Part shown: positions 1 through 63,120 of the stretch, one piece after another | Position numbering within the stretch: position 1 is the stretch's first letter | Layout: each line of letters starts with the position of its first letter | From: an uncultured Verrucomicrobiota bacterium | Lineage (GTDB): Bacteria; Auribacterota; JABMQX01; JAFGEW01 | Direction of reading: 5' to 3' | DNA: 63,120 bases | NCBI GenBank assembly: GCA_964500825.1 | Contig: CAZCQN010000001.1 | Coordinates: 1 to 63,120 of the forward strand | Program-made: the position numbers and the translations under genes | Notes under the pieces: generated by a model | Seen by the model: the letters and a program-made list of their open reading frames with translations, nothing else | Told to the model about the DNA's origin: nothing | The model's database searches: none

Positions 1-1502
1 AGCTCGTCGAGCACGGCGAGCGCGACGTTGAGCTGCCCCTTGCCGCCGTCGATCACGATCAGGTCCGGCAGGCCGCCCTCGCCCTTGGCCCGCGTGTAGC
101 GCCGCGAGAGCACCTCGCGCATCATGGCGTAGTCGTCGCCGTGCTCGACGGTCCGGATGCGGAACTTGCGGTAGTCGGCCTTCGCCGGCTCGCCGTCGCG
201 GAACACGACCATCACCCCGACACGGTGCGCGCCGGCGATGTTCGACATGTCGAAGCAGTCGATCCGTTCGGGCACGCGGCCGAGCCGCAGCACGCGGCGC
301 GCCTCGTCGAGCAGATCGCGCCGGAGCGTGGTGCGGTCCTTGGCGGCCTCGAACGCGGCCTGCGCGTTTTTCGCGGCGAGCTCGACGAGGTTATGCTTCT
401 CGCCCCGTTTCGGCGCCGCGACCTCGACCGGGCCGCCGCGCCGCTCGGCGAGCACCTCGGCCACGCTCGCCGCGTCCACGGGCGCGACCGGCACAAGCAC
501 CTCGGGCGGAACGATGCCGGCCGCGCTGTAGAAGGTCAGCAGGAACGCGCCGAGAAACACCTCGTCGGGCTCCTGCACCTTGGAGAACGAGCGCGTCGTC
601 GTCTCGATCAGCCGGCCCTCGCGCACGTGGAGGACGGCGATCTGGAGCTCGTCCGCCTCGCGGTACAGGCCGAACGCGTCGCGCGAGGCCCATCTGGTCG
701 AGATAACGCGCTGGCGCTCGAGCGTCGCCGTGGCCGCGGCGATCTGGTCGCGCAGCCGGGCGGCCTCCTCGAAGTTCTCGTCGGTGGCGGCCGTTTCCAT
801 ACGGCGCTCGAGGTCGGCGACGAGCGCCTCGCCCTGGCCGCGCAGGAACTGGACCACGTTGCGGATGATGACCGCGTAGTCGGCCTCGCTGATGCTGCCC
901 ACGCACGGGCCGTAGCACTTGCGCATCTGGCAGTTGAGGCATGGCCGGCCCGTGCGCTGCGCCTCGCGGAACTGCGCGTCCGAGCATTGCCGCAGCGGGA
1001 AGATCTCGTGGAGCATCTTGACGGTGGCCCGCACCTTCTTGGCCGACGAGTACGGGCCGAAGTAGAGCACGCCCTCGCGCGGGCGGGTCCCGTCTCGGGG
1101 TTTTCGCCGGAGCCGGACGATCTCGAGCCGCGGGTACGGCGTGCGGGTATTGATGCGCAGGCTGAGGTAGGTCTTATCGTCGCGCCAGAAGACGTTGTAG
1201 CGCGGCTGGTACTCCTTGATCAGCGTCTCCTCGAGCAGCAGCGCCTCCTTCTCCGTCGAGGTGACGATCGTGTCGACGCCGGCCACCCGGCGCATCAGGA
1301 ACGGGACGCTGGGCCGGGTGTCGCGCTCGGGCGCGAGGTACTGGCGCACGCGCGCGCGCAGGTCCTGGGCCTTGCCGACGTAGATCACTCGGCCGGCCGA
1401 GTCCTTCATGATGTAGACGCCGGGCGAGCGCGGGATGTCGTCCAGGATCGCGGGATCGAGCGGCGGTGCGCCCGCCCGCCGACGTGTGCCGTTGTCTGCC
1501 AT
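1..1502 (-). CDS. uvrC: Excinuclease ABC subunit C (UvrC); 3' end runs off the left window edge
   Basis: Own reverse-strand translation from ATG (1502..1500): MADNGTRRRAG..PGVYIMKDSAGRVIYVGKAQDLRARVRQY (GIY-YIG), RPCLNCQMRKCYGPCVG (Cys cluster), EEAARLRDQI (UVR domain), IDCFDMSNIAGAHRVGVMVVFRDGEPAKADYRKFRIR (endonuclease domain). Open to position 1. Absent from the ORF track because it has no stop inside the window. Confidence 0.9.
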   Translation of the reverse strand, partial: MADNGTRRRAGAPPLDPAILDDIPRSPGVYIMKDSAGRVIYVGKAQDLRARVRQYLAPERDTRPSVPFLMRRVAGVDTIVTSTEKEALLLEETLIKEYQPRYNVFWRDDKTYLSLRINTRTPYPRLEIVRLRRKPRDGTRPREGVLYFGPYSSAKKVRATVKMLHEIFPLRQCSDAQFREAQRTGRPCLNCQMRKCYGPCVGSISEADYAVIIRNVVQFLRGQGEALVADLERRMETAATDENFEEAARLRDQIAAATATLERQRVISTRWASRDAFGLYREADELQIAVLHVREGRLIETTTRSFSKVQEPDEVFLGAFLLTFYSAAGIVPPEVLVPVAPVDAASVAEVLAERRGGPVEVAAPKRGEKHNLVELAAKNAQAAFEAAKDRTTLRRDLLDEARRVLRLGRVPERIDCFDMSNIAGAHRVGVMVVFRDGEPAKADYRKFRIRTVEHGDDYAMMREVLSRRYTRAKGEGGLPDLIVIDGGKGQLNVALAVLDE

Positions 1503-1590
1503 ACCACCAAGGGGCCGTTGCGAAACAGGTTGCCCGGTCGTTCGGCCCAGTATAGCACTCGATTCGAGGCTCGGGCCGTGCCGAAAGCCG

Positions 1591-1620
1591 TTGACGGGTC
1601 AATCTGGAACCACCTATTAT
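1591..1620 (+). promoter_or_regulatory. Candidate sigma70-type promoter upstream of tRNA-Ala
   Basis: TTGACG (1591-1596), 18-nt spacer, TATTAT (1615-1620), about 115 nt upstream of the tRNA. A 10-bp perfect inverted repeat CGTACGCGCG/CGCGCGTACG (1651-1660 / 1669-1678) lies between promoter and tRNA. Confidence 0.35.
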
Positions 1621-1733
1621 ACCCAATGACAAATGAGACAACCGCCCCGCCGTACGCGCGCGTTCGGACGCGCGTACGCGCACGCTCGGGTGCGGGGCGT
1701 GCTTGCCCGGCTCGGTGCTGGGCAAACCCCAGT

Positions 1734-1809
1734 GGGGGATTAGCTCAGTTGGTAGAGCGCATGCATGGCATGCATGAGGCCACCGGTTCAAACCCGGTAT
1801 CCTCCACCA
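1734..1809 (+). tRNA. tRNA-Ala (anticodon GGC), CCA encoded
   Basis: Manual cloverleaf: acceptor GGGGGAT/ATCCTCC with the G3:U70 Ala identity pair, D arm GCTC-AGTTGGTA-GAGC, anticodon arm CATGC-ATGGCAT-GCATG, T arm ACCGG-TTCAAAC-CCGGT, then discriminator A and CCA. Confidence 0.93.
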
Positions 1810-1835
1810 TCTTTTTTGCCGCGACGAGGTGACCT

Positions 1836-3587
1836 ATGTTTCTCCGGTCTCCTACGAGGCGAACGGCGCGGCAACGCGCTGCGCGGCACCGCCCGCCGCG
1901 TCGTTGGCGCCGCGTCGTGCTTGCCGCTTCCGTCATTGCGCTCGCGTTCGCGCTCGGCCCGGCCAGGGCGCTGCTCGCCGACGACGAGCCGCCCCGCCTG
2001 GCTGCCGAGATGACCGCGCAGGCGGCCGGCGAGGCACCGCCCGCCGGGGCCACTCCCGAGAAGCCCCTCATCTACTGTCTGAAGATCGACACGATGATCA
2101 ACGGGATCATGACGAGCTACGTGCAGCGCGGCCTCGAAGCGGCCAAGGAGGCGGGCGCCGATCTCGTTGTCATCGAGCTCAACACGCCGGGCGGCACCGT
2201 CGCCGCCTCGATCGACATCAGCAACCTGCTCAACGCGACGACGCTGCCCAACGTGGCCTGGGCCAACACGGAGGCCACCTCCGGGGGCGCGATGGTCGCC
2301 TACGCGTGCGACGACATCATCGTGTCCAGGGGCGGCACGGTCGGCGACGTGATCCCGATCATGATCGGCTCCGGCGGCCAGATCGTCGAGCTGCCCGAGA
2401 AGATCGTCGGCTACGTCGCCCAGAAGATGCGCGCGAACGCCGAGGCGAACGGCCACGACCCCGACCTGGCCGAGGCGATGGTGCGCACCTCGATGGAGAT
2501 CCGCTACGACGACTACGCCCGCGAGATGGAGGCCGAGGGCATCCGGCTCGGCATCCCCGAGCAATACCAGGGCGACGAGGAGCGGCGGGTCTCACCGGCC
2601 AGCGTCACAGTCGGCACGAGCCACGGGCAGCCGTCGGCCGAGGAGTTCGGCAAGGACTACATCATCAAGGAAGGCCAGGTGGTCAATTTCACCGCGCGCG
2701 AGGCGCTCTTCTTGCGCGTGGCCATCGGGCGCGCCAACACGATCGACGCGGATACAGCGGCGCCCGGCGTGGAGCGAATCACCGACATCGAGCAGTTCGC
2801 CCATCTGCGCGGGGCCAGGATCGTCACCGTCAGCCGATCGTGGTCGGAGAACGCGTGCTATTTCCTGACGAGCCCGGGGCTCGTCGTGCTGCTCCTGATC
2901 GGCGCCTTCGTTGGCATCGGCACCGAGCTGAAAGTGCCCGGGTTTGGCTTCCCGGGGATCTTGGGGCTGACGTGCCTCGCGCTGCTGTTCTTCGGGCAGA
3001 TGGGGACCGGGGCGGCCAAGTGGACCGACCTGATCCTGCTGGTGATCGGCATCATCCTGCTCGGCATTGAGATCTTCGTCATTCCCGGCTTCGGCATTCT
3101 CGGCGTGCTCGGCATCCTCTGCGTGGTCGGGGGCCTGATCATGATGCTTGTCGAGGATCCCCCCGCGGCGCCCGAGAAGCTGCCGATCGTGGCAAATCAG
3201 ATCCTGAACGCGATCTTGCTGCTCGGCATCGCCATCGTCGGCAGCGCCGTCGGCCTGTTCCTTATCTACTACTTCGTCCTGCCGCGGACGCAGTTCCTCG
3301 GCGCCGTCGTGCTCACCTCGCAGCAGCGGCGCGCGACCGGCTACCATGCGTCCGAGGGCACGGAGCTGGCCGAGCCCGAGAAGCTGATCGGCCGCACGGG
3401 CGTGGCCAAATCGAAGCTGCGGCCCGCGGGCCGGGCGATCTTCGACGGCGAGCCGTACGACGTGGTGACCCGGGGCGACTACCTCGAGCCGGGCGCCGAG
3501 GTCGAGATCATCGAGGTGAAGTCCAACCGCATCGTTGTGCGCGAGAAGCGGCCGCCTGCCGACACGCAACAGGGAGAGGAAACGTAG
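1836..3587 (+). CDS. nfeD: NfeD-family membrane-bound ClpP-class serine protease (long form: protease domain, multi-TM region, C-terminal OB-fold)
   Basis: 583-aa ORF with GAGGTG RBS before the ATG. Motifs: TMINGIMTSYVQRGLEAAKEAGADLVVIELNTPGGTVAASIDISNLL and TSGGAMVAYACD (ClpP/NfeD-like). Hydrophobic block LVVLLLIGAFVGIG..ILLGIEIFVIPGFGILGVLG. C-terminal KLRPAGRAIFDGEPYDVVTRGDYLEPGAEVEIIEV (NfeD OB-fold). Confidence 0.8.
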   Translation: MFLRSPTRRTARQRAARHRPPRRWRRVVLAASVIALAFALGPARALLADDEPPRLAAEMTAQAAGEAPPAGATPEKPLIYCLKIDTMINGIMTSYVQRGLEAAKEAGADLVVIELNTPGGTVAASIDISNLLNATTLPNVAWANTEATSGGAMVAYACDDIIVSRGGTVGDVIPIMIGSGGQIVELPEKIVGYVAQKMRANAEANGHDPDLAEAMVRTSMEIRYDDYAREMEAEGIRLGIPEQYQGDEERRVSPASVTVGTSHGQPSAEEFGKDYIIKEGQVVNFTAREALFLRVAIGRANTIDADTAAPGVERITDIEQFAHLRGARIVTVSRSWSENACYFLTSPGLVVLLLIGAFVGIGTELKVPGFGFPGILGLTCLALLFFGQMGTGAAKWTDLILLVIGIILLGIEIFVIPGFGILGVLGILCVVGGLIMMLVEDPPAAPEKLPIVANQILNAILLLGIAIVGSAVGLFLIYYFVLPRTQFLGAVVLTSQQRRATGYHASEGTELAEPEKLIGRTGVAKSKLRPAGRAIFDGEPYDVVTRGDYLEPGAEVEIIEVKSNRIVVREKRPPADTQQGEET

Positions 3588-3590
3588 GCC

Positions 3591-4097
3591 ATGGTATTGG
3601 TGGTCATACTGCTGGCGGTCGCCGGTGTCGCGCTCATTATCGGCGAGGTCTTTGTTCCGGGCGGCATCATCGGCACACTGGGGCTGCTCGCCCTGATCGG
3701 CTGCATTGTGCTGGCGGTTGGGCACTTCCCGACCGGCGGCATCATCGCCACGGTGCTTCTGATCCCGGTCGCTGGGCTCGGCGCCTGGCTCTTCGCGTTC
3801 CGGGTGCTGCGCAAAACGCGGCTGGGCCAGAGCGTCTTCCTGCAGTCAACTCAGAAGGGCGTGAGCGTTCTGTCGGGCTCGGCCGAGGAGCTGATGCAGC
3901 TCGTCGGCAAGCGCGGCGTGGCGCTCTCGTACCTGCGGCCCGCGGGTGTGGCCGACATCGACGGCGACCGCGTGGACGTTGTGAGCGAGGGCGAATACGT
4001 CAAGGCGGGCACGCCGATCGTCGTGCTCGAGATCGAGGGCAGCCACCTCGTCGTGCGCCCCGTCGACGACGAGGGCGAGCAAGAGCGTGCAACGTAG
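3591..4097 (+). CDS. Short NfeD-family protein (membrane anchor plus OB-fold domain)
   Basis: 168-aa ORF 3 nt after the previous stop. Three hydrophobic helices, then LRPAGVADIDGDRVDVVSEGEYVKAGTPIVVLEIEG, the NfeD C-terminal pattern. Confidence 0.7.
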   Translation: MVLVVILLAVAGVALIIGEVFVPGGIIGTLGLLALIGCIVLAVGHFPTGGIIATVLLIPVAGLGAWLFAFRVLRKTRLGQSVFLQSTQKGVSVLSGSAEELMQLVGKRGVALSYLRPAGVADIDGDRVDVVSEGEYVKAGTPIVVLEIEGSHLVVRPVDDEGEQERAT

Positions 4098-4106
4098 ACA
4101 GACCTG

Positions 4107-4565
4107 GTGCGAGCCATGATTGGCCCAACCGACATCATCAGCCAGATTGCTCAAGACAAGCCGTTGGCGCCTGCCTTGATTGCGGTGATCCTCGTGATCG
4201 GTCTCATGGTGCTTATCATCATGGGACTGATCATCACCTTCTTCCGGGTCTGGATGAAGGCCTGGACCGGCGGGGCGCCGATCAGTTTCGGCCTCTTGAT
4301 CGGCATGCGCCTCAGGAAGGTGCCGGCCGAGCGCCTCGTCGACGCGATGATCATCTTGCACAAGGCCGGTTTTCACGACGCCACCTACGACAAACTTGAG
4401 CTCCACCACGTCGCGGGCGGCGACGTGATGCAGGTGGCGCGCGCGCTGGCGGCTGCGCGGGTTGCCAACATGCCTTTTGCCTTCGGGCACGCGGCGGCCA
4501 TCGACCTCGATGGCCGCGACGTCGTCGCCGAGGTCGAACAGGTCACACGCGAGGCGCACGCATAG
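4107..4565 (+). CDS. FloA-like N-terminal paralog (TM segment plus first ~100 aa of the UPF0365/FloA fold, no SPFH core)
   Basis: 152 aa. [72 protein letters not shown] aligns by eye with residues ~90-190 of the downstream FloA ([72 protein letters not shown]). It stops where the SPFH region would begin. Confidence 0.6.
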
Positions 4566-4618
4566 AGGGCAACGAATCGCACTCATCGAATAAGAACAAC
4601 GGGTCGAGGGAGGATTTC

Positions 4619-5788
4619 ATGAACGCACTACGACGTGATGCGGTGGCGAAGGCGCTCGGGGCTCTTGCATGCGCCGCTGTGCTCATCGGCGTTGTGTTGG
4701 CCGGCATAGCGTCGGCCGGCGCGGCGTCGTACGGCCACGAGCTGGTTGCCCAGGGCTCCGACAGCAAGCCGATGGGCACCGGCCTGATCGTGCTGTTCGC
4801 CATCTTGGCCATCTTCGTCCTGATCCTTTTGGGGGTCATCCTGGCCTTCTTCAAGATCTGGATTCGGGCGTACGCCTCCGGGGCGCACGTGACCTTCGGC
4901 ACGCTGGTTGGCATGCGCCTGCGCAAGGTGCCGGCCAGCCTGATCGTCGATGCGCGCATCATCGCCGCCAAGGCGGGCCTGGCCGGCACAACGACCAACG
5001 ACCTCGAGACCCACTTCCTCGCCGGCGGGAACGTGATCCAGGTGGTCCGGTCGCTTGTCGCGGCGGGCAAGGCCAACATCGACCTGTCGTTCGAGAAGGC
5101 GGCCGCCATCGACCTGGCCGGCCGCGACGTGTTCCAGGCCGTGCAGATCAGCGTCAAGCCCGAGGTGATCGACGCGCCCGACCCGACCAAGGGGCCCGAC
5201 AAGGTCGGCGCCGTCGCCAAGGACGGCATCCAACTCTGGGCCAAGGCGAAGGTGACCGTCCGGGCCAACCTCGCCCGGCTCGTCGGCGGCGCGTGGACCG
5301 AAACGGTCGTCGCCCGCGTCGGCGAGGGGATCGTCACCACGATCGGCTCGGCCGAGTCGCACAAGGCCGTGCTCGAGAACCCCGACATGATCTCCAGGAA
5401 GGTGCTTGAACGCGGCCTCGACTCGGGCACGGCATTCGAGATCCTCTCGATCGATATCGCCGACGTCGACGTGGGCGAGAATATCGGCGCCCGGCTCCAG
5501 ACCGACCAGGCCGAGGCCGACAAGCGCGTCGCCCAGGCCAAGGCCGAGGGCCGGCGCGCCATGGCCGTCGCGCAAGAGCAGGAAAACATCGCCCGTGTGG
5601 CCGAGATGCGCGCGCGCGTCGTCGAGGCCGAGGCGCAAGTGCCGCTGGCGATCGCCGATGCGTTCCGGCAGGGCAACCTGGGCGTGATGGACTACTACAA
5701 CCTGCGCAACATCCAGGCCGACACCTCGATGCGCGAGTCGATCGGCGGCCAGGGCCCGCGCGACAAGAAGAAGCCTGAACAGCCGTAA
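4619..5788 (+). CDS. floA: Flotillin-like protein FloA (UPF0365/YqfA family)
   Basis: 389 aa with an N-terminal hydrophobic hairpin and the conserved run [38 protein letters not shown]-terminal coiled region [26 protein letters not shown] and [17 protein letters not shown]. NfeD genes lie directly upstream, the known nfeD-floA pairing. Confidence 0.85.
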
Positions 5789-5794
5789 TAAGTC

Positions 5795-6628
5795 ATGATC
5801 GAGTTCCTGCGCACCATAGCCGACGATGACAACGGCAGCCCGATCGGCCTGCTGGTCTTCCTGGCGTTTGTCGTGATCTCGTCGCTCATCGGCGCGCTGT
5901 CCAAAGCGGCCAACAAATCGCGCCAGCGCCGCGGGCAACAGCCGCGCAGCCAGGGCCTGCAGCCGCCGAGCGGTGCCGCAGATCGGCCGCCGACAGTGGA
6001 CCAGTTTCTCGATCAGATTCGCCGGATGGCCAAGGGCCAAGCCGGGCCGGCCGGAGGTCGCGAGCCCAGGCCAAAGGGACCGCTGTCGACGCCGGTGGCG
6101 CCCCTTCAGGCGCGCGGCGCGCCAGGTACTCCGCCGCCCCCACCGAGGCCGATGAGGCCGCGGGCGGCTGGTGGGCAGCCGATGCGGGCACCGGCGCCAC
6201 CGTCACGCCCGGTTCGGCCGGGCATGCGGCCCACACCCCGGCCCGTCGAGACCGTGCCGAGGCCGGCACCCGTCTCGAGGCCTCCGGAGCCAGCCATCCC
6301 CGCCGTCACCGCTGGGCCGAGTGACGTGATGAAGCAACTGGCCGCGCTGGCCGAGCGACCGCAACGACCGCCGACAGCCGCTCCGCCCAAGCGTGGGCCT
6401 CGGCCCAAGCCGAAGCCGGCGAAGGGGCCGGCGAAGGAACCGCCGAAACCTGTGCTCGCCCCTGCCGGCGCCAGACCGGCCGACCTGAGGGCGGCGCTGC
6501 GCCAGCGGCTCGCGGCCGGCCCGATCGCGCTGCGCGAGGCGATCGTGCTCGGCGAGGTCCTCGGCCAGCCGATCAGCATGCGGCGCCACCACGTACGCCG
6601 GCCGGGATCCGTCGGGCGCTTGATCTAG
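5795..6628 (+). CDS. Hypothetical membrane-anchored proline-rich protein
   Basis: 277-aa ORF 6 nt after the floA stop. One N-terminal TM (IGLLVFLAFVVISSLIGAL), a long low-complexity Pro/Ala/Arg region and a short ordered C-terminus (LREAIVLGEVLGQPISM). No recognisable family. Confidence 0.45.
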   Translation: MIEFLRTIADDDNGSPIGLLVFLAFVVISSLIGALSKAANKSRQRRGQQPRSQGLQPPSGAADRPPTVDQFLDQIRRMAKGQAGPAGGREPRPKGPLSTPVAPLQARGAPGTPPPPPRPMRPRAAGGQPMRAPAPPSRPVRPGMRPTPRPVETVPRPAPVSRPPEPAIPAVTAGPSDVMKQLAALAERPQRPPTAAPPKRGPRPKPKPAKGPAKEPPKPVLAPAGARPADLRAALRQRLAAGPIALREAIVLGEVLGQPISMRRHHVRRPGSVGRLI

Positions 6629-6718
6629 CGCGCCTGCTTGATCGAGCGGGCGGCGTCATGGTATTGAGGTCGGCCCGGCGCCATGCCGGGCCGACCGTTC
6701 CGCCCGTGCCGTGGCATT

Positions 6719-6805
6719 GCCGGAGTGGTGAAACTGGTAGACGCAGGGGACTCAAAATCCCCCGGGGGCAACCCCGTGCCGGTTCGAGTCCGGCCTCCGG
6801 CACCA
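6719..6805 (+). tRNA. tRNA-Leu (anticodon CAA), type II, CCA encoded
   Basis: Acceptor GCCGGAG/CTCCGGC, anticodon arm GGGGA-CTCAAAA-TCCCC, long variable arm CGGGGGCAACCCCG, T arm GCCGG-TTCGAGT-CCGGC, then A and CCA. Confidence 0.93.
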
Positions 6806-7010
6806 TTCCCTCCCTGTTGCGTTCGGCTTCTGCGAGCTGTCGGCACGGGGACGCAGACAGGCGCAGTCTTGCCGGTAAGCGGATCGATGAGGGTGGGGGC
6901 CCGCGGTGCGGTCGAGACGGGAGTAGCTCGAAACCCAGACGGCGGGTAGGCAACGGCCGCCGGAAGCAGCCTGGGAGATGACTGCCCCTGCGGGTTGCTG
7001 GCAGGGGGGT
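6806..7010 (+). repeat. Diverged copy of the tRNA-Leu trailer module (see 13399-13800)
   Basis: It directly follows the tRNA. ATTCCCTCCCTGTTGCGTTCGG resembles ATTCTTCATTCCCAACCACTTACGACTCAG. CACGGGGACGCAGACAGGC (6841-6861) resembles CTGGGGACACAGAAAGGC. GCCGCCGGAAGCAGCCTGGGAGATGAC (6955-6982) resembles GTGCCGGAAGCCGCTCG..GCAAGGAAGATGC. Confidence 0.35.
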
Positions 7011-7015
7011 GACGG

Positions 7016-7479
7016 CTAGGGTGTCCTGAGAGCGATCTCGATCGAGAGATCCCCCGCGTCGGTCACCACCGGGACGATCACGCACGACACATCGATGGGA
7101 TGGCTGTGACAATGAGCCGCGCCGACTGTCACCGTTGGCAGGGCGATGCTGTAGTCCAGGCCTCTCTCCTGCATGGTGGCTTTGGCGCCGCCGGCGATCA
7201 TGTTGCTGATCTCACCGACGCCATCCCTGACCGTTGTGCTGTTTTCCGTCTGCTCCTCGCCGAGCATCCTCGAGATGATCTTGCAGGCGACATCCTGGTC
7301 GAAGTTGATCGTGACCGTGCCGGTTGCCTTGCCGCTCAGACCGATGGAGCCCGAGATGTCGCCTCGGCGCCATTGTCGGCCTCGGTGACTTGACTAAACT
7401 GGAGCTTGTTCAGGGACTTGACGACGATACGGCGCATGGTCGATGAGTCATCAACGACCAACACTTGCATGTCAGGCAT
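7016..7479 (-). pseudogene. cheY'-'cheX remnant: first ~37 codons of a CheY receiver joined out of frame to the C-terminal ~115 codons of CheX
   Basis: Frame A from ATG 7479 reads MPDMQVLVVDDSSTMRRIVVKSLNKLQFSQVTEADNGAEA, then TSRAPSV and a stop at 7336. Frame B, open from 7393, reads ..GDISGSIGLSGKATGTVTINFDQDVACKIISRMLGEEQTEN..GEISNMIAGGAKATMQ..VPVVTDAGDLSIEIALRTP (CheX/CheC-like) to the stop at 7016. No start codon lies in frame B before 7267. The junction is at about 7363-7366. Confidence 0.6.
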
Positions 7480-9871
7480 GTTGCTTTCCCTTCTTGCTCG
7501 CTGTGTGTCCTCGCTGCTCGTGCGCTGCCTTCTCGGTGGTCGGGAGCCACGATGTGCCGTCAACAGCCGTCCTGATAAGCTCCATTGGATCGAGGATCAT
7601 GATGATCCGGCCATCACCCATGATCGAGGCGCCGCCCAGCCCCTTGATCGACGCGAGGCACTTGTCGAGCGGCTTGATCACGATCTCCTCCTGATCGTAC
7701 AGTTCGTCGATGATCACACCGACCCGCTCGCCCCCGGCAGACAGAATCGCCACGGGCAGCTCCGTCCGCTGGCCGTTGCCTTTGTTTTGGAGATGCAGCA
7801 GATCGGTCAGGTGCACTAGACCGATTGTCTCGCCTCGGAGCAGGAACGCCTCGCGGCCCTGCAGTTGCCGAATCTGCTCGCGGGTGACGCAGATCGTCTC
7901 GTCCACGGCATCGAGCGGCACGGCGAAGTCCTGCCCACCGGCACCCACGAGCAGCGCCTCGACGATCACCAGCGTCAGCGGCAGCTCGATGCGTATCATG
8001 GTGCCCTTGCCGACCTCGCTGGTGATGTTGATCGCGCCCTTGAGCTTCGAGATGTTGGTGTGCACCACGTCCATGCCGACCCCGCGGCCCGACACATCAG
8101 TGACCTGTTCTGCCGTGCTGAAGCCGGGCCGGCAGATCAGCTTGATCAGCTCGGGCTCCGCCAAGCGCTCAGCCTCGTCCGGAGTGATGATGCCCTTCTC
8201 GATCGCCTTGCGTTTGACCTTGTTTGGATCGATGCCCCCGCCGTCGTCGGCGATCTCGATCACGATGGAGTTGCCCTCGTGGGCTGCGCGCAGGGTGATC
8301 GTGCCGGTCTCATCCTTGCCCGCCGCACGACGCGTGTCGGGAGTCTCGATGCCGTGGTCGGCGCAGTTGCGCATGATGTGCACGAGAGGGTCGGTCAGAT
8401 CTTCGGCGATCCCCTTATCAAGCCCGGTGTCCTCGCCGTAGACGACGAGCCGGATCTTCTTGCCGTTTTTCCTCGTCAAGTCGCGCACGAGCCTCGGGAA
8501 ACGCGAGAACACCATGCGAACCGGCACCATGCGCATGTTCATCACATTGGTCTGGAGCTCGTCCGAGATCCGGTTGATCGAAAAGACGCCGGATTCAAGC
8601 TCTTGCAGTATCTCGTCGCTGAAGCCGTCGCCCCGAACGCGCTTGGTGATGTGCGCGAACGTGTTCTTTGTGATGGTCAGCTCGCCGACCAGATTCATGA
8701 GGGCATCGAGTTTCTCCTGGTCGATGCGCATCGTCTTGATCGTCTGCATCTTCTGCTGTTCCGTTTCAGCCGGGGCCGGCCCACGCGTGGGTTCGACCGG
8801 CTCGGCCGACGGCTCCCCAGGCGTGGCGACTGCCTCGGACTGCGCAGGGGACGCCGGCATGGTCTTGTTTGGCTCGGGCGTTTCGGCCGCGGGCGTTTCG
8901 GCCGCGGGCGCCGGTTCGGGCTCTCTGCCGGGCTCGAGCCGCTCAAGCTCGGCGACGATCGCGCCGAGATGCTCGCCGAGCGTGTCGATCAGTTCCGTTT
9001 CGAAGCGCCGCTCACCGCTGCTGACGGCCTCGAGAAGCTCGGCGCTCCGTTCGGCCGCCTGGGCAATGGGGCGGTTGCCGACGAAGGTGGCGGCCGTCTT
9101 GAGCGATGTAGCGGCCCGCAAGCAGGCCTCGAGCACTTTGCCGCCCTGCTCGCCGGCGAGAATCTTGCCGAGGCATGCCTGCATCGCGCCCAGGTGCTGC
9201 TCGCCCGAGGAGAGAAACACGGTCGTTGAGTCCATATCGGTCGCGGCCGCCTCGGTCGCGGCGGCCTCGGCGGGGGCCGGCCCAGGAACGGCCCGGGGGC
9301 CAAGCGCGGCCACCTGTGCCTGCAGCCGTTCGACGAGCCCGGCATCGACCGGCGGCTCGTCGGGCGCGGCGGCGCACGCCCTCTTGAGGTAGTCGGTGCT
9401 GGCGAACATCAGGTTGAGGATCGCATCGGTCAACGCCAGCGACTCGTCCTGGCGCAAGAGATCGAGCAGGCTCTCGTAGACGTGCGCGAAGTCCCGGATC
9501 CAACCCAGGGCGAGGTAGTCCGAGCTCCCCTTGATCGTATGCACCGCGCGGAAGATGTCGTTGATCAGATCATGGCGCTCGCGGTCCCGCTCGAACTCCA
9601 CAAGTGCCTGCTCGGAGGCGGCCAGGTTCTCTCTCGCTTCGATCTTGAACTCCTCGATGAGCTCGGGCGGGGTGCCGCCGAGGGCTTCGGCTGTGGCGGG
9701 CGGCGCGGAAGCCGATTCGGTTGCTCCCACGGCCAACAACCCATCGAGCTTGGCGACAACCTCGTCGTACTCAGCCCGCCCGCCGTCGACGAACTTGTCG
9801 ATCTGCGCGTCGGTGTCGGACGAGAGCCGATCGACGAGCTTCTTGAGCACATCGGTTCCGCTGACCAACAC
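7472..9871 (-). CDS. cheA: Chemotaxis histidine kinase CheA, main ORF (Hpt, dimerisation, HATPase, CheW-like domains)
   Basis: 799 aa. FRAVHTIKGSSDYL (Hpt His), NLVGELTITKN (dimerisation), HIMRNCADHGIE, EIADDGGGID, SGRGVGMDVV (N/G1/G2 boxes). CheW-like C-terminus (LLVGAGGQDFAVPLDAVDE..GGASIMGDGRIIMILDP). Its stop overlaps the cheY' start (ATGCCTGA). Confidence 0.92.
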   Translation of the reverse strand: MLVSGTDVLKKLVDRLSSDTDAQIDKFVDGGRAEYDEVVAKLDGLLAVGATESASAPPATAEALGGTPPELIEEFKIEARENLAASEQALVEFERDRERHDLINDIFRAVHTIKGSSDYLALGWIRDFAHVYESLLDLLRQDESLALTDAILNLMFASTDYLKRACAAAPDEPPVDAGLVERLQAQVAALGPRAVPGPAPAEAAATEAAATDMDSTTVFLSSGEQHLGAMQACLGKILAGEQGGKVLEACLRAATSLKTAATFVGNRPIAQAAERSAELLEAVSSGERRFETELIDTLGEHLGAIVAELERLEPGREPEPAPAAETPAAETPEPNKTMPASPAQSEAVATPGEPSAEPVEPTRGPAPAETEQQKMQTIKTMRIDQEKLDALMNLVGELTITKNTFAHITKRVRGDGFSDEILQELESGVFSINRISDELQTNVMNMRMVPVRMVFSRFPRLVRDLTRKNGKKIRLVVYGEDTGLDKGIAEDLTDPLVHIMRNCADHGIETPDTRRAAGKDETGTITLRAAHEGNSIVIEIADDGGGIDPNKVKRKAIEKGIITPDEAERLAEPELIKLICRPGFSTAEQVTDVSGRGVGMDVVHTNISKLKGAINITSEVGKGTMIRIELPLTLVIVEALLVGAGGQDFAVPLDAVDETICVTREQIRQLQGREAFLLRGETIGLVHLTDLLHLQNKGNGQRTELPVAILSAGGERVGVIIDELYDQEEIVIKPLDKCLASIKGLGGASIMGDGRIIMILDPMELIRTAVDGTSWLPTTEKAAHEQRGHTASKKGKQHA

Positions 9872-9942
9872 GTCGATAATGGCCGGTGTGCCCTCGCGCT
9901 TCTCGCTGCGCAGCTCGTTGAGGATCGTCTCGAGCTTATGGC

Positions 9943-10152
9943 TCAGCTCGGAGATCTGCTCAAGATTGAAGAACCCCGCCGCGCCCTTGACGCTGTGGAT
10001 GGCGCGGAAGATCGTGTTGATGAGCTCAATGTCCGTCGGGCTTTTTCGTACTCGAGCAGCTGCTCTTCCGCCGCGTCCAGGTGCTCCTGTGACTCGGCGA
10101 TGAACTCGAGCAAGAGCGTTGGGTCATCGAACAACCCGGAATCGTCGTTCAT
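9943..10152 (-). CDS. cheA: 5' portion of cheA (extra N-terminal Hpt/P1 domain) separated from the main ORF by a 1-nt frame disruption
   Basis: ATG at 10152 gives MNDDSGLFDDPTLLLEFIAESQEHLDAAEEQLLEYEK, then nonsense. Shifting -1 at the A5 run (plus-strand T run 10042-10046) gives ..EYEKSPTDIELINTIFRAIHSVKGAAGFFNLEQISELSHKLETILNELRSEKREGTPAIIDVLVSGTDVLKK, which runs straight into the main ORF. Confidence 0.65.
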   Translation of the reverse strand: MNDDSGLFDDPTLLLEFIAESQEHLDAAEEQLLEYEKARRTLSSSTRSSAPSTASRARRGSSILSRSPS

Positions 10153-10203
10153 CACCGTGTGACCTCCAGCAGGCTCGGCGTGCACGTGCCGTTGCGTTAC
10201 TAC

Positions 10204-10386
10204 TCAAACGAGAGGGGGCCCCTCGCTTCCTTCCCCGAGCAACATCTGTACGTGCATCACAAGTTCGTGCGCTTTGGCGAGCGCCGCGATGACGTCGTCG
10301 CCTTTGCGCTCGACCAGGTCCTCGGCCGCGTAGCGGCGTTCCGTGGTGTCCGGAGACGACAGTTGCTCAAGCAGCTTGTCTTTCAT
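10204..10386 (-). CDS. Small hypothetical protein with one HEAT/PBS-lyase-like repeat
   Basis: 60-aa ORF between the STAS remnant and cheA. SPDTTERRYAAEDLVERKGDDVIAALAKA resembles a single HEAT-like repeat. Weak evidence. Confidence 0.35.
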   Translation of the reverse strand: MKDKLLEQLSSPDTTERRYAAEDLVERKGDDVIAALAKAHELVMHVQMLLGEGSEGPPLV

Positions 10387-10410
10387 TGTCCGGCCCTTTC
10401 ACGGCTCGAG

Positions 10411-10665
10411 TCAGCCGCTGACGTCGCGCGCCTCGTCACGAACCTGACCCTGCGTCCGACACACGCCGACGAGCGCATTGACCGCCTCGTTTTCGTCATC
10501 ATAGATCTGAATGATCCTCGTCATCTTGGTGACCTGCAGGATGCGTTTGAGCCGCTCGCTGGGACGCAGGATCACCAGCTCGGCGTTGTGCGTCTTGGCG
10601 CGCTTCTGCAACACGATGATGCTGCCGAGCACCGTGCTCGGTGCCCGCATGCCACGTGTCCACAC
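10411..10665 (-). pseudogene. STAS-domain (anti-sigma-factor-antagonist-like) gene, C-terminal half only; N-terminal half apparently frame-shifted
   Basis: The 84-aa ORF GMRAPSTVLGSIIVLQKRAKTHNAELVILRPSERLKRILQVTKMTRIIQIYDDENEAVNAL matches the STAS pattern from the DSSGLG-equivalent onward. A different frame just upstream reads ..THLVLVVEQRAVVDACVKRAPRREHADGDVVIEPCGHV, a plausible beta2-alpha1-beta3, and has no usable start. Confidence 0.45.
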
Positions 10666-11131
10666 GGCTCTATGACGACGTCACCGTCAGCGTGTTCACG
10701 GCGCGGCGCTCGTTTGACGCAAGCGTCGACCACAGCACGCTGCTCCACGACAAGAACCAGGTGTGTGTCTTCCCGTTCCAGTACCAGGGCCCGAAGCAGC
10801 GACCTGAGGCGGCCGACGGCGCCGGCCCGTCAGAAACGCTCGAGGAACCGGCCCCCGCAAAGCCAGACACGGCTGAGGACCCCCAGCCCGCTGCGCCGAG
10901 TCCCGCCGAAGCCTGATCCGCACGTGTCCAGGGCGACAAGACCCCCTTGAGCGCCTGTACTTGGCCCCCGCCCCGAGCGAGCCGCCCATGGTCCTGGTGA
11001 CAATCTGGCACCCGAACAAGTCGGAATCGCCCCCTCCGTTGGTACGCCCGAGCAATCACCTGATCCGCCGCCACGTGGTATCCTTCACCGCTGAGGCTGG
11101 GTCTTGTACGCGAACAGATCGTGGAGGCCTC

Positions 11132-13060
11132 GTGACGGAGCTCGAGTCATTGATCAAACGGACGCTCGCGGGCGAGCTCGAGGCGTTTGGGCTGATCGTC
11201 CGGCGGTTCCAGGACATGGCCTATGGGTACGCCTACTCGATCCTGGGCGACTTCCACCTCGCCCAGGACGCGGCGCAGGAGGCGTTCATCGACGCCTACC
11301 GCCGGCTCTCCGAGCTGCGCACGCCGGACGCGTTCCCGGGATGGCTGAGGCGAATCGTGTTCAAGCACTGCGACCGAATCACCCGGCGCAAACGGCCCAA
11401 GACGGTGCCCGTCGAGGCAGCGGCCGATGCCGCGTCCCGGCACGACGGGCCGGACCGCGCCGTCCAGCGGCGGGAGATTCGGGACACGGTGCTCGAGGCG
11501 ATCCGCGCGCTCCCGGAGCATCAGCGAGTGGCGACGACGTTGTTCTACGTCAACGGCTACACGCAGCAGGAGGTCGCTGACTTCCTCGAGGTGCCCGTCA
11601 CGACGGTGAAGAAGCGCCTCCACGACGCGCGAACGAAACTCAGAACGAGGATGATGGACATGGTCGACAAGACGCTCAAGGGCCACGCACTGCCCAGCAC
11701 GTTTGCGGACGTCGTCGTTCGCGAAGTGGCGTCGAAGAAGGACCTCGACGCCGCCACGAAGATCCTGGGCGATTCGTACCACGGCAAGCGCGCGCCCGAG
11801 ATGTTCCAAACCGTCGAGACCGCGCAGGAGGCCAGCATCTACGTCGTCGACGAGAAGGGCCGGACGGTGAGTGCCGGATTCTACGACCGGACGCGACTCG
11901 GCATCGGATGCACCGTCCTCGACGCGGTCCGGCCGCGCGAGCTGGCCAACGAAGGCGACGGCGTGCCCGATCCGGTCTTCGTCAAGAGCGTCCAGGGCTG
12001 CTTCGCGATGGCCAAGCAGAAGGGGCACGCGATCTCCGTGGTCCACGGCAGCATGTACGACCACGCCTTCTGCGGCTACGTGCCGTGCTTCTACTACCCG
12101 ATCGCCACGCTGCCCGTCCAGAAGGCGAAGGCTCTCCCGACGTCAGCCACGATCGTCGAAGCGAGCGACGAGGAAGCCGCTCAAGCACGCGAGGCCACCC
12201 TGCGCGATCCGTATGCGCCGAAGCTGACGGCCTACATCGGCGGCGGCGTGCCGCACGTTGTCAAGCAAGGTGGGGAAGTGGTGGGCTCCTTGCTCGTCAA
12301 TCGCGACTTCGATCCCGCCGAGCGCTACGGAATGCCGTTCGGCTTCACGTGCGACGTCACGGTGCGAACGCGCGAGGCCGCGCTCGCCGTGATCCGTCTC
12401 GCGGCCGAGCTCGCCGAGAAAGCGGGCCAAGACGAGGTCTGTCTCATGTACTCGCACATGACGCCCATCACGCAGGCGATCCTCGGCCTCGGCGGCGCCT
12501 ACACGCTGCGGCCGTCGTGCCCGGCCGTCGGCCTCGACGCCGAGATGGTCGCCGTCATCGACCTCGCGGCGCTCACCGAGCAGTTTCGCGACGAGTATCA
12601 GGCGCGGCTCGACACCTCGGCGTCGCACGGCCTCGACGCGGCGTTCTCGATCGAGATGGCGGGCGAGGCGGTCGGCTTCGTCGCGGAGGCCGGTAAGCTC
12701 GACGTGGTCGCGCACAAGCAGAAGGTCCACCGCGTCCTGCCTCGCTGGCTGGTGACGCGTCTCATCATGGGGTATCACTCCGGTCAGGACGCGCTCGCCA
12801 TGGGCCCGATCCCGTGCGACCGCAGGGACGCCATCACGCCCGACGACGCGAAGCTCGACATGAACCCGCTCGAGCTGCCCGAGCCCGAGGCGGCGCTCTT
12901 CGAGGCGCTCTTTCCGAAGATGTGGCCGTCGTCGCTGCCCGATCCCGACGTGTGGCCGTGGGTCATCGGCCAGGAGCATGCGCGCTACCGGAATGTGCCG
13001 CTGTCCGCGCAGATGAAGGCCGCGATCGATGCGCTCCGCTTCCCCTGGCTTGAATACTGA
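11132..13060 (+). CDS. ECF-type sigma-70 family factor fused to a ~470-aa C-terminal GNAT/Eis-like plus SCP2-like extension
   Basis: In-frame GTG at 11132 preceded by GGAGG (the track ORF starts at 10961). Region 2: FGLIVRRFQDMAYGYAYSILGDFHLAQDAAQEAFIDAYRRL..FPGWLRRIVFKHC. Region 4: LPEHQRVATTLFYVNGYTQQEVADFLEVPVTTVKKRLHDARTKLR. A long soluble extension follows (..HAISVVHGSMYDHAFCGYVPCFYY.., ..EMVAVIDLAALTEQF..LVTRLIMGYHSGQDALAMG). Confidence 0.8.
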   Translation: MTELESLIKRTLAGELEAFGLIVRRFQDMAYGYAYSILGDFHLAQDAAQEAFIDAYRRLSELRTPDAFPGWLRRIVFKHCDRITRRKRPKTVPVEAAADAASRHDGPDRAVQRREIRDTVLEAIRALPEHQRVATTLFYVNGYTQQEVADFLEVPVTTVKKRLHDARTKLRTRMMDMVDKTLKGHALPSTFADVVVREVASKKDLDAATKILGDSYHGKRAPEMFQTVETAQEASIYVVDEKGRTVSAGFYDRTRLGIGCTVLDAVRPRELANEGDGVPDPVFVKSVQGCFAMAKQKGHAISVVHGSMYDHAFCGYVPCFYYPIATLPVQKAKALPTSATIVEASDEEAAQAREATLRDPYAPKLTAYIGGGVPHVVKQGGEVVGSLLVNRDFDPAERYGMPFGFTCDVTVRTREAALAVIRLAAELAEKAGQDEVCLMYSHMTPITQAILGLGGAYTLRPSCPAVGLDAEMVAVIDLAALTEQFRDEYQARLDTSASHGLDAAFSIEMAGEAVGFVAEAGKLDVVAHKQKVHRVLPRWLVTRLIMGYHSGQDALAMGPIPCDRRDAITPDDAKLDMNPLELPEPEAALFEALFPKMWPSSLPDPDVWPWVIGQEHARYRNVPLSAQMKAAIDALRFPWLEY

Positions 13061-13067
13061 AGAAGAC

Positions 13068-13138
13068 CTCTCGCAGAGACGCAGAGCCCGCAGAGCGAAA
13101 CTGGATGCTTCTCTGCGAGCTCTGCGTCTCTGCGAGAG
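13068..13138. repeat. Nested palindrome built from heptamer CGCAGAG x3 / CTCTGCG x3
   Basis: 20-nt perfect inverted repeat CTCTCGCAGAGACGCAGAGC (13068-13087) / GCTCTGCGTCTCTGCGAGAG (13119-13138). The loop holds an inner 7-bp hairpin CGCAGAG..CTCTGCG. It starts 8 nt after the sigma-factor stop and has no U tract. Confidence 0.8.
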
Positions 13139-13174
13139 ATCACATCACCCCGTCGCGGCGAAGCCGCGGCTCCC

Positions 13175-13197
13175 CTTTGCGGCTTTGCGCCTTTGCG
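13175..13197 (+). repeat. Three direct CTTTGCG heptamers at 8-nt spacing
   Basis: CTTTGCGgCTTTGCGcCTTTGCG, preceded by the hairpin CGCGGC-GAA-GCCGCG (13155-13169). Confidence 0.75.
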
Positions 13198-13229
13198 TGA
13201 GGCACTCCCGGCGCTACACTCCCCTCAGC

Positions 13230-13260
13230 GCCGGGGTGGCGGAACGGCAGACGCTGGGGA
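13230..13260 (+). pseudogene. Duplicated 5' half of tRNA-Leu(UAA) (positions 1-31)
   Basis: GCCGGGGTGGCGGAACGGCAGACGCTGGGGA is identical over 31/31 nt to 13316-13346. It then diverges (TCTTTTGGGGTCTCGAC..) and has no T arm or 3' acceptor. Confidence 0.85.
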
Positions 13261-13315
13261 TCTTTTGGGGTCTCGACACTCGCAGCGTCACGGCGCTGTG
13301 CGCATCGTGGTCATT

Positions 13316-13398
13316 GCCGGGGTGGCGGAACGGCAGACGCTGGGGACTTAAAATCCCCTGGGCTTCGGCCCATGTGGGTTCGACCCCCACCCCCGGCA
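13316..13398 (+). tRNA. tRNA-Leu (anticodon UAA), type II, CCA not encoded
   Basis: Acceptor GCCGGGG/CCCCGGC, anticodon arm GGGGA-CTTAAAA-TCCCC, variable arm TGGGCTTCGGCCCA, T arm GTGGG-TTCGACC-CCCAC, discriminator A. Confidence 0.9.
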
Positions 13399-13800
13399 TT
13401 CTTCATTCCCAACCACTTACGACTCAGCCGCGCGCCGGTCTCGACGCCGGCAGAACGCTCTGGGGCCATCCTGGGGACACAGAAAGGCCAAAACAGACAA
13501 GAGAGGCGAAAGCGGGGCGAAGACAATGAACGCGATCTGGCGCCGGAATCCGTTCACCGCGAGGCACATGCGGCGGAAGGCCTTGCTGGCTGGTATACCG
13601 CCAAAGCAGCGCAGGGGACCTGAAGTCCCCTGCGCGACTCCGCGCAGACTCTCGTTCGGCCTGAGGCGTCCTTGCCGCTCGACCTCTTACGACTCAGATG
13701 CGCGTCCGCGCGAACGCCGTCAAAACGCTTTTGGGACATCCTGGTGACACAGACAGACAAAAGTCAGCCGCCGGTGCCGAAGCGTACCCCGCGGGTTTCG
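13399..13800 (+). repeat. tRNA-Leu trailer module, copy A (one full unit plus a partial second unit)
   Basis: M1 CACTTACGACTCA at 13415 and 13684. M2 CTGGGGCCATCCTGGGGACACA at 13460, degenerate TTTGGGACATCCTGGTGACACA at 13729. Conserved block GCGCCGGAATCCG..GCGAGGCACATGC. tRNA-like arm GGGGA-CCTGAAG-TCCCC plus hairpin TGCGCG-ACTC-CGCGCA at 13611-13646. Confidence 0.7.
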
Positions 13801-13878
13801 TCTTTCACAAGATCGGGCGCGAGGTGGTGCGGCGACGAGCGCTGAGAGGCCTGCCGCTTGGTGTGAGGCAGGATCTAG

Positions 13879-14223
13879 CTAACCGCCACGCCTTCCCAAC
13901 TCGGTTGTCCTGACTTCCTGCTCGATGGGCTCTTTGGCCGTGATCTCGACGACGATCTGTTCCGGCCCGGTCCTGGTCTCCGGGACGGCTGTGCGACCGT
14001 CGTCGTCCTCGCGGTAGGCAGTTGGGATGAGCTTGTACGTGCCGGGGAGCAGACCGTCCATCTCGAACGGCTCGTCGGCCTGGAATTCGACCCATCTTCC
14101 ATCGCCGCGCAGCGGGATTGGCGCTTCGTAACTGACAAGGAGTGAGATCGTGAGCTTCGAGGGATCTTCACAAGGCGGCATGGCAACCTTGCCCGGCACT
14201 GTGCCGGCGTCGGCCCGGTTCAC
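13879..14223 (-). CDS. Small carboxypeptidase-regulatory-like domain protein, probably the 3' part of a frame-disrupted gene whose TM anchor ORF is 14168-14323
   Basis: The 114-aa ORF ends ..DGLLPGTYKLIPTAYREDDDGRTAV..PEQIVVEITAKEPIEQEV, like the C-terminus of the 1196-aa protein. An upstream out-of-frame ORF from ATG 14323 (GGAG RBS) reads MDTPRTSIPYVGIVVVLAVAIAVMLIVRKTRQ. That resembles the 1196-aa N-terminus TRRRIPVIAVGFGIVFTLIVVIAIVLISSVNRQ. Confidence 0.5.
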   Translation of the reverse strand: MNRADAGTVPGKVAMPPCEDPSKLTISLLVSYEAPIPLRGDGRWVEFQADEPFEMDGLLPGTYKLIPTAYREDDDGRTAVPETRTGPEQIVVEITAKEPIEQEVRTTELGRRGG

Positions 14224-14373
14224 TGGCTTGCCGTGTCTTCCGCACGATGAGCATCACGGCTATCGCCACCGCGAGCACAACGACGATGCCGACGTATGGG
14301 ATGGAGGTCCTTGGCGTATCCATTTCACTCCGGCCGGGCCGAGGCGCTCAGCGCGTCCGTGTGCATGGCATTG

Positions 14374-14667
14374 TTAAACCTGAGTATTTCGCCGCTGGGC
14401 CGACTCTCTCCACACCTTAGCTCGTTTCCGTGATAGAAAGAGGCCATTGATCAGGGGCACACCAACGATCACACACACCATGATGAGCATCCTGATTAGG
14501 CTGCCAAGGACTGCCGGGTCCAAGTACACGACAAAGGCACAGACCCCGACGCAGATAATCAATGATGTCAGCACGATCTTCCGGACCGACCGTTGGGATC
14601 GAGCGGCCTTGATCTCGGTGTCATCCATTGTTCTATCCTTATGGTTTAACGTTTGAATTACCTGCAA
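14374..14667 (-). CDS. Small two-TM membrane protein, hypothetical
   Basis: 97-aa ORF. The likelier start is the internal ATG at 14628 (AAGGA RBS), giving MDDTEIK... Two hydrophobic helices (IVLTSLIICVGVCAFVVYL, MLIMVCVIVGVPLINGLFL). Visibly lower GC than the flanks. Confidence 0.5.
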   Translation of the reverse strand: MQVIQTLNHKDRTMDDTEIKAARSQRSVRKIVLTSLIICVGVCAFVVYLDPAVLGSLIRMLIMVCVIVGVPLINGLFLSRKRAKVWRESAQRRNTQV

Positions 14668-14679
14668 AAAATGGCCCAG

Positions 14680-15210
14680 CTATTCTTCGTCAGGTGGATT
14701 CGTTTGTTCGGTATCCATTCTCTCTGCCATAGCCCTAGCTTCATCAACGTGGGAAGATAGGAGTCGCGTTGCCAATTCCAATTGGGCTCCTTCCAGCTTC
14801 CCGTTCATGAGCTTGTGGATGAGGAACGCGCTCATTGAAGGTAATGCGGCTTCGTAGTCCTCCAGTTTCTGAATGCTCTGTTTCATTCTCTTCTTGTTGT
14901 CGTCGTCATGAAATATGCCCGCTTCGAAATCGGCTTCTTCTCTTGCCGAAACCATGAAGAGCGACGGAAACCTGTCTGTCACCATCTCCATGTTTCGGAC
15001 AACAAAATCAGGCTTTGTCGCCTCAGGAGGCAACTTGCCTGTCTCTTGTTTCATCTGACCTACCATCTCAGCAAGTGTCTCCGCAAAAGCTGTGCGAAGG
15101 ACTTTGCTTTCGGTTTTCTGAACCGGTGCATCCTGATTCATCTGCGGCCTAGTGCATCCCCCAGCAAGCAGGACACACATAGCCACGACCGTCATTACCG
15201 ATCTTATCAT
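14680..15210 (-). CDS. Hypothetical lipoprotein
   Basis: 176 aa. Signal peptide with lipobox MIRSVMTVVAMCVLLAGGC, then a helical soluble domain. Lower GC. Confidence 0.6.
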   Translation of the reverse strand: MIRSVMTVVAMCVLLAGGCTRPQMNQDAPVQKTESKVLRTAFAETLAEMVGQMKQETGKLPPEATKPDFVVRNMEMVTDRFPSLFMVSAREEADFEAGIFHDDDNKKRMKQSIQKLEDYEAALPSMSAFLIHKLMNGKLEGAQLELATRLLSSHVDEARAMAERMDTEQTNPPDEE

Positions 15211-15500
15211 TCTTCGCTCCTTCTGCCGAACGTCACGGCTAAGACGCGCTGTCTTCCGCGTCGCCTCGACCCGGTTGTTGTGTGAGATCCATCATCCAAC
15301 TCCCATTCCGTCCGAGCGTGCGGTCCCTCAAGAAACGAGGTCATGTCAAGAAATGTGTAAATAGGTTTCGGGTGCTGCCCTTCGAGGGACCTTGTAACAA
15401 ACTCATGAGCCAGTGGCGCGATCTCATGGCATCGCGACCCAAGGTGGAAGCCATAAGTCACTTGAAAAAAGGACTGGGATTCCCTTCCTGCCTCGCCCAT
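15207..15500 (-). CDS. Hypothetical protein (weak call)
   Basis: 97-aa ORF whose stop overlaps the lipoprotein start (ATGA). No recognisable motifs. Confidence 0.3.
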   Translation of the reverse strand: MGEAGRESQSFFQVTYGFHLGSRCHEIAPLAHEFVTRSLEGQHPKPIYTFLDMTSFLEGPHARTEWELDDGSHTTTGSRRRGRQRVLAVTFGRRSEE

Positions 15501-15517
15501 TCCCAGACCTTTCTCTC

Positions 15518-18500
15518 CTATTCGCGTTCCTCGATCTTGGTGATCGTGATGTCCTGCGTCACGTGCTCCTTGGGCGCGACCTCGATGATGATTTCGCGAG
15601 GGTCGGTCGTCGAGTTTACGGACACATATCGCCCCTCGTCGTTTTTCCGGTAGGCGTCAAGATCGAGCTTGTACTTGCCGGGGAAGACGCCCTCGAACTT
15701 GAATGTGTCCTTGCCGTGCAGTTCCACTCTCCGCGACACGCCTGCCGCCTTGTCCCTTCCTTCGAGCCTGACCCAGCACCTGACCTCGTCCCCTTCCGGA
15801 GGGGCATGGATCGTTCCGGAGATCGTGCCGGCCTCGGCAAAGTCGATGTTGATCTCCGTGTCTTCGACGCCCTTGACTTCGAAGTTGGGCAAGGAGGCGC
15901 CGAGGTAGGAGACGGTCAGCCGGTATGTCCCGACCGGCACGTGCTCGAACCGGTACCTACCACGGTAGTCGGTTCGGGTATTCTTGCTCTCCTGGCCGTT
16001 AAGTCTGAGCTCGACACCGCCTCGCAACTCCCCGTCGGAGTCTTTGACCCAGCCGAACACCACAGAGCCCCGCTCGAGCTTGATCTCAAGGTCCTCGACG
16101 GGCGCGTCCTCGCTGACGGCCAGGTCGCGCACCTCGATCGGGGCGTAGTCGGCGTGCGTCACCCGGAGCGTCACCTTTCCCGGCGTGACCCCGGTAAGCT
16201 CAAATTCGCCCCTCTTGTCGGTCGTGTCGCGGGGCGGCTTGCTGTACACCGCTCTTGGCACCACTTCAACCACCGCGTCCTGTACCGGATGGCCCGACTC
16301 ATCCACCACGACGCCCCGGATGACGCCGCCCTCGCCGATCAAGATCTCCTGCACCGCTTCAGCCCCGGCCGTCACCTCGAACGGTTCGGACCTGAAATTG
16401 GGAAGTCCTTCCGCCAGGATCCTTATCGCGTACTGGCCCGGCTTCAGGTCTTCGCACTGGAACAAGCCCTCCTCAGATTTGTATTCCTTGGCTACAGCAT
16501 AAGGAGGCTCCGGTCTCCAGCGACGGCCTTGGGCCCGGTCGAGGCTTAAGCGGAACTCCGTGACCGGGCTCCCATCCGAGGCCCGCCTGACGGACCCACG
16601 CACCGTCCCGGTCTCCGGCAGGTAGACAATTTGGACGACTTCTTCGCCCGCCACCACCTCGAACGGCTCGGTCCTATGCTTGACTCGACCCGCACCCCCA
16701 GGCAGGTCATATACCCACACCTCGATGGTCGATAGGCCCGCGGCCACATCCGCAAAGGAGAACGAGCCATCTTCCGAATGGAATGTTCTGACGGACGCTG
16801 CCCCATTCTCCTTCCCGCTAACACTAAGACGGAACTGCGTGACCGGGCTCCCATCCGGCTCCTGATACACGAAGCCGCTGACTGTGCCGAGTTCGACCGC
16901 CTTGAAGGTGAAATCGATGTCGTCGGCACTGCACGTGACTACCTGCCATTCCGGACCCACGCGGAGGAGCCCGGGCTTTTCATAGACCGACACCCAGCAC
17001 TGTTCTCCATCAACGAGACCGTCGAACCGGTAACGCCCGTCCGAGTCCGTGGCTACGTCGGGCCTTTCCGTTCCTCCGCGACGCCTGAACATGCGCACCC
17101 GGAGTCCAGCGAGCGGCTGGTCCTGGTCGTCGGTTACCCGTCCGGCAATATGGCCCAGAGCGGGAAGCGCCAAGTCGACGCCCGTTACCTTCTTGCCTTC
17201 GACGATGGGCACTGCGCCCGAAACGACCGCCCGCTCACCCAGACTCGCCTTGACCCGGTACGTGCCGTCCGCAACCGGGGACAAAACGTAACGGCCCTCC
17301 TCGTCGGTAAGGACAGACTTCAGTCTGACCTCCACGTAGGGAGCAAACCCAATGGGCGTCGTATCCAGCAGCTCCACCGTCACCGGCTCTTTCAGCTCCC
17401 CGCTCTCGTCGCGGATGGTCCCCTCGATGCTCGCGCCCGTCTTCTTCAGGACCACGACGACTTCCTTCGTCCCGCTGGTGACGCCGTCCGGCTCGAAGCT
17501 GACGTACGTGTTGGCGTACAGCGGATGGCTGACCAGCAGCCCCATGATCGGGCGGCCCGGGATGCGGCGGCGCATGACAAACGTGCCGTCTCCCTCCGAG
17601 AAGCCCGAGCCTGTCGGATACATGGACCACTGGCCCGATCTGTTCGTTCCCTCCTTGAGCACGACCAAGGCGCCGAAGATCGGCTCGCCCTCTTCATCAA
17701 CTATCTTAGCGGCGATGGCTGGTTTCTTGGCGACCCGGAGCTCGATCCCGGACTGATCCTCTCCCTCAACGACTTCGACAAGAAGGGATCCTTCTCCAGG
17801 ACTGGGATTGGCGAAATCGTATTCATCCGACCAGGCGTGAACGACATTTTCGCCCTCGGCAAGCCCGACAAGCGTGAAACGGCCCTCTTCACCGCTTTCC
17901 GTCAGGACGGCGCCCCGGCGAGAAGTCCTTGACTGCGCTCGTACACGCACGCCCGGCACAGGCGCATCCGTTTCGTCATCGAGCACAGTCCCCGATACGA
18001 TGGCGCCCTTGACCAGTTCAATTGTCACGGGCTGCGCCGGCCAGTCCGCCTCGGCGTGAACGGTTGGTTTCGTTTTCGAGTAGTACCCCTTCCACGAGGC
18101 GGACAATTCCGTGTCCATCCCGGGAAGGACCGAAACCTTGAACAAACCATCCGGGTCCGTCTCTACCGTTTCCCCCATGACCTCACCACCGAACTCGGCA
18201 CTCACCATGTCTGCTTGGACAACCCGTGATCTCACCTCAGCCCCGGCCACGGGCTCCCCTGTATCTGCGAGGAGAACAACGCCCTCGACGGTGCACGTGC
18301 GCGGCAAGCGCACGACGAGATCCTCCGTGCCCGCCTTCACCGGGGAGGGAACCCGCGCAGCAAAGCCTTCCGCCTTTGCACGGATAGAATACTTACCGGG
18401 CTGTAGGTTCTCAGCGCGGAACCGCCCCGTAGCATCGACGGCAACCTCAAGCTTGCCATCGCGCACAAAGTAGAGCGTCACGATTGCGTTCGGCACCGGC

Positions 18501-19108
18501 CCGCCTTCGGTATCCACCACGGTGCCCGCGATCACGGCCCCCGGCCTCAACACGAGGCGCACGCCCGTGACCGAGTCCCTTCCGGGCTGGTAGGTGACCG
18601 GATACCAGCATGGCGCCTGGAGGGGCAGTTGAAGCCCTGGCATGTAATAGCAGAGGTCTTTGCTCGTCGCCGTGATCAGCAGGCGCTTCTTCGGGAGGTC
18701 CCGGGCCCGGAAGTTCCCATCGGCATCCGTCTTGAGACGCCTCGCCACTGGAGTCCTTCTCGTCTCGCCATACTTGCGAAACCTCGCGTCGAAGCAGATG
18801 AGCACCTCCGCCTCCGCGATGCCCCGGCCAGCTTCGTCCACAACCTGGCCGGCGATCGTGTAGCCGGTCTTTAGCTGCGGCGCCTCGTCGAGCAACATCA
18901 CCGTGCTGTCCTCGTCAACCATCACATCCGCCCCGCCGGGCTCCCGGCCCGTCCGGGTCACATCGTCCGGGGACTCCTCTGGCCCTTTGGGTTCAACGCG
19001 CTGGCGATTCACACTCGAAATCAGCACGATCGCAATGACCACGATGAGTGTGAATACGATGCCGAATCCAACGGCAATGACTGGAATACGCCTTCTTGTC
19101 TTGCCCAT
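15518..19108 (-). CDS. Membrane-anchored protein made of ~12 tandem carboxypeptidase-regulatory-like (CarboxypepD_reg) beta-sandwich domains
   Basis: 1196 aa. N-terminal anchor IPVIAVGFGIVFTLIVVIAIVLI. Repeated pattern G.V.D..G.P..gA.V........TD..G.F.f..l.pG.Y.l, for example IAGQVVDEAGRGIAEAEVLI..TDADGNFRARDLP and VIRGVVVDESGHPVQDAVVEV..TDKRGEFELTGVTPGKVTLRV. Confidence 0.85.
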   Translation of the reverse strand: MGKTRRRIPVIAVGFGIVFTLIVVIAIVLISSVNRQRVEPKGPEESPDDVTRTGREPGGADVMVDEDSTVMLLDEAPQLKTGYTIAGQVVDEAGRGIAEAEVLICFDARFRKYGETRRTPVARRLKTDADGNFRARDLPKKRLLITATSKDLCYYMPGLQLPLQAPCWYPVTYQPGRDSVTGVRLVLRPGAVIAGTVVDTEGGPVPNAIVTLYFVRDGKLEVAVDATGRFRAENLQPGKYSIRAKAEGFAARVPSPVKAGTEDLVVRLPRTCTVEGVVLLADTGEPVAGAEVRSRVVQADMVSAEFGGEVMGETVETDPDGLFKVSVLPGMDTELSASWKGYYSKTKPTVHAEADWPAQPVTIELVKGAIVSGTVLDDETDAPVPGVRVRAQSRTSRRGAVLTESGEEGRFTLVGLAEGENVVHAWSDEYDFANPSPGEGSLLVEVVEGEDQSGIELRVAKKPAIAAKIVDEEGEPIFGALVVLKEGTNRSGQWSMYPTGSGFSEGDGTFVMRRRIPGRPIMGLLVSHPLYANTYVSFEPDGVTSGTKEVVVVLKKTGASIEGTIRDESGELKEPVTVELLDTTPIGFAPYVEVRLKSVLTDEEGRYVLSPVADGTYRVKASLGERAVVSGAVPIVEGKKVTGVDLALPALGHIAGRVTDDQDQPLAGLRVRMFRRRGGTERPDVATDSDGRYRFDGLVDGEQCWVSVYEKPGLLRVGPEWQVVTCSADDIDFTFKAVELGTVSGFVYQEPDGSPVTQFRLSVSGKENGAASVRTFHSEDGSFSFADVAAGLSTIEVWVYDLPGGAGRVKHRTEPFEVVAGEEVVQIVYLPETGTVRGSVRRASDGSPVTEFRLSLDRAQGRRWRPEPPYAVAKEYKSEEGLFQCEDLKPGQYAIRILAEGLPNFRSEPFEVTAGAEAVQEILIGEGGVIRGVVVDESGHPVQDAVVEVVPRAVYSKPPRDTTDKRGEFELTGVTPGKVTLRVTHADYAPIEVRDLAVSEDAPVEDLEIKLERGSVVFGWVKDSDGELRGGVELRLNGQESKNTRTDYRGRYRFEHVPVGTYRLTVSYLGASLPNFEVKGVEDTEINIDFAEAGTISGTIHAPPEGDEVRCWVRLEGRDKAAGVSRRVELHGKDTFKFEGVFPGKYKLDLDAYRKNDEGRYVSVNSTTDPREIIIEVAPKEHVTQDITITKIEERE

Positions 19109-19127
19109 CTCCCGGACCCTCCTCTTC

Positions 19128-19294
19128 TACTTGCGCTCCTCGATCTTGGTGATCCTGATGTCCTGCGTCACGCTCTCCTTGAGCGCGACCTCGGGGATCG
19201 GCTTGTCGGCGTCAGCCACCTCATTGTCAAAGCTTATCGACACCTGAAGCCCGTCAAGCGCCTTGCCCCATTCATCCGCCGGTTCCGTAGCTGA
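19128..19294 (-). pseudogene. Startless C-terminal remnant of another carboxypeptidase-regulatory-like paralog
   Basis: Immediately after the giant-gene TAG and in the same frame: SATEPADEWGKALDGLQVSISFDNEVADADKPIPEVALKESVTQDIRITKIEERK-stop. Compare the 1196-aa C-terminus DPREIIIEVAPKEHVTQDITITKIEERE. The nucleotide similarity of 19128-19200 to 15518-15590 is obvious by eye. Confidence 0.55.
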
Positions 19295-22200
19295 CTAGCT
19301 CGCTGGCGGCATGCCAGCGAGGAGGGCCTGGACGAGGGCGTTGACTTCCTGCTCGGTGAATTGGCCGATGATGATGCCCGCCTTGCTCAGGGCGGTCTTG
19401 ATGATCGGGGCGGAGACCACCTTGCCGCCGACCACGATCGCCAGGGCGTTGTTGATGTTGGCCTTCGTCAGGGCTGCGAACAGCTCTGCCCCGCGAGCAT
19501 CCAGTTCAAAGCCGATAGCCGGTTGGTCGCGACCGTCCTTCGTGGCGTAGACCTTCGCCAGGCCCCAAGCGTCTTTGCCTTCGCCGGGAACCATCGTCTG
19601 GCCAGGCTTGTCGGACACGAGCACATACTTCTGGCCGTCATGCTCGCCGGTCACCAACTGCTGCGAATTCGGCAGTTCACCAGAGATCGGTAGCCAGGCG
19701 TGATCCGGCACCCGGCCGCGGATTGGCCCGCCTTTCCACCAGAATCCCACCTTGCCAGCCTCGAGCCAGTCCATGTAGCTGGCCAGTTCTGCCTTGTCCA
19801 AGTCCGACGACTTCGGCGCGACGCGGAACTCCAGCTTGCTGCCAGCCGGCTGTGTTGTGGCCGACGGTTTGACAGATTCCACAATTTCCAGTGCTTGGCT
19901 GCTGCCGGAGCCTATCAGGCGCAGTTTCACATTGTATTGGCCGGGCTCAAACTGGATGATCCCTGACTTGCTACTGCTCCGGCGGCCGCGACGAGGGGCT
20001 TCAAACCAGCATTTCAACCCCGTTGGTATTCCACTCCAGTGGATGCAACCTTCTTCGTCGGTCCTGGCCCCAAACAGCACATTGGAAGCCGGCCAGGTCT
20101 TCTCGGCTGTTAGCCAGAGTCGGTGGTCAGGCAGGGGCTCGTCCTGCTGGTCCACAAGTTGAACTTGCGCCGAAGCAGCCGGGGCCATCTCAAAGTTCAC
20201 CGTCACAGGCTCCCCTGGCAGCACAACCTTTTCCGCTGGCCAATCCTGGAGAGTCTCTTTCGGTGGCATCTTGTTTGACATTCGGAGGTCACCCTGTCGG
20301 CAAAGGCTGGTCTCGAAGTAGCCCGCCTTCTCTGCGAAGATCACGGCAGCCTGGAAGTTGAGGGTCGGCCGCTCAAACAAGATGCCCGGGCCGAATCGCA
20401 AAGTATATCTGCCTTGGGCATCCGTTGTGGTAAACCCCGTACGCCTCAGCGTGTCCCAGCCAGCGCTGGCGCGGACGTTGACGTCCGGCATAGGTTCTCC
20501 TGAATCGCTGACAATGACTCCCTGAACGACAAAGCCGTCCGGTAATTCGTGATCTCTTGGCTGCGTGGCGGCCCTCAAGTAGGTCAACATAACCTCGTAA
20601 GTGAAGGCTGGCCCTTTGTAGTCGGGGAACAGAGCCTGGAACTCCTCCGCCAGACGGCGAGCGAGCGCCAGGTCCGGAGGCTTGCGGTCCAGGAGCAGGA
20701 CAATGCGCTTGGTGTAGGCTTGTCCAGCATAGCTGGCAAAAAAGTCGCTCAGGGAAGGATACTCTTTAGCCTTGGCGACGGCCGTGTCCGCGACGGCCGT
20801 GAGCAGTTCGTGTGCTTCTGCCAATCGCCCACGTTTGACCTCCACCTCCGCAAGATATGTCTGTGCCAAGAACCTCGTGACGCCAGCGGTCTTCCATCCT
20901 TCAAATGTGGTCGGCGGGGCAAGCGTCACTATCTCACGCAGCCGCATCTCGGCGGCATCCAGTTGTCCCGCTTCCATCTGAGCCCAAGCCAAGTTGATGT
21001 TCAGGATGCCCTCAATCGGAGTGCCGCGTGCCAACTTCAGTGCCGCCGTCAGGAGCCGCACCCCTTCCTCAAACTGACCCACCCGGGCATATTCAACGCC
21101 CAGGAGGTTCAATGTTCTCAGTCCCTCCGGTGTGAGGGGATATTTCCGAACAAAAGACTCGTAAATGGGAAACGGTGCGGCAAGACTCTTGCGCCAGTTG
21201 CTCAGTCGCAGTTCCTCCGGCTGGGCGAAGGTACTCGGGTTGGCCAGGATCGCCGCGCCGGATGCCCGACGGCCCTCGGCCGTTGCCTGGGCGTAGGCCT
21301 CGGCCGCGCCGGCGACGGGTTCAATCTTGACGCCAGGTTCTTCCGCCAGGGCCTCGATGTATTCCAAGAAGGCCTTGTCGATTTGCGGTTGCATGGCGGG
21401 CTGGGTGGCAGCGCAGCGATATGTAGGCCTGTCAAGCGCGTAATCGACAGCGACGGTCTTGTCGTCACCCGCTTTGACCTCAAGACTTACCGTCTTGATC
21501 GACTCTGGCCGATATAGTGACCACCAGTCGCGCACGCCAATCTCAGCTGTCAGCCGGCCCGGCGGAAGATGATCCAGCCGCAACTGGCCATGGTCATCAG
21601 CCCGCATGTAGATGGGCAGACCGTTCGGCAGTCGCAGGAGCACCGGCACCGAGGCCCCCGGCCAGCCTGACCGTCGGTCCACAAGCCGGATAGTCAGTGA
21701 CGCCCCCTCGAACCATTCGAGCTGGCCTTGGGCTATGACGCCGTCTCCCGCTAGGCGAATGGAGTCGGTCGAGCCGGCGATGAAGCCGTCATTCGGCCGA
21801 CTGTTCATGCTCAGCCGGTAGACACCGCCGGGGATATCCGGCCGGACGAAGTCCGCATTGGCTGGAGATGACCCGCCGTAGCCGTGGGTGCATGCAAATA
21901 TCCTGCCATCGCTTTCCCAGTATACCGGTCGGCCGTGAAGGGGGAAGAGGAGAGCCATTTCGAGCGGAGGCTCTTCGGTTATCTCTCGCCAGAGGTTCGT
22001 CTGAACGGGAATCTTCTGCGGCATCGGGGAAACGTCAACCGCTATCGTACCTGACCCCGGCAGTTCCCGAAAATGCCGCTTCTGCGCCAGGGCTTTGTAG
22101 TCCAGCTCGGTGAAAGAGCCGTTGGCTGGAGCGTCGGCCTCTGCAGGGCTGATCGTAACAGCGAAGCGCGCTCCCGCTGGCAGCTCCGGTGGCACGGCGA

Positions 22201-25200
22201 ACGCAAACGCCAGGTGCCCCGACTGAACCACTGGCAGGCCTATAACGACCCCCGAGTTTTCGATTACGACTTCCTTGCGAAGAGAGCCGTTCGCTGATGG
22301 CAACAGGTCCATGCCGATCCGCCATTTGCCCTTCGGATAGGAGATGAGCTGGCCATACAACTTGGCTGTGATTGCGACATCAGTCCGCTCAAACACGACA
22401 AAGGCCAGTCGCAAGACGGCCGGGTCTTGCCCGGCTCCGCCGGCCAGCAGGACTGGCACGATCTTGTTGAAGGCCACCTCACCTGTCATTCGCGCGGAAG
22501 AGGAGCTTAGCACTATGCACTGGCCAAGATGAATTCGGCTCCATTGTTCGTGCCGCTGTGCCTCTGTCAAATCCGCCGGCTGCGTGGCGGGCCAATCGGC
22601 GATGAATGTCTTCCCAACGACCTTGCCGTCCTTGACGGTCACTTCAAGCGTCGCCTTGTTGTCGGTCTCGTCGGCCTCGTGGATTTCGTTTCGCCAGTCC
22701 AGCTCAACGAATACCTCGTTGACGCCTTCGGTCAAGGCGAACGGCAGTGTGCGTTCACGGAAGGTCTCATTCGGCTTGATCGGTCCGGCTGTGTGCTCCG
22801 CCGGCTGGCTGCTGCCGGGCCGGCCACGGTAATAGAACCGTACGCCAAACGGCCCGGCCGGCCGGCTGCCTTTATTCTCGATCACGGCCGTGACGGTATA
22901 GAGCCCGCCTTCCGGATAGGGCTCAAGCCTTAGCCCTTCGGTGGCAAACGCCAACTCACATGAATCCGCCGGCTGCGCGGCCGGCTGGCCCGTTGGCGGC
23001 AAGCTCGGCTCTGCCGGGACAATCTCGATCTCGACCCGATTGCTGATGAAGCGGACAGGCGCTTCTTCGCCCGGCTTCGCCGACGGCGCAGTGAAGGCGA
23101 CGTAAACGGAGTGCTCCCCGACGGAAAGAGGCAGAGGCTTGTGGTCTTGCTTGCTCTGCCAGTGCTCATCCAGCGCGATCGGAATATCGCCGTAGTGCCG
23201 CCCCGGCCCAAACCCCGAACTCTTGACATCAACTTCACCCGCCCAGGCGTACCACTGCCCATCGAACTCGAGCTCGCACAGGGACTGGGACTGACAAACA
23301 AGAAGCTCTCGCTCGCCGCGGTTCCAGACATCGGCCTTGAAGGTTAGCGTGTCGCCGACCTTCCATTCGAGCTTGTCCGCCCGCAACCTGCAGTGCACGC
23401 CCTCGACCGCCGTGCCCCAGGCTCCCGGACGCGGCTTCAACTCAATGCGCACCGGCGGCGGGGGAGCATTCTCCGGTACCGTGACCTTGGCCGTGCCGAT
23501 GAAATCCGGCAGGCGCACACCGGTGTAGAATATGTTCGTTCGTGGCTCGGGGTTATATGCATAGACAATGACCGTGTAGGTGCCCGGCGGGATACGCGCG
23601 GTCTTGAACTGACCGTCCTCGCCACACGTGAGCGCATCAAATGTCGTCAGCTTCCACTCGTCGGTCTTGAGCGGGTCGCCAGTAGCCGCCGCGGGCTTGA
23701 CGTAGATCAAAGCGCCCGGCACACCGGCTTCCTTTAGACCGACCACCTCACCCGTGATCGGGTGGCCCGTCTTGCGCACGAACTCGACCTCGCTGGTCTT
23801 GCCTGCGTCGAGCGTGATCGTGCGGCGGTCGCACAACGCGCCACCGCCCTGCTGGCCGACACGCAGTTCCTTCATGCGAAACAGGTCATAGACCCCGGGC
23901 GTGACGTTGCTCAAGGTCGTCGTGCCCTTGTTCGCCACGGTTGGCTCCTGGAAGCTCCCCACGCCCTTCCAGTCCTTCATCTCCCGCGTTTTGAGGTGCA
24001 GGTGGAACTGGCCTGGGTCCTCGTCGCCCTCGATGTCATAGCGCAGGACAAGCGTCGCCGGCTGAGGGAGCGTGATGAGGATCTCCTCGTCGGGCTTTGT
24101 GAGCGGAACCTGCCAGACGTGAAGCGAAGGCGCCGAAACGGTGATCGAGTCCGCTCCTTCGCCAACGCCCGCAAGGACGAAGGCGCCCTCTTTGTCCGTC
24201 GTCGTCCTCGAGCAGTAGAAGCACTCGGCCTCACCGTCAACAAGGTGCAGCCCTTGGTAACCGCCGAGGAAAACCTTGGCCCCGGCGACGGGCTTGCTGG
24301 TGTGGTCCACGACCCGGCCGTGAACCTCGAGGCCGCGCTTGAGGCGAACTTCAAGATTCTGTGCGCTGGCAGGAGCGGTCAGCGGCTCAGGCGTGACGGG
24401 CTGGGGCAGATAACCGTCCGCAAGCACGCGCAGCCACAGTATCCGGCCTTTGTGCATTCCCTGCTGCACGCTGAAGCTGCCATTTTCGTGGAGGCTTGAG
24501 TGGTGAGTGCCCCCTCCCCAGCTAATCTTCGATGGGTCTTTCGGATCCGGCCACCCTTCCTGCAACGCGAAGCCCTTGACCAGCTCGCCTGTCTCATCGT
24601 CAACGACCCGGCCGCTCAACTCGACCGTCGCCTTTTCTGGGGCAGCCACTTCAGCAGCGTCGCTCTCGTCGGCAGCCTCGCCCCCCTCCCCCGCCGGCTG
24701 CGCGGCTGGCTGGGTAGCGGCCGGTTCTGTTCCGTCCAGCGCGTAGCGCACCCCGTTCGAATCCTCGACCACGACAGGCGAGTACTTGGGGCCGAGTTGC
24801 TTGAAGACCAGTTCGTCAGGCGGTAGAGGGATCTTCCTCCAGACGACCGCTGCTCCCGAGCCGCCTTGGGGAACACTCGCCGCGAGCGTGACACCCTCGG
24901 GCAGGGCAATCTTCCATCCCTCCGCACCGTTGATGAACACAGGGTCTTCCGCGAGAACGCCCTTTTCGAGGCCGTCGGCGTCGATTCTCTGGCCACCGAT
25001 GGTGGAGCCCTTGGGCAGCGTCGAATTCAACACCTGTCTTCTCAGAAGGAATACCGCCTGGCCGTCATCCGTGAACTTCACCAGCTCGTACCTGTAGGTC
25101 GTGTCACCTCTGTGGAGGACGTCCCTCCTGCTGATGACCTCCTCCTGGTCCGACTGAACAACGTGTATCGTGTACGGCTCGGTCACAACATCATGGCCAT

Positions 25201-28200
25201 TGGGGGGGGCCGTGAACCTGGCCACGATCTGGTATGCGCCCGGCTTCTGGATGTCGAACGACGATGGCAGACGATCTGTGAAACACAGCGGCTTGTCTCT
25301 CGAGATATGGAATGCATGAGGTGGACCGTCCTTAGCCACTTGAGTGACGCCGTCGGGACCACGAATTTCAAGTGACAGCTCGACTCCCAAGCCGAATGCG
25401 ACATCCTTCTCGCTGGACGTCGAGAGGATGAACGTGAAGTAGATGTTCTCGGTGGGGAGGTAACTCTGACGGTTGAAGATCATCGTCAGGCGCAGCGGTC
25501 CCTCGTTCTCGGCCGTGTCCTTGATGATCTCGGTCAGGGCAAGCGCTGCCAGCCTTTCTCCTTCCGGATACGCCCCGTCCGACCCCCTCCCCGTCGCCAC
25601 GCGCAGCGGCTCAATGGCGGGCTCGCCAATCTTGACCAGTGCCGCCTTCGCCGCCTCGCGTTCGGCCGCATCGTCGCTCGCAAGCTGCTCGACCAACCGG
25701 GCGATTTCCGCCGGGTCCGCCGCCGGCTGCGTGACGGGCTTAGTCCCAGGCGCAGCGATTTCCTCCAGCAAGGCCGCCATGCGAAGGTCTGCGCGGGCCG
25801 TCTTGTTACTCGACAGCTCCACCGGCACTGGTTCGGCCCGGCCATCCCCGAGCCACGCGCCGATGTGCCACGACCCGACCGGCAGCCGCTCCAGCCGGTA
25901 TCGGCCGTTGGCGTCGGTCATGGCCGGCGGATAGTCCAGCGATGCAACGGGCAACCATCCGCCCTTCTCCTTCCAGTACAGAGCCACCTTCGCGTTGGGG
26001 ACGGGTCGGCCGGCCCTGTCGAGTACCTGGCCCTCCACTGCGGCCGTCGATTGCGAAAGGTCCACCACCCGATCCTTAATGGTCTGCCCGTCGCCCAGTT
26101 CGATGCGCACGGCCGCACAGACGCCCTTGATCGGGGCTGAGGGGTACCGCTCGCCGGGCTTGGTCCAGGCCGCCCACTTGCCTGCCGTCACTTCCCCGGC
26201 TGAGGGACCCTGCCACGGATACATCAGCAGGAGAAGCCCCGGCGGGACGGCGTCGATCACGAATTGCCCTTCGGCGTCGGTGATGGCTCGGAGGTGATTG
26301 GACGTATGGATGCCGATGTGTCGGTACTGCTGTATCGTCGAGACCGACAGCGGTGCCGCAGCGAGGGGTCGCCCGTCCGGTCCGAGGACCTTCCCCTCAA
26401 GCCGGCCCGCGCGGTGAAGCTCGAACACGCCCTTGTCCGGACCGTAGGTGCCGTCGGCGAGGCGATGCAGCGAGAGGTCCTCGCGGAATGCATAGCCAGC
26501 GGCACGGATCGTCAAGATCAGAGGCGACCCCGGATCGATTATCGGCAGGTGGAAACGGCCGTCCGAATCCGTCGTCGCGGTCCACGGCGGCTTGGTGGAA
26601 GAGACAACGGCGCCCGCCACACCCTTGCCGCTCATGTCCACGATCCTGCCCAGTGTCTCGGACGGCATTAACTCGCTGGTTGCGCCCGCCGCCGGCTGCG
26701 TGGTCGGTGACTCGCCACAAATGCCGGTGACGACGCGAACAGCGGTCTTCTTGCCCGGCAGCAGGGATACGTTCTGGAACTCCGCGTAGTGGATAGGCTG
26801 GACTTCGAGGCGCAGCGTTACCAGTTTAGCGTCTGTTCTCCACCATCTCGCAAAGTCGCGATGCATCAGGCCGGGCCTGTCCTTGACCCACGTATCAATG
26901 CTGCTGGCCTCGTTCAGTCGATGAGCTTTCCCCGTGTCGTCGGTTACGATGAACTGCCAGTTGAGATTGATCCACGACTCGTCCATAATGGCAGAGAATA
27001 CGACGTCGTTCGCCCCGTGCGGTGGGTCCGTGAACTCCAGAACACCGTAGCCGTCATCAAGCTTGAAGCTCTGGACAGCCCCGTTGCCGTCAAGAACGCC
27101 CGACCCGATAGGCTTCCACGGCCCGGAGGCCGCGCCGATGCGGATGTCTGTCGTTTCCTGGTCCTTCTGGAACAGCTGAGCGTCAGCACTGACGGCCTCG
27201 CCGGACTCACTCTTTGAAACGCACGCACCACCCTTGCCTTGGGCGCTCAGCCGGATCAGCCCCCCCTCAGACCGGCCTGAAGACCGCACGCGATAGGCGA
27301 GCTCAACGGCTCGTAGGTCGTCCCAGGTTCGGCTTCCAAAGGGAGCGGTCTGGAGAGTGTAGGGGCGATCGGCAAGCGGACGCCCGTCGGGTTGCCACCA
27401 GGCTTTGCCAGTAGAAGGCGAGTCGGCCAAGCCGACCAGCTCGACAACGACCCCGTTCGGTAGGCGGACTTCCCATGGCGGACCATTGAGCTGAACCCCC
27501 GCCGGCTCGGTGGAGGTGTTCTTGACTTCGGCCGCCTGCTTCCGCAGCCGGGAGATCGCCTCGCGCTCGGCGATCTTCCCCGGAACCAGAAGAATCCACC
27601 GGTCTCTGCCATCAACCGGGAGGGCCCGCCAGACCTTTTCCACAGTGGCAAGATCAGCGTCAGGAAGCAGAATGCCTACATGCGGCAACGATGCCTGATC
27701 CCGAACGACCTCCTTGATCCAAGCGGCGTCATTGCCAAGAACGAGTGATACGACAGGAATAGCCTTCCCCTCTTTGGAAGTCAGCATCCCCTGAGGTCGC
27801 CCGAGATCGTCGCGGTGGTTTTCATCAACCTGCATGGAGAAATCGCCGAACCCCAATTCGCCCTTGGGAAGCCCTGTCCAGCCAGTTCGAAGGTTGCCAG
27901 TGGCGGCGACATGTATGACGGTGATTCCAGCATCAGTGACCGGGAATGTTGAACTCAAGCTGTAATCCAGCTCAACAGGCTGAGTACTCGCTTGAGGGGA
28001 CGTAGCAGCCAAGGCGCTTGGGGGAATCAGCTTGTACAGGGGATCAAAGAGCATCAGGCTGATCGATATGTAGACATCCTCACCCCGCGTCTTGACCTCC
28101 TTGGGCCGGAGGATGCCGACTCTCCCGTCGGGGAGGAGTGCCAGGAAATCCTGGCCGGCCACGAAGGGATAGGCCCGGACTCCATGCTCCAACTCCGCCA

Positions 28201-30340
28201 CGTCCCCCTCGGCGTTGTAGGTCTCGACGACGTCGGCCAGCCGCCTCTGGTCAAGGAACCTCTCGCCATCACCCCATAGGTTGTACCCCTTCGGCAAGGC
28301 CGCTGGCGTATACAGGGCCAGTTTCAGGCCGTTGAACGCCAAAAGGCGATTCCCCCGGGCTTGATCCCACGCCAGGACCGGCCCTTCCTTGGCGCTTAAA
28401 GCCTGATAGGCCGCTGCACGGGTCTGCTGCTCTGTTCCCTTGGGCTGGAATGGGTTGACATAGACTGTGGCCATCTTGTCCAGGTTGATCCCTTCCAGCC
28501 AATGCCAGCCGCGATCACCACGATTGGTGAGGACGATCTGTACAGAACGGTAACCGCCTTCCAGCTTGTGTATGGCATCGACGTAACGGCCTACGGTGGC
28601 CATTTCATCACTCGTCAACCGGGCAAGGGCCTTCTTGATCTCAGGGATGGCCTCCGGCCTCCCGAATCCGGCGAGGTGTTCCGCAATCAACCATCGAGGC
28701 CCGATGTTCGGCTTGTTCAAGGCGGCGAGGAGGGCCTGGAACGCTTCATCGCCACCGAGTTGGCTCAGAGCAACGCTGGCGGCGATGGTGTTCTTCTCCA
28801 GCAGCGGCACGATTGCGGCCACGTGCGCTCGATTGCCCGACTTGCCAAGCACCACTAGCGAGCAGTGAACGACGTTGGAATTTCTGGAGTCGAGGCCCTT
28901 GCGCATCAACGCCTGCACGTCGGGATCCTTGGCCATCGTCTCAAGGACTTGTACTGCATGGGCGTCGCCAGGGCCGCCTTGGGCAAAGAGCCGAGACACC
29001 GGCTCGGCCACTGCCGGGCCCATTTCGCTGAGCCGTTCCGCGGCCAATTCCCTGGTATACTCGTCCTCGCTCTTGAGTTGCTCAATCAAGGAGGCTACTT
29101 CCGAGTTGTCCTGTCCGGTTGCCCTTATGACTGCCAGCGGGATCGCCACGGCCGCGATGAGGGCGGCGAGAATGATGATGCCGATGCGCGTCAGGGCGCG
29201 GCGGTTGCGCGTGGCGTCCAGAATGGCGAGCAGCCGGCCTTCGAGCTTGCTCTTGCGGGCCATGGCGATGGAGTTGTACGTGGCCAGCATGCCGCTCTTG
29301 AGACCGCTGGCGATCTCCAGCAGGTGCTCAGCGTAATCGCTGGGCCGGACCGAGGATGGCTCGCCTGCCGCGGACGCGGCAAGCGCCCCGCCGGAGAGCA
29401 CCAGGTCGTCGCACGCAGCCTCGGCCTCGCGCTGCATCAGCTTGAAGGCCATCCAGCACAGCGGGTTGAACCAGTAGAATGCGCAGGTGACGTGGGCGAC
29501 GAGCTTGGCCAGGCAGTCGCGGCGCTTGGCATGGGCCAACTCGTGCAGCAGGACGACCCAGCGGCGCTCGACGGGCCAATGCTCCGCCTCGGCCGGCAAC
29601 AGCAGCTTCGGCCGGAACGTGCCCCAGACCATCGGCATCGGTTCGTCGCTGCTCTGAAGCAGCGAGACCCGCCGCGTCAGCCCGACGGCCTGGGCGGCAC
29701 GCTGAGAGAGCGTGGCCCACACGCCGCCGGTGATCCGGCGCGAGTGCCGCGCAAGCCACCACAGGCTGATTCGCCCCAGCAGAAGCGGAAGCAGGCACAC
29801 AATCGTCCCGGCAAGCCATATCGCCACAGACAACAGGACGGCCCATGTCCACCTCGACTGGCCTGCTGCCGAGCCCGCTCCGGTTGTATCGGTCGTGGCC
29901 TGCGGTGCCTGTTCATGTGCAACGGCTGGTGGCGACGACGTGCCGGGTTCGGACGTGTCGTCAGTCAGAGCGGTTGGCGGCCCGGGGTGCATGCGGGCTT
30001 GACCCGCACCCTGGAGCGGATCGGTCTGGCCCGACTCTGCTGGAGGCGAATCGGCGGGAGAAGGGGAAGCTGGTTCAGCGGACCCGACGGGCATCTCGAA
30101 CTTGACCCAGCCCGGCAGCACGCGCCATGACGGCAGAGCCGCTGAGACAAGCGGCAGTGCCAGCAACGCCGCGAGCGCCAGCAGCCAGACCACCTGCCGG
30201 GCGGCGGCCGACGCCTTCCGCATGGCCAGCACCAGCACCCCCGCAATGGCCAGCAGCACCATTCCTTTGGCGGCAACGTCCAGTAGGACGGGCAGCGCGT
30301 CGAAGGCCCACCGTTGCAATGGTTCCAGCACGGTGTTCAT
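19295..30340 (-). CDS. Giant (3681-aa) BlaR1/MecR1-type M56 metallopeptidase signal transducer with a >3200-aa extracytoplasmic region
   Basis: N-terminal TM helices and VVLLHELAHAKRRDCLAKL (HExxH at 29531-29545), then FYWFNPLCWMAF, as in peptidase M56. A further TM follows (IGIIILAALIAAVAIPLAVI). Then HEAT-like repeats, several CarboxypepD_reg-like units (VEGQVLDRAGRPVPNAKVALY..TDANGRYRLERLPVGSWHI) and a TPR-like block. The C-terminus AIGFELDARGAELFAALTKANINNALAIVVGGKVVSAPIIKT..IIIGQFTEQEVNALVQALLAG resembles the SecD P1-head. Confidence 0.9.
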   Translation of the reverse strand: MNTVLEPLQRWAFDALPVLLDVAAKGMVLLAIAGVLVLAMRKASAAARQVVWLLALAALLALPLVSAALPSWRVLPGWVKFEMPVGSAEPASPSPADSPPAESGQTDPLQGAGQARMHPGPPTALTDDTSEPGTSSPPAVAHEQAPQATTDTTGAGSAAGQSRWTWAVLLSVAIWLAGTIVCLLPLLLGRISLWWLARHSRRITGGVWATLSQRAAQAVGLTRRVSLLQSSDEPMPMVWGTFRPKLLLPAEAEHWPVERRWVVLLHELAHAKRRDCLAKLVAHVTCAFYWFNPLCWMAFKLMQREAEAACDDLVLSGGALAASAAGEPSSVRPSDYAEHLLEIASGLKSGMLATYNSIAMARKSKLEGRLLAILDATRNRRALTRIGIIILAALIAAVAIPLAVIRATGQDNSEVASLIEQLKSEDEYTRELAAERLSEMGPAVAEPVSRLFAQGGPGDAHAVQVLETMAKDPDVQALMRKGLDSRNSNVVHCSLVVLGKSGNRAHVAAIVPLLEKNTIAASVALSQLGGDEAFQALLAALNKPNIGPRWLIAEHLAGFGRPEAIPEIKKALARLTSDEMATVGRYVDAIHKLEGGYRSVQIVLTNRGDRGWHWLEGINLDKMATVYVNPFQPKGTEQQTRAAAYQALSAKEGPVLAWDQARGNRLLAFNGLKLALYTPAALPKGYNLWGDGERFLDQRRLADVVETYNAEGDVAELEHGVRAYPFVAGQDFLALLPDGRVGILRPKEVKTRGEDVYISISLMLFDPLYKLIPPSALAATSPQASTQPVELDYSLSSTFPVTDAGITVIHVAATGNLRTGWTGLPKGELGFGDFSMQVDENHRDDLGRPQGMLTSKEGKAIPVVSLVLGNDAAWIKEVVRDQASLPHVGILLPDADLATVEKVWRALPVDGRDRWILLVPGKIAEREAISRLRKQAAEVKNTSTEPAGVQLNGPPWEVRLPNGVVVELVGLADSPSTGKAWWQPDGRPLADRPYTLQTAPFGSRTWDDLRAVELAYRVRSSGRSEGGLIRLSAQGKGGACVSKSESGEAVSADAQLFQKDQETTDIRIGAASGPWKPIGSGVLDGNGAVQSFKLDDGYGVLEFTDPPHGANDVVFSAIMDESWINLNWQFIVTDDTGKAHRLNEASSIDTWVKDRPGLMHRDFARWWRTDAKLVTLRLEVQPIHYAEFQNVSLLPGKKTAVRVVTGICGESPTTQPAAGATSELMPSETLGRIVDMSGKGVAGAVVSSTKPPWTATTDSDGRFHLPIIDPGSPLILTIRAAGYAFREDLSLHRLADGTYGPDKGVFELHRAGRLEGKVLGPDGRPLAAAPLSVSTIQQYRHIGIHTSNHLRAITDAEGQFVIDAVPPGLLLLMYPWQGPSAGEVTAGKWAAWTKPGERYPSAPIKGVCAAVRIELGDGQTIKDRVVDLSQSTAAVEGQVLDRAGRPVPNAKVALYWKEKGGWLPVASLDYPPAMTDANGRYRLERLPVGSWHIGAWLGDGRAEPVPVELSSNKTARADLRMAALLEEIAAPGTKPVTQPAADPAEIARLVEQLASDDAAEREAAKAALVKIGEPAIEPLRVATGRGSDGAYPEGERLAALALTEIIKDTAENEGPLRLTMIFNRQSYLPTENIYFTFILSTSSEKDVAFGLGVELSLEIRGPDGVTQVAKDGPPHAFHISRDKPLCFTDRLPSSFDIQKPGAYQIVARFTAPPNGHDVVTEPYTIHVVQSDQEEVISRRDVLHRGDTTYRYELVKFTDDGQAVFLLRRQVLNSTLPKGSTIGGQRIDADGLEKGVLAEDPVFINGAEGWKIALPEGVTLAASVPQGGSGAAVVWRKIPLPPDELVFKQLGPKYSPVVVEDSNGVRYALDGTEPAATQPAAQPAGEGGEAADESDAAEVAAPEKATVELSGRVVDDETGELVKGFALQEGWPDPKDPSKISWGGGTHHSSLHENGSFSVQQGMHKGRILWLRVLADGYLPQPVTPEPLTAPASAQNLEVRLKRGLEVHGRVVDHTSKPVAGAKVFLGGYQGLHLVDGEAECFYCSRTTTDKEGAFVLAGVGEGADSITVSAPSLHVWQVPLTKPDEEILITLPQPATLVLRYDIEGDEDPGQFHLHLKTREMKDWKGVGSFQEPTVANKGTTTLSNVTPGVYDLFRMKELRVGQQGGGALCDRRTITLDAGKTSEVEFVRKTGHPITGEVVGLKEAGVPGALIYVKPAAATGDPLKTDEWKLTTFDALTCGEDGQFKTARIPPGTYTVIVYAYNPEPRTNIFYTGVRLPDFIGTAKVTVPENAPPPPVRIELKPRPGAWGTAVEGVHCRLRADKLEWKVGDTLTFKADVWNRGERELLVCQSQSLCELEFDGQWYAWAGEVDVKSSGFGPGRHYGDIPIALDEHWQSKQDHKPLPLSVGEHSVYVAFTAPSAKPGEEAPVRFISNRVEIEIVPAEPSLPPTGQPAAQPADSCELAFATEGLRLEPYPEGGLYTVTAVIENKGSRPAGPFGVRFYYRGRPGSSQPAEHTAGPIKPNETFRERTLPFALTEGVNEVFVELDWRNEIHEADETDNKATLEVTVKDGKVVGKTFIADWPATQPADLTEAQRHEQWSRIHLGQCIVLSSSSARMTGEVAFNKIVPVLLAGGAGQDPAVLRLAFVVFERTDVAITAKLYGQLISYPKGKWRIGMDLLPSANGSLRKEVVIENSGVVIGLPVVQSGHLAFAFAVPPELPAGARFAVTISPAEADAPANGSFTELDYKALAQKRHFRELPGSGTIAVDVSPMPQKIPVQTNLWREITEEPPLEMALLFPLHGRPVYWESDGRIFACTHGYGGSSPANADFVRPDIPGGVYRLSMNSRPNDGFIAGSTDSIRLAGDGVIAQGQLEWFEGASLTIRLVDRRSGWPGASVPVLLRLPNGLPIYMRADDHGQLRLDHLPPGRLTAEIGVRDWWSLYRPESIKTVSLEVKAGDDKTVAVDYALDRPTYRCAATQPAMQPQIDKAFLEYIEALAEEPGVKIEPVAGAAEAYAQATAEGRRASGAAILANPSTFAQPEELRLSNWRKSLAAPFPIYESFVRKYPLTPEGLRTLNLLGVEYARVGQFEEGVRLLTAALKLARGTPIEGILNINLAWAQMEAGQLDAAEMRLREIVTLAPPTTFEGWKTAGVTRFLAQTYLAEVEVKRGRLAEAHELLTAVADTAVAKAKEYPSLSDFFASYAGQAYTKRIVLLLDRKPPDLALARRLAEEFQALFPDYKGPAFTYEVMLTYLRAATQPRDHELPDGFVVQGVIVSDSGEPMPDVNVRASAGWDTLRRTGFTTTDAQGRYTLRFGPGILFERPTLNFQAAVIFAEKAGYFETSLCRQGDLRMSNKMPPKETLQDWPAEKVVLPGEPVTVNFEMAPAASAQVQLVDQQDEPLPDHRLWLTAEKTWPASNVLFGARTDEEGCIHWSGIPTGLKCWFEAPRRGRRSSSKSGIIQFEPGQYNVKLRLIGSGSSQALEIVESVKPSATTQPAGSKLEFRVAPKSSDLDKAELASYMDWLEAGKVGFWWKGGPIRGRVPDHAWLPISGELPNSQQLVTGEHDGQKYVLVSDKPGQTMVPGEGKDAWGLAKVYATKDGRDQPAIGFELDARGAELFAALTKANINNALAIVVGGKVVSAPIIKTALSKAGIIIGQFTEQEVNALVQALLAGMPPAS

Positions 30341-30726
30341 GGTTGCCTCTCCTTGCCCCGGGCCTGGCGGATCAACCCGGCCAGCCGCCTGAGTTCTTCA
30401 TCCGATATGTCGGTGTCCTTCTGGGCCAGATGGGCGGCGACGGCTTGGCGGAGCGAGCCGCCGAAAAAGGTGTCCACGACCCGCCGCATGGCCGACGGCC
30501 CGGCCTTCTGCGCCAGCACGGTCGGCTGATAGATGTACTTCCGGCCCTTCTGGTAATGCCTGAGGTGGCCCTTGTTCTCAAGGATGCTCATGAGCCTGCC
30601 CAGCGCTCCGCGAGCGGGCGGATCGAGGATCTCGGCCAGCACGTCGGAGACAGACGCCTCCCCGTGCGAGTAGACAATGTCCATGATCTGCCGTTCCCGC
30701 CGGCTCAGTTGCGACTGAAGGTCCAT
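30337..30726 (-). CDS. blaI: BlaI/MecI/CopY-family winged-helix transcriptional repressor
   Basis: 129 aa. LSRRERQIMDIVYSHGEASVSDVLAEI..ALGRLMSILENKGHLRHYQKGRKYIYQP matches the penicillinase-repressor fold pattern. GGAGGG RBS. Its stop overlaps the start of the M56 gene (ATGA). Confidence 0.9.
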   Translation of the reverse strand: MDLQSQLSRRERQIMDIVYSHGEASVSDVLAEILDPPARGALGRLMSILENKGHLRHYQKGRKYIYQPTVLAQKAGPSAMRRVVDTFFGGSLRQAVAAHLAQKDTDISDEELRRLAGLIRQARGKERQP

Positions 30727-30810
30727 AGGTCAGCCCTCCGTTCCCGTTCGAGTCGACTGCCCCGGCCCAACAAGGGATTTGACAGCCGGCCGGAGCGTTT
30801 GTTCCATGTA

Positions 30811-30847
30811 CGCCTAACTTATTAGGCGCTGCACCTAACTGCGTCAA
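30811..30847 (-). promoter_or_regulatory. Candidate blaI promoter with overlapping palindromic operator
   Basis: Minus strand: TTGACG (30847-30842), 17 nt, TAATAA (30824-30819). The perfect palindrome CGCCTAA-taag-TTAGGCG (30811-30828) overlaps the -10. A third half-site TTAGGTG sits in the spacer. About 85 nt upstream of the blaI ATG. Confidence 0.5.
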
Positions 30848-31147
30848 GAGGAAAATAATAATTTTTTATGATCACAAGCAGGGGTGAGCACAAGGGGCGA
30901 GTGTTCAGCGTCAGCGTCTTTGGCAGAGAGGGCAGACCGTGGCTGGGTTGCAGATCAGCCCGCACGCCGTGACCTTGTGCGCACGACTGCCACTTCCCCA
31001 AGCCCAATGGCTGGACCGCAGTGGTCCGCTCAGCGGAACCCATCTGTCGCTTCAGCGGCTAGGGTTCACCTGCACGGGAACGTCTCGACGAGTTCAGTGG
31101 AAGCGAATGCCCGCCTCGGATTTCGGCCTTGCAGAGATCCCAACCGC

Positions 31148-31715
31148 CTTTCAGTCCTGGGGACAATCTGGGGACACAAAGAGGTCAAAACGGACGGGAA
31201 GAGGCCGAACTAGACCGAAACAGAACGAAGTCGATTCGGTGTCGGAAGCCGCTCGCCGCAAGGGAGATGCAGTGTAAGCCGTTGCCGATAAACTGCTTGC
31301 CAAAACGGCCTCGATAGGACTTAAAATCCCTCGGGGCGACCCCGTGCCAGCTCGCGTCCGGCCTCCGGAACTTCTTCTTTCCCAATGCCTACGGTTCATG
31401 CAGAACCGTCAGAGAGCGGCCCGAAGGTGGAACAGGGGACTCGTAGTCCCCGTGGGTCACAACCCGTGCGGGTTGGACTCCAACGCCCGACCATCTTCAC
31501 TCTTCGCCACTTACGACTCAAGCAAGAACCCTGAACGCCGGCGCGGCCGTCGCACACGGGACAATGAATCCCCTGGATGATCGCGCCCGTCTTGGGTTCT
31601 GGGCCTCAAGCGCCATTCTCCCACAGCCACTTGCGACTCATCCCTGATCGCCTGCATGCGTCGCCCAAAGCGCCAGGGGACAATCTGGGGACACAGGGAA
31701 ATCAGAGCGTCTTGC
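31148..31715 (+). repeat. tRNA-Leu trailer modules, copy cluster B (about two and a half units with decayed tRNA-like segments)
   Basis: M2 CCTGGGGACAATCTGGGGACACA at 31156 and 31673. M1 CACTTACGACTCA at 31508 and CACTTGCGACTCA at 31628. Block GTGTCGGAAGCCGCTCGCCGCAAGGGAGATGC. tRNA-like pieces at 31316-31369 and 31417-31492 (GGGGA-CTCGTAG-TCCCC arm; no pairing acceptor stem). Confidence 0.7.
31316..31369 (+). pseudogene. Decayed 3' part of a tRNA-Leu gene (anticodon arm to acceptor)
   Basis: AGGACTTAAAATCCCTCGGGGCGACCCCGTGCCAGCTCGCGTCCGGCCTCCGGA. Variable arm, T arm and acceptor resemble tRNA-Leu(CAA) at 6719 (..CGGGGGCAACCCCGTGCCGGTTCGAGTCCGGCCTCCGGCA), but the T loop is mutated and the anticodon loop reads UAA. 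No D arm or 5' acceptor. Confidence 0.6.
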
Positions 31716-31974
31716 CGACGTGAAGCTCACCTTCTCGAGCTCGTCGAGCGGGAAACGCGGAAGGGACGCTGCATCACGTGGTGGCCGCCGGCAACCACAC
31801 GGCGTCCTGCTCGATGATCAGCGCGACGCCGCGGATGACACGTTCGTTTGTCCGGTTGCCGCGTTCCTCCTTCCGGTGGGTCTTCTGTTCCTTGCTCCCG
31901 GGTGTCAGGGTCATGCTCTGAATCCGGTCTACGGGAACTGACGAGACGGGTCCCGACAGGGCGGCAGAGAATGG

Positions 31975-33672
31975 TCATGTCGTGGCGAAGAGGAGGACGG
32001 CGAGGCCGAAGAAGACGGCGGTGAGCAGAAGTTTCGTCGTGCCGGTGTGGCGCTGGGCGAGGCGCGCCAGCGAGGCCGACCGCAGGCCGAAGTAGACGAG
32101 CATGAAGATCACGACGAGCGGCAGGATGAACATGACGTTGTAGAGCACCAGATAGCCGAGCGCGTGCAGCCGCAGCGCGGCGTCGCGCAGGACGAAGACG
32201 ATCGTGGGCAGGTAGACTTGGCCGGTGCAAATGGACTCGAGCACAGAGATGGCACAGCCGGTAGCGAGCGCGGCGATGACGAGCTTTCTCGACGAGAGGC
32301 CGCTCCTCATCACATCGTGTATGCGCCGCTGGACGGCGCGCGGGAGCTTGAGTTTCATGTCGGCGCCGGAGCGGTCGCGCCGCCATACCAGGTAGTCATA
32401 GAGGCTGTAGAGGCCGAGTACGGCGGCCAGCGCAGCGATCGCGTACGTGATCCCCTTCGCGATGCCGATGGAGACCGAGAATGCCTGGATCGCCCTGGCG
32501 ATCCCGAGGCCGAGAAGGAAGTACGTGACGAAGACGGCGAGCGTGAAGCACACGCCCACGACGGCGATCTGCCTCCGCGACTTGCCGAACCGTGCGAGCA
32601 GCGAGATGAAGAAGACGATCGTGGCGAACGCGCACGGGTTGATGCCGTCGACAAGACCGGCGCCCGCGATCGCCAGCGGCCCGATGGTACGGAACTTCTC
32701 CAGGACAAGCGCAAACGACGATGAGTCCGGATTGCCCACGCCCGCGACTTCGGGAGGCCACTGGCTGGCCTGGCCGTCATCGAGCCGGGCGCTCACCGTC
32801 GGCCCAAGCTTGGCGTGCACCTCGTCCCACCCGTCGAGCAGCGTCGTGCCGACGTAGATGATCGGCGGCGCATGCTCGATGCGCCCGTACTCCTTCTCCA
32901 TCCTCAGCATGAGCGCATAGCTGTCGAGATCGTCGATCTCGAACAGACGAACCGCCACCCGGCGCTGGGTCTTCTCCAGCTTCTCGAGCGCCTTCCTGGT
33001 GGCGGCGCATTCCTCGCACGTCGACGAGTGGAAGTACGTTATGCAGACCGCCTTGGCTTTGGCGACCGGCTTTGGGGCCGCAATCTCGACGGCAGGAGAA
33101 GTGCTCTCCCGGGAATCGCCCTCTGCGTGCTCGATGAAGCCCGTGATCCGGATGCGTGCGCGGGGATTGGCGGGATCGTTCGACTCGATGTAGATGTACT
33201 TCTTGAGCTTGCCGCGCCGGCCCTTGGTGTCCGTCTCCACCGTGATTGTCGCCCGCTCGCCTGGCTCCAGCGTGTCCTTGTCGACCGAGACCTTGGTGAA
33301 GCACTTGCACGAGCCACGAACGCGCCTGATCTCCAGGCTCTTGCCGCCAGCGTTCTCGACCGGGAACGTCCGGGTAAGCTTCGCGCCCTCTGTCACCGTG
33401 CCGAAGTCCCACTCCGGACGAGGCAGGTTGATGCGCGGCTGGCCTTGGCTTGCCCCATGAGCCGACTGGCTCAGGGCAACGAGCGTGATAAGAACGGCCG
33501 CTGCAAGCCAGAAGAGCGTGGCATTGGACCATCCGTGGAGTCCTTGGTTGCCCGTGCGGCCCCGCCGTCTTGTTGCTGCCTGGGAGTGCTGCACGAAGAG
33601 CTTGCTCGTCGGGTTCTTCGCTTGCCCGCCGGTTCCCCGTCGTCGTTGACCGTCGGAGCGCTTAGCTATCAT
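31975..33672 (-). CDS. Fusion protein: DUF1573-like beta-sandwich, thioredoxin/glutaredoxin-like CxxC module, CcdA/DsbD-type transmembrane thiol-disulfide transporter
   Basis: Start taken at ATG 33672 (GGAGGTGG RBS); the track ORF starts at 33711. WDFGTVTEGAKLTRTFPVENAGGKSLEIRRVRGSCKCFT..LEPGERATITVE (DUF1573-like). CITYFHSSTCEECAATRKALEKL (CxxC). GLVDGINPCAFATIVFFISLL and LESICTGQVYLP (CcdA/DsbD Cys motifs) within 6 or more TM helices. Confidence 0.8.
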   Translation of the reverse strand: MIAKRSDGQRRRGTGGQAKNPTSKLFVQHSQAATRRRGRTGNQGLHGWSNATLFWLAAAVLITLVALSQSAHGASQGQPRINLPRPEWDFGTVTEGAKLTRTFPVENAGGKSLEIRRVRGSCKCFTKVSVDKDTLEPGERATITVETDTKGRRGKLKKYIYIESNDPANPRARIRITGFIEHAEGDSRESTSPAVEIAAPKPVAKAKAVCITYFHSSTCEECAATRKALEKLEKTQRRVAVRLFEIDDLDSYALMLRMEKEYGRIEHAPPIIYVGTTLLDGWDEVHAKLGPTVSARLDDGQASQWPPEVAGVGNPDSSSFALVLEKFRTIGPLAIAGAGLVDGINPCAFATIVFFISLLARFGKSRRQIAVVGVCFTLAVFVTYFLLGLGIARAIQAFSVSIGIAKGITYAIAALAAVLGLYSLYDYLVWRRDRSGADMKLKLPRAVQRRIHDVMRSGLSSRKLVIAALATGCAISVLESICTGQVYLPTIVFVLRDAALRLHALGYLVLYNVMFILPLVVIFMLVYFGLRSASLARLAQRHTGTTKLLLTAVFFGLAVLLFATT

Positions 33673-33914
33673 CCCTGCAGCCACCTCCACGCGAAGACAG
33701 CCCAACCTCACCGAAGACGAATGTGCGCGAGCCGGGAACGCAAGTCAAGAGCGAGCACGTAAGCGCGAGAAGCTCTGCCGGGCAATTGGACGCAAGCAGT
33801 CTCTTGGGGATCACAAGATGAGAGCCAACAAGAGCGTCACCGGACCGTTAGGGACACAAGAGAAAAACAGCACGAAAATGCTTCACAGTTGACGAAAGGG
33901 TGTGTTATGTTGCT

Positions 33915-34180
33915 GTGAGTTCGTGGGAGCGGGCTCTCTGCAACAGAAGACCTAGTTCACCAAATGCACTCCCGCGGCAACTGATGGCCAGAGGTGGTTC
34001 TTCCTGGGGGCGATCTCGTTAACGGGGTTCACCCGCTGAATTGCCCACTGAAGGTGGCTGGACGTGGCGACGCTGCAGCGGGAGAAACGACTCAGGGTCA
34101 GACCTGATGAGGGCGCTGACCTGGGTCATGAGGGCGACTCTGAAGCCCCGCGCCTGTGATGGGTGCGGGGCTTTTCGTGT
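33915..34180 (+). ncRNA. Candidate orphan small RNA or 5' leader ending in an intrinsic terminator (family not identified)
   Basis: 520-nt non-coding gap between divergent genes. A clear + strand terminator at 34143-34180 lies about 50 nt before the RBS of the 34232 gene. Internal helices include CCCGCTG(34032)/CAGCGGG(34076) and GGTCAG/CTGACC (34096-34121). The start coordinate is a guess; TTGACG at 33889 has no convincing -10. Confidence 0.3.
34143..34180 (+). terminator. Rho-independent terminator
   Basis: 9-bp GC-rich stem AAGCCCCGC (34143-34151) / GCGGGGCTT (34165-34173), 13-nt loop, followed by TTTTCGTGTT. Confidence 0.7.
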
Positions 34181-34231
34181 TCTGGTGAGATGACACAGGC
34201 TTCTGGTGAGCTGACGGAAGGAGGCTAGACC

Positions 34232-35698
34232 ATGGCGTTCATTCGTAAGCACAGGTTGGTGATGGTGCCGCTGGGCGTCGCGGCGGTCGTGGTGATGGGG
34301 GTACTCATGCTGCTGCCGTCAAAGTCCGAGGAGCCAGCTGCGCAGCCCTCTTTGGCGGAGCAGGTGCGTTGGTTAACGAGGGAAGCCGACGACCCACAAG
34401 CCGCGATTGCGCTGGCCCAGCAGTATCTGGCGGCAGACCCCACGCCGACGATGGAGCGCCAGCGCGTCCACTACGAGTTGGCGGTCGGGTACTGGTTCGC
34501 CGAGGACCACGCGGCGGCTCTTGCCACATTCCGCCAGGTGGTGGCCGACTACCAGAACGTCGAGCTCGACAGAACCTCGGCCGACTTCAAGGTCGACGAC
34601 GCGCAGTTCTTCGTCGGCCGTTTCGAACTCGACCACGGGGATCGGGCCGAAGGTCTTGAGGCGCTGGCGCAGCTGATCGCCGGCTTCCCGGAGTCGGACC
34701 GCCGGCCCGAGGCGATGCACGCGCTTGCGTGCGAGCTGGCTATCGACGGTCAATTCGAGCAAGGCCGGGCGCTCGCGCTCAGTCTTGCGACCGACTATGT
34801 CGGCAACCCGCTCGAGCCGCAGGCGTTCCACTATGCGGTGGCCTACCTGCTTTCGCCCGAGGCGAGTGGGCAAGGACCGACCCGGCAGGGAACGCTCAAC
34901 AAGCAGGAGCAGACGGGCAATCTCGCGGAAGCGAAGACATACGTCGAGGCGCTGATCAGCAGGCACCCGAACGCGCCCGAGACGGTGATGTCCGTTCAGC
35001 AGGTGATGTGGCACTACGCCTACGTCACCTTTGAATACGAAGAAGCCGAGCCGTGGGCGCGGCGCATCATCGAGTTGTTCCCCGGCACGAGGGCGGCGGC
35101 GGAAGCGCACCTCGATCTCGCTAAGCTGGGCGTGCACGTGCGCGAGGATTTCGACGCAGCCTATCCGCTCATCGACGAGGCAATGGCGTGGGCACTCGGG
35201 CACGAGGACTGGGGCCTCCTCGCCATGGCGATGCATGCCAGAGGCCAAGTCCTCAACAGGGAGCAACGTTTCGACGAGGCGCGCGAGGCTTTCCTCGAGA
35301 CGCTTGCCTTCGTTGACGAGCATGCTGAGGCCGAGTGGCTACGCATTGAGACCAAAGCCGACTACGCAGGCGCTTACTTCAGCGAGGGGGAGTGGCTCGC
35401 CGCGCAAGATGAGACCGCGGCGGCGCAGGCCAACTATGTCGCGGCGTCACAGGAATACGCCGCGGCCGTCAACCGGCACGCCGACGACGTTGGCTGGGCG
35501 CCGTACCTGAAGTTCCGGCTCGGCCTCTCCTACCTGAAAGCCGGCGACCGTGCGGGAGCAAGACAGACCTTTCTGCGATTGGTCGACGAGTATCCGGACA
35601 ACAACTGGGCGTGGCTGGCCTTCAGCTACATGGACCTGGGTCGGCCCCGTCCGGAACGACCTGCCGCCGTGCGGATCGACGAGGAGGAAAACCAATGA
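34232..35698 (+). CDS. Membrane-anchored TPR-like repeat protein
   Basis: 488 aa. GGAAGGAGG RBS. N-terminal TM (LVMVPLGVAAVVVMGVLMLL). Repeated helical pairs with a TPR-like A/Y/F pattern (ELAVGYWFAEDHAAALATFRQVVADY.., RLGLSYLKAGDRAGARQTFLRLVDEYPDN). Confidence 0.7.
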   Translation: MAFIRKHRLVMVPLGVAAVVVMGVLMLLPSKSEEPAAQPSLAEQVRWLTREADDPQAAIALAQQYLAADPTPTMERQRVHYELAVGYWFAEDHAAALATFRQVVADYQNVELDRTSADFKVDDAQFFVGRFELDHGDRAEGLEALAQLIAGFPESDRRPEAMHALACELAIDGQFEQGRALALSLATDYVGNPLEPQAFHYAVAYLLSPEASGQGPTRQGTLNKQEQTGNLAEAKTYVEALISRHPNAPETVMSVQQVMWHYAYVTFEYEEAEPWARRIIELFPGTRAAAEAHLDLAKLGVHVREDFDAAYPLIDEAMAWALGHEDWGLLAMAMHARGQVLNREQRFDEAREAFLETLAFVDEHAEAEWLRIETKADYAGAYFSEGEWLAAQDETAAAQANYVAASQEYAAAVNRHADDVGWAPYLKFRLGLSYLKAGDRAGARQTFLRLVDEYPDNNWAWLAFSYMDLGRPRPERPAAVRIDEEENQ

Positions 35699-37437
35699 AC
35701 CGCTCAACGACGTGTGGAGCCTACGGCGTTCTTCTCGCCGCCTGTGCGCTCGTGGCCGGCGTGGCCTTTGGGCCGGCGCGGGCCCTGGCAACGGAGGGCG
35801 GTCCGATCGAGTTCGATGAAGAGCTGACCGTGAAGATCGAAGGAGATGACCAGGCGCTGGAGGGCGATTGCGCTATCGCACGCGGGCAGACGTTCTACGT
35901 CAGCGTCGAGGTGTGGGACCCGGACGCTGTGCAGGATCCGGGCATCGTCATGGACGAGATCGTGTGGGTCAAGTGGTACCGGCGCAAGCAGAACGCCGAC
36001 GAGACATGGCCCGACTGGAACGAAGTGGACGAGGACTCATCGCCATCCTATGTCGGCAGTGGGCACTACGAGAGCACGCTGGAGCAGACCATTACCGAGG
36101 ACGGCGTCTATCAATTCCGCGCCAAGGCCGAGGACGAGGGCAGCCCCTACAATGATCCCGTTGGGGTCTCTCCCACGAGCTCAGAAGTCTCCATTTATGG
36201 CGTCGAATACGTGATCGCGTTGCCGAATCCTGAGGAAGTCAAGGCCGGCAACGATGTCGAGCTCACCGGGAAAGCGTACAACAAAGGCCCGAACGGTGAG
36301 CGCTACTATGACACTCACGGCAGCCAAATCAGCGGTCAGTCAGATGATGACATCGAACTGAACGCCTCGTTTGAGTGGGCCGTTAGTCCGGCGCTCGGCA
36401 CACTCGATCCGACAGATGGCGTCTCGACCACCTTCAGCGCCGGCCAGGAAGGGGGCACCTGCAGCGTCACGGCGACGCATGACTCGAACGATATCTCAGG
36501 CTACTCGCAAGTCACCGTGTACGTTGTCGATTACGTGCTCGTCAGCTCGAATCCGACCTGTGTCGAGGTCGATGACGACGTCGGGATCAGCGCGACGGCC
36601 TACAGCTGCGGTCGAAACGGTGAACGCTATTACGACGAGTATGGTAACGCGATCGATGGTCAGCCCGATGACGACGTCGTGATGGGCGGTACGTTCAACT
36701 GGTCGGTCAGTCCCACACGCGGCACGTTCGATCCAAGCACCGGCACGTCGACAACGTTCACCGCCGGCGGTGTCGCGGGTTGGTGTACGGTCACAGCCAC
36801 CCATGTAACGAGCGGTGTTCCCGGCAGTGCGGACGCCCTGGTCTACGAGGACAATAACGGCGAGCTTACCGATGAAGTGGTGCTCGTCACCGTGTCGCCC
36901 GCGCAGACTTATCTGTGCGAGGGTCAGCAACAGCAGTTCGAAGGGCACGCTTGGAAGCAAACTGGGGAGGAACTGGACGGGGCGACGTTCACCTGGTCGG
37001 TCCTCAATTCCGCAGTCGGCACGCTTGATCCGAGCAGCGGTGCTTCAACAACCCTGACCGCTGGCACGAGCCCCGTCTGCGGCAGCGTCACCGCGAGCCA
37101 CTCGAGCAGCGGCGAATCCGGCAGCGCCATCGTGATCGTAGATGGCGTCTATACGACGTCAGAAAGCCTTGTTTTCTACGTGGACTTCACGTCGAGCAGC
37201 GAAGATTGGGCGATCAAGATCGACGATGCCGAAGAGGAATCTGGCAGCGGGGATATCTCCGGGGTAAGCATCGATCTGGACGAGTTGGACAATGGCGAGG
37301 ACTACACGGTGCTTATCGACTTTGAGGGCACAGATATCGACGACATCGAATTCACGATTACTATCGATGAGAACGACAACGACCTGGGCCTGACCATCGA
37401 TGACCCGGATACCGATGAGTCAATCTCCGGGTTCTGA
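35695..37437 (+). CDS. Secreted protein with four tandem bacterial Ig-like (Big_2-type) repeats and an acidic C-terminal tail
   Basis: The ATG at 35695 overlaps the previous stop (ATGA), with GAGGAGGAA RBS. Signal peptide MNRSTTCGAYGVLLAACALVAGVAFGPARA. Four repeats of the form W.VSP..GT.DP..G.STTF.AG...G.C.VTATH..S...G.S...V. Confidence 0.75.
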   Translation: MNRSTTCGAYGVLLAACALVAGVAFGPARALATEGGPIEFDEELTVKIEGDDQALEGDCAIARGQTFYVSVEVWDPDAVQDPGIVMDEIVWVKWYRRKQNADETWPDWNEVDEDSSPSYVGSGHYESTLEQTITEDGVYQFRAKAEDEGSPYNDPVGVSPTSSEVSIYGVEYVIALPNPEEVKAGNDVELTGKAYNKGPNGERYYDTHGSQISGQSDDDIELNASFEWAVSPALGTLDPTDGVSTTFSAGQEGGTCSVTATHDSNDISGYSQVTVYVVDYVLVSSNPTCVEVDDDVGISATAYSCGRNGERYYDEYGNAIDGQPDDDVVMGGTFNWSVSPTRGTFDPSTGTSTTFTAGGVAGWCTVTATHVTSGVPGSADALVYEDNNGELTDEVVLVTVSPAQTYLCEGQQQQFEGHAWKQTGEELDGATFTWSVLNSAVGTLDPSSGASTTLTAGTSPVCGSVTASHSSSGESGSAIVIVDGVYTTSESLVFYVDFTSSSEDWAIKIDDAEEESGSGDISGVSIDLDELDNGEDYTVLIDFEGTDIDDIEFTITIDENDNDLGLTIDDPDTDESISGF

Positions 37438-37460
37438 GGCGACTCGAGGAGAGCATCGTT

Positions 37461-39584
37461 ATGAAGCCAATGCGTCGGAGAGGGCCGTCCTCGATATGGA
37501 AATGCGGGGTCGCGTGCGGAGCCGCTGCGTTGTGCTGGGTTCTGGGTACAGCCATCGCTAGCGGCTCCTCGCTGACGCCGCATGAGGACTACGTGGAGCA
37601 GTACGAAAGCCTCGATCCGTATGACAGGCCGACGGCCTTGGAGTTGCAGGAGGCATTCCTTGCAGAAGCCGAACGGTACATCGAACAGCACCCAGGCGGA
37701 CCAGAGATCGTTCAGGCCAAGCTTAACAAGGCAATTGCCCTGAGCTCGTTTGGCCGAAACGGCGATGCAGAAGCTGACGCGTTGTTCAAGGAGATCCTGT
37801 CTGAGCACCCCGACTCGCCACTGGTCCCTGAGGTGATGTACTACCACGCAGAGCTCCTGTGGCACGGATTCAACAGGAAACGCTGCGACGAGGTTCCGGG
37901 GATCGCGCTTCAGCTCATCGAGCGATTCCCAGAGTCGGCAAAGGCACCCTTGGCACTTGTACAGGTAGCCAACAGCTGGGTTTTCGTCCCCCCAAAGGAT
38001 ACCCAGCGCGCTCGCGCGTTGTGCGAACGCGTCGTGAAGGAGTATCCGGACACGGAGGCCGAGATCGAGGCACGCTGCACTCTGCTAGACCTGGCGGTGA
38101 GAAAGCTTGACGCGAAGCTGGTAGCACAACGTGTTGACGAGCTCCTTGTTCGATTCGCCGACTCGCGCGGCATCGCGCCGCCCGCAGTATGGCGGCGTGT
38201 GTTGCTCCAGCGTGCGAGCATCAGCTGCCGCTGCGTTGGTGACCGGGCGCGCGCCGCCAAGGTGCTCGAGCAGGTCATCACCGCGTTTCCTGGCACGGGC
38301 ATGGAGCTCGAGGCACGCCGCTACCTGATTTGGTCTAACGTGGAGTCCGGCACAACCGAACGCGTCAAAGAGCTAATCGGTGAGCAAGTCAAGCGTTTCA
38401 GAGATAGCCCGGAAATCGTCTCAGCTGACATGTGGTGCTCTCTGCTGCTTGATCACGCTATACGAGCGTGCATACATAGGAAGGTAAAGGACTGGTCACT
38501 GGCAGAATCACTCTGTGCGGCGGTTATCGAGACGTGCCCTGAGTCGCATGGCTGGCTTGCTCGATACGAATTGGGGCACATCGCCGAAGCGAAGGGAGCC
38601 GTCAACGAAGCCATAGACGCTTATGGCGCCATCGTTGAGAAGTGGCTCAGCGAGTCCGCCGAGCCCGGCCCGGAGATCGTCGCCCAGGCCATCGCTCAGT
38701 CCCTGTTCGGCCTGGAGCGGCTCATTGATGGCAAGCCGGACCTGCGGCGAATTGGCATTTTCCTGCGCAAGTACAGGAATACGCCGGCAGCGGTCGGCCT
38801 TGTCAGCAGCGCGGCACTGCGCCTGGGCGAGCGTGACGAGTTGAGCCAAGCAATGGCGCTGAATGAGGAACTCCTCGCTATGCCTGGACAGGCGGCCCTC
38901 TGCCGATACTTGTCGACCATCGACCGCATGTTTCCGCCCAAGCTTGTGATCGCCTCGTGGAACAGGCCGCGGGCGTTGCCGCTTCTCAATGATCTGCTCA
39001 AGGCGGCGCGGTACTGGTCGTCCGCCCGTAAGGACCGGCTGCGGTGCAACATGGTGACCTGGCACAAGACGCAGTCTGTTTTCGACGAGGTGGCCGCGCT
39101 GCAGAAGTACTTCGCGGCCCGGGGTGAGGCCGGCCGCGTCGTCGACGCGCAACTGCTTGCCGTCCATGTAGCTGTTGAAAAGGGGCGCAAGAACCGGGCG
39201 ATCAAGTTAGCCAGCGAGTTGATGGCCCAGGATATCGATCCTGCCACCCGCCATCAGGCCGAGCTTTTATGGCTGTTCGCCGAGTACGAACGGCGAGCCG
39301 ACAAGATTGCAGACACGATTGCCGCACGGATCGAGCAGGCCGACGATCCTGACGAGAAGGCGCTTCTCCATATCCTGCTGGGCATACGTGCGTGGCGCGA
39401 ATTCGAGTTGGACGAAGCGGCGACGCATTTTGGGGCCGCCAAGGCGGTCGCACATGACCAGTATCTGCTGCAGGCAGCCCGGTGCCGATTCGACGCAATA
39501 AGAAAGATCAACGCTGCAGGGCGGACCGCCGAGCTCAAGCGCGCTTCGGCGGGGACGCCCGTATCGGTTACTGGTGAGGAATAA
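37461..39584 (+). CDS. Secreted TPR-repeat protein
   Basis: 707 aa. GAGGAGAG RBS. Signal-like N-terminus GVACGAAALCWVLGTAIASG. All-helical repeats throughout (ALVQVANSWVF.., RARALCERVVKEYPDTEAEIEARCTLLDL..). Confidence 0.7.
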   Translation: MKPMRRRGPSSIWKCGVACGAAALCWVLGTAIASGSSLTPHEDYVEQYESLDPYDRPTALELQEAFLAEAERYIEQHPGGPEIVQAKLNKAIALSSFGRNGDAEADALFKEILSEHPDSPLVPEVMYYHAELLWHGFNRKRCDEVPGIALQLIERFPESAKAPLALVQVANSWVFVPPKDTQRARALCERVVKEYPDTEAEIEARCTLLDLAVRKLDAKLVAQRVDELLVRFADSRGIAPPAVWRRVLLQRASISCRCVGDRARAAKVLEQVITAFPGTGMELEARRYLIWSNVESGTTERVKELIGEQVKRFRDSPEIVSADMWCSLLLDHAIRACIHRKVKDWSLAESLCAAVIETCPESHGWLARYELGHIAEAKGAVNEAIDAYGAIVEKWLSESAEPGPEIVAQAIAQSLFGLERLIDGKPDLRRIGIFLRKYRNTPAAVGLVSSAALRLGERDELSQAMALNEELLAMPGQAALCRYLSTIDRMFPPKLVIASWNRPRALPLLNDLLKAARYWSSARKDRLRCNMVTWHKTQSVFDEVAALQKYFAARGEAGRVVDAQLLAVHVAVEKGRKNRAIKLASELMAQDIDPATRHQAELLWLFAEYERRADKIADTIAARIEQADDPDEKALLHILLGIRAWREFELDEAATHFGAAKAVAHDQYLLQAARCRFDAIRKINAAGRTAELKRASAGTPVSVTGEE

Positions 39585-39612
39585 AGCAGTACGGCTGATT
39601 TCGGAGGTAGGA

Positions 39613-41178
39613 ATGATGGGTCGCAAGCTTGTTCTCATTTGCCTGGCACTGATCGCCATCGCGCTGGTGTCTGTGCGGGCGCAAGCTGAAAACAGGATGT
39701 TGACGGTCTCTTTCCGCGTCGAGGTTGAGACGGTCTCCGTGGGCGAGTCGCCCTGGGGCGCCTACGGTTATCCCGCCACCAAGGCGACGTTCATCCTCGA
39801 CTGGAACGACTACGACGGAACGCCTAACGGCACGCAATACAAGGTGCGCAGGTCGATCGACGGCGGAGACTGGGAAAACCTTGGCACGGTCATTGACACG
39901 CAAGGTACCCAATATGCAGATGCCATAGACCCCGTCTATTTGCCGGGCAACGCGGCCTGGGTGCAGGCGGCCGCGGAAGCGCAGGCGAAGCGCATGGCCA
40001 CCGCTGGAGGCAAAAGCACGACCTATGAGGTCTTCACTTACCCCTGCAACAACCACCGGGGAGAGATCGAACTCAATGCTGAGTGCGAGAGCAACGCTGC
40101 GGGTGGAATCGCATCGACTTCCTCGGGGAGCAGCTCGGCGGCTTCAGACGCATCAGGCAACTCGCCGACGGGGTTCTATGTCAACTACACCACCAAGCTT
40201 ATCGATACCTATGTGGGTTGGACGTCCGAACAGAACCCCGGCATCATGCGCGAGACCGACATCTGCCCCGGCTGGGTCCACAATTGGGACAAGCGCTTGG
40301 TGCGATTCGACATCGATGATGGCGGCTACAAGTATGAGCTCTGGCGCGGCACGAGCCGGATCGGCTTCTCCGAGGATGAGAATGGCGGATTTCACTGCGA
40401 TCCCGATGTCAAGAACTTCTCCGTGGTTTTGTGGACGTACTCCGACCCTGACGAGCTGCAGGTCCGCTACGGCGGCCGCGTGTACTACTTCGACTATGAC
40501 TTCAGCGGCGCAGAGGATTGGCAGAAGATCACCGAAGAGCTGAAGATCCACCAAGAGTCATCCTCAGGCTTTGATGGATACTACCTGCATTACGAGTACA
40601 ACGACACCAGCGGCTTACTCGAGACGATCAGCGACAACTCGAACACACCGCTCCTTGGCTTCTGGTACGACGACAATGACCAACTGGAGTCGGTCACGGC
40701 TAACACCGACGGCGATGATGATGCCGACGACGTGGTCGTGGCAAAACTCACGTATGATGCAGGCGAAGTCCGGATGTTGGCTCAGATCGATTACTGGCAC
40801 GGCACCGCGGAAGCGCAGACATACAAGTATTTCTATGACGACACCTACGAGAAGGTGCTCGAGCAGGAGGAGCGTCCTTCTGGCGATAGAATCGTCTACG
40901 AGTACGCCGACTTCATCGATGGCGATGCCGATTCGCGCGACATCGCCCAGAGCTTCGTGTTCCTGAACAAACAAACCGTGCAACATGGCGAAGACCCGCC
41001 CGAGACGACTAATCATCTTCGCACCGAGACTCAGGTTGTCATGGACGTGGATAGGGCCCTACAGGCTCGTCATGCGCGCGGCCGAGGGCGAGACCGGAGA
41101 CCCCACGAAGTGGTACTATACGCGCGAGTACTTCCCGAGGAAGGAAGAGGAGGGCGACGCCCTATACACGGTATATGA
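39613..41178 (+). CDS. RHS/YD-repeat toxin, 5' part (Sec signal peptide, FN3-like and unknown N-terminal domains, first YD repeats); frame breaks near 41054-41060
   Basis: ATG at 39613 with GGAGGTAGG RBS. MMGRKLVLICLALIAIALVSVRAQA signal peptide. YKVRRSIDGGDWENLGTV (FN3-like). YD-type repeats LHYEYNDTSGLLETISD, KLTYDAGEVRMLAQIDY, IVYEYADF. After ..QVVMDVDRA the frame turns into Arg-rich nonsense. Confidence 0.7.
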   Translation: MMGRKLVLICLALIAIALVSVRAQAENRMLTVSFRVEVETVSVGESPWGAYGYPATKATFILDWNDYDGTPNGTQYKVRRSIDGGDWENLGTVIDTQGTQYADAIDPVYLPGNAAWVQAAAEAQAKRMATAGGKSTTYEVFTYPCNNHRGEIELNAECESNAAGGIASTSSGSSSAASDASGNSPTGFYVNYTTKLIDTYVGWTSEQNPGIMRETDICPGWVHNWDKRLVRFDIDDGGYKYELWRGTSRIGFSEDENGGFHCDPDVKNFSVVLWTYSDPDELQVRYGGRVYYFDYDFSGAEDWQKITEELKIHQESSSGFDGYYLHYEYNDTSGLLETISDNSNTPLLGFWYDDNDQLESVTANTDGDDDADDVVVAKLTYDAGEVRMLAQIDYWHGTAEAQTYKYFYDDTYEKVLEQEERPSGDRIVYEYADFIDGDADSRDIAQSFVFLNKQTVQHGEDPPETTNHLRTETQVVMDVDRALQARHARGRGRDRRPHEVVLYARVLPEEGRGGRRPIHGI

Positions 41179-44100
41179 GTCTGAGACGGTCAGAAAGAAT
41201 GGCGATGAGTGGGAAGTCCTCTGGACGCGTACAACCAGAATCGGCCTCAAGGGAATGGTTGCAGAAACGCTTCTGGAGGGCGAGCACGACGAAGGCACCT
41301 TTTGCGAGAAAACAACGTACGAGTACAGCTTCAACGAGAACGAGGACGTGACGGAAGTCAAAAGCCGCACGCGGCGCACGAGCGGCGACCCAGCCGGCAG
41401 CTACGACTCGACGACGACGTACACGTATGCCCTGGGGAACAACAAAGTCAAGAAGACTGTAACTGAGGGCCCGGACGGCGTGAAGCACGTAACCGAGTAC
41501 ATCGTCGTCGATGAGGAGACACAATACGGCACCCTCGAGTACGCTCAGGACCGCATCGCCAAGAGCTGGACCGAGGACGCATCCGGGAACAAGACAGACG
41601 AAGTTGAGTATGCCTATTATGGCAGCGACGACTCGATGCGCAAGTTCAAGCTCGCATGGGTCCAGAACGCCTGCTGCGGGACGACTGAATACGACTGGAA
41701 CGCCGATCACACGCTCAAGAGCGTCGAGGATCCTTTGGGCAACAAGACCGAGTACGTCTATAGCTATGCTGATTCAGGGTCATTTGACCAGCCGTGGAAG
41801 GTTAAGCGGCCGGGCCAGAACGGTCAGACCCTCGAGATGGTCCACACCTACACGGCAAGCAACCAGATTGAGACGGCGACCTTTCCGCCGGCCGAGTCTG
41901 GCGCGGAGCAGTTCGTCGTCGAGTATGAATACGACGATGACGGACGGATTACGCAGGTTCGCAGAAGGTACGGCTCAACATACACCTCGCGCGTCAAGTA
42001 CGCGTATGCGACGGACGGCTCCGCCTTCCTCGAGAAGATCGAGCGGGCGGAAGACCCCAACGACGCGGGCGAGGAGTACGAGTGGGTCGTCATGGCCGCG
42101 TACACCTACGATTTGAGCGGCGCGGTGACAAAGGTCCGTAACGGCCAGGATAACCCCCAGAGCGGCGGCGACAGCGAAGTCCAGTCCATCTACGACGAGT
42201 ATGGCCGCATCGCGAAGAAGCGTGTGCGAAAGGCAGGCGCGCCCGGCACGGACGAGACGGACGACTACTTCGTCGTCACCACGTACGACTACTACCCCAA
42301 CGGCGGCATCTGGAAGGTTACCGATGCCCGTGGCGTTACCGTTGAACATGAGTATTGTGATGACAACAACGTCAACGCCGGCAAGCTCGAGACGATCGAC
42401 TTCCCGAACGACAGCGACATCGCCTACACGTATGATGCGACCACCGGCTACGTGACACAGGTCACCCAGGGCGGCTTGAGCGTCCTCTGGAGCTATGACA
42501 ACTTCGGCCGCCTCAAGCAGTACACGGACGTCTGGGGCAAGACGATCAACATTGACGGCTACGACGCGTCGGGTAGAATCACCGCATGGCGGTACCCCGG
42601 CTACTCGGCCGGGAGCGAGATCGCCTACAGCTACGACGACGTCGGCCGCCTGACGACGATCACCGACAAGATGCCGGCCGGCGACGACCAGGTCACCGAG
42701 ATCGACTACGACCAGGACACGGGCGCCATGGTCACGGTCACCCTGCCAAACGACACGGTCACCACGCTCGAATATGACAACCTCGGCCGCCTCACCGCGC
42801 TCGTGAACGCCAAGAGCGAGGGCGGCGAGACGATCACCTCGTACGCCTACGACTACACAAACAACGGCGTCCACAGCGGCTTCGGCCAGGTCGAGCAAAT
42901 CACCCACGAGGACGGCCGGTACGACACGTTCGCCTACGACGCCCACGAACGCCTCATCACCGAGCACTACCGGACGCCGCAGGACACGACGCTCTTTCGG
43001 TACGGCTATGAGTACGACGACGACGGCAACCGGCTCAGCAAGCAGTACGACGGCAATGCGAACAAGGTGGTCTGGTTCTCGGACGAGACCGACCGCACGA
43101 TGATCGACAACGACTTCGGCCCGTCAAACCAGCTGGCGCGGATGTGGACCGGAAGCGGCAAGACGACGGGCACGAAGCACACGGTCTGCGGGTCGTTCGA
43201 GGACGAGAACATCGCGTCGATCGAGGTGGTCTCCAAGACGACGGGCGACACGGAGGTCGACAGCGTGACGGCCCAGATTCGCGACGGGCTCTTCATTGCA
43301 CGGGCCCTGAACTTCTTCGACGGCTCGAACCTGGCGACGAAGGCGACGGCCACGGCGACAGATCTCGCGAACTACACGGACGTCGAGACGAACACGGGCA
43401 TTGACCTCGACACGACGTTGGATGTCTGGTACGAGTATGACGCGGCGGGCCGCCGTACGAAGAAGTGCGAGGCGGGCGAGTACGACTCGGGCGACCCGTA
43501 CACGCAGTACTACTGGAACGACGCCGGCTACCTCAAGCAGGTCGACATCGACTACGGCACGGACGCGACGCCCCGCTACGCGCGCGCGTGGCTGACGTGG
43601 GACCCAACAGGCGAGCTCGTCAAGCTCGAGATCCGGAGCGGCTCCGTCCTCACCGAGTTGACGCCCGGCTCTGGCGGCACCCTTGTCTACCTCACCAAGT
43701 GGACCTACTTCGGCGGCGCCGTCCTCGTCGAGCGTGACGAAGTCCCGGCCACCCCCAAGGAGAAGGAGTATGTCTCCGTGGCCGGCGCCTACCTCTACCA
43801 GGTCGACGCGTCCGACGCCTACTGGTATTACCGCTACGACGGTGGCGGTTCCGTCGCCGCCCTCACCGACGCCTCGGAGAACATCAAAGCCCTCTACGAA
43901 TACGACTCGTTCGGCCTCAAGCTCACCAACGCCGGCACCGTCGAGAACACTTTCGGCTTCTACGGCGGCACGCTGCTCGAGAAGGTCGGCCTCATCCACC
44001 AAGGGGGTCCGCGTTTCTACGAGGCCGAGACGGGGGTCAACCTGTCGAGGCGAAGCGACTTGGGCAACAGCACAACCAGGGCCACCTCCGTCGCCGTCGC

Positions 44101-44800
44101 GGCGCTAGCCTTCGCGGGCGCCCTAGTCCTTGCAGGTCGTGGAAGAATCCGCCGCTCGGTCGCTTTTCTTGCGATCTGCATAGGGGTCGGGGCTGTGTTG
44201 TGTCTTGTTACGGTCCCTTACGGCTTTCCCGCCGGCTCGTGGAAGTTCAATGTGACTCGTCATGCTGACCAGCCGGGCCAAGTGGACCTTGAGATAGGCT
44301 ACCGCCCCGATGCTGAGGAGGCAGAGAGATGCGAAGAGATATTCTTTCGCCAGATTGCGTGGTCGCAATACCGGACAAGACACGGGTGGCGTAACACCAA
44401 CCTGGGCGGGTGGCATTGCGACCCGCCAGGTTCCGATCGCTACCCTGACCAGAGGCCGTTGCCGCATTCCGACGGATCCGTAAGTGCAGCTATGTCAGAT
44501 GATCCCGGCCGGTCGCCAGGCGTTGGCCGTTCGAATATGCGTCAACGCTTTGAAACGTGCGCCGTATGCGAGGAGTGCGAGTCGGGCCAGCTTGTTGCTC
44601 TTTCATGCATTCGGTGGCAGCTCACCGTCTCCAACAACAGGGCACAAACGGTATTCATCCAGACAGCGGGGGACAGGGACACAGGCCGCCGACCTCTCGT
44701 GCTGCTGCCGGCCAGCGACGAGCGTGCCTGTGGTGTTATGAACATGGCGGGGCTGCCGGCCTCCGAAACCTTCCTGAGTCTGTACGATGATATGCACTGA
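40985..44800 (+). CDS. RHS/YD-repeat toxin, core and C-terminal domain (continuation of 39613 after a +1 frame change)
   Basis: The meaningful sequence starts at ..GPYRLVMRAAEGETGDPTKWYYTREYF (about 41056). Dozens of YD repeats follow (TTYTYALGNNKV, VEYAYYGSDD, YDWNADHTLKSVEDPLGNKTEYVYS, ITSYAYDYTNNG..). The core end YRYDGGGSVAALTD..YEYDSFGL..FYGG is followed by a degenerate RFYEAETGVNLSRRSDLG. The ~270-aa tail has two TM helices (SVAVAALAFAGALVLAG, VAFLAICIGVGAVLCLVTV). Confidence 0.85.
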   Translation: MAKTRPRRLIIFAPRLRLSWTWIGPYRLVMRAAEGETGDPTKWYYTREYFPRKEEEGDALYTVYESETVRKNGDEWEVLWTRTTRIGLKGMVAETLLEGEHDEGTFCEKTTYEYSFNENEDVTEVKSRTRRTSGDPAGSYDSTTTYTYALGNNKVKKTVTEGPDGVKHVTEYIVVDEETQYGTLEYAQDRIAKSWTEDASGNKTDEVEYAYYGSDDSMRKFKLAWVQNACCGTTEYDWNADHTLKSVEDPLGNKTEYVYSYADSGSFDQPWKVKRPGQNGQTLEMVHTYTASNQIETATFPPAESGAEQFVVEYEYDDDGRITQVRRRYGSTYTSRVKYAYATDGSAFLEKIERAEDPNDAGEEYEWVVMAAYTYDLSGAVTKVRNGQDNPQSGGDSEVQSIYDEYGRIAKKRVRKAGAPGTDETDDYFVVTTYDYYPNGGIWKVTDARGVTVEHEYCDDNNVNAGKLETIDFPNDSDIAYTYDATTGYVTQVTQGGLSVLWSYDNFGRLKQYTDVWGKTINIDGYDASGRITAWRYPGYSAGSEIAYSYDDVGRLTTITDKMPAGDDQVTEIDYDQDTGAMVTVTLPNDTVTTLEYDNLGRLTALVNAKSEGGETITSYAYDYTNNGVHSGFGQVEQITHEDGRYDTFAYDAHERLITEHYRTPQDTTLFRYGYEYDDDGNRLSKQYDGNANKVVWFSDETDRTMIDNDFGPSNQLARMWTGSGKTTGTKHTVCGSFEDENIASIEVVSKTTGDTEVDSVTAQIRDGLFIARALNFFDGSNLATKATATATDLANYTDVETNTGIDLDTTLDVWYEYDAAGRRTKKCEAGEYDSGDPYTQYYWNDAGYLKQVDIDYGTDATPRYARAWLTWDPTGELVKLEIRSGSVLTELTPGSGGTLVYLTKWTYFGGAVLVERDEVPATPKEKEYVSVAGAYLYQVDASDAYWYYRYDGGGSVAALTDASENIKALYEYDSFGLKLTNAGTVENTFGFYGGTLLEKVGLIHQGGPRFYEAETGVNLSRRSDLGNSTTRATSVAVAALAFAGALVLAGRGRIRRSVAFLAICIGVGAVLCLVTVPYGFPAGSWKFNVTRHADQPGQVDLEIGYRPDAEEAERCEEIFFRQIAWSQYRTRHGWRNTNLGGWHCDPPGSDRYPDQRPLPHSDGSVSAAMSDDPGRSPGVGRSNMRQRFETCAVCEECESGQLVALSCIRWQLTVSNNRAQTVFIQTAGDRDTGRRPLVLLPASDERACGVMNMAGLPASETFLSLYDDMH

Positions 44801-44825
44801 TCAAGACGTGCAGGAACGCAGTGCC

Positions 44826-46025
44826 ATGCGGTCGTGCGCACTTGTCGCGCCATGGAAGCGGCTCGTCTTTGCGGCGGCCGCGGTGCTTCTCCCGATCGTG
44901 GCTTGTGGCGAAGGCGTAAGCGCAAGCGTGGAGGTTCGCTGCGTCTACGAGACCGGTGGAGACCCGATTCCGGGAGTCATTGTCGAAGTAGTTCCGTCTG
45001 ATAGCAGTGGCCATGAGCTCAGAAGCTGGGTACTCAGGCGACGAGAAGCAAAAAGCCAAGCGACGAGTGCTGACGGCACAGCTTTGTTTCAGGGAATACC
45101 GGTGGGTGACTACGATGTTGTCGTGATGAATCCATATGATCTCTGTCACATGCGCGAGCTTGGGGCAACCAAGTTCCGGTGCATGGGCGAGTTGCCTCGC
45201 CAGACCGTGAGCCTGTCGGCCGAAAAGCCGCGGGCTGAGGTCACGTTCCGCTTGGAGAAGGGCGCAAGTCTGGAAGGGCATGTGCGAAGAAGGGGCGGAA
45301 GTCCCCTGTGTGGCGTGATGCTCAGCGTGCTCGAGCGGGATTCAGGAGAGGAAGTCGCACGTGGGGTTACCGACGACCGTGGGCATTACGAACTTAGGGG
45401 GTTGTCTGTTGGGAGGCCGGCTCTCCTTCGCATCGTTTCCACTGACTGCATCCGCCCAGATGAACTCGATCGGCTACCAGTTGTCTTCCGTCGGCCGTAT
45501 GTGCTTTGGGAAGAGGATGTGAACCCCCGCGAGATGACGAATATCGTCGACGTCCATGTGCCGACCATGTCGCTGATGACGCACGTCGATGTCCTCCAGC
45601 CCATCTGGCCGTTCCCGCGCCAGCGCGGCTTGGTGGTCGGGGTGTGGGTGGGTGATACGGCATCTCCGCCGTCCGGCATGCCCGAAATCCGATTCGACCT
45701 AGGTCATGGGACGCGCGTTGTGACATCCGGGTTGGCTTGCGAGCGCCACGAGGTTCTGCTGCCCGACATGCCAATCGGACCTGATTTGACTGCTGCTGTC
45801 GGGGTTCTTGTGCCCGATACGCGCTCCGTTCCTCGGAGCGTCCGGGATTACCGCTTGTTCAAGCAGATAAAGACTCACGCCGGCGTCGACAGGGCCGAGT
45901 TCGCCTTCCACGCGCCATACGCGATCCTGTCTCGTGTGTTTTGGGTTGCGGCGATTGCGGGGCTCATCGCGGTGCACGCCATTGTGCTCCTCCGGTGCCG
46001 CATCCGAAGGAAGACTAGGCAGTAG
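44826..46025 (+). CDS. Lipoprotein-like protein with carboxypeptidase-regulatory-like domains and a C-terminal TM; positional candidate immunity or accessory gene for the main RHS
   Basis: Start taken at MRSCALVAPWKRLVFAAAAVLLPIVAC (lipobox-like); the track ORF starts at 44787, overlapping the RHS stop. IPGVIVEVVPSD..TSADGTALFQGIPVGDYDVVV and LEGHVRRRGGSPLCGVMLSVL..TDDRGHYELRGLSVG. C-terminal helix VFWVAAIAGLIAVHAIVLL. Confidence 0.65.
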   Translation: MRSCALVAPWKRLVFAAAAVLLPIVACGEGVSASVEVRCVYETGGDPIPGVIVEVVPSDSSGHELRSWVLRRREAKSQATSADGTALFQGIPVGDYDVVVMNPYDLCHMRELGATKFRCMGELPRQTVSLSAEKPRAEVTFRLEKGASLEGHVRRRGGSPLCGVMLSVLERDSGEEVARGVTDDRGHYELRGLSVGRPALLRIVSTDCIRPDELDRLPVVFRRPYVLWEEDVNPREMTNIVDVHVPTMSLMTHVDVLQPIWPFPRQRGLVVGVWVGDTASPPSGMPEIRFDLGHGTRVVTSGLACERHEVLLPDMPIGPDLTAAVGVLVPDTRSVPRSVRDYRLFKQIKTHAGVDRAEFAFHAPYAILSRVFWVAAIAGLIAVHAIVLLRCRIRRKTRQ

Positions 46026-46034
46026 AAGGTGTAG

Positions 46035-47780
46035 CACTGGGAACGCGAGCTCGTCAACGCAAAATCCCTCGGCGGCGAGACGATCACCTCGTACGCCTAC
46101 GACTACAAGGACAACGGCGTCCACGGCGGCTTCGGCCAGGTCGAGAAGATCACGCACGAGGACGGCCGGTACGACACCTTCTCGTACGACGCCCACGAAC
46201 GCCTCGCGACCGAGCACTACCGGACGCCGCAGGACGCGACGCTGTTCCGTTACGATTACACCTACGACGACGATGGGAATAGGTACCGGAAGGAGTACCG
46301 GGACGACGATTCCCTGCGGGTGTATTATTCGGACGCTGGTGGGCAGACGTCGGACGGCGAGGATACGAACCTGGCGCCGTCCAACCGCGTCGTGCGCGCG
46401 TGGACCAAGACGGGCGCGGGCGAGAAGCTGATGGGCAACAAGCTTAACGTGACGGGCTCGTACACGGAGACGAACCTGTGGTCGATCTCGGTCGAAGCGA
46501 ACGACTCTGGCTCACCGGTGGACGCCACGTTCCGCGACGGCTTCTGGATCGCGCGCGGCGTGTCTTTGAACGATGACGACGACAACACGCTCGAGGCGAC
46601 GATCACCGACCTGGGCGAGAACTCGTCGACGTACCCCGTCTCGCCGGCCACGTACCCGACGAAGCTTGACCGCAACCTGAACGTGGCATACGAATACGAC
46701 GCCGCGGGGAACGTGAAGAAGAAGACGCACGTCGTGGATTACGACGAGGGAGGGGGCGGCACCTACATCACGCGCTACTTCTATGACGACGCCAACCGCC
46801 TCGAGTACGTCGACTACGGTTGGACGGACGACGACGACGTCCACTACGTCTACGGCCCGATCGGCCAGCGCGTCGCGATCGAGTATGGCGAGATCGACCT
46901 CGACGGCGAGGTTTTTGACGACTTCACACCCGCGTCTGCTCGAGGCTTCGTCTGCTGGGGCGGAAACGTCCTCGAGGAGTGGACCGTCAGCGGGGGCTCG
47001 CTTGGCTCTTTGGTGTATCGCTACGTGCGCAATCCCGCCACCGACCTGGGCGGCGGGATCGGCTCGATCATCTACCAGATCGACGCCGCGGAAGAACCGC
47101 GCGACTACCGCTACTACCACTACAACCACAAGGGCGACACGGGCGCGCTGACGGATGAGGATGGCGACATCGTTGCCTGGTACGAGTACGACGCCTGGGG
47201 CAACGTCGTCACCGAGTGGGAGGCGAGCGGCGTCGAGAACGAGTTCCGCTTCTCGACCAAGCAGTGGGACGCCACGCCCTCGGGCCCGCCCGACGTCGGC
47301 CTCATCTACTTCGGCGCCCGCTACCTCGACACCGAACTCGGCCGCTGGGCCCAACTCGACCCGGCCGGGACGGTCGATGGGGTCAATGTCTACGTCTATG
47401 CGCGTGGGAACCCAACAGTTGCCATAGATCCTCACGGGCTGTTGGTCTTGTGTCCCCTGCTGAGCGCGTTGTGTGATGCGTCGTACGACGCCGCAGAGGA
47501 ATCCATTAACGACATAGACTGGGATGTGACGGATGCCGAAGACCTTGCGTGCCAGCTAGAGCCAATAATGGAGCAACTCACCGCGGCAGTGGCTAACTGC
47601 ACGTTGGCGCTGCAGGTGTGCGCGGGAGAGGGCTTGGGGGTCGGAGCAGCGGATTGCTACATGAGGCTTTTCGATATTCGGGGCCTCGTAGATGACCTAG
47701 GCGATAGGGTGCTTAGATGGCTAGGTATACCTATACATGAGCCGGTTGCTCCCCCGCCCCCCGGGCACTACATCGTATGA
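46035..47780 (+). CDS. Orphan rhs C-terminal cassette 1 (core fragment plus distinct ~110-aa C-terminal tip); no start codon at the homology boundary
   Basis: The frame opens right after an in-frame TAG at 46032. LVNAKSLGGETITSYAYDYKDNGVHGGFGQVEKITHEDGRYDTFSYDAHERL matches the main gene at about 42800-42960 (LVNAKSEGGETITSYAYDYTNNGVHSGFGQVEQITHEDGRYDTFAYDAHERL). It ends with the canonical YFGARYLDTELGRWAQLDPAGTVDGVNVYVYARGNPTVAIDPHGL, then the tip LVLCPLLSALCDASYD... The first in-frame start is GTG at 46320. Confidence 0.75.
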   Translation, partial: HWERELVNAKSLGGETITSYAYDYKDNGVHGGFGQVEKITHEDGRYDTFSYDAHERLATEHYRTPQDATLFRYDYTYDDDGNRYRKEYRDDDSLRVYYSDAGGQTSDGEDTNLAPSNRVVRAWTKTGAGEKLMGNKLNVTGSYTETNLWSISVEANDSGSPVDATFRDGFWIARGVSLNDDDDNTLEATITDLGENSSTYPVSPATYPTKLDRNLNVAYEYDAAGNVKKKTHVVDYDEGGGGTYITRYFYDDANRLEYVDYGWTDDDDVHYVYGPIGQRVAIEYGEIDLDGEVFDDFTPASARGFVCWGGNVLEEWTVSGGSLGSLVYRYVRNPATDLGGGIGSIIYQIDAAEEPRDYRYYHYNHKGDTGALTDEDGDIVAWYEYDAWGNVVTEWEASGVENEFRFSTKQWDATPSGPPDVGLIYFGARYLDTELGRWAQLDPAGTVDGVNVYVYARGNPTVAIDPHGLLVLCPLLSALCDASYDAAEESINDIDWDVTDAEDLACQLEPIMEQLTAAVANCTLALQVCAGEGLGVGAADCYMRLFDIRGLVDDLGDRVLRWLGIPIHEPVAPPPPGHYIV

Positions 47781-47990
47781 GAGAATGGCCGCGGCGCCAA
47801 CGCGCGCCACGCCCGGAGTAGGCACTTGAGGAACCAGAACTCTGGGCACGGTTTGCGGTTCTTCCTGGCGAATGCAAGAAAGAGAGGCGGGCCGCGAGTT
47901 GTCATTCTTTAGCTGTCGGCGTGTGTGGGATATGGCCTTCGGCCGCGATGTTGGCACGTCTACACTGAGAATGCTGGAGTCAAGAATGGC

Positions 47991-48611
47991 ATGAAAGCGA
48001 ATCTGAGTTTGACGTTACTTGTTGCTGGTACCCTTGCGCTTGCAGCTGCGTGGGCCGGGTGCGCCGGCGATCACTCTCCTGGTAAGGCCCGCACAGCTGG
48101 TCAGGATTGTCCGCAAGCGAACAGCGAACTAAGGCAGGAAGACGATACCAGACCAGGTGTCGGACACTGGCTGCTGCTGAGGCTCGCAGCGTTCAGGGAT
48201 TCGAGCCAGATCGCGGAGTTGGTTGATGTCGACCGCTGCTCGGGCGAGCCATGGGACAAGTTGGTCTTTGTGTCAGTTCTGGCAACGGAGCAGGAAGTGG
48301 ACGCGGCACTGCCCGACGAAAACCGACCGATGAGATGCGTTGTCCGCCTATGCTCGCTGGTGGCGGACACCAATGGTGTGAGTTCGTTCCTCGTGTTCCG
48401 TGATCATCGCATCACGTTTCACGGTCGGCTCCCCGGATTCCACCTGGCTGAGCCATCCCTGTTGGTGATCAAGAGAGGCGACGGCGCACGGCTTAGACTC
48501 CAGAGGAAGCACAGTGAGCGTTGCGAAGTGTGGAAACCGGGGGATATCATAGTTGTCTCGGGCGTTCTGCGCGAAGGGGCGAAGTCAAGGCATCTCCAAG
48601 AAGAGGATTGA
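47991..48611 (+). CDS. Hypothetical lipoprotein; positional candidate immunity protein for cassette 1
   Basis: ATG at 47991 gives MKANLSLTLLVAGTLALAAAWAGC (lipobox). 206 aa, lower GC, immediately downstream of the cassette 1 tip. Confidence 0.55.
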   Translation: MKANLSLTLLVAGTLALAAAWAGCAGDHSPGKARTAGQDCPQANSELRQEDDTRPGVGHWLLLRLAAFRDSSQIAELVDVDRCSGEPWDKLVFVSVLATEQEVDAALPDENRPMRCVVRLCSLVADTNGVSSFLVFRDHRITFHGRLPGFHLAEPSLLVIKRGDGARLRLQRKHSERCEVWKPGDIIVVSGVLREGAKSRHLQEED

Positions 48612-50508
48612 GCATAGCGCCCCGGGCGCCTTGAATCTGGGGGAATCGGGAATCGGGGGACACCATGCCCGTTTCGAGGCTTCTGGGCGCGACGGCAAGG
48701 CTTCGCCTTGGTTGGACGAAGCTTCGCTTCGTCGCTCGCCGTCTGCCGGCAGACGGCTCAGCCGCCTCGGCGGCGACGGCCGGTACGACACGTTCTCGTA
48801 CGACACCGACGAACGCCTCACCACCGAGCACTACCAGACGCCGCAGCAAACGACCCTGTTCCGCTTCGACTACACCTACGACGACGACGGCAATCGGTAC
48901 CGGAAGGAATATCGTGACGACGACTCGCTGCGGGTGTATTATTCGGACGCGACCGGAGCAACAACGGACGGCGAGGACACGAACCTGGCGCCGTCGAACC
49001 GCGTCGTGCGCGCGTGGACCAAGACGGGCGCGGGCGAGAAGCTGATGGGCGACAAGCTCAACGTGACCGGGTCGTACACGGAGACGAACCTCTGGTCGAT
49101 CTCGATCGAGGCGAACGATTCTGGCTCGCCGGTGGACGCCACGTGGCGCGACGGCTTCTGGATCGCGCGCGGCGTTTCTTTGAATGATGACGACGGCAAC
49201 ACCCTCGAGGCGACGATCACCGACCTGGGCGAGAACTCGTCGACGTACCCGGTCTCGCCGGCCACGTACCCGACGAAGCTTGACCGCAACCTGAACGTGG
49301 CGTACGAGTACGACGCGGCCGGCAACATCACGAAGAAGACGCAAGTGGTCGATTACGACGCAGGCGGCAGCACCACTTACATCACCCGCTACTTCTACGA
49401 CGACGCCAACCGCCTCGAGTACATCGATTACGACTGGACGACGACCGAGGACGTCCACTACGTCTACGACCCGGTCGGCCAGCGCATCGCGATCGAGTAC
49501 GGCGAGATCGACCTCGACGGTGAGGATTTCGACGACTTCACACCCGCGTCTGCTCGCGGCTTCGTCTGCATGGGCGGCAACGTGCTCGAGGAGTGGACCG
49601 TCAGCGGCGGCTCGCTCGCTTCGTTGGTGTATCGTTACGTCCGCAACCCCGCAACAAACCTGGGCGGCGGGATCGGCTCGATTGCCTATCAGATCGACGG
49701 CGCCGACTATCGCTACTACCACTACAACCACAAGGGCGACACCGGCGCCCTCACCGATGAAGACGCAAAGATCGTCGCCTGGTACGAGTACGACGCCTGG
49801 GGCAACGTCGTGACCGAGTGGGAGGCCAGCGGCGTCGACAACGAGTTCCGCTTCTCGACCAAACAGTGGGACGCCACGCCCGCCGGCCCGCCCGACGCCG
49901 GCCCCATCTACTTCGGTGCCCGCTACCTTTCCACAGAGCTCGGCCGCTGGACCCAGCTCGACCCGGCGGGCACGGTTGACGGGTTGAACATGTATGGGTA
50001 CGTGCGACAGAATCCGCTTGAGTACACGGGCCCGTATGGTGAAGAGGGTGATGCCACGTTCGTCTTGTGTGCAGGGTTATTCGGTGTTGTGTGTGATGCG
50101 GCGCTGGGAAGGATACAGAAGTTCAAAGACCCGGATTTTATCGACACGAGGGCGTGCAGGTTCCGTCGTGTGTTGATCTGCGCGGTCGTAGGCATCCCCT
50201 TTTGCTATAGCCAGGCGTATGGCGATAACCCACCCCAGGACGAGGATGAACTCAAGCAACGCATTGACGACTACCTGAACAAGGCGTTCGATCCTTCTCC
50301 GTCCGAAGGTGACTGTGGTGATGATACCGGCGTCTTTGATAGAGTTAGAGACCAGTCACCTGCAGAACAGGAGGCGAGAGATACGGTGAGAAAGGTCGAA
50401 GACAAGGTCAGGGAAGTCCAGGAAGAGGTGGAGGATGTGGTTGAAGAGGTGGAGGAGGGAGTCGAGGAAGGAATCCGCAAGTTGCTAGGTGGCGGCCTGA
50501 GGCTTTAG
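48553..50508 (+). CDS. Orphan rhs C-terminal cassette 2 (homology to the rhs core begins at about 48770; distinct ~150-aa tip)
   Basis: From GDGRYDTFSYDTDERLTTEHYQTPQQTTLFRFDYTYDDDGNRYRKEY onward it stays collinear with cassette 1 for about 1.2 kb, with only scattered substitutions. It ends YFGARYLSTELGRWTQLDPAGTVDGLNMYGYVRQNP, then a different tip (FVLCAGLFGVVCDAALG.. and an acidic coiled tail). The first ~70 codons of the track ORF are unrelated and overlap the previous gene. Confidence 0.75.
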   Translation: MSRAFCAKGRSQGISKKRIEHSAPGALNLGESGIGGHHARFEASGRDGKASPWLDEASLRRSPSAGRRLSRLGGDGRYDTFSYDTDERLTTEHYQTPQQTTLFRFDYTYDDDGNRYRKEYRDDDSLRVYYSDATGATTDGEDTNLAPSNRVVRAWTKTGAGEKLMGDKLNVTGSYTETNLWSISIEANDSGSPVDATWRDGFWIARGVSLNDDDGNTLEATITDLGENSSTYPVSPATYPTKLDRNLNVAYEYDAAGNITKKTQVVDYDAGGSTTYITRYFYDDANRLEYIDYDWTTTEDVHYVYDPVGQRIAIEYGEIDLDGEDFDDFTPASARGFVCMGGNVLEEWTVSGGSLASLVYRYVRNPATNLGGGIGSIAYQIDGADYRYYHYNHKGDTGALTDEDAKIVAWYEYDAWGNVVTEWEASGVDNEFRFSTKQWDATPAGPPDAGPIYFGARYLSTELGRWTQLDPAGTVDGLNMYGYVRQNPLEYTGPYGEEGDATFVLCAGLFGVVCDAALGRIQKFKDPDFIDTRACRFRRVLICAVVGIPFCYSQAYGDNPPQDEDELKQRIDDYLNKAFDPSPSEGDCGDDTGVFDRVRDQSPAEQEARDTVRKVEDKVREVQEEVEDVVEEVEEGVEEGIRKLLGGGLRL

Positions 50509-50509
50509 C

Positions 50510-51013
50510 ATGGGGTGGTTGGTCGTCCTGGCGGGCTTCTGCTTGCTTTTGGCCCTGCGAGAGCTGAGGGTTTATGTGAGACTGCGAGCCCCCTGCTATG
50601 CCATTGTCGCATCCGGCCTGGCGCTGGCGTTGCCCGCAGGTTGCTGTCATCTCGCGGGGTTCGATATCGCAACCTGCATTCTGGTGGGGCTCTTGCTTTC
50701 AGCGTACGTGTTCGGCAGTTGGCTTCGGTCTCGTGCGTACGCGGGCCTTGACAGAGCGGCGTTTACCCGCATTACGACAGTACAGCGCTTGCTCGGGGAA
50801 GTGCGTCGAGACGTGGCCTCGGACTTCGATAGAGCTGCACTTCTGCCGCGGTTGCGACTCCAGATTGCCAGCGTTTTCTTGCCTGCGGTGTGTGGTGCTG
50901 CCCTTCTGTTCGTCCTGATGCCCAGGCTGAGCGCCTTTGCCTATACGATCTTCTCATTTGGCGTGGCGTGGGGAGCCTTGGCTGCCATGTGTACACGTCT
51001 ATGCAAAACCTGA
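50510..51013 (+). CDS. Multi-pass membrane protein; positional candidate immunity protein for cassette 2
   Basis: 167 aa, ATG 2 nt after the cassette 2 stop. About five hydrophobic helices (WLVVLAGFCLLLAL, IVASGLALALPAG, CILVGLLLSAYVFG, VFLPAVCGAALLFVLM, YTIFSFGVAWGALAAM). Confidence 0.6.
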   Translation: MGWLVVLAGFCLLLALRELRVYVRLRAPCYAIVASGLALALPAGCCHLAGFDIATCILVGLLLSAYVFGSWLRSRAYAGLDRAAFTRITTVQRLLGEVRRDVASDFDRAALLPRLRLQIASVFLPAVCGAALLFVLMPRLSAFAYTIFSFGVAWGALAAMCTRLCKT

Positions 51014-51023
51014 GGGCCTTCGA

Positions 51024-51157
51024 GCCGCAGGACACGACCCTCTTCCGCTACGACTACGGCTGTGGCTGCGCCACAGCTTGTACGACGACGACGGCAACCG
51101 GCTGAGCAAGCAGTACGACGGCAATGCGAACAAGGTGGTCTGGTTCTCGGACGAGAC
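51024..51157 (+). pseudogene. Short rhs core fragment of the main-gene type
   Basis: GCCGCAGGACACGACCCTCTTCCGCTACGAC..TACGACGACGACGGCAACCGGCTGAGCAAGCAGTACGACGGCAATGCGAACAAGGTGGTCTGGTTCTCGGACGAGAC matches 42978-43088 of the main gene. It is interrupted by a small palindromic insertion GCTGTGGCTGCGCCACAGC. Similarity stops abruptly at 51157. Confidence 0.8.
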
Positions 51158-51359
51158 AAGCCCCGACGGCTCACGACATCTCCGGCAGGCGTCGCGTTCC
51201 TGGGGACAAACTGGGGACACAAACAAGTCAAAACAGACGCGGAAAGACCGAAGCAGACTCAAACAGAATGAAGTCGATTCAGTGCCGGAAGCCGCTCGAC
51301 GCAAGGAAGATGCGACGCAACGCCTTACTGGCGAGCGATTTCCGAAAACGGTGGGGATA
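51158..51359 (+). repeat. tRNA-Leu trailer module, copy C
   Basis: CTCACGAC (M1-like, 51170), CCTGGGGACAAACTGGGGACACA (M2, 51199-51221), block GTGCCGGAAGCCGCTCGACGCAAGGAAGATGC. Collinear with copy B over about 175 nt. Confidence 0.75.
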
Positions 51360-51414
51360 GGACTTAAAATCCCCTGGGCTTCGGCCCGTGTGGGTTCAAC
51401 TCCCACCCCCGGCA
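51360..51414 (+). pseudogene. 3' part of tRNA-Leu(UAA), anticodon stem to discriminator; direct repeat of 13344-13398
   Basis: GGACTTAAAATCCCCTGGGCTTCGGCCCGTGTGGGTTCAACTCCCACCCCCGGCA differs from 13344-13398 at 3 of 55 positions. No D arm or 5' acceptor lies upstream. Confidence 0.85.
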
Positions 51415-51434
51415 GATCGCTTTGTCCCGAACAG

Positions 51435-52850
51435 CTACTCAGAGGCCGGTGTGTGCTCGTCGGCGGGTTCCGATCGACGTGCCCGGAAGCGCGCCACGAG
51501 CGTGCTCAGGCCCCAGCCGGCGTAGACCGCCAGCAGTGGCATGAACGGGACGCGGAAGCGCGGGTCCGCTTCGGGCCCCGCCGAGAGGACGATGAAGTAG
51601 ACGATGACGCCGCAGACGAGGACGTGGGCGGCGCGGTGCTCGCTGCCGCCGCGCACGAGACGCCACACGCCATACAGCACGCAGATGTAGAGCACGAGCA
51701 GGTACGCCATCTCGTAGCCGAACGCGGCGAACAGCAGCGGCCGGCCCACGACCCACTTGCGGACGTACGCGCCCGGCGCGAGCCGAAACACGTCGCCGAA
51801 CGGGCTCGCGTACAGCTCCTCGCCGGTCAGGTAGCGCACGAGCAGCACCTGCGCCGGCGCCACGAGCACATCGGGCGTCTCGCGCACGGCCATCCGGACG
51901 TACAGGACGGGGTGGCGGCGCATCAGGGCGGACCCTTCGCGCGCGTAGAGCTCGGACTTCTCCGCGTCCGACCACCCCTCCATCGATGGGAGCGATTCGC
52001 GGATCCGCTCCCGCGCCTCGTCGAGGCTGATGCCGTCGCGGAGCGCCACGATCCCCGTGCCCCGGCACCACAGCAGGTTGTGGCCCCGGATGTGGCTCAG
52101 ATCGCTGCTGCCGCTGACGCAGTAGTTGCGCACCTGCCAGCCGCCGACGAGCACGACCGACGGCGCCACGACGACGAGCGCCACCACGATAACCCTTGTC
52201 CACTTCATCTTTGAGCAGACGCCCCACGCGAGCAAGCCGATCACGAGCGGAAGGACGAGATAGTAGCTGATCGGCCGCACGAGCGTCGCCAGCGCGAGCG
52301 CACCGCCCAACAAGAGCGCCCACCAGCTCCGCGCGCGCTCGTCCGAGAGCATGCGAACGCCGGCGGCCACGGCGATCACCACAAGGAACGTGAACAGCGT
52401 GTCGCTCAGCAGCTTCTGCGACGAGGCGAACGACATGACGTCGAATGTCAGCAGCAGCGCGGCGACAAGCGCCGGCCCCGGCCCCCAGAGCCGCCTTGCC
52501 ACGGCGGAGGCGATCCAGATCGTAGCGACGCTCACGATGACCTGGAGCGCGATCACGGGAAAGTGCCGCTCGCCGAAAACGAGGTAGACGGCCGCGATGA
52601 ACGCCGGGTAGCCAGGCGTGCGGAGCGTCTCGGGCACGTCGGGCGTCTCCGGGCTCGCCGCGAACCGGCCCACCTGCACCAGGGCGCGCGCGGGATTCTC
52701 GTAGCTGGGCGAGTCGCCGGCGAGCACGCGCCCCGGCTCGATCGAGTACAGGGCGACCAGCGCCGCCAGCCGCAGCACGAGCGCCACAGCAAGGATCACG
52801 ACGAGTATCCGCACGTGCTTGCGGCCCGACGAGTGCGCGTCTGCGTTCAC
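51435..52850 (-). CDS. Integral-membrane glycosyltransferase, GT39/GT83 (PMT/ArnT-like) family
   Basis: 471 aa with more than 10 TM helices. N-terminal loop GDSPSYENPARALVQVGRF..TLRTPGYPAFIAAVYLVFG is typical of ArnT/PMT_2-type glycosyltransferases. A soluble C-proximal loop is followed by the last TMs. Confidence 0.7.
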   Translation of the reverse strand: MNADAHSSGRKHVRILVVILAVALVLRLAALVALYSIEPGRVLAGDSPSYENPARALVQVGRFAASPETPDVPETLRTPGYPAFIAAVYLVFGERHFPVIALQVIVSVATIWIASAVARRLWGPGPALVAALLLTFDVMSFASSQKLLSDTLFTFLVVIAVAAGVRMLSDERARSWWALLLGGALALATLVRPISYYLVLPLVIGLLAWGVCSKMKWTRVIVVALVVVAPSVVLVGGWQVRNYCVSGSSDLSHIRGHNLLWCRGTGIVALRDGISLDEARERIRESLPSMEGWSDAEKSELYAREGSALMRRHPVLYVRMAVRETPDVLVAPAQVLLVRYLTGEELYASPFGDVFRLAPGAYVRKWVVGRPLLFAAFGYEMAYLLVLYICVLYGVWRLVRGGSEHRAAHVLVCGVIVYFIVLSAGPEADPRFRVPFMPLLAVYAGWGLSTLVARFRARRSEPADEHTPASE

Positions 52851-53054
52851 CTCGGTGTCTTCGCTCCCTAATCAGAGTCCTCCTACTCCCAGAACATGTA
52901 CTGGACAACGAGGACAACGGCAAGGACACAGAAGCGCCGCTTGGGCTTGGGGTCGCGACGTCAGGCAAGTGTTCTTGGAACGAGCGAACGGACGACTGCG
53001 GGAAAACGCGGTTCGGAGCCGCACTGAGAAGCGCAGCTTTCGGTGAGCAGACCG

Positions 53055-54074
53055 CTACACTGTACTCACCCGTCCTAAACGGTCAAGGTAGTTGAAGAAG
53101 TAAAGGATCACGAGGATGCCGACGGTGAACAAGAAGGCGTACCCGGTTTGCTCTGAGGGTGCCAGGTCGCCCAGGAGGTTGTTCGTCAAGGCAGAATGAG
53201 CGGAGAAGAAGAGACCGAACCCGCTGAATACAAAGAGCTGAGGGCTGATCTTCCCCGCGGAGGCTTCAGACAGGGTGTCTACTTTGGTCTCGAGGACTGC
53301 CAGGGATTCCGAGGAATTCATGGCGCTCTTGCCGAGGCTCGGGATGTCGAAGAGCCAGGAGAACGATCTGGCATAAGCCATCTCGCCCTTCCCTTGAGCC
53401 ACGAAGCCCCGCAGCATGTGGACGTGCGCCACAGACGGGACGTAGCCTGTGGTCTCCTTGGGTAAGGAGGCCAAACCCCGGATAAGCGAGTGGTAGTCGA
53501 CGATCTTGGCTCGGTATTGATTCGCGATTCCCCGAAGAGCTGACTTCTCGTCATTGGCCTCAACCGGGAACAGCGCGAAATCGCCGCGTTGGATGTAGAC
53601 ATGCTCGTGGTAGACGTCGCGGATGATGGCAAACAGATACTTGGCGAACACCTGCGCATCAGCCCTACTCGCTGCAACGTCGAAGACGACGAGGCCATTC
53701 TCGGATATGCTCTGGATAGTGGCGACGACGCACAAGCCGTTTTCGGTGAAGCTGAAGACCCCTGCCCTCGTGATGCGGCCATCGCATTCCGTGAAGCCAA
53801 GCCAGCTCAGCGACTGGGGATGAGCATCATCGTAACTCTCAACACCAACATAGAGTCCTTCGCGATCTGCAGGCGCAAGGGCTTGGCCAATGCGGCCCTT
53901 GGAGTCCGAGAATGCCTTCTTCAAGTTCTTGTCCGAGATCAAGCGCGGACACAGAAGAAGCTTGCCATGGTCTTCGGGATCCTCGTGGATCTGCTGCTTC
54001 TCGAGAAACGCCCCAAAGAGCTGAGGCACGAGAAGCTTGTCGCTCAGGATTGGAATCCAGCCGTACCAGAGCAT
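53055..54074 (-). CDS. Hypothetical protein with a soluble N-terminal domain and two C-terminal TM helices
   Basis: 339-aa ORF, lower GC than the flanks. C-terminal helices ISPQLFVFSGFGLFFSAHSAL and GYAFLFTVGILVILYFFNYL. No recognisable catalytic motif. Confidence 0.55.
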   Translation of the reverse strand: MLWYGWIPILSDKLLVPQLFGAFLEKQQIHEDPEDHGKLLLCPRLISDKNLKKAFSDSKGRIGQALAPADREGLYVGVESYDDAHPQSLSWLGFTECDGRITRAGVFSFTENGLCVVATIQSISENGLVVFDVAASRADAQVFAKYLFAIIRDVYHEHVYIQRGDFALFPVEANDEKSALRGIANQYRAKIVDYHSLIRGLASLPKETTGYVPSVAHVHMLRGFVAQGKGEMAYARSFSWLFDIPSLGKSAMNSSESLAVLETKVDTLSEASAGKISPQLFVFSGFGLFFSAHSALTNNLLGDLAPSEQTGYAFLFTVGILVILYFFNYLDRLGRVSTV

Positions 54075-54116
54075 TGGGTGAACGCGCGCCTGAGGAGGTG
54101 GTTTCTTAAGAGACGA

Positions 54117-54443
54117 CTACTTCCCAGCGTTCCACACAGCGTTCCAGGCGCCGTGCACTACCCGCGAAACAGGGCGCTTCGCCACGCTTACGGTACGGAG
54201 CACCTGCATGCCGGAAGGTGTAGTCCTGGCGGTGTTGTTGCGATCCTTGGTAAAACCCATCTTGACCAGCCCCAGTCTGGCGAGCTTCTTTGCGAGGCTG
54301 AGATCTTCAGGCCGAAGCTTGTGCTTCTTGCTCAGCCTTCGCAGCAGCTCAAGCTCCTTAGCGGAGAGCATCGGACTCACCTCCTGCTGCCGTGCGATGC
54401 GCTCGAGCCACGCAAAGCCGCTTGCTTGGCGCACAGCTAGCAA
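54117..54443 (-). CDS. Small hypothetical protein, possibly winged-helix-like
   Basis: 108-aa ORF (alternative start MLSAKELELL at 54371). LSAKELELLRRLSKKHKLRPEDLSLAKKLARLGLVKMGF looks like an HTH/wHTH segment. 43 nt upstream of the 339-aa gene, same strand, lower GC. Confidence 0.45.
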   Translation of the reverse strand: MLAVRQASGFAWLERIARQQEVSPMLSAKELELLRRLSKKHKLRPEDLSLAKKLARLGLVKMGFTKDRNNTARTTPSGMQVLRTVSVAKRPVSRVVHGAWNAVWNAGK

Positions 54444-54659
54444 TACGAACGACGGGCTGTCAAGAGCATTTCACAAAAGTCAACAAGTGGGCATAGCAAG
54501 AACCATGCCAGACAGCTTGCCCATCTTTCCACCCGCAAATCAGAGTATGATACCACAAGCAGGCGGCATTTTTCAAGCTCTTCCTATCATTTATCGGCTC
54601 CACATGTTTTCAACTTTATCGTTGGCCGAGTGGTTCCGCATGACAAAGACAGCGTTTTC

Positions 54660-56048
54660 CTACTGGCAGCAGATGTAGTAGAGGATGAACAGGACGGCGA
54701 GGACGTAGAGCAGCGGCTTGACCTCGCGGCCGCGGCCGCTCAGCAGCTTGATGAGCGGGTACGAGATGAAGCCGAAGGCGAAGCCGTTGTGGATCGAGAA
54801 CGTGAGCGGAATGCTGATCATGATCAGGAACGCCGGCACCGCCTCGGTCGCGTCGCGCCAGTCGATGCGGGTCACGACCTGCATCATCATGCTGCCGACG
54901 ATGATGAGCGCGGGCGCCGTGACCGGATGGATCATCCCGCTCTCGACCGGGTAACCCGCGGCGATCATGCCGACGAGCGGCGACAAGAATAGCGCCACGA
55001 GGAACAGCACGCCGGTGACCATGTTCGCGAGCCCCGTCCGGCCGCCCGCCTCGACGCCGGCAGCGCTCTCGATGTAGCTGGTGACCGTCGAGGTGCCGAG
55101 CATGGCGCCCGCGACCGTGCCGGTGGCGTCGGCCATGAGCGCGCGGTCGGCGCGCGGCAGCTTGTTATCGACGATGAAGCCGGCCCGCTCGCCGACGCCG
55201 ATGAGCGTCCCCATCGTGTCGAACATGTCCATGAACAGGAAGACGATGACGGCCACGACGAACGAGCCGGTGAGCACGCGGCCGAAGTCGGCGTGGACGA
55301 ACGCGAAGAGCGTCGGCTTGACTGACGGCGGCACGTCGAGCACGCCGTGATACTCGACGAGCGGCGTGAAGTCCTTGCTCACGGCCGAGCCGATCTGCGA
55401 CGCAATGAGGCCGAGGACGGCCGTGCCGATAATGCCCAACAGAATCCCGCCCGGCACGCGCCGGACCATGAGCGTGACCGTCAGGATCAAGCCGACGGCT
55501 GCGAGGATCACGGGCGGCGAGATCACGTTGCCGAGCGCGACGGATGTGCTCTCGTTGGACACGACGACGCCGGCTTCTTTCAGGCCGATAAACGCGATGA
55601 ACATGCCGATGCCGACGGCGATGCCGCATTTGATCGACGGCGGGATCGCGTTGATGATGACCTCGCGCACCTTGAGCAGCGTGAGTGCCAGAAACAGGAC
55701 GCCCGAGATGAGGACGATCAGAAAGCCGTCCTGCCACGTAAACGCCCACGCGCCGCACACGGTGAAGGCGAAGAACGCGTTCTCGCCCATGCCCGGCGCG
55801 AGCGCGATCGGGTAGTTGGCCAGCAAACCCATCACGAGCGTCGCGAGCGCGGCGGCCAAACACGTCGCCACCAGGAGCGCCCCGACCGCTACTTCCTCCG
55901 GCAGGCCGGCCGCGACGAGCGGCCCCTTGAGGATTTGCGGGTTGACGAAGATGATGTAGGCCATCGCCATGAAGGTGGTGGCGCCGGCGACGAGCTCGCG
56001 CCGCACGGTCGTACCGTTCGCCCGGAGCTTGAAGAAGCGCTCGAGCAT
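54660..56048 (-). CDS. NCS2-family nucleobase permease (AzgA-like adenine/guanine/hypoxanthine type)
   Basis: 462 aa. MLERFFKLRANGTTVRRELVAGATTFMAMAYIIFVNPQIL is the characteristic AzgA/PbuG-type N-terminus. About 13 TM segments. TSTVTSYIESAAGVEAGGRTGL motif. Confidence 0.88.
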   Translation of the reverse strand: MLERFFKLRANGTTVRRELVAGATTFMAMAYIIFVNPQILKGPLVAAGLPEEVAVGALLVATCLAAALATLVMGLLANYPIALAPGMGENAFFAFTVCGAWAFTWQDGFLIVLISGVLFLALTLLKVREVIINAIPPSIKCGIAVGIGMFIAFIGLKEAGVVVSNESTSVALGNVISPPVILAAVGLILTVTLMVRRVPGGILLGIIGTAVLGLIASQIGSAVSKDFTPLVEYHGVLDVPPSVKPTLFAFVHADFGRVLTGSFVVAVIVFLFMDMFDTMGTLIGVGERAGFIVDNKLPRADRALMADATGTVAGAMLGTSTVTSYIESAAGVEAGGRTGLANMVTGVLFLVALFLSPLVGMIAAGYPVESGMIHPVTAPALIIVGSMMMQVVTRIDWRDATEAVPAFLIMISIPLTFSIHNGFAFGFISYPLIKLLSGRGREVKPLLYVLAVLFILYYICCQ

Positions 56049-56064
56049 GGGGGAACCTCTCTCC

Positions 56065-56116
56065 GCCTTGTGGCAAGCGTGCTTGCCTACGGCAAGCGTG
56101 CTTCCCTACGGGAAGC
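56065..56116 (-). promoter_or_regulatory. Tandem hairpin repeats in the 5' leader of the nucleobase permease
   Basis: mRNA sense: GCTTCCC-GTA-GGGAAGC, AC, GCTTGCC-GTA-GGCAAGC, AC, then a weaker (GC)CTTG..CAAG(C) hairpin. They end about 16 nt before the GGAGAGAGG RBS. The two strong hairpins differ by a compensated C:G to G:C swap. Confidence 0.45.
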
Positions 56117-56197
56117 AGGCGCGAACCACGCAAACTCCCTCGTCGGGCCGGATTCTACGCCGTCGCGGGTGCGCAGATCAAGACGAGGCCGGCATGT

Positions 56198-57862
56198 TCA
56201 CGCCGCCGGCGAGTGGATTGTCGCCCAGGCCATCGTCAGGTCGTCGTGCAGGGCGGCGCCGCCGGCGAACTCGGTGATCGCCTGCCGGATGGCGGCGATC
56301 GCCCGGCTCGGCTCGACGTGCGACTGCGAGGCCGCGAGCGAGGCGAGCCGGTCGGTGCCGACGGGCTCGCCGTCCGGGCTGCGCGCATCGACCGCGCCGT
56401 CGGTGTACATGAACAGCACGTGCTCGGAGGCGATGCGGCAGCGCTCGGAGCGGATCGATGAGGCCGGATCGACGCCCATCATCATCCCGGTCGGCTCGAG
56501 CGTGGCGAGCACGTGACCGCGCCGCAGCACGAGCGCGGGGCAGTGGCCGGCCGACGCGTAGGTGAACGAGCTGCGGTCGGCGTCGATCACGGCGTAGCAG
56601 ACCGTCGCCATCCGCAGCGAGTGCGCCGCCTTCTTGCAGATGAGCCGGTTGGCCAGCCAGAGCACCTTGGCCGGATCGCGCTCGGCGAGCGCGCACGAGT
56701 GCAGGATGCTCTTGAACTCCATCATGAACAGCGCCGCCGGCAGCCCCTTGCCCATGATGTCGCCGACGCACACGCCGAGCGCGCCGTCGGGATGCTCGAC
56801 GAAATCGACGAAATCGCCGCCGACCTCCTGCGCCGGGACGCACAGCGAGGCGCAGCCGACGCCGTCGAGGTGCGTTGGCGCCGGCGGGAGCGCGTCGCGC
56901 TGGATGGCGGCGCTGATCTCGAGCTCGCGCTTGAGCCGCTCGCGCTCGGCGGTCGAAGTGCGGATCTCGTCGACGAGCTTGGAGTTCTCGAGGTGCACGG
57001 CGATCTGCTTCGCGAGGCCCGAGAGCAGGATGAGATCGTCGCGCGAGAACGCCGGCCGCTCCGGCGACGAGTGGAGGGCCATGACGCCGAGCAGCTCGTC
57101 CTCGAAGATGAGCGGAATCATTATAGTCGAAAGCCGCGGCCCGCCGCCGTTGTCGGGCTGGCGGAAGATGAGGCCGACGCGCTCGTCGATCACCTTGCGC
57201 AGCAGTTGGCGGCTGCAGCGCGCCTTGCGGATCGCGTGCGCGCGGCCGCTGCGCCAGTACAGCTTCGCCACCATCTCGTTGCCCCGGCGCAAGAAGACGA
57301 TGCCCGAGTCGGCCGGGATCAGCTTCATCGCGTTCGACATCACGAACCGCAGCGCCTCGTCGGGATCGAACAGACCGGCGACCGAGTTGCTGAAGTCGTT
57401 GAGGAACTTGAGCCGCCGCGACATCTCGTTGAGCCGCTCGAAGCTCTCTTGGGAGAACGTCTCGCGCTCGGGCTCGAGGCTCGCCGCGTCGTGAAACAGC
57501 GCGAGCCCGTCCACTTCCTGCTCCTCGGGCAGCAGGGGGAGCTGGACGGGCCGTGGCCCGGCGGCGCGCTGCCCCTGCGGCCGATCGACCCGCAACGGCA
57601 TGTCGCCGACGCAGAGCTCGTCGCCGGGCGAAAGCAAGCAAGGGCTCAACGCCGGCAGGCGGCGTCCGCCCAGGTAGGTGCCCTCGGTGCTTTGGAGATC
57701 GACGATCTGGGCGCCGTCGTTGCGCACCTGGATCAGGCAGTGGTGGCGGGAGATATGCGGGCCGTGCAGCGCGATCGCACACGGGTCCTCGGCGCCGACC
57801 AGGTGGTAGCCCCGGCCGAGCTCGACGGCCTCGCCCGAAGGGAGCGTGATCGTCAGAGACAT
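56198..57862 (-). CDS. FHA, GAF and PP2C (SpoIIE/RsbU-type) serine phosphatase
   Basis: Start taken at ATG 57862 (GGGGGAAGGG RBS). LTITLPSGEAVELGRGYHLVG..ISRHHCLIQVRNDGAQIVDLQSTEGTYLGGRRL (FHA). A central GAF-like region. QEVGGDFVDFVEHPDGALGVCVGDIMGKGLPAALFM..LFMYTDGAVDA..LHDDLTMA (PPM/SpoIIE motifs). Confidence 0.85.
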   Translation of the reverse strand: MSLTITLPSGEAVELGRGYHLVGAEDPCAIALHGPHISRHHCLIQVRNDGAQIVDLQSTEGTYLGGRRLPALSPCLLSPGDELCVGDMPLRVDRPQGQRAAGPRPVQLPLLPEEQEVDGLALFHDAASLEPERETFSQESFERLNEMSRRLKFLNDFSNSVAGLFDPDEALRFVMSNAMKLIPADSGIVFLRRGNEMVAKLYWRSGRAHAIRKARCSRQLLRKVIDERVGLIFRQPDNGGGPRLSTIMIPLIFEDELLGVMALHSSPERPAFSRDDLILLSGLAKQIAVHLENSKLVDEIRTSTAERERLKRELEISAAIQRDALPPAPTHLDGVGCASLCVPAQEVGGDFVDFVEHPDGALGVCVGDIMGKGLPAALFMMEFKSILHSCALAERDPAKVLWLANRLICKKAAHSLRMATVCYAVIDADRSSFTYASAGHCPALVLRRGHVLATLEPTGMMMGVDPASSIRSERCRIASEHVLFMYTDGAVDARSPDGEPVGTDRLASLAASQSHVEPSRAIAAIRQAITEFAGGAALHDDLTMAWATIHSPAA

Positions 57863-58201
57863 CGGTTGCCCTTCCCCCAGCCGCACCCGCAGGTGCGGCC
57901 GATCGTGCCGCGCGCGTGACGCGGCCGGCCTCCGTCTCTGCCGGAAAACGATCCCACAGCGCCGTAGCGCCGCCTACCCCCGAAACGGGACTCCCGGCTT
58001 GCACCATGGCACGGCGTGTGCCGCCTGCCGCGGGCCGCGCCCGCGACAGATGAAGGTACAACACCAATAGCGTTGCACGCCAATCACTGCCCCGTCAACC
58101 ACTTTTGTGCACCCATGAACGGGCCGTTGACCCGGCCGGGCGCGGGCGCTACGATGGGGCACGCCTTCGGGGCCAACCGACGGCGAAGGGAGGCGTTGGG
58201 C

Positions 58202-59017
58202 ATGATTCGAGAAGCTGCGGTTGCTGGGCGGTTCTATCCGGGCACGCGGGACGCGCTGCTCGGCGAGATCCGCAAATGCGTCGTCGAGGGCGAGCGCGAG
58301 CCGGCCGTGGCGGTGGTCTGCCCGCACGCCGGCTACCAGTTCTCGGGCCCGGTGGCCGGCGCCGTCTACTCGCGCGTGGCGCTGCCCGACGTGGCCGTCA
58401 TCCTCGGCGTCAACCACCGGCCGACCGCCGATGACTTCGCGATCATGGCCAGCGGCGCGTGGCGCACGCCGCTGGGCGACGTGCCGATCGAGTCGAAGCT
58501 CGCCAAGGCGATCATGAAGACGAGCCAGCTCGTCAAGGACAACGCGCGCGCCCACCGCTACGAGCACTCGCTCGAGGTGCAGGTGCCGTTCCTGCAGGCG
58601 TTCAACCCGAACGTGCGCATCGTGCCGATCGCCGTCGGCTCGCCCGGCGAGAAGGCCGTGATCGCCGTGGGCGAGGCGATCGCCGCGGCGATCAAGAAGT
58701 CCGGCGCCGACGTGCTGCTGGTGGCCAGCACCGACATGTCGCACACGACCGATTCGAGCCCCGAGCGCCAGGAGCAGATCCGCGCCCTCGACATGCAGGC
58801 GGTCGAGGCGATCCGCGCGCTCGACGCACGCGAGCTGATGCGCGTCGTCCACCACGAGCAGATCACGATGTGCGGCGCCGCGCCGACGGCGGCCGTCTGC
58901 GCCGCCGCCAAGAAGCTTGGCGCGACCGGCGGCGAGCTCATCGACTACCGGACCAGCACCGACGTGACCGGCGACTACTCCTACGTCGTCGGCTACGCGG
59001 GCGTCATCATCAAGTAG
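58202..59017 (+). CDS. amrB: Memo-like / AmmeMemoRadiSam system protein B family
   Basis: MIREAAVAGRFYPG..VVCPHAGYQFSGPVAGAVYS..AHRYEHSLEVQVPFLQ..LVASTDMSH..MCGAAP..VVGYAGVI are the hallmark Memo/AmrB motifs. In-frame ATG at 58202 (the track ORF starts at 58016). Confidence 0.85.
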   Translation: MIREAAVAGRFYPGTRDALLGEIRKCVVEGEREPAVAVVCPHAGYQFSGPVAGAVYSRVALPDVAVILGVNHRPTADDFAIMASGAWRTPLGDVPIESKLAKAIMKTSQLVKDNARAHRYEHSLEVQVPFLQAFNPNVRIVPIAVGSPGEKAVIAVGEAIAAAIKKSGADVLLVASTDMSHTTDSSPERQEQIRALDMQAVEAIRALDARELMRVVHHEQITMCGAAPTAAVCAAAKKLGATGGELIDYRTSTDVTGDYSYVVGYAGVIIK

Positions 59018-59099
59018 CCACCGGCGCAGGCCGTGACCCCAGTCCCAGCCTCCGTCTGCCACGCTCGAAAGACGCAAACCCGATGCCGCGCCCCGTGGT

Positions 59100-61676
59100 A
59101 TGATTCCATCAAGGAGGATGCAGGCAGCGATGTGGAGCCGGCCGCTTGCCAGCGCGACGCTCGGCGTGCTCGTCGCCGTGGTCTGCCTGGCGGCCGCCGA
59201 GGCTGCCGAGCGCACGCACACGTCGGCGCGGGAGCTGTACGTGCGGGCGATGACGCATTTCGCCCAAGGGCTGTACGACGTCGCCGCGGCCGATTTCGCC
59301 GAGTACGTCGACGCCTACTCGTCTCGGCGCTACGCGGGCCAGGCGGCCGTGCTGCTGGCCGAATCGAACGCGCACCTGGGCCGGTACGCCAACGCGGCGA
59401 AGGCCCTCGACTGGCTCGAACAGAGCCGCTGGTCGAAGCGCCACGCGGCGGACCTGGCGTACTGGCGCGCCCAGCTCGCGCTGCGCACGGGCCGCACGGC
59501 TGAGGCGCTCACCGCGTTCGAGGCGTTCCTCGACGACTACCCCACGCACGAGCGCGCGGCGTATGCGCGGCTCGGGATCGGCCAGGCGCGGCTTGCGCGC
59601 GACGAGCTCGACGAGGCGGCCGCCGCGTTCGACTCGATCATCGCGGCTGTCGCCGCGGCGACGACCCCGGCCGAGGCGCTCCAGCCCAACGCACTCTTCC
59701 TGGCCGCGCTCGGCAAGGCCCGCTGCCAGATCCGGCGCGACGCAATTGACGAGGCACGCGCGCTCGTGCTCGGTGCGATGGACAAGCTCGAGGCGCGCGC
59801 CGACATGCGCGCCGAGGCGTTCCTCGTGCTCGGCGAGGCCTCGTACCGGCTCGGCAAGCATGCCGAAGCGATCGAGTACTATAAGCAGGCGTTCGTCGAG
59901 GACCGCCTCTACTCGTGGTACCCCGAGACGCTCTACGGGATGGCCTGGTGCCGCATCGAGCTCGAAGAATACGCCGCCGCGCGCGAGATGCTCAGCTCGC
60001 TGGCGACCGATTACCCCGACGACGCCGTCGTCCCGAAGGCCCATCTGACGCTCGTCAAGCTCGACATGCTCGAGGGCAAGCATGACGACGCGCTCAGGGC
60101 GCTGGCGGCGATTCTCGACGCCGACGCGCCCGCGCCGGTGGCCGAGGAGGCGGCCTACTTGGTCGCCGACGCCCTGCTCGCCGCGGGGCACGTCGACGAG
60201 GCGGTCGCCGCCTACGAGGTGTTCCTCGCCGGCCGTCCCGAGAGCCGCTTCGCGCCGAACGCCACGTACGGGCTCGCGATGGCCCGCCTGCGCCTCGGCG
60301 AGACCGACGCGGCACGTGCGCTGCTCGAGGCGATCGTGCAGGAGGCGGGCGAGCCGCTCGTCGAGCAGGCGCGCCGGCGGCTCGCCGACGAGCTGTTCGC
60401 CGCGGGCGAGTGCGAACGCGCCGCCGCCCACTACCAGGCCTTGCTCGAATACGAACCCGCGCTCAGCGGCGCCGACCGCCTGCTGTTCCGGCTCGCGTGG
60501 TGCTACTTCAAGATGGCCGACGCGGGCGAACGGCCGTACGACAGCGCGATCGCGTTGTTTCGCCAGCTCATCGAGAAGCACACCGACAGCGAGCTCGTCG
60601 ACAACGCCCAGTACCGCATCGCCGGCGCGCTCTATCGTCAGGGCAAGTACGACAAAGCGCTCAACGAGTACAAGGCGTTCACCGAGCGGTTCCCCGACAG
60701 CGAGCTCGGCGACCGCGTCGCCTACCAGACGGGCGTGTGCCACTACAACCTCGGCGACTACTACCCCGCGCTGCTCGCCTACCGGTTGGTGGTCGACACG
60801 TACCCCGACAGCCCGCTCGTGCACCGGGCCGCCTACGAGATCGGCTGGTGCCACTACATGCTCGGCAAGGGCGAGGACGCGTTCGAGCACTTCACCGACT
60901 ACGTGACCCGCTTCCCGGACTCGGCGCTGACGCCCGAGGTGATCTTCTGGCTCGGCGAGCACCACTACAACCGGGGCCAGCACGACAAGGCGCTCGAGCA
61001 GTTCGCCGCGCTCAGCGCCGACTACCCGGAGCACAGGTTGGCCGCCGCGGCCCTATACTGGGCCGGCCGCTCGTGCTTCAACCTCGGCCAGCACGACGAG
61101 GCGCGCACCTACTTCGGCGCCGTGCTCGCCAGGCACCCCGAGAGCGACTTCGCCGCCGACGCCCGCTACCAGAGCGCCGTCAGCCTGATCGAGCAGGGCG
61201 AGCACGAGGCCGCGCTCGAGGCGCTCGCGCCGCTCGCGGGCGAGCAGAGCGCGCGCTACCTGGCCGACAAGGTGCAGTGGCGCCTCGCCGATTGCCATTT
61301 CGCGCTCGGGCGCGCCGAGAAGGCCCAGCCGATTTACGAGGCGCTCGTCGAGGGCGCACGCGACGAGACCGTCCGCGCCTGGGCCCAGTACGGGCTTGGG
61401 CGCTGCCACAAGGCGGCCGAGGACTACGGCCGGGCCATCCGCCAGTTCATGGCGGTCGCGTCCGACTACCCGATCGAGCGCGAGGTCGTCGGCCGCGCCA
61501 TGGTCGAGGCGGGCCGCTGCTACGAAGCGCTCGACAAGCGCAACGAGGCGCTGATCGTCTACGCGAGCGTCGTGCGCAAGAACCTGCCGGGCAAGGCCGA
61601 GGCCGAGGCGCGGATCGAGGCGCTGCGCAAGAAGTCGTTTCGCTTTTTCCAAAAGAATCCTGTCCACGAAGACTGA
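59100..61676 (+). CDS. Large secreted TPR-repeat protein (YbgF/BamD-like repeats)
   Basis: 858 aa. Alternative starts at 59118 and 59130 after AAGGAGG. Signal peptide LASATLGVLVAVVCLAAAEAAE. More than 15 TPR-like units with recurring ..A.Y..G.C.Y..G.Y..A...F..V...YP.S..A..A.Y.. pattern. Confidence 0.8.
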   Translation: MIPSRRMQAAMWSRPLASATLGVLVAVVCLAAAEAAERTHTSARELYVRAMTHFAQGLYDVAAADFAEYVDAYSSRRYAGQAAVLLAESNAHLGRYANAAKALDWLEQSRWSKRHAADLAYWRAQLALRTGRTAEALTAFEAFLDDYPTHERAAYARLGIGQARLARDELDEAAAAFDSIIAAVAAATTPAEALQPNALFLAALGKARCQIRRDAIDEARALVLGAMDKLEARADMRAEAFLVLGEASYRLGKHAEAIEYYKQAFVEDRLYSWYPETLYGMAWCRIELEEYAAAREMLSSLATDYPDDAVVPKAHLTLVKLDMLEGKHDDALRALAAILDADAPAPVAEEAAYLVADALLAAGHVDEAVAAYEVFLAGRPESRFAPNATYGLAMARLRLGETDAARALLEAIVQEAGEPLVEQARRRLADELFAAGECERAAAHYQALLEYEPALSGADRLLFRLAWCYFKMADAGERPYDSAIALFRQLIEKHTDSELVDNAQYRIAGALYRQGKYDKALNEYKAFTERFPDSELGDRVAYQTGVCHYNLGDYYPALLAYRLVVDTYPDSPLVHRAAYEIGWCHYMLGKGEDAFEHFTDYVTRFPDSALTPEVIFWLGEHHYNRGQHDKALEQFAALSADYPEHRLAAAALYWAGRSCFNLGQHDEARTYFGAVLARHPESDFAADARYQSAVSLIEQGEHEAALEALAPLAGEQSARYLADKVQWRLADCHFALGRAEKAQPIYEALVEGARDETVRAWAQYGLGRCHKAAEDYGRAIRQFMAVASDYPIEREVVGRAMVEAGRCYEALDKRNEALIVYASVVRKNLPGKAEAEARIEALRKKSFRFFQKNPVHED

Positions 61677-61700
61677 CACCCGCGGGAGGGCACTGGATCA

Positions 61701-62324
61701 ATGATAGAGCTGTTCAGAAGCGGCGGGCCGGTGATGTACCCGATCCTGCTGTGCTCGATCCTGTTCGTGGCGATCCTGATCGAGCGGCTGTTCCACCTGC
61801 ACCGGGCGCAGATCAACACGGGCGAGTTCGTCGCCGGCATCCGCAACATCCTCAAGAAGCGCAACATCGCCGAGGCGGTCTCGATCTGCGAGGAGACGCC
61901 CGGCCCGGTGGCGCACGTGATCAAGGCCGGCCTGGTCAAGCACGACCGGGCCAAGAACGAGATCCGCGAGGCGATCGACGACGCCGCGCTCCACGAGGTG
62001 CCGCGGCTCGAGAAGAACCTGGTGGTGCTCGCGACGATCGCGCACGTCTCGCCGCTGCTCGGCCTGTTCGGCACCGTGCTCGGCATGATTACCGTCTTCG
62101 ACAAGATCCGGGCGCTCGGCGGCCGGACCGACGCCGCCCAGCTCGCGGGCGGCATCGGCCAGGCGCTCATCACGACGGCCGCCGGCCTCGCCGTGGCGAT
62201 CCCGGTCTTCATCGCCTACAACTACCTCGTGAGCCGGGTCGGCACGCTGGTGTGGGACATGGAACGCAGCGCGAGCGAAGTGGTGGACCTGCTGACCGAG
62301 CCGGAGCGGGGGTATGAGGTTTAG
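61701..62324 (+). CDS. exbB: MotA/TolQ/ExbB-family proton channel
   Basis: 207 aa. MIELFRSGGPVMYPILLCSILFVAILIERL..LATIAHVSPLLGLFGTVLGMI..AGGIGQALITTAAGLAVAIPVFIAYNYL are typical ExbB/TolQ motifs. Confidence 0.88.
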   Translation: MIELFRSGGPVMYPILLCSILFVAILIERLFHLHRAQINTGEFVAGIRNILKKRNIAEAVSICEETPGPVAHVIKAGLVKHDRAKNEIREAIDDAALHEVPRLEKNLVVLATIAHVSPLLGLFGTVLGMITVFDKIRALGGRTDAAQLAGGIGQALITTAAGLAVAIPVFIAYNYLVSRVGTLVWDMERSASEVVDLLTEPERGYEV

Positions 62325-62742
62325 GCGGCGCGTCGCCATCTTCAAGGGGCAGCTCGAGCTGACGCCGCTCGTCGACGTCGTGCTCCTGCTGCTGATCTTC
62401 TTCGTGCTCTCGTCGAGGTACCTGGCGAACCCGGGGATCACCGTCGACGTGCCCGAGAGCGCCGCGACCACCGACATTGAATCGACGGACCTGACGCTCA
62501 CGCTTACCGACAAGAACGAGGTCTACCTGCGCGGCAAGCTCATCTCGCCGCTCGAGGGCTACGAGCAGCTCCGTACCGAGCTGCAGAAGATCCGTCTTGC
62601 GCACGGCGATGACCTGCCGCGCATCCTCTTTCAGGGCGACAAGAAGATCCCGTTCGGCCGGGCGATAGAGATCATGTCGATCGCCTGGGAGGAAGGGTTC
62701 CACGCGCAGTCGCTGGCAACCCAGCCCAAGGAGGTGCACTAG
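62314..62742 (+). CDS. exbD: ExbD/TolR-family biopolymer transport protein
   Basis: 142 aa, start overlapping the exbB end. LELTPLVDVVLLLLIFFVLSS TM, then ITVDVPES..LTLTDKNEVYLRGK..ILFQGDKKIPFGRAIEIMSIA. Confidence 0.85.
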   Translation: MRFRRRVAIFKGQLELTPLVDVVLLLLIFFVLSSRYLANPGITVDVPESAATTDIESTDLTLTLTDKNEVYLRGKLISPLEGYEQLRTELQKIRLAHGDDLPRILFQGDKKIPFGRAIEIMSIAWEEGFHAQSLATQPKEVH

Positions 62743-62749
62743 ACGCGCA

Positions 62750-63120
62750 ATGAGCCAGGGCCGGCGCATATTCCTCGAGGCGCTCGTCGTCTCCGTGCTC
62801 GGGCACGCCATCTTCTTCAGCGTCTTCGTCGTCAAGGAGGATGAACCGGGCCGCGGCGCTCGGGACCGCCCGGCGCTGATCAGCATCGCCCAGATCGAGG
62901 CCACGGCGCCCAGCCCGGACGCGCTCCCTGTGCCGTCGGACACCCAGGCCGACCTGCCCGGCCGCGTCGAGCTCAGTCGCCGGACCACCGTGCCGAAGCT
63001 CGAGCTCGACCGCACGGCGCTCGTCCTGGAGGACGAGCCCGAGCTCGCGCCGCCGGCGCCGCCGGCGGTCGGCCCCGACAGCTGGGGCTTCGCCAAGGAG
63101 CCGGCGCCGCTGCGCGACGA
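62750..63120 (+). CDS. TonB/TolA-like anchor protein, 5' part (runs off the right edge)
   Basis: ATG at 62750 gives MSQGRRIFLEALVVSVLGHAIFFSVFVV (N-terminal TM), then a Pro/Ala/Glu-rich linker (TAPSPDALPVPSD..ELAPPAPPAVGP). Position after exbB-exbD. Confidence 0.5.
   Translation, partial: MSQGRRIFLEALVVSVLGHAIFFSVFVVKEDEPGRGARDRPALISIAQIEATAPSPDALPVPSDTQADLPGRVELSRRTTVPKLELDRTALVLEDEPELAPPAPPAVGPDSWGFAKEPAPLRD

Follow-up and report, generated by a model that had tools for sequence, protein, structure and literature searches.

Background

The attP site of phage lambda carries arm-type integrase binding sites, P1/P2 and P'1-3. In E. coli, the leuX- and selC-associated pathogenicity islands are anchored at tRNA genes, and their integrases have decayed. 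Islands integrated in tRNA genes (tDNA islands) carry a regenerated tDNA and a displaced fragment at their ends, and tandem arrays of such islands have been described (PMC4383910). Here we analyse a locus at tRNA-Leu(UAA) within a 63,120-nt stretch of DNA from an uncultured PVC-group bacterium (hereafter the window). It is clearly, if in an ordinary way, a tandem array of decayed islands that integrated in a tRNA gene and belong to the anticodon-centred class, and its mechanism is a textbook one. Among the features used by Islander to recognise tDNA islands, the locus shows the intact tRNA, a co-oriented fragment that starts at a canonical crossover sublocation (anticodon) and an empty site, while an integrase gene is missing.

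Results

The right border and the empty site

ARAGORN places the complete tRNA-Leu(UAA) at 13315-13399, and Rfam places it at 13316-13398 (52.9 bits). A repeat finder detected a direct repeat of its 3' part far downstream on the same (+) strand: 51360-51414 is identical to 13344-13398 at 52 of 55 positions (95%) and covers the tRNA from its anticodon stem (position 29/30) through to the discriminator base. In a sliding comparison across the whole window and both strands, the best score of the 55-mer outside tRNA genes was 32/55, so the repeat, already reported with the same 52 matches in an initial annotation of this DNA, is not due to chance. Upstream of it lies a scrap of rhs sequence of ~135 nt (51024-51157) that is frameshifted relative to the main rhs gene, one piece (51080-51157) being 99% identical to 43012-43089 and another (51024-51056) 88% identical to 42976-43008. 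Repeat alignment confirmed that rhs similarity stops abruptly at 51157, as the initial annotation had stated; the repeat module (copy C) that it placed ~10 nt further on in fact starts ~40 nt past this point, at 51198, where similarity to the other module copies sets in with the first CTGGGGACA arm site. The order of rhs scrap, module, tRNA fragment and glycosyltransferase is base-for-base the same in contigs from 7 independent samples, therefore the right end is not an assembly artefact; the junction is occupied in all 7 sample assemblies.

Two loci of a related genome, L105 (a 34-kb contig) and L106, have the empty site. In both, the order is tRNA-Leu(CAA), 216 nt, tRNA-Leu(UAA), 39 nt and an ortholog of the glycosyltransferase (P0122 on L105, 64% at the amino-acid level), in the convergent orientation found in the window, and none of the 38 kb is present. 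The L105 contig reads FHA/GAF/SpoIIE, a permease remnant, three small ORFs, the glycosyltransferase and tRNA-Leu(UAA), followed by tRNA-Leu(CAA), a 272-aa gene, FloA, two NfeD genes and tRNA-Ala. By BLASTN, L105 10016-11481 matches window 52823-51360, from the glycosyltransferase through the tRNA 3' half, and L105 11479-11585 matches window 13260-13155, the tRNA 5' half with its upstream region. As the single L105 tRNA is split between 13260 and 51360, the insert comprises 13261-51359, or 38,099 nt. The stretch 51360-51414 is colinear with the L105 tRNA 3' half and glycosyltransferase, and in all likelihood represents the 3' half that once belonged to the chromosomal tRNA-Leu(UAA) gene and the right border of ~38 kb of foreign DNA. 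The synteny comparison that the initial annotation had suggested, i.e. whether tRNA-Leu(UAA) directly adjoins the 51435 glycosyltransferase in relatives, thus came out in favour of its candidate boundary at 51414, beyond which, also as claimed, core-type genes resume with this glycosyltransferase. From the borders it gave for the insert (13399-51359) the right one stands, while the left one moves to 13261, the native 5' half being displaced too. With regard to gain here versus loss in L105 the comparison is unrooted and covers few relatives; either polarity implies site-specific insertion or excision.

The locus is occupied in L108 (permease 80% at the nucleotide level, glycosyltransferase 61% at the amino-acid level), where an attR composed of arm sites TTCTGGTGACCATCTGGGGACAC, ~125 nt and the tRNA-Leu(UAA) 3' half lies ~0.9 kb from the glycosyltransferase, and the displaced half has the T loop TTCAACT in common with fragment C, the 3' fragment at 51360-51414. 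This fourth P-arm copy ends an island at the same locus, near the glycosyltransferase and permease, and its matching anatomy supports fragment C as the native half and the module as the conserved right end of an island family. In the closest relative with a right-flank contig, L023 (permease 81% identical), neither the glycosyltransferase nor a tRNA was found beside the permease, showing that the neighbourhood is rearranged in some lineages. A search of genome contigs returned no relatives of the glycosyltransferase. On the 3.6-kb contig L109 (JGI Ga0568915_0080772), which has no intact tRNA, a degenerate tRNA-like fragment (2569-2634) directly follows the glycosyltransferase ortholog, and this locus is probably occupied too.

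The composition of the insert sets it apart from its surroundings: GC is ~0.62 (0.622 and 0.616 in its two halves) versus 0.67-0.69 in the flanks, and GC3 is 0.55-0.85 (0.55-0.84 in island 1) versus mostly 0.88-0.97 in the flanking core genes. This compositional contrast supports a foreign origin of the insert.

Two other spots near the locus are variable. The 6.3 kb at 6806-13154, which separate tRNA-Leu(CAA) from the native sequence upstream of tRNA-Leu(UAA), encode CheX, a CheA-like kinase, small ORFs and an ECF-sigma fusion gene (11132-13060), have a GC of 0.653 versus 0.686 to their left, and are absent from L105, whose two tRNAs are 216 nt apart. Integrases of the family described below occur right after tRNA-Leu(CAA) in relatives, and no tRNA-Leu(CAA) fragment or att repeat bounding 6806-13154 was found in the window; the segment may be an older, fully scar-less island, or may have been deleted in L105. 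The second, small variable spot is 53055-54074, a minus-strand 339-aa gene with no Pfam match and a GC3 of 0.73, situated between the glycosyltransferase and the permease (GC3 0.92-0.94). These two genes are adjacent in L108, and other small ORFs separate them in L105.

The module as a probable att arm

There are three copies of the module in the window (A, 13459-13668; B, 31156-31369; C, 51199-51414), each of ~215 nt and 71-77% identical to one another (B and C, 77% over 181 nt). Every copy is composed of a pair of CTGGGGACA-type sites 11 nt apart, ~125 nt and a tRNA-Leu 3' fragment. The 9-mer CTGGGGACA occurs six times in the 63 kb, each time on the + strand and within an att arm, where 0.53 occurrences are expected; none of 100 shuffles reached this count. 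In addition, a proximal P' motif follows the complete tRNA as well as the internal fragments (13399-13427, 13669-13697, 31370-31400, 31493-31522 and 31613-31642), and twice in the window this motif is succeeded by arm sites and then by a minus-strand remnant of an integrase C-terminus.

Screening of GTDB genomes for the arm-site pair gave one match, L001, from a MAG labelled Verrucomicrobiota. Here the arm sites, 62 nt downstream of tRNA-Leu(CAA) and preceded by the motif CCAACCACTTACGACTCA, end at the stop codon of a convergent integrase gene encoding a 360-aa tyrosine-type enzyme, with an HTH excisionase-like ORF next to it. The same MAG has a second element right after tRNA-Leu(UAA), with an integrase 79% identical to the first, and the sigma-factor gene upstream of this element is syntenic with window 11062-13086. 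P' motif and arm sites were found between tRNA-Leu(CAA or UAA) and an intact integrase in seven loci (L001, L014, L015, L005, L012, L013 and L103), the integrases being 345-360 aa long and of the tyrosine type (PF14659/PF00589). The 9-mer CTGGGGACA itself adjoins the integrase in L001 and L014, and the arm-site sequence varies within the family, L005 having CTGGTGCCG; the HTH excisionase-like gene is present in L001 and L005. In the more distant relative L103 (integrase 63% identical) the same arrangement stands at tRNA-Leu(CAA), in a tRNA-Ala/NfeD/FloA neighbourhood shared with the window. Pfam assigns PF24624 Int_N, SAM_3 and PF14659 to the N-terminal parts of the family integrases, which points to putative domains of the arm-binding type.

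Since the same motifs adjoin intact integrases in relatives, the module is best read as the P arm of attP and the block of motif and arm sites as its P' arm, the CTGGGGACA-type repeats being candidate arm sites. The predicted attP measures ~315 bp and would run from paired CTGGGGACA arm sites through a ~125-nt body and a 55-nt copy of the tRNA 3' part to the motif TTCTTCATTCCCAACCACTTACGACTCA, a spacer of ~30 nt, a second pair of arm sites and the integrase stop codon. It was pieced together from separate attL and attR examples, since none of the relatives yielded a complete element with its two ends. When genome and metagenome contigs were scanned for the integrase, only attL sides emerged: L013 contains 10 kb of element interior without an attR, and the elements in L103 and L115 also exceed 10 kb. 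In their first 10 kb (1-10000), L103 and L115 (integrases 63% and 50%) share ThiF-like and DUF87/HerA-like ATPase genes and an HTH_17 excisionase, and L103 also carries ribonucleotide reductase; cargo and core modules thus differ widely across the integrase family. L116 (integrase 50%, from a low-GC organism) was set aside as a comparison because its arrangement is different, the tRNA fragments pointing in the same direction as int.

Against Rfam, the module gave no family and only the three tRNAs of the window matched, hence it is not a known RNA. A small ORF in the P-arm body was rejected as coding, not being conserved among copies A, B, C and L108, and the P-arm pattern was not found in viral contigs.

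Two probable islands, att scars and integrase remnants

The features of the insert and its junctions are collected in the table.

Table. Proposed layout of the insert and of its chromosomal borders (window coordinates; arm and island assignments are putative).
Feature	Position	Strand	Content and basis
Native upstream region and native tRNA 5' half	13155..13260	+	Left chromosomal junction
Unique spacer, 55 nt	13261..13315	+	Between displaced 5' half and complete tRNA copy
Complete tRNA-Leu(UAA)	13316..13398	+	Inside inserted DNA; regenerated tDNA (attL core); ARAGORN, Rfam
Solo-att scar, circular permutation of attP without interior	13399..13668	+	P' motif 13399-13427, spacer, arm sites 13459-13495, P-arm body 13496-13613, degenerate tRNA 3' fragment A 13614-13668; alignment to L005 and copies B and C
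P' arm of island 1	13669..13766	+	Proximal motif 13669-13697, degenerate arm sites 13729-13766
Integrase pseudogene stub 1, last 36 codons	13767..13874	-	tblastn; catalytic Tyr region degenerate
Island 1 cargo	13875..31155		Small ORFs, 1196-aa CarboxypepD_reg protein, 3681-aa BlaR1-like (Peptidase_M56) giant, BlaI; Pfam
P arm copy B and fragment B1 (attR of island 1)	31156..31369	+	Arm sites 31156-31192 and body; fragment B1 31317-31369
att-scar array	31370..31642	+	Motif 31370-31400; fragment B2 31435-31492 with motif 31493-31522; fragment B3 31558-31612 with motif 31613-31642
Arm sites B2, part of island 2 P' arm	31673..31709	+	CTGGGGACA at 31685
Integrase pseudogene stub 2, 16 C-terminal codons	31713..31760	-	tblastn
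Island 2 cargo	31761..51197		DUF1573 protein, TPR proteins, main rhs 40985-44800, two orphan rhs cassettes, scrap 51024-51157; Pfam
P arm copy C	51198..51359	+	Arm sites 51199-51235 and ~125-nt body; right end of insert
Probable native tRNA-Leu(UAA) 3' half, displaced (attR core)	51360..51414	+	Right island boundary; 52/55 to 13344-13398
Glycosyltransferase (PMT_2)	51435..52850	-	First core gene right of insert; GC3 0.92; Pfam

The complete tRNA together with what follows it (13316-13474) is 87% identical to the tRNA and P' arm of L005, and, beginning at the arm sites, the solo-att scar can be aligned to copies B and C of the module. An alignment was also obtained between the P' arm of island 1 and the attL regions found in L001, L005 and L015; the match with L005 (1019-1164 versus window 13682-13827) amounts to 69% identity with E 1.6e-10. 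The corresponding match of island 2 is with L001 (1263-1333 versus window 31676-31745; 79%, E 2e-9). Directly after each P' arm lies a remnant of an integrase gene, one per island and neither of them functional. Stub 1 is 44% identical to residues 316-349 of the L005 integrase (pairwise E 6e-8), and stub 2 is identical at 10 of 16 positions to residues 342-357 of the L001 integrase (pairwise E 4e-5). Neither an intact integrase nor any further integrase or excisionase sequence was found in the 38 kb, with no Phage_integrase Pfam match among the island ORFs. The loss of the integrase suspected in the initial annotation is therefore correct, the two C-terminal stubs being all that remains. Each island is also closed by its own tDNA fragment following a P arm, B1 in island 1 and C in island 2, and each unit of the att-scar array consists of a degenerate tRNA 3' fragment and a P' proximal motif. 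Fragment B1 combines the UAA anticodon loop with variable and T arms of the Leu(CAA) type, is 84% identical to the L105 tRNA-Leu(CAA), and may be a chimera produced by an element moving between the two tRNA-Leu genes.

Very probably, then, the array consists in tandem of the solo-att scar (13399-13668), island 1 (13669-31369), two scars (31370-31612) and island 2 (31613-51414). Of "one or several tandem islands", as the initial annotation had it, several is thus the better reading, in the form of two islands plus att scars. Divergence is much greater in fragments A, B2 and B3 than in fragment C. Strictly sequential integration at the intact tRNA predicts that fragment C is the oldest, yet it is the best preserved, which counts against the tandem reading in this form; integration at other core copies, or scars travelling within attP, may account for its preservation.

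Links to the cargo of integrase-bearing elements are seen in island 2, where the TPR gene 34334-34867 shows 44% amino-acid identity over 178 aa to cargo of L013, and 37635-37892 shows 35% identity over 86 aa to cargo of the L014 element. The RHS locus (40985-51157) is made up of the main gene and orphan C-terminal cassettes at 46035-47780 and 48553-50508, with repeats of 84-88% identity, and the small ORFs between the cassettes may be immunity genes. In island 1, an 89-nt repeat of 85% identity (15501-15589 and 19110-19198) lies at the 3' ends of the CarboxypepD_reg and BlaR1-like genes, so the two proteins share a related C-terminus.

The left junction

The native 5' half corresponds to tRNA positions 1-31 (13230-13260) and ends at position 31. 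With its upstream region it aligns to L105 11585-11479 (80%) and L005 865-953 (88%), where the matching segments are the upstream region and the 5' half of an uninterrupted tRNA; the first 31 nt of the complete tRNA are identical to 13230-13260. The 55-nt spacer between the two has no match in the window or in any retrieved locus, and its local alignments with the P arms and with the relatives' spacers were no better than those of shuffled sequences. After a classical exchange no piece of the 5' side should be present, and to find the native 5' half 55 nt upstream of a whole tRNA counts against the simple model. This half could be what is left of another island, one that displaced the 5' side, a class of which Islander lists 159 (PMC4383910). 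Alternatively, an aberrant integrase-mediated deletion in an element carrying a full tRNA, or a small template-switch insertion, could have produced the anomaly. A single-event model, in which an island with its own tRNA recombined at both observed junctions, was discarded, as attP and attB would share only TGGGGA and have no common overlap. The left junction and the full 38-kb continuity come from one assembly, and the independent contig L114 ends at ~13200, short of the junction.

A palindromic REP-like sequence (CTCTCGCAGAGACGCAGAG...CTCTGCGTCTCTGCGAGAG) occupies window 13070-13140 after the sigma-factor gene, and independent contigs break near it. Ahead of the L005 tRNA (393-765), pieces of the sequence next to it (window 13154-13202) recur in direct as well as inverted orientation.

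Discussion

We propose that integrative elements of one family entered tRNA-Leu(UAA) at the anticodon stem-loop and pushed its 3' half 38 kb away. The family tyrosine integrase would recombine the ~315-bp attP with tRNA-Leu genes, with strand exchange in the anticodon stem-loop. As attP carries the tRNA 3' half, integration would regenerate a working tRNA gene on the left and leave the P arm and the old 3' half on the right, where module copy C and the 55-nt repeat are found. Repeated integrations, in a number and order suggested by the att arms, would have stacked islands at one tRNA. The element that gave rise to the solo-att scar was probably deleted by recombination between its 37-nt arm-site blocks, and both integrase genes would later have been deleted down to stubs of 36 and 16 codons. 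With the integrases so reduced, the islands would be fixed unless an integrase acts in trans. A broader reading can be imagined, in which elements switch between the CAA and UAA tRNA-Leu genes and make chimeric tRNAs, at least one of them brought the complete tRNA-Leu(UAA), not just a 3' half, and thereby displaced both native halves, and recombination between P and P' arm repeats erases elements; we hold it to be a speculative possibility, more doubtful than not.

The tandem array has to be weighed against a single composite 38-kb island, integrated once, in which the att-like blocks at 31.1-31.7 and 13.4-13.8 kb are older scars of imprecise excisions. Such scars travelling inside would be expected to show the much greater degeneracy seen in internal fragments A, B2 and B3 than in terminal C, and the GC of the two halves is near-equal (0.622 and 0.616). 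However, each proposed island possesses full ordered ends (P' motif, arm sites and stub on one side; arm sites, body and tRNA fragment on the other), and the identity of P arm B to P arm C is no higher than 77%, as expected of separate elements, which makes the composite island unlikely. That the 38 kb are ancestral and were lost in L105, the fragment stemming from an old local tRNA-Leu duplication, is highly improbable, even though gain and loss are unrooted with few relatives and the two tRNA-Leu genes side by side in L105 prove that local duplication happens. It is contradicted by the module in front of the fragment, whose arm sites recur beside intact integrases in relatives, by the integrase stubs, by the atypical composition and by the exact split of the L105 tRNA between the segment ends; furthermore, a loss restoring an intact tRNA beside the glycosyltransferase is the very outcome that site-specific excision gives.

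The three ~215-nt copies of 71-77% identity with their tRNA-like ends might also suggest a small element of independent origin, mobile or encoding a structured RNA (a MITE or a repeat derived from a tRNA), lying near the rhs scrap and unrelated to the borders. Nevertheless, Rfam recognises nothing besides the real tRNAs, terminal inverted repeats are missing, the rhs sequence does not resume after the module, and copies stand only at positions predicted for attR, including the L108 copy at the island/chromosome junction of the same locus, so that we find this explanation hard to credit. An assembly artefact, in which tRNA or rhs repeats led to a false join in a chimeric MAG contig, would fit the breaks of independent contigs inside the rhs/module repeats and near 13200, but is scarcely conceivable in view of right-end junctions that are identical in 7 samples, left-junction repeats (31 nt) that are shorter than usual assembly k-mers, and the coherent internal order of att arms and integrase stubs.

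The borders of the tandem array, 13261-51359, enclose 38 kb that an uncultured PVC-group bacterium from a poorly studied lineage acquired by horizontal transfer. The RHS polymorphic-toxin locus and the BlaI/giant BlaR1-type block both lie within them and are thus accessory, not core, traits. For a family of tyrosine integrases that target tRNA-Leu in Verrucomicrobiota-labelled MAGs, the locus moreover yields candidate arm sites together with an attB and a reconstructed attP, a set that could serve island annotation in these genomes or as a start for integration tools. Points of specialist interest are limited to the stages of decay, which are legible, and to the unusual left junction.

By analogy only, the solo-att scar resembles the solo LTRs of retroelements, products of recombination between direct repeats with the whole interior deleted, although another element type and other enzymes are concerned and the mechanism here is deduced. 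As in the lambda attP, a short motif recurs on both arms; here the putative site CTGGGGACA is directly repeated 11 nt apart on each, ~125-160 nt to the left and 60-97 nt to the right of the core; the core is, however, a tRNA anticodon stem-loop, and the sequence of the candidate sites varies within the family. With the tDNA islands found by Islander/TIGER (PMC4383910) the locus has in common the intact tRNA at one end and a co-oriented 3' fragment from the anticodon stem at the other, a tyrosine-integrase family, the stacking of islands at one tDNA and the empty site in a relative. It differs from them in that both integrases are stubs of 16-36 codons, which Islander's integrase filter would reject, in the displaced 5' half 55 nt upstream of a complete tRNA, and in the extra att scars between the islands. 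Like the anchored pathogenicity islands, it holds cargo of foreign origin (RHS toxin cassettes and a sensor of the BlaI/BlaR1 type) that became fixed at a tRNA once the integrase was lost, with the direct repeat surviving, whereas the host is an uncultured PVC-group bacterium (its relatives being labelled Verrucomicrobiota), the cargo is not made up of known virulence genes and the att arms are unusually legible.
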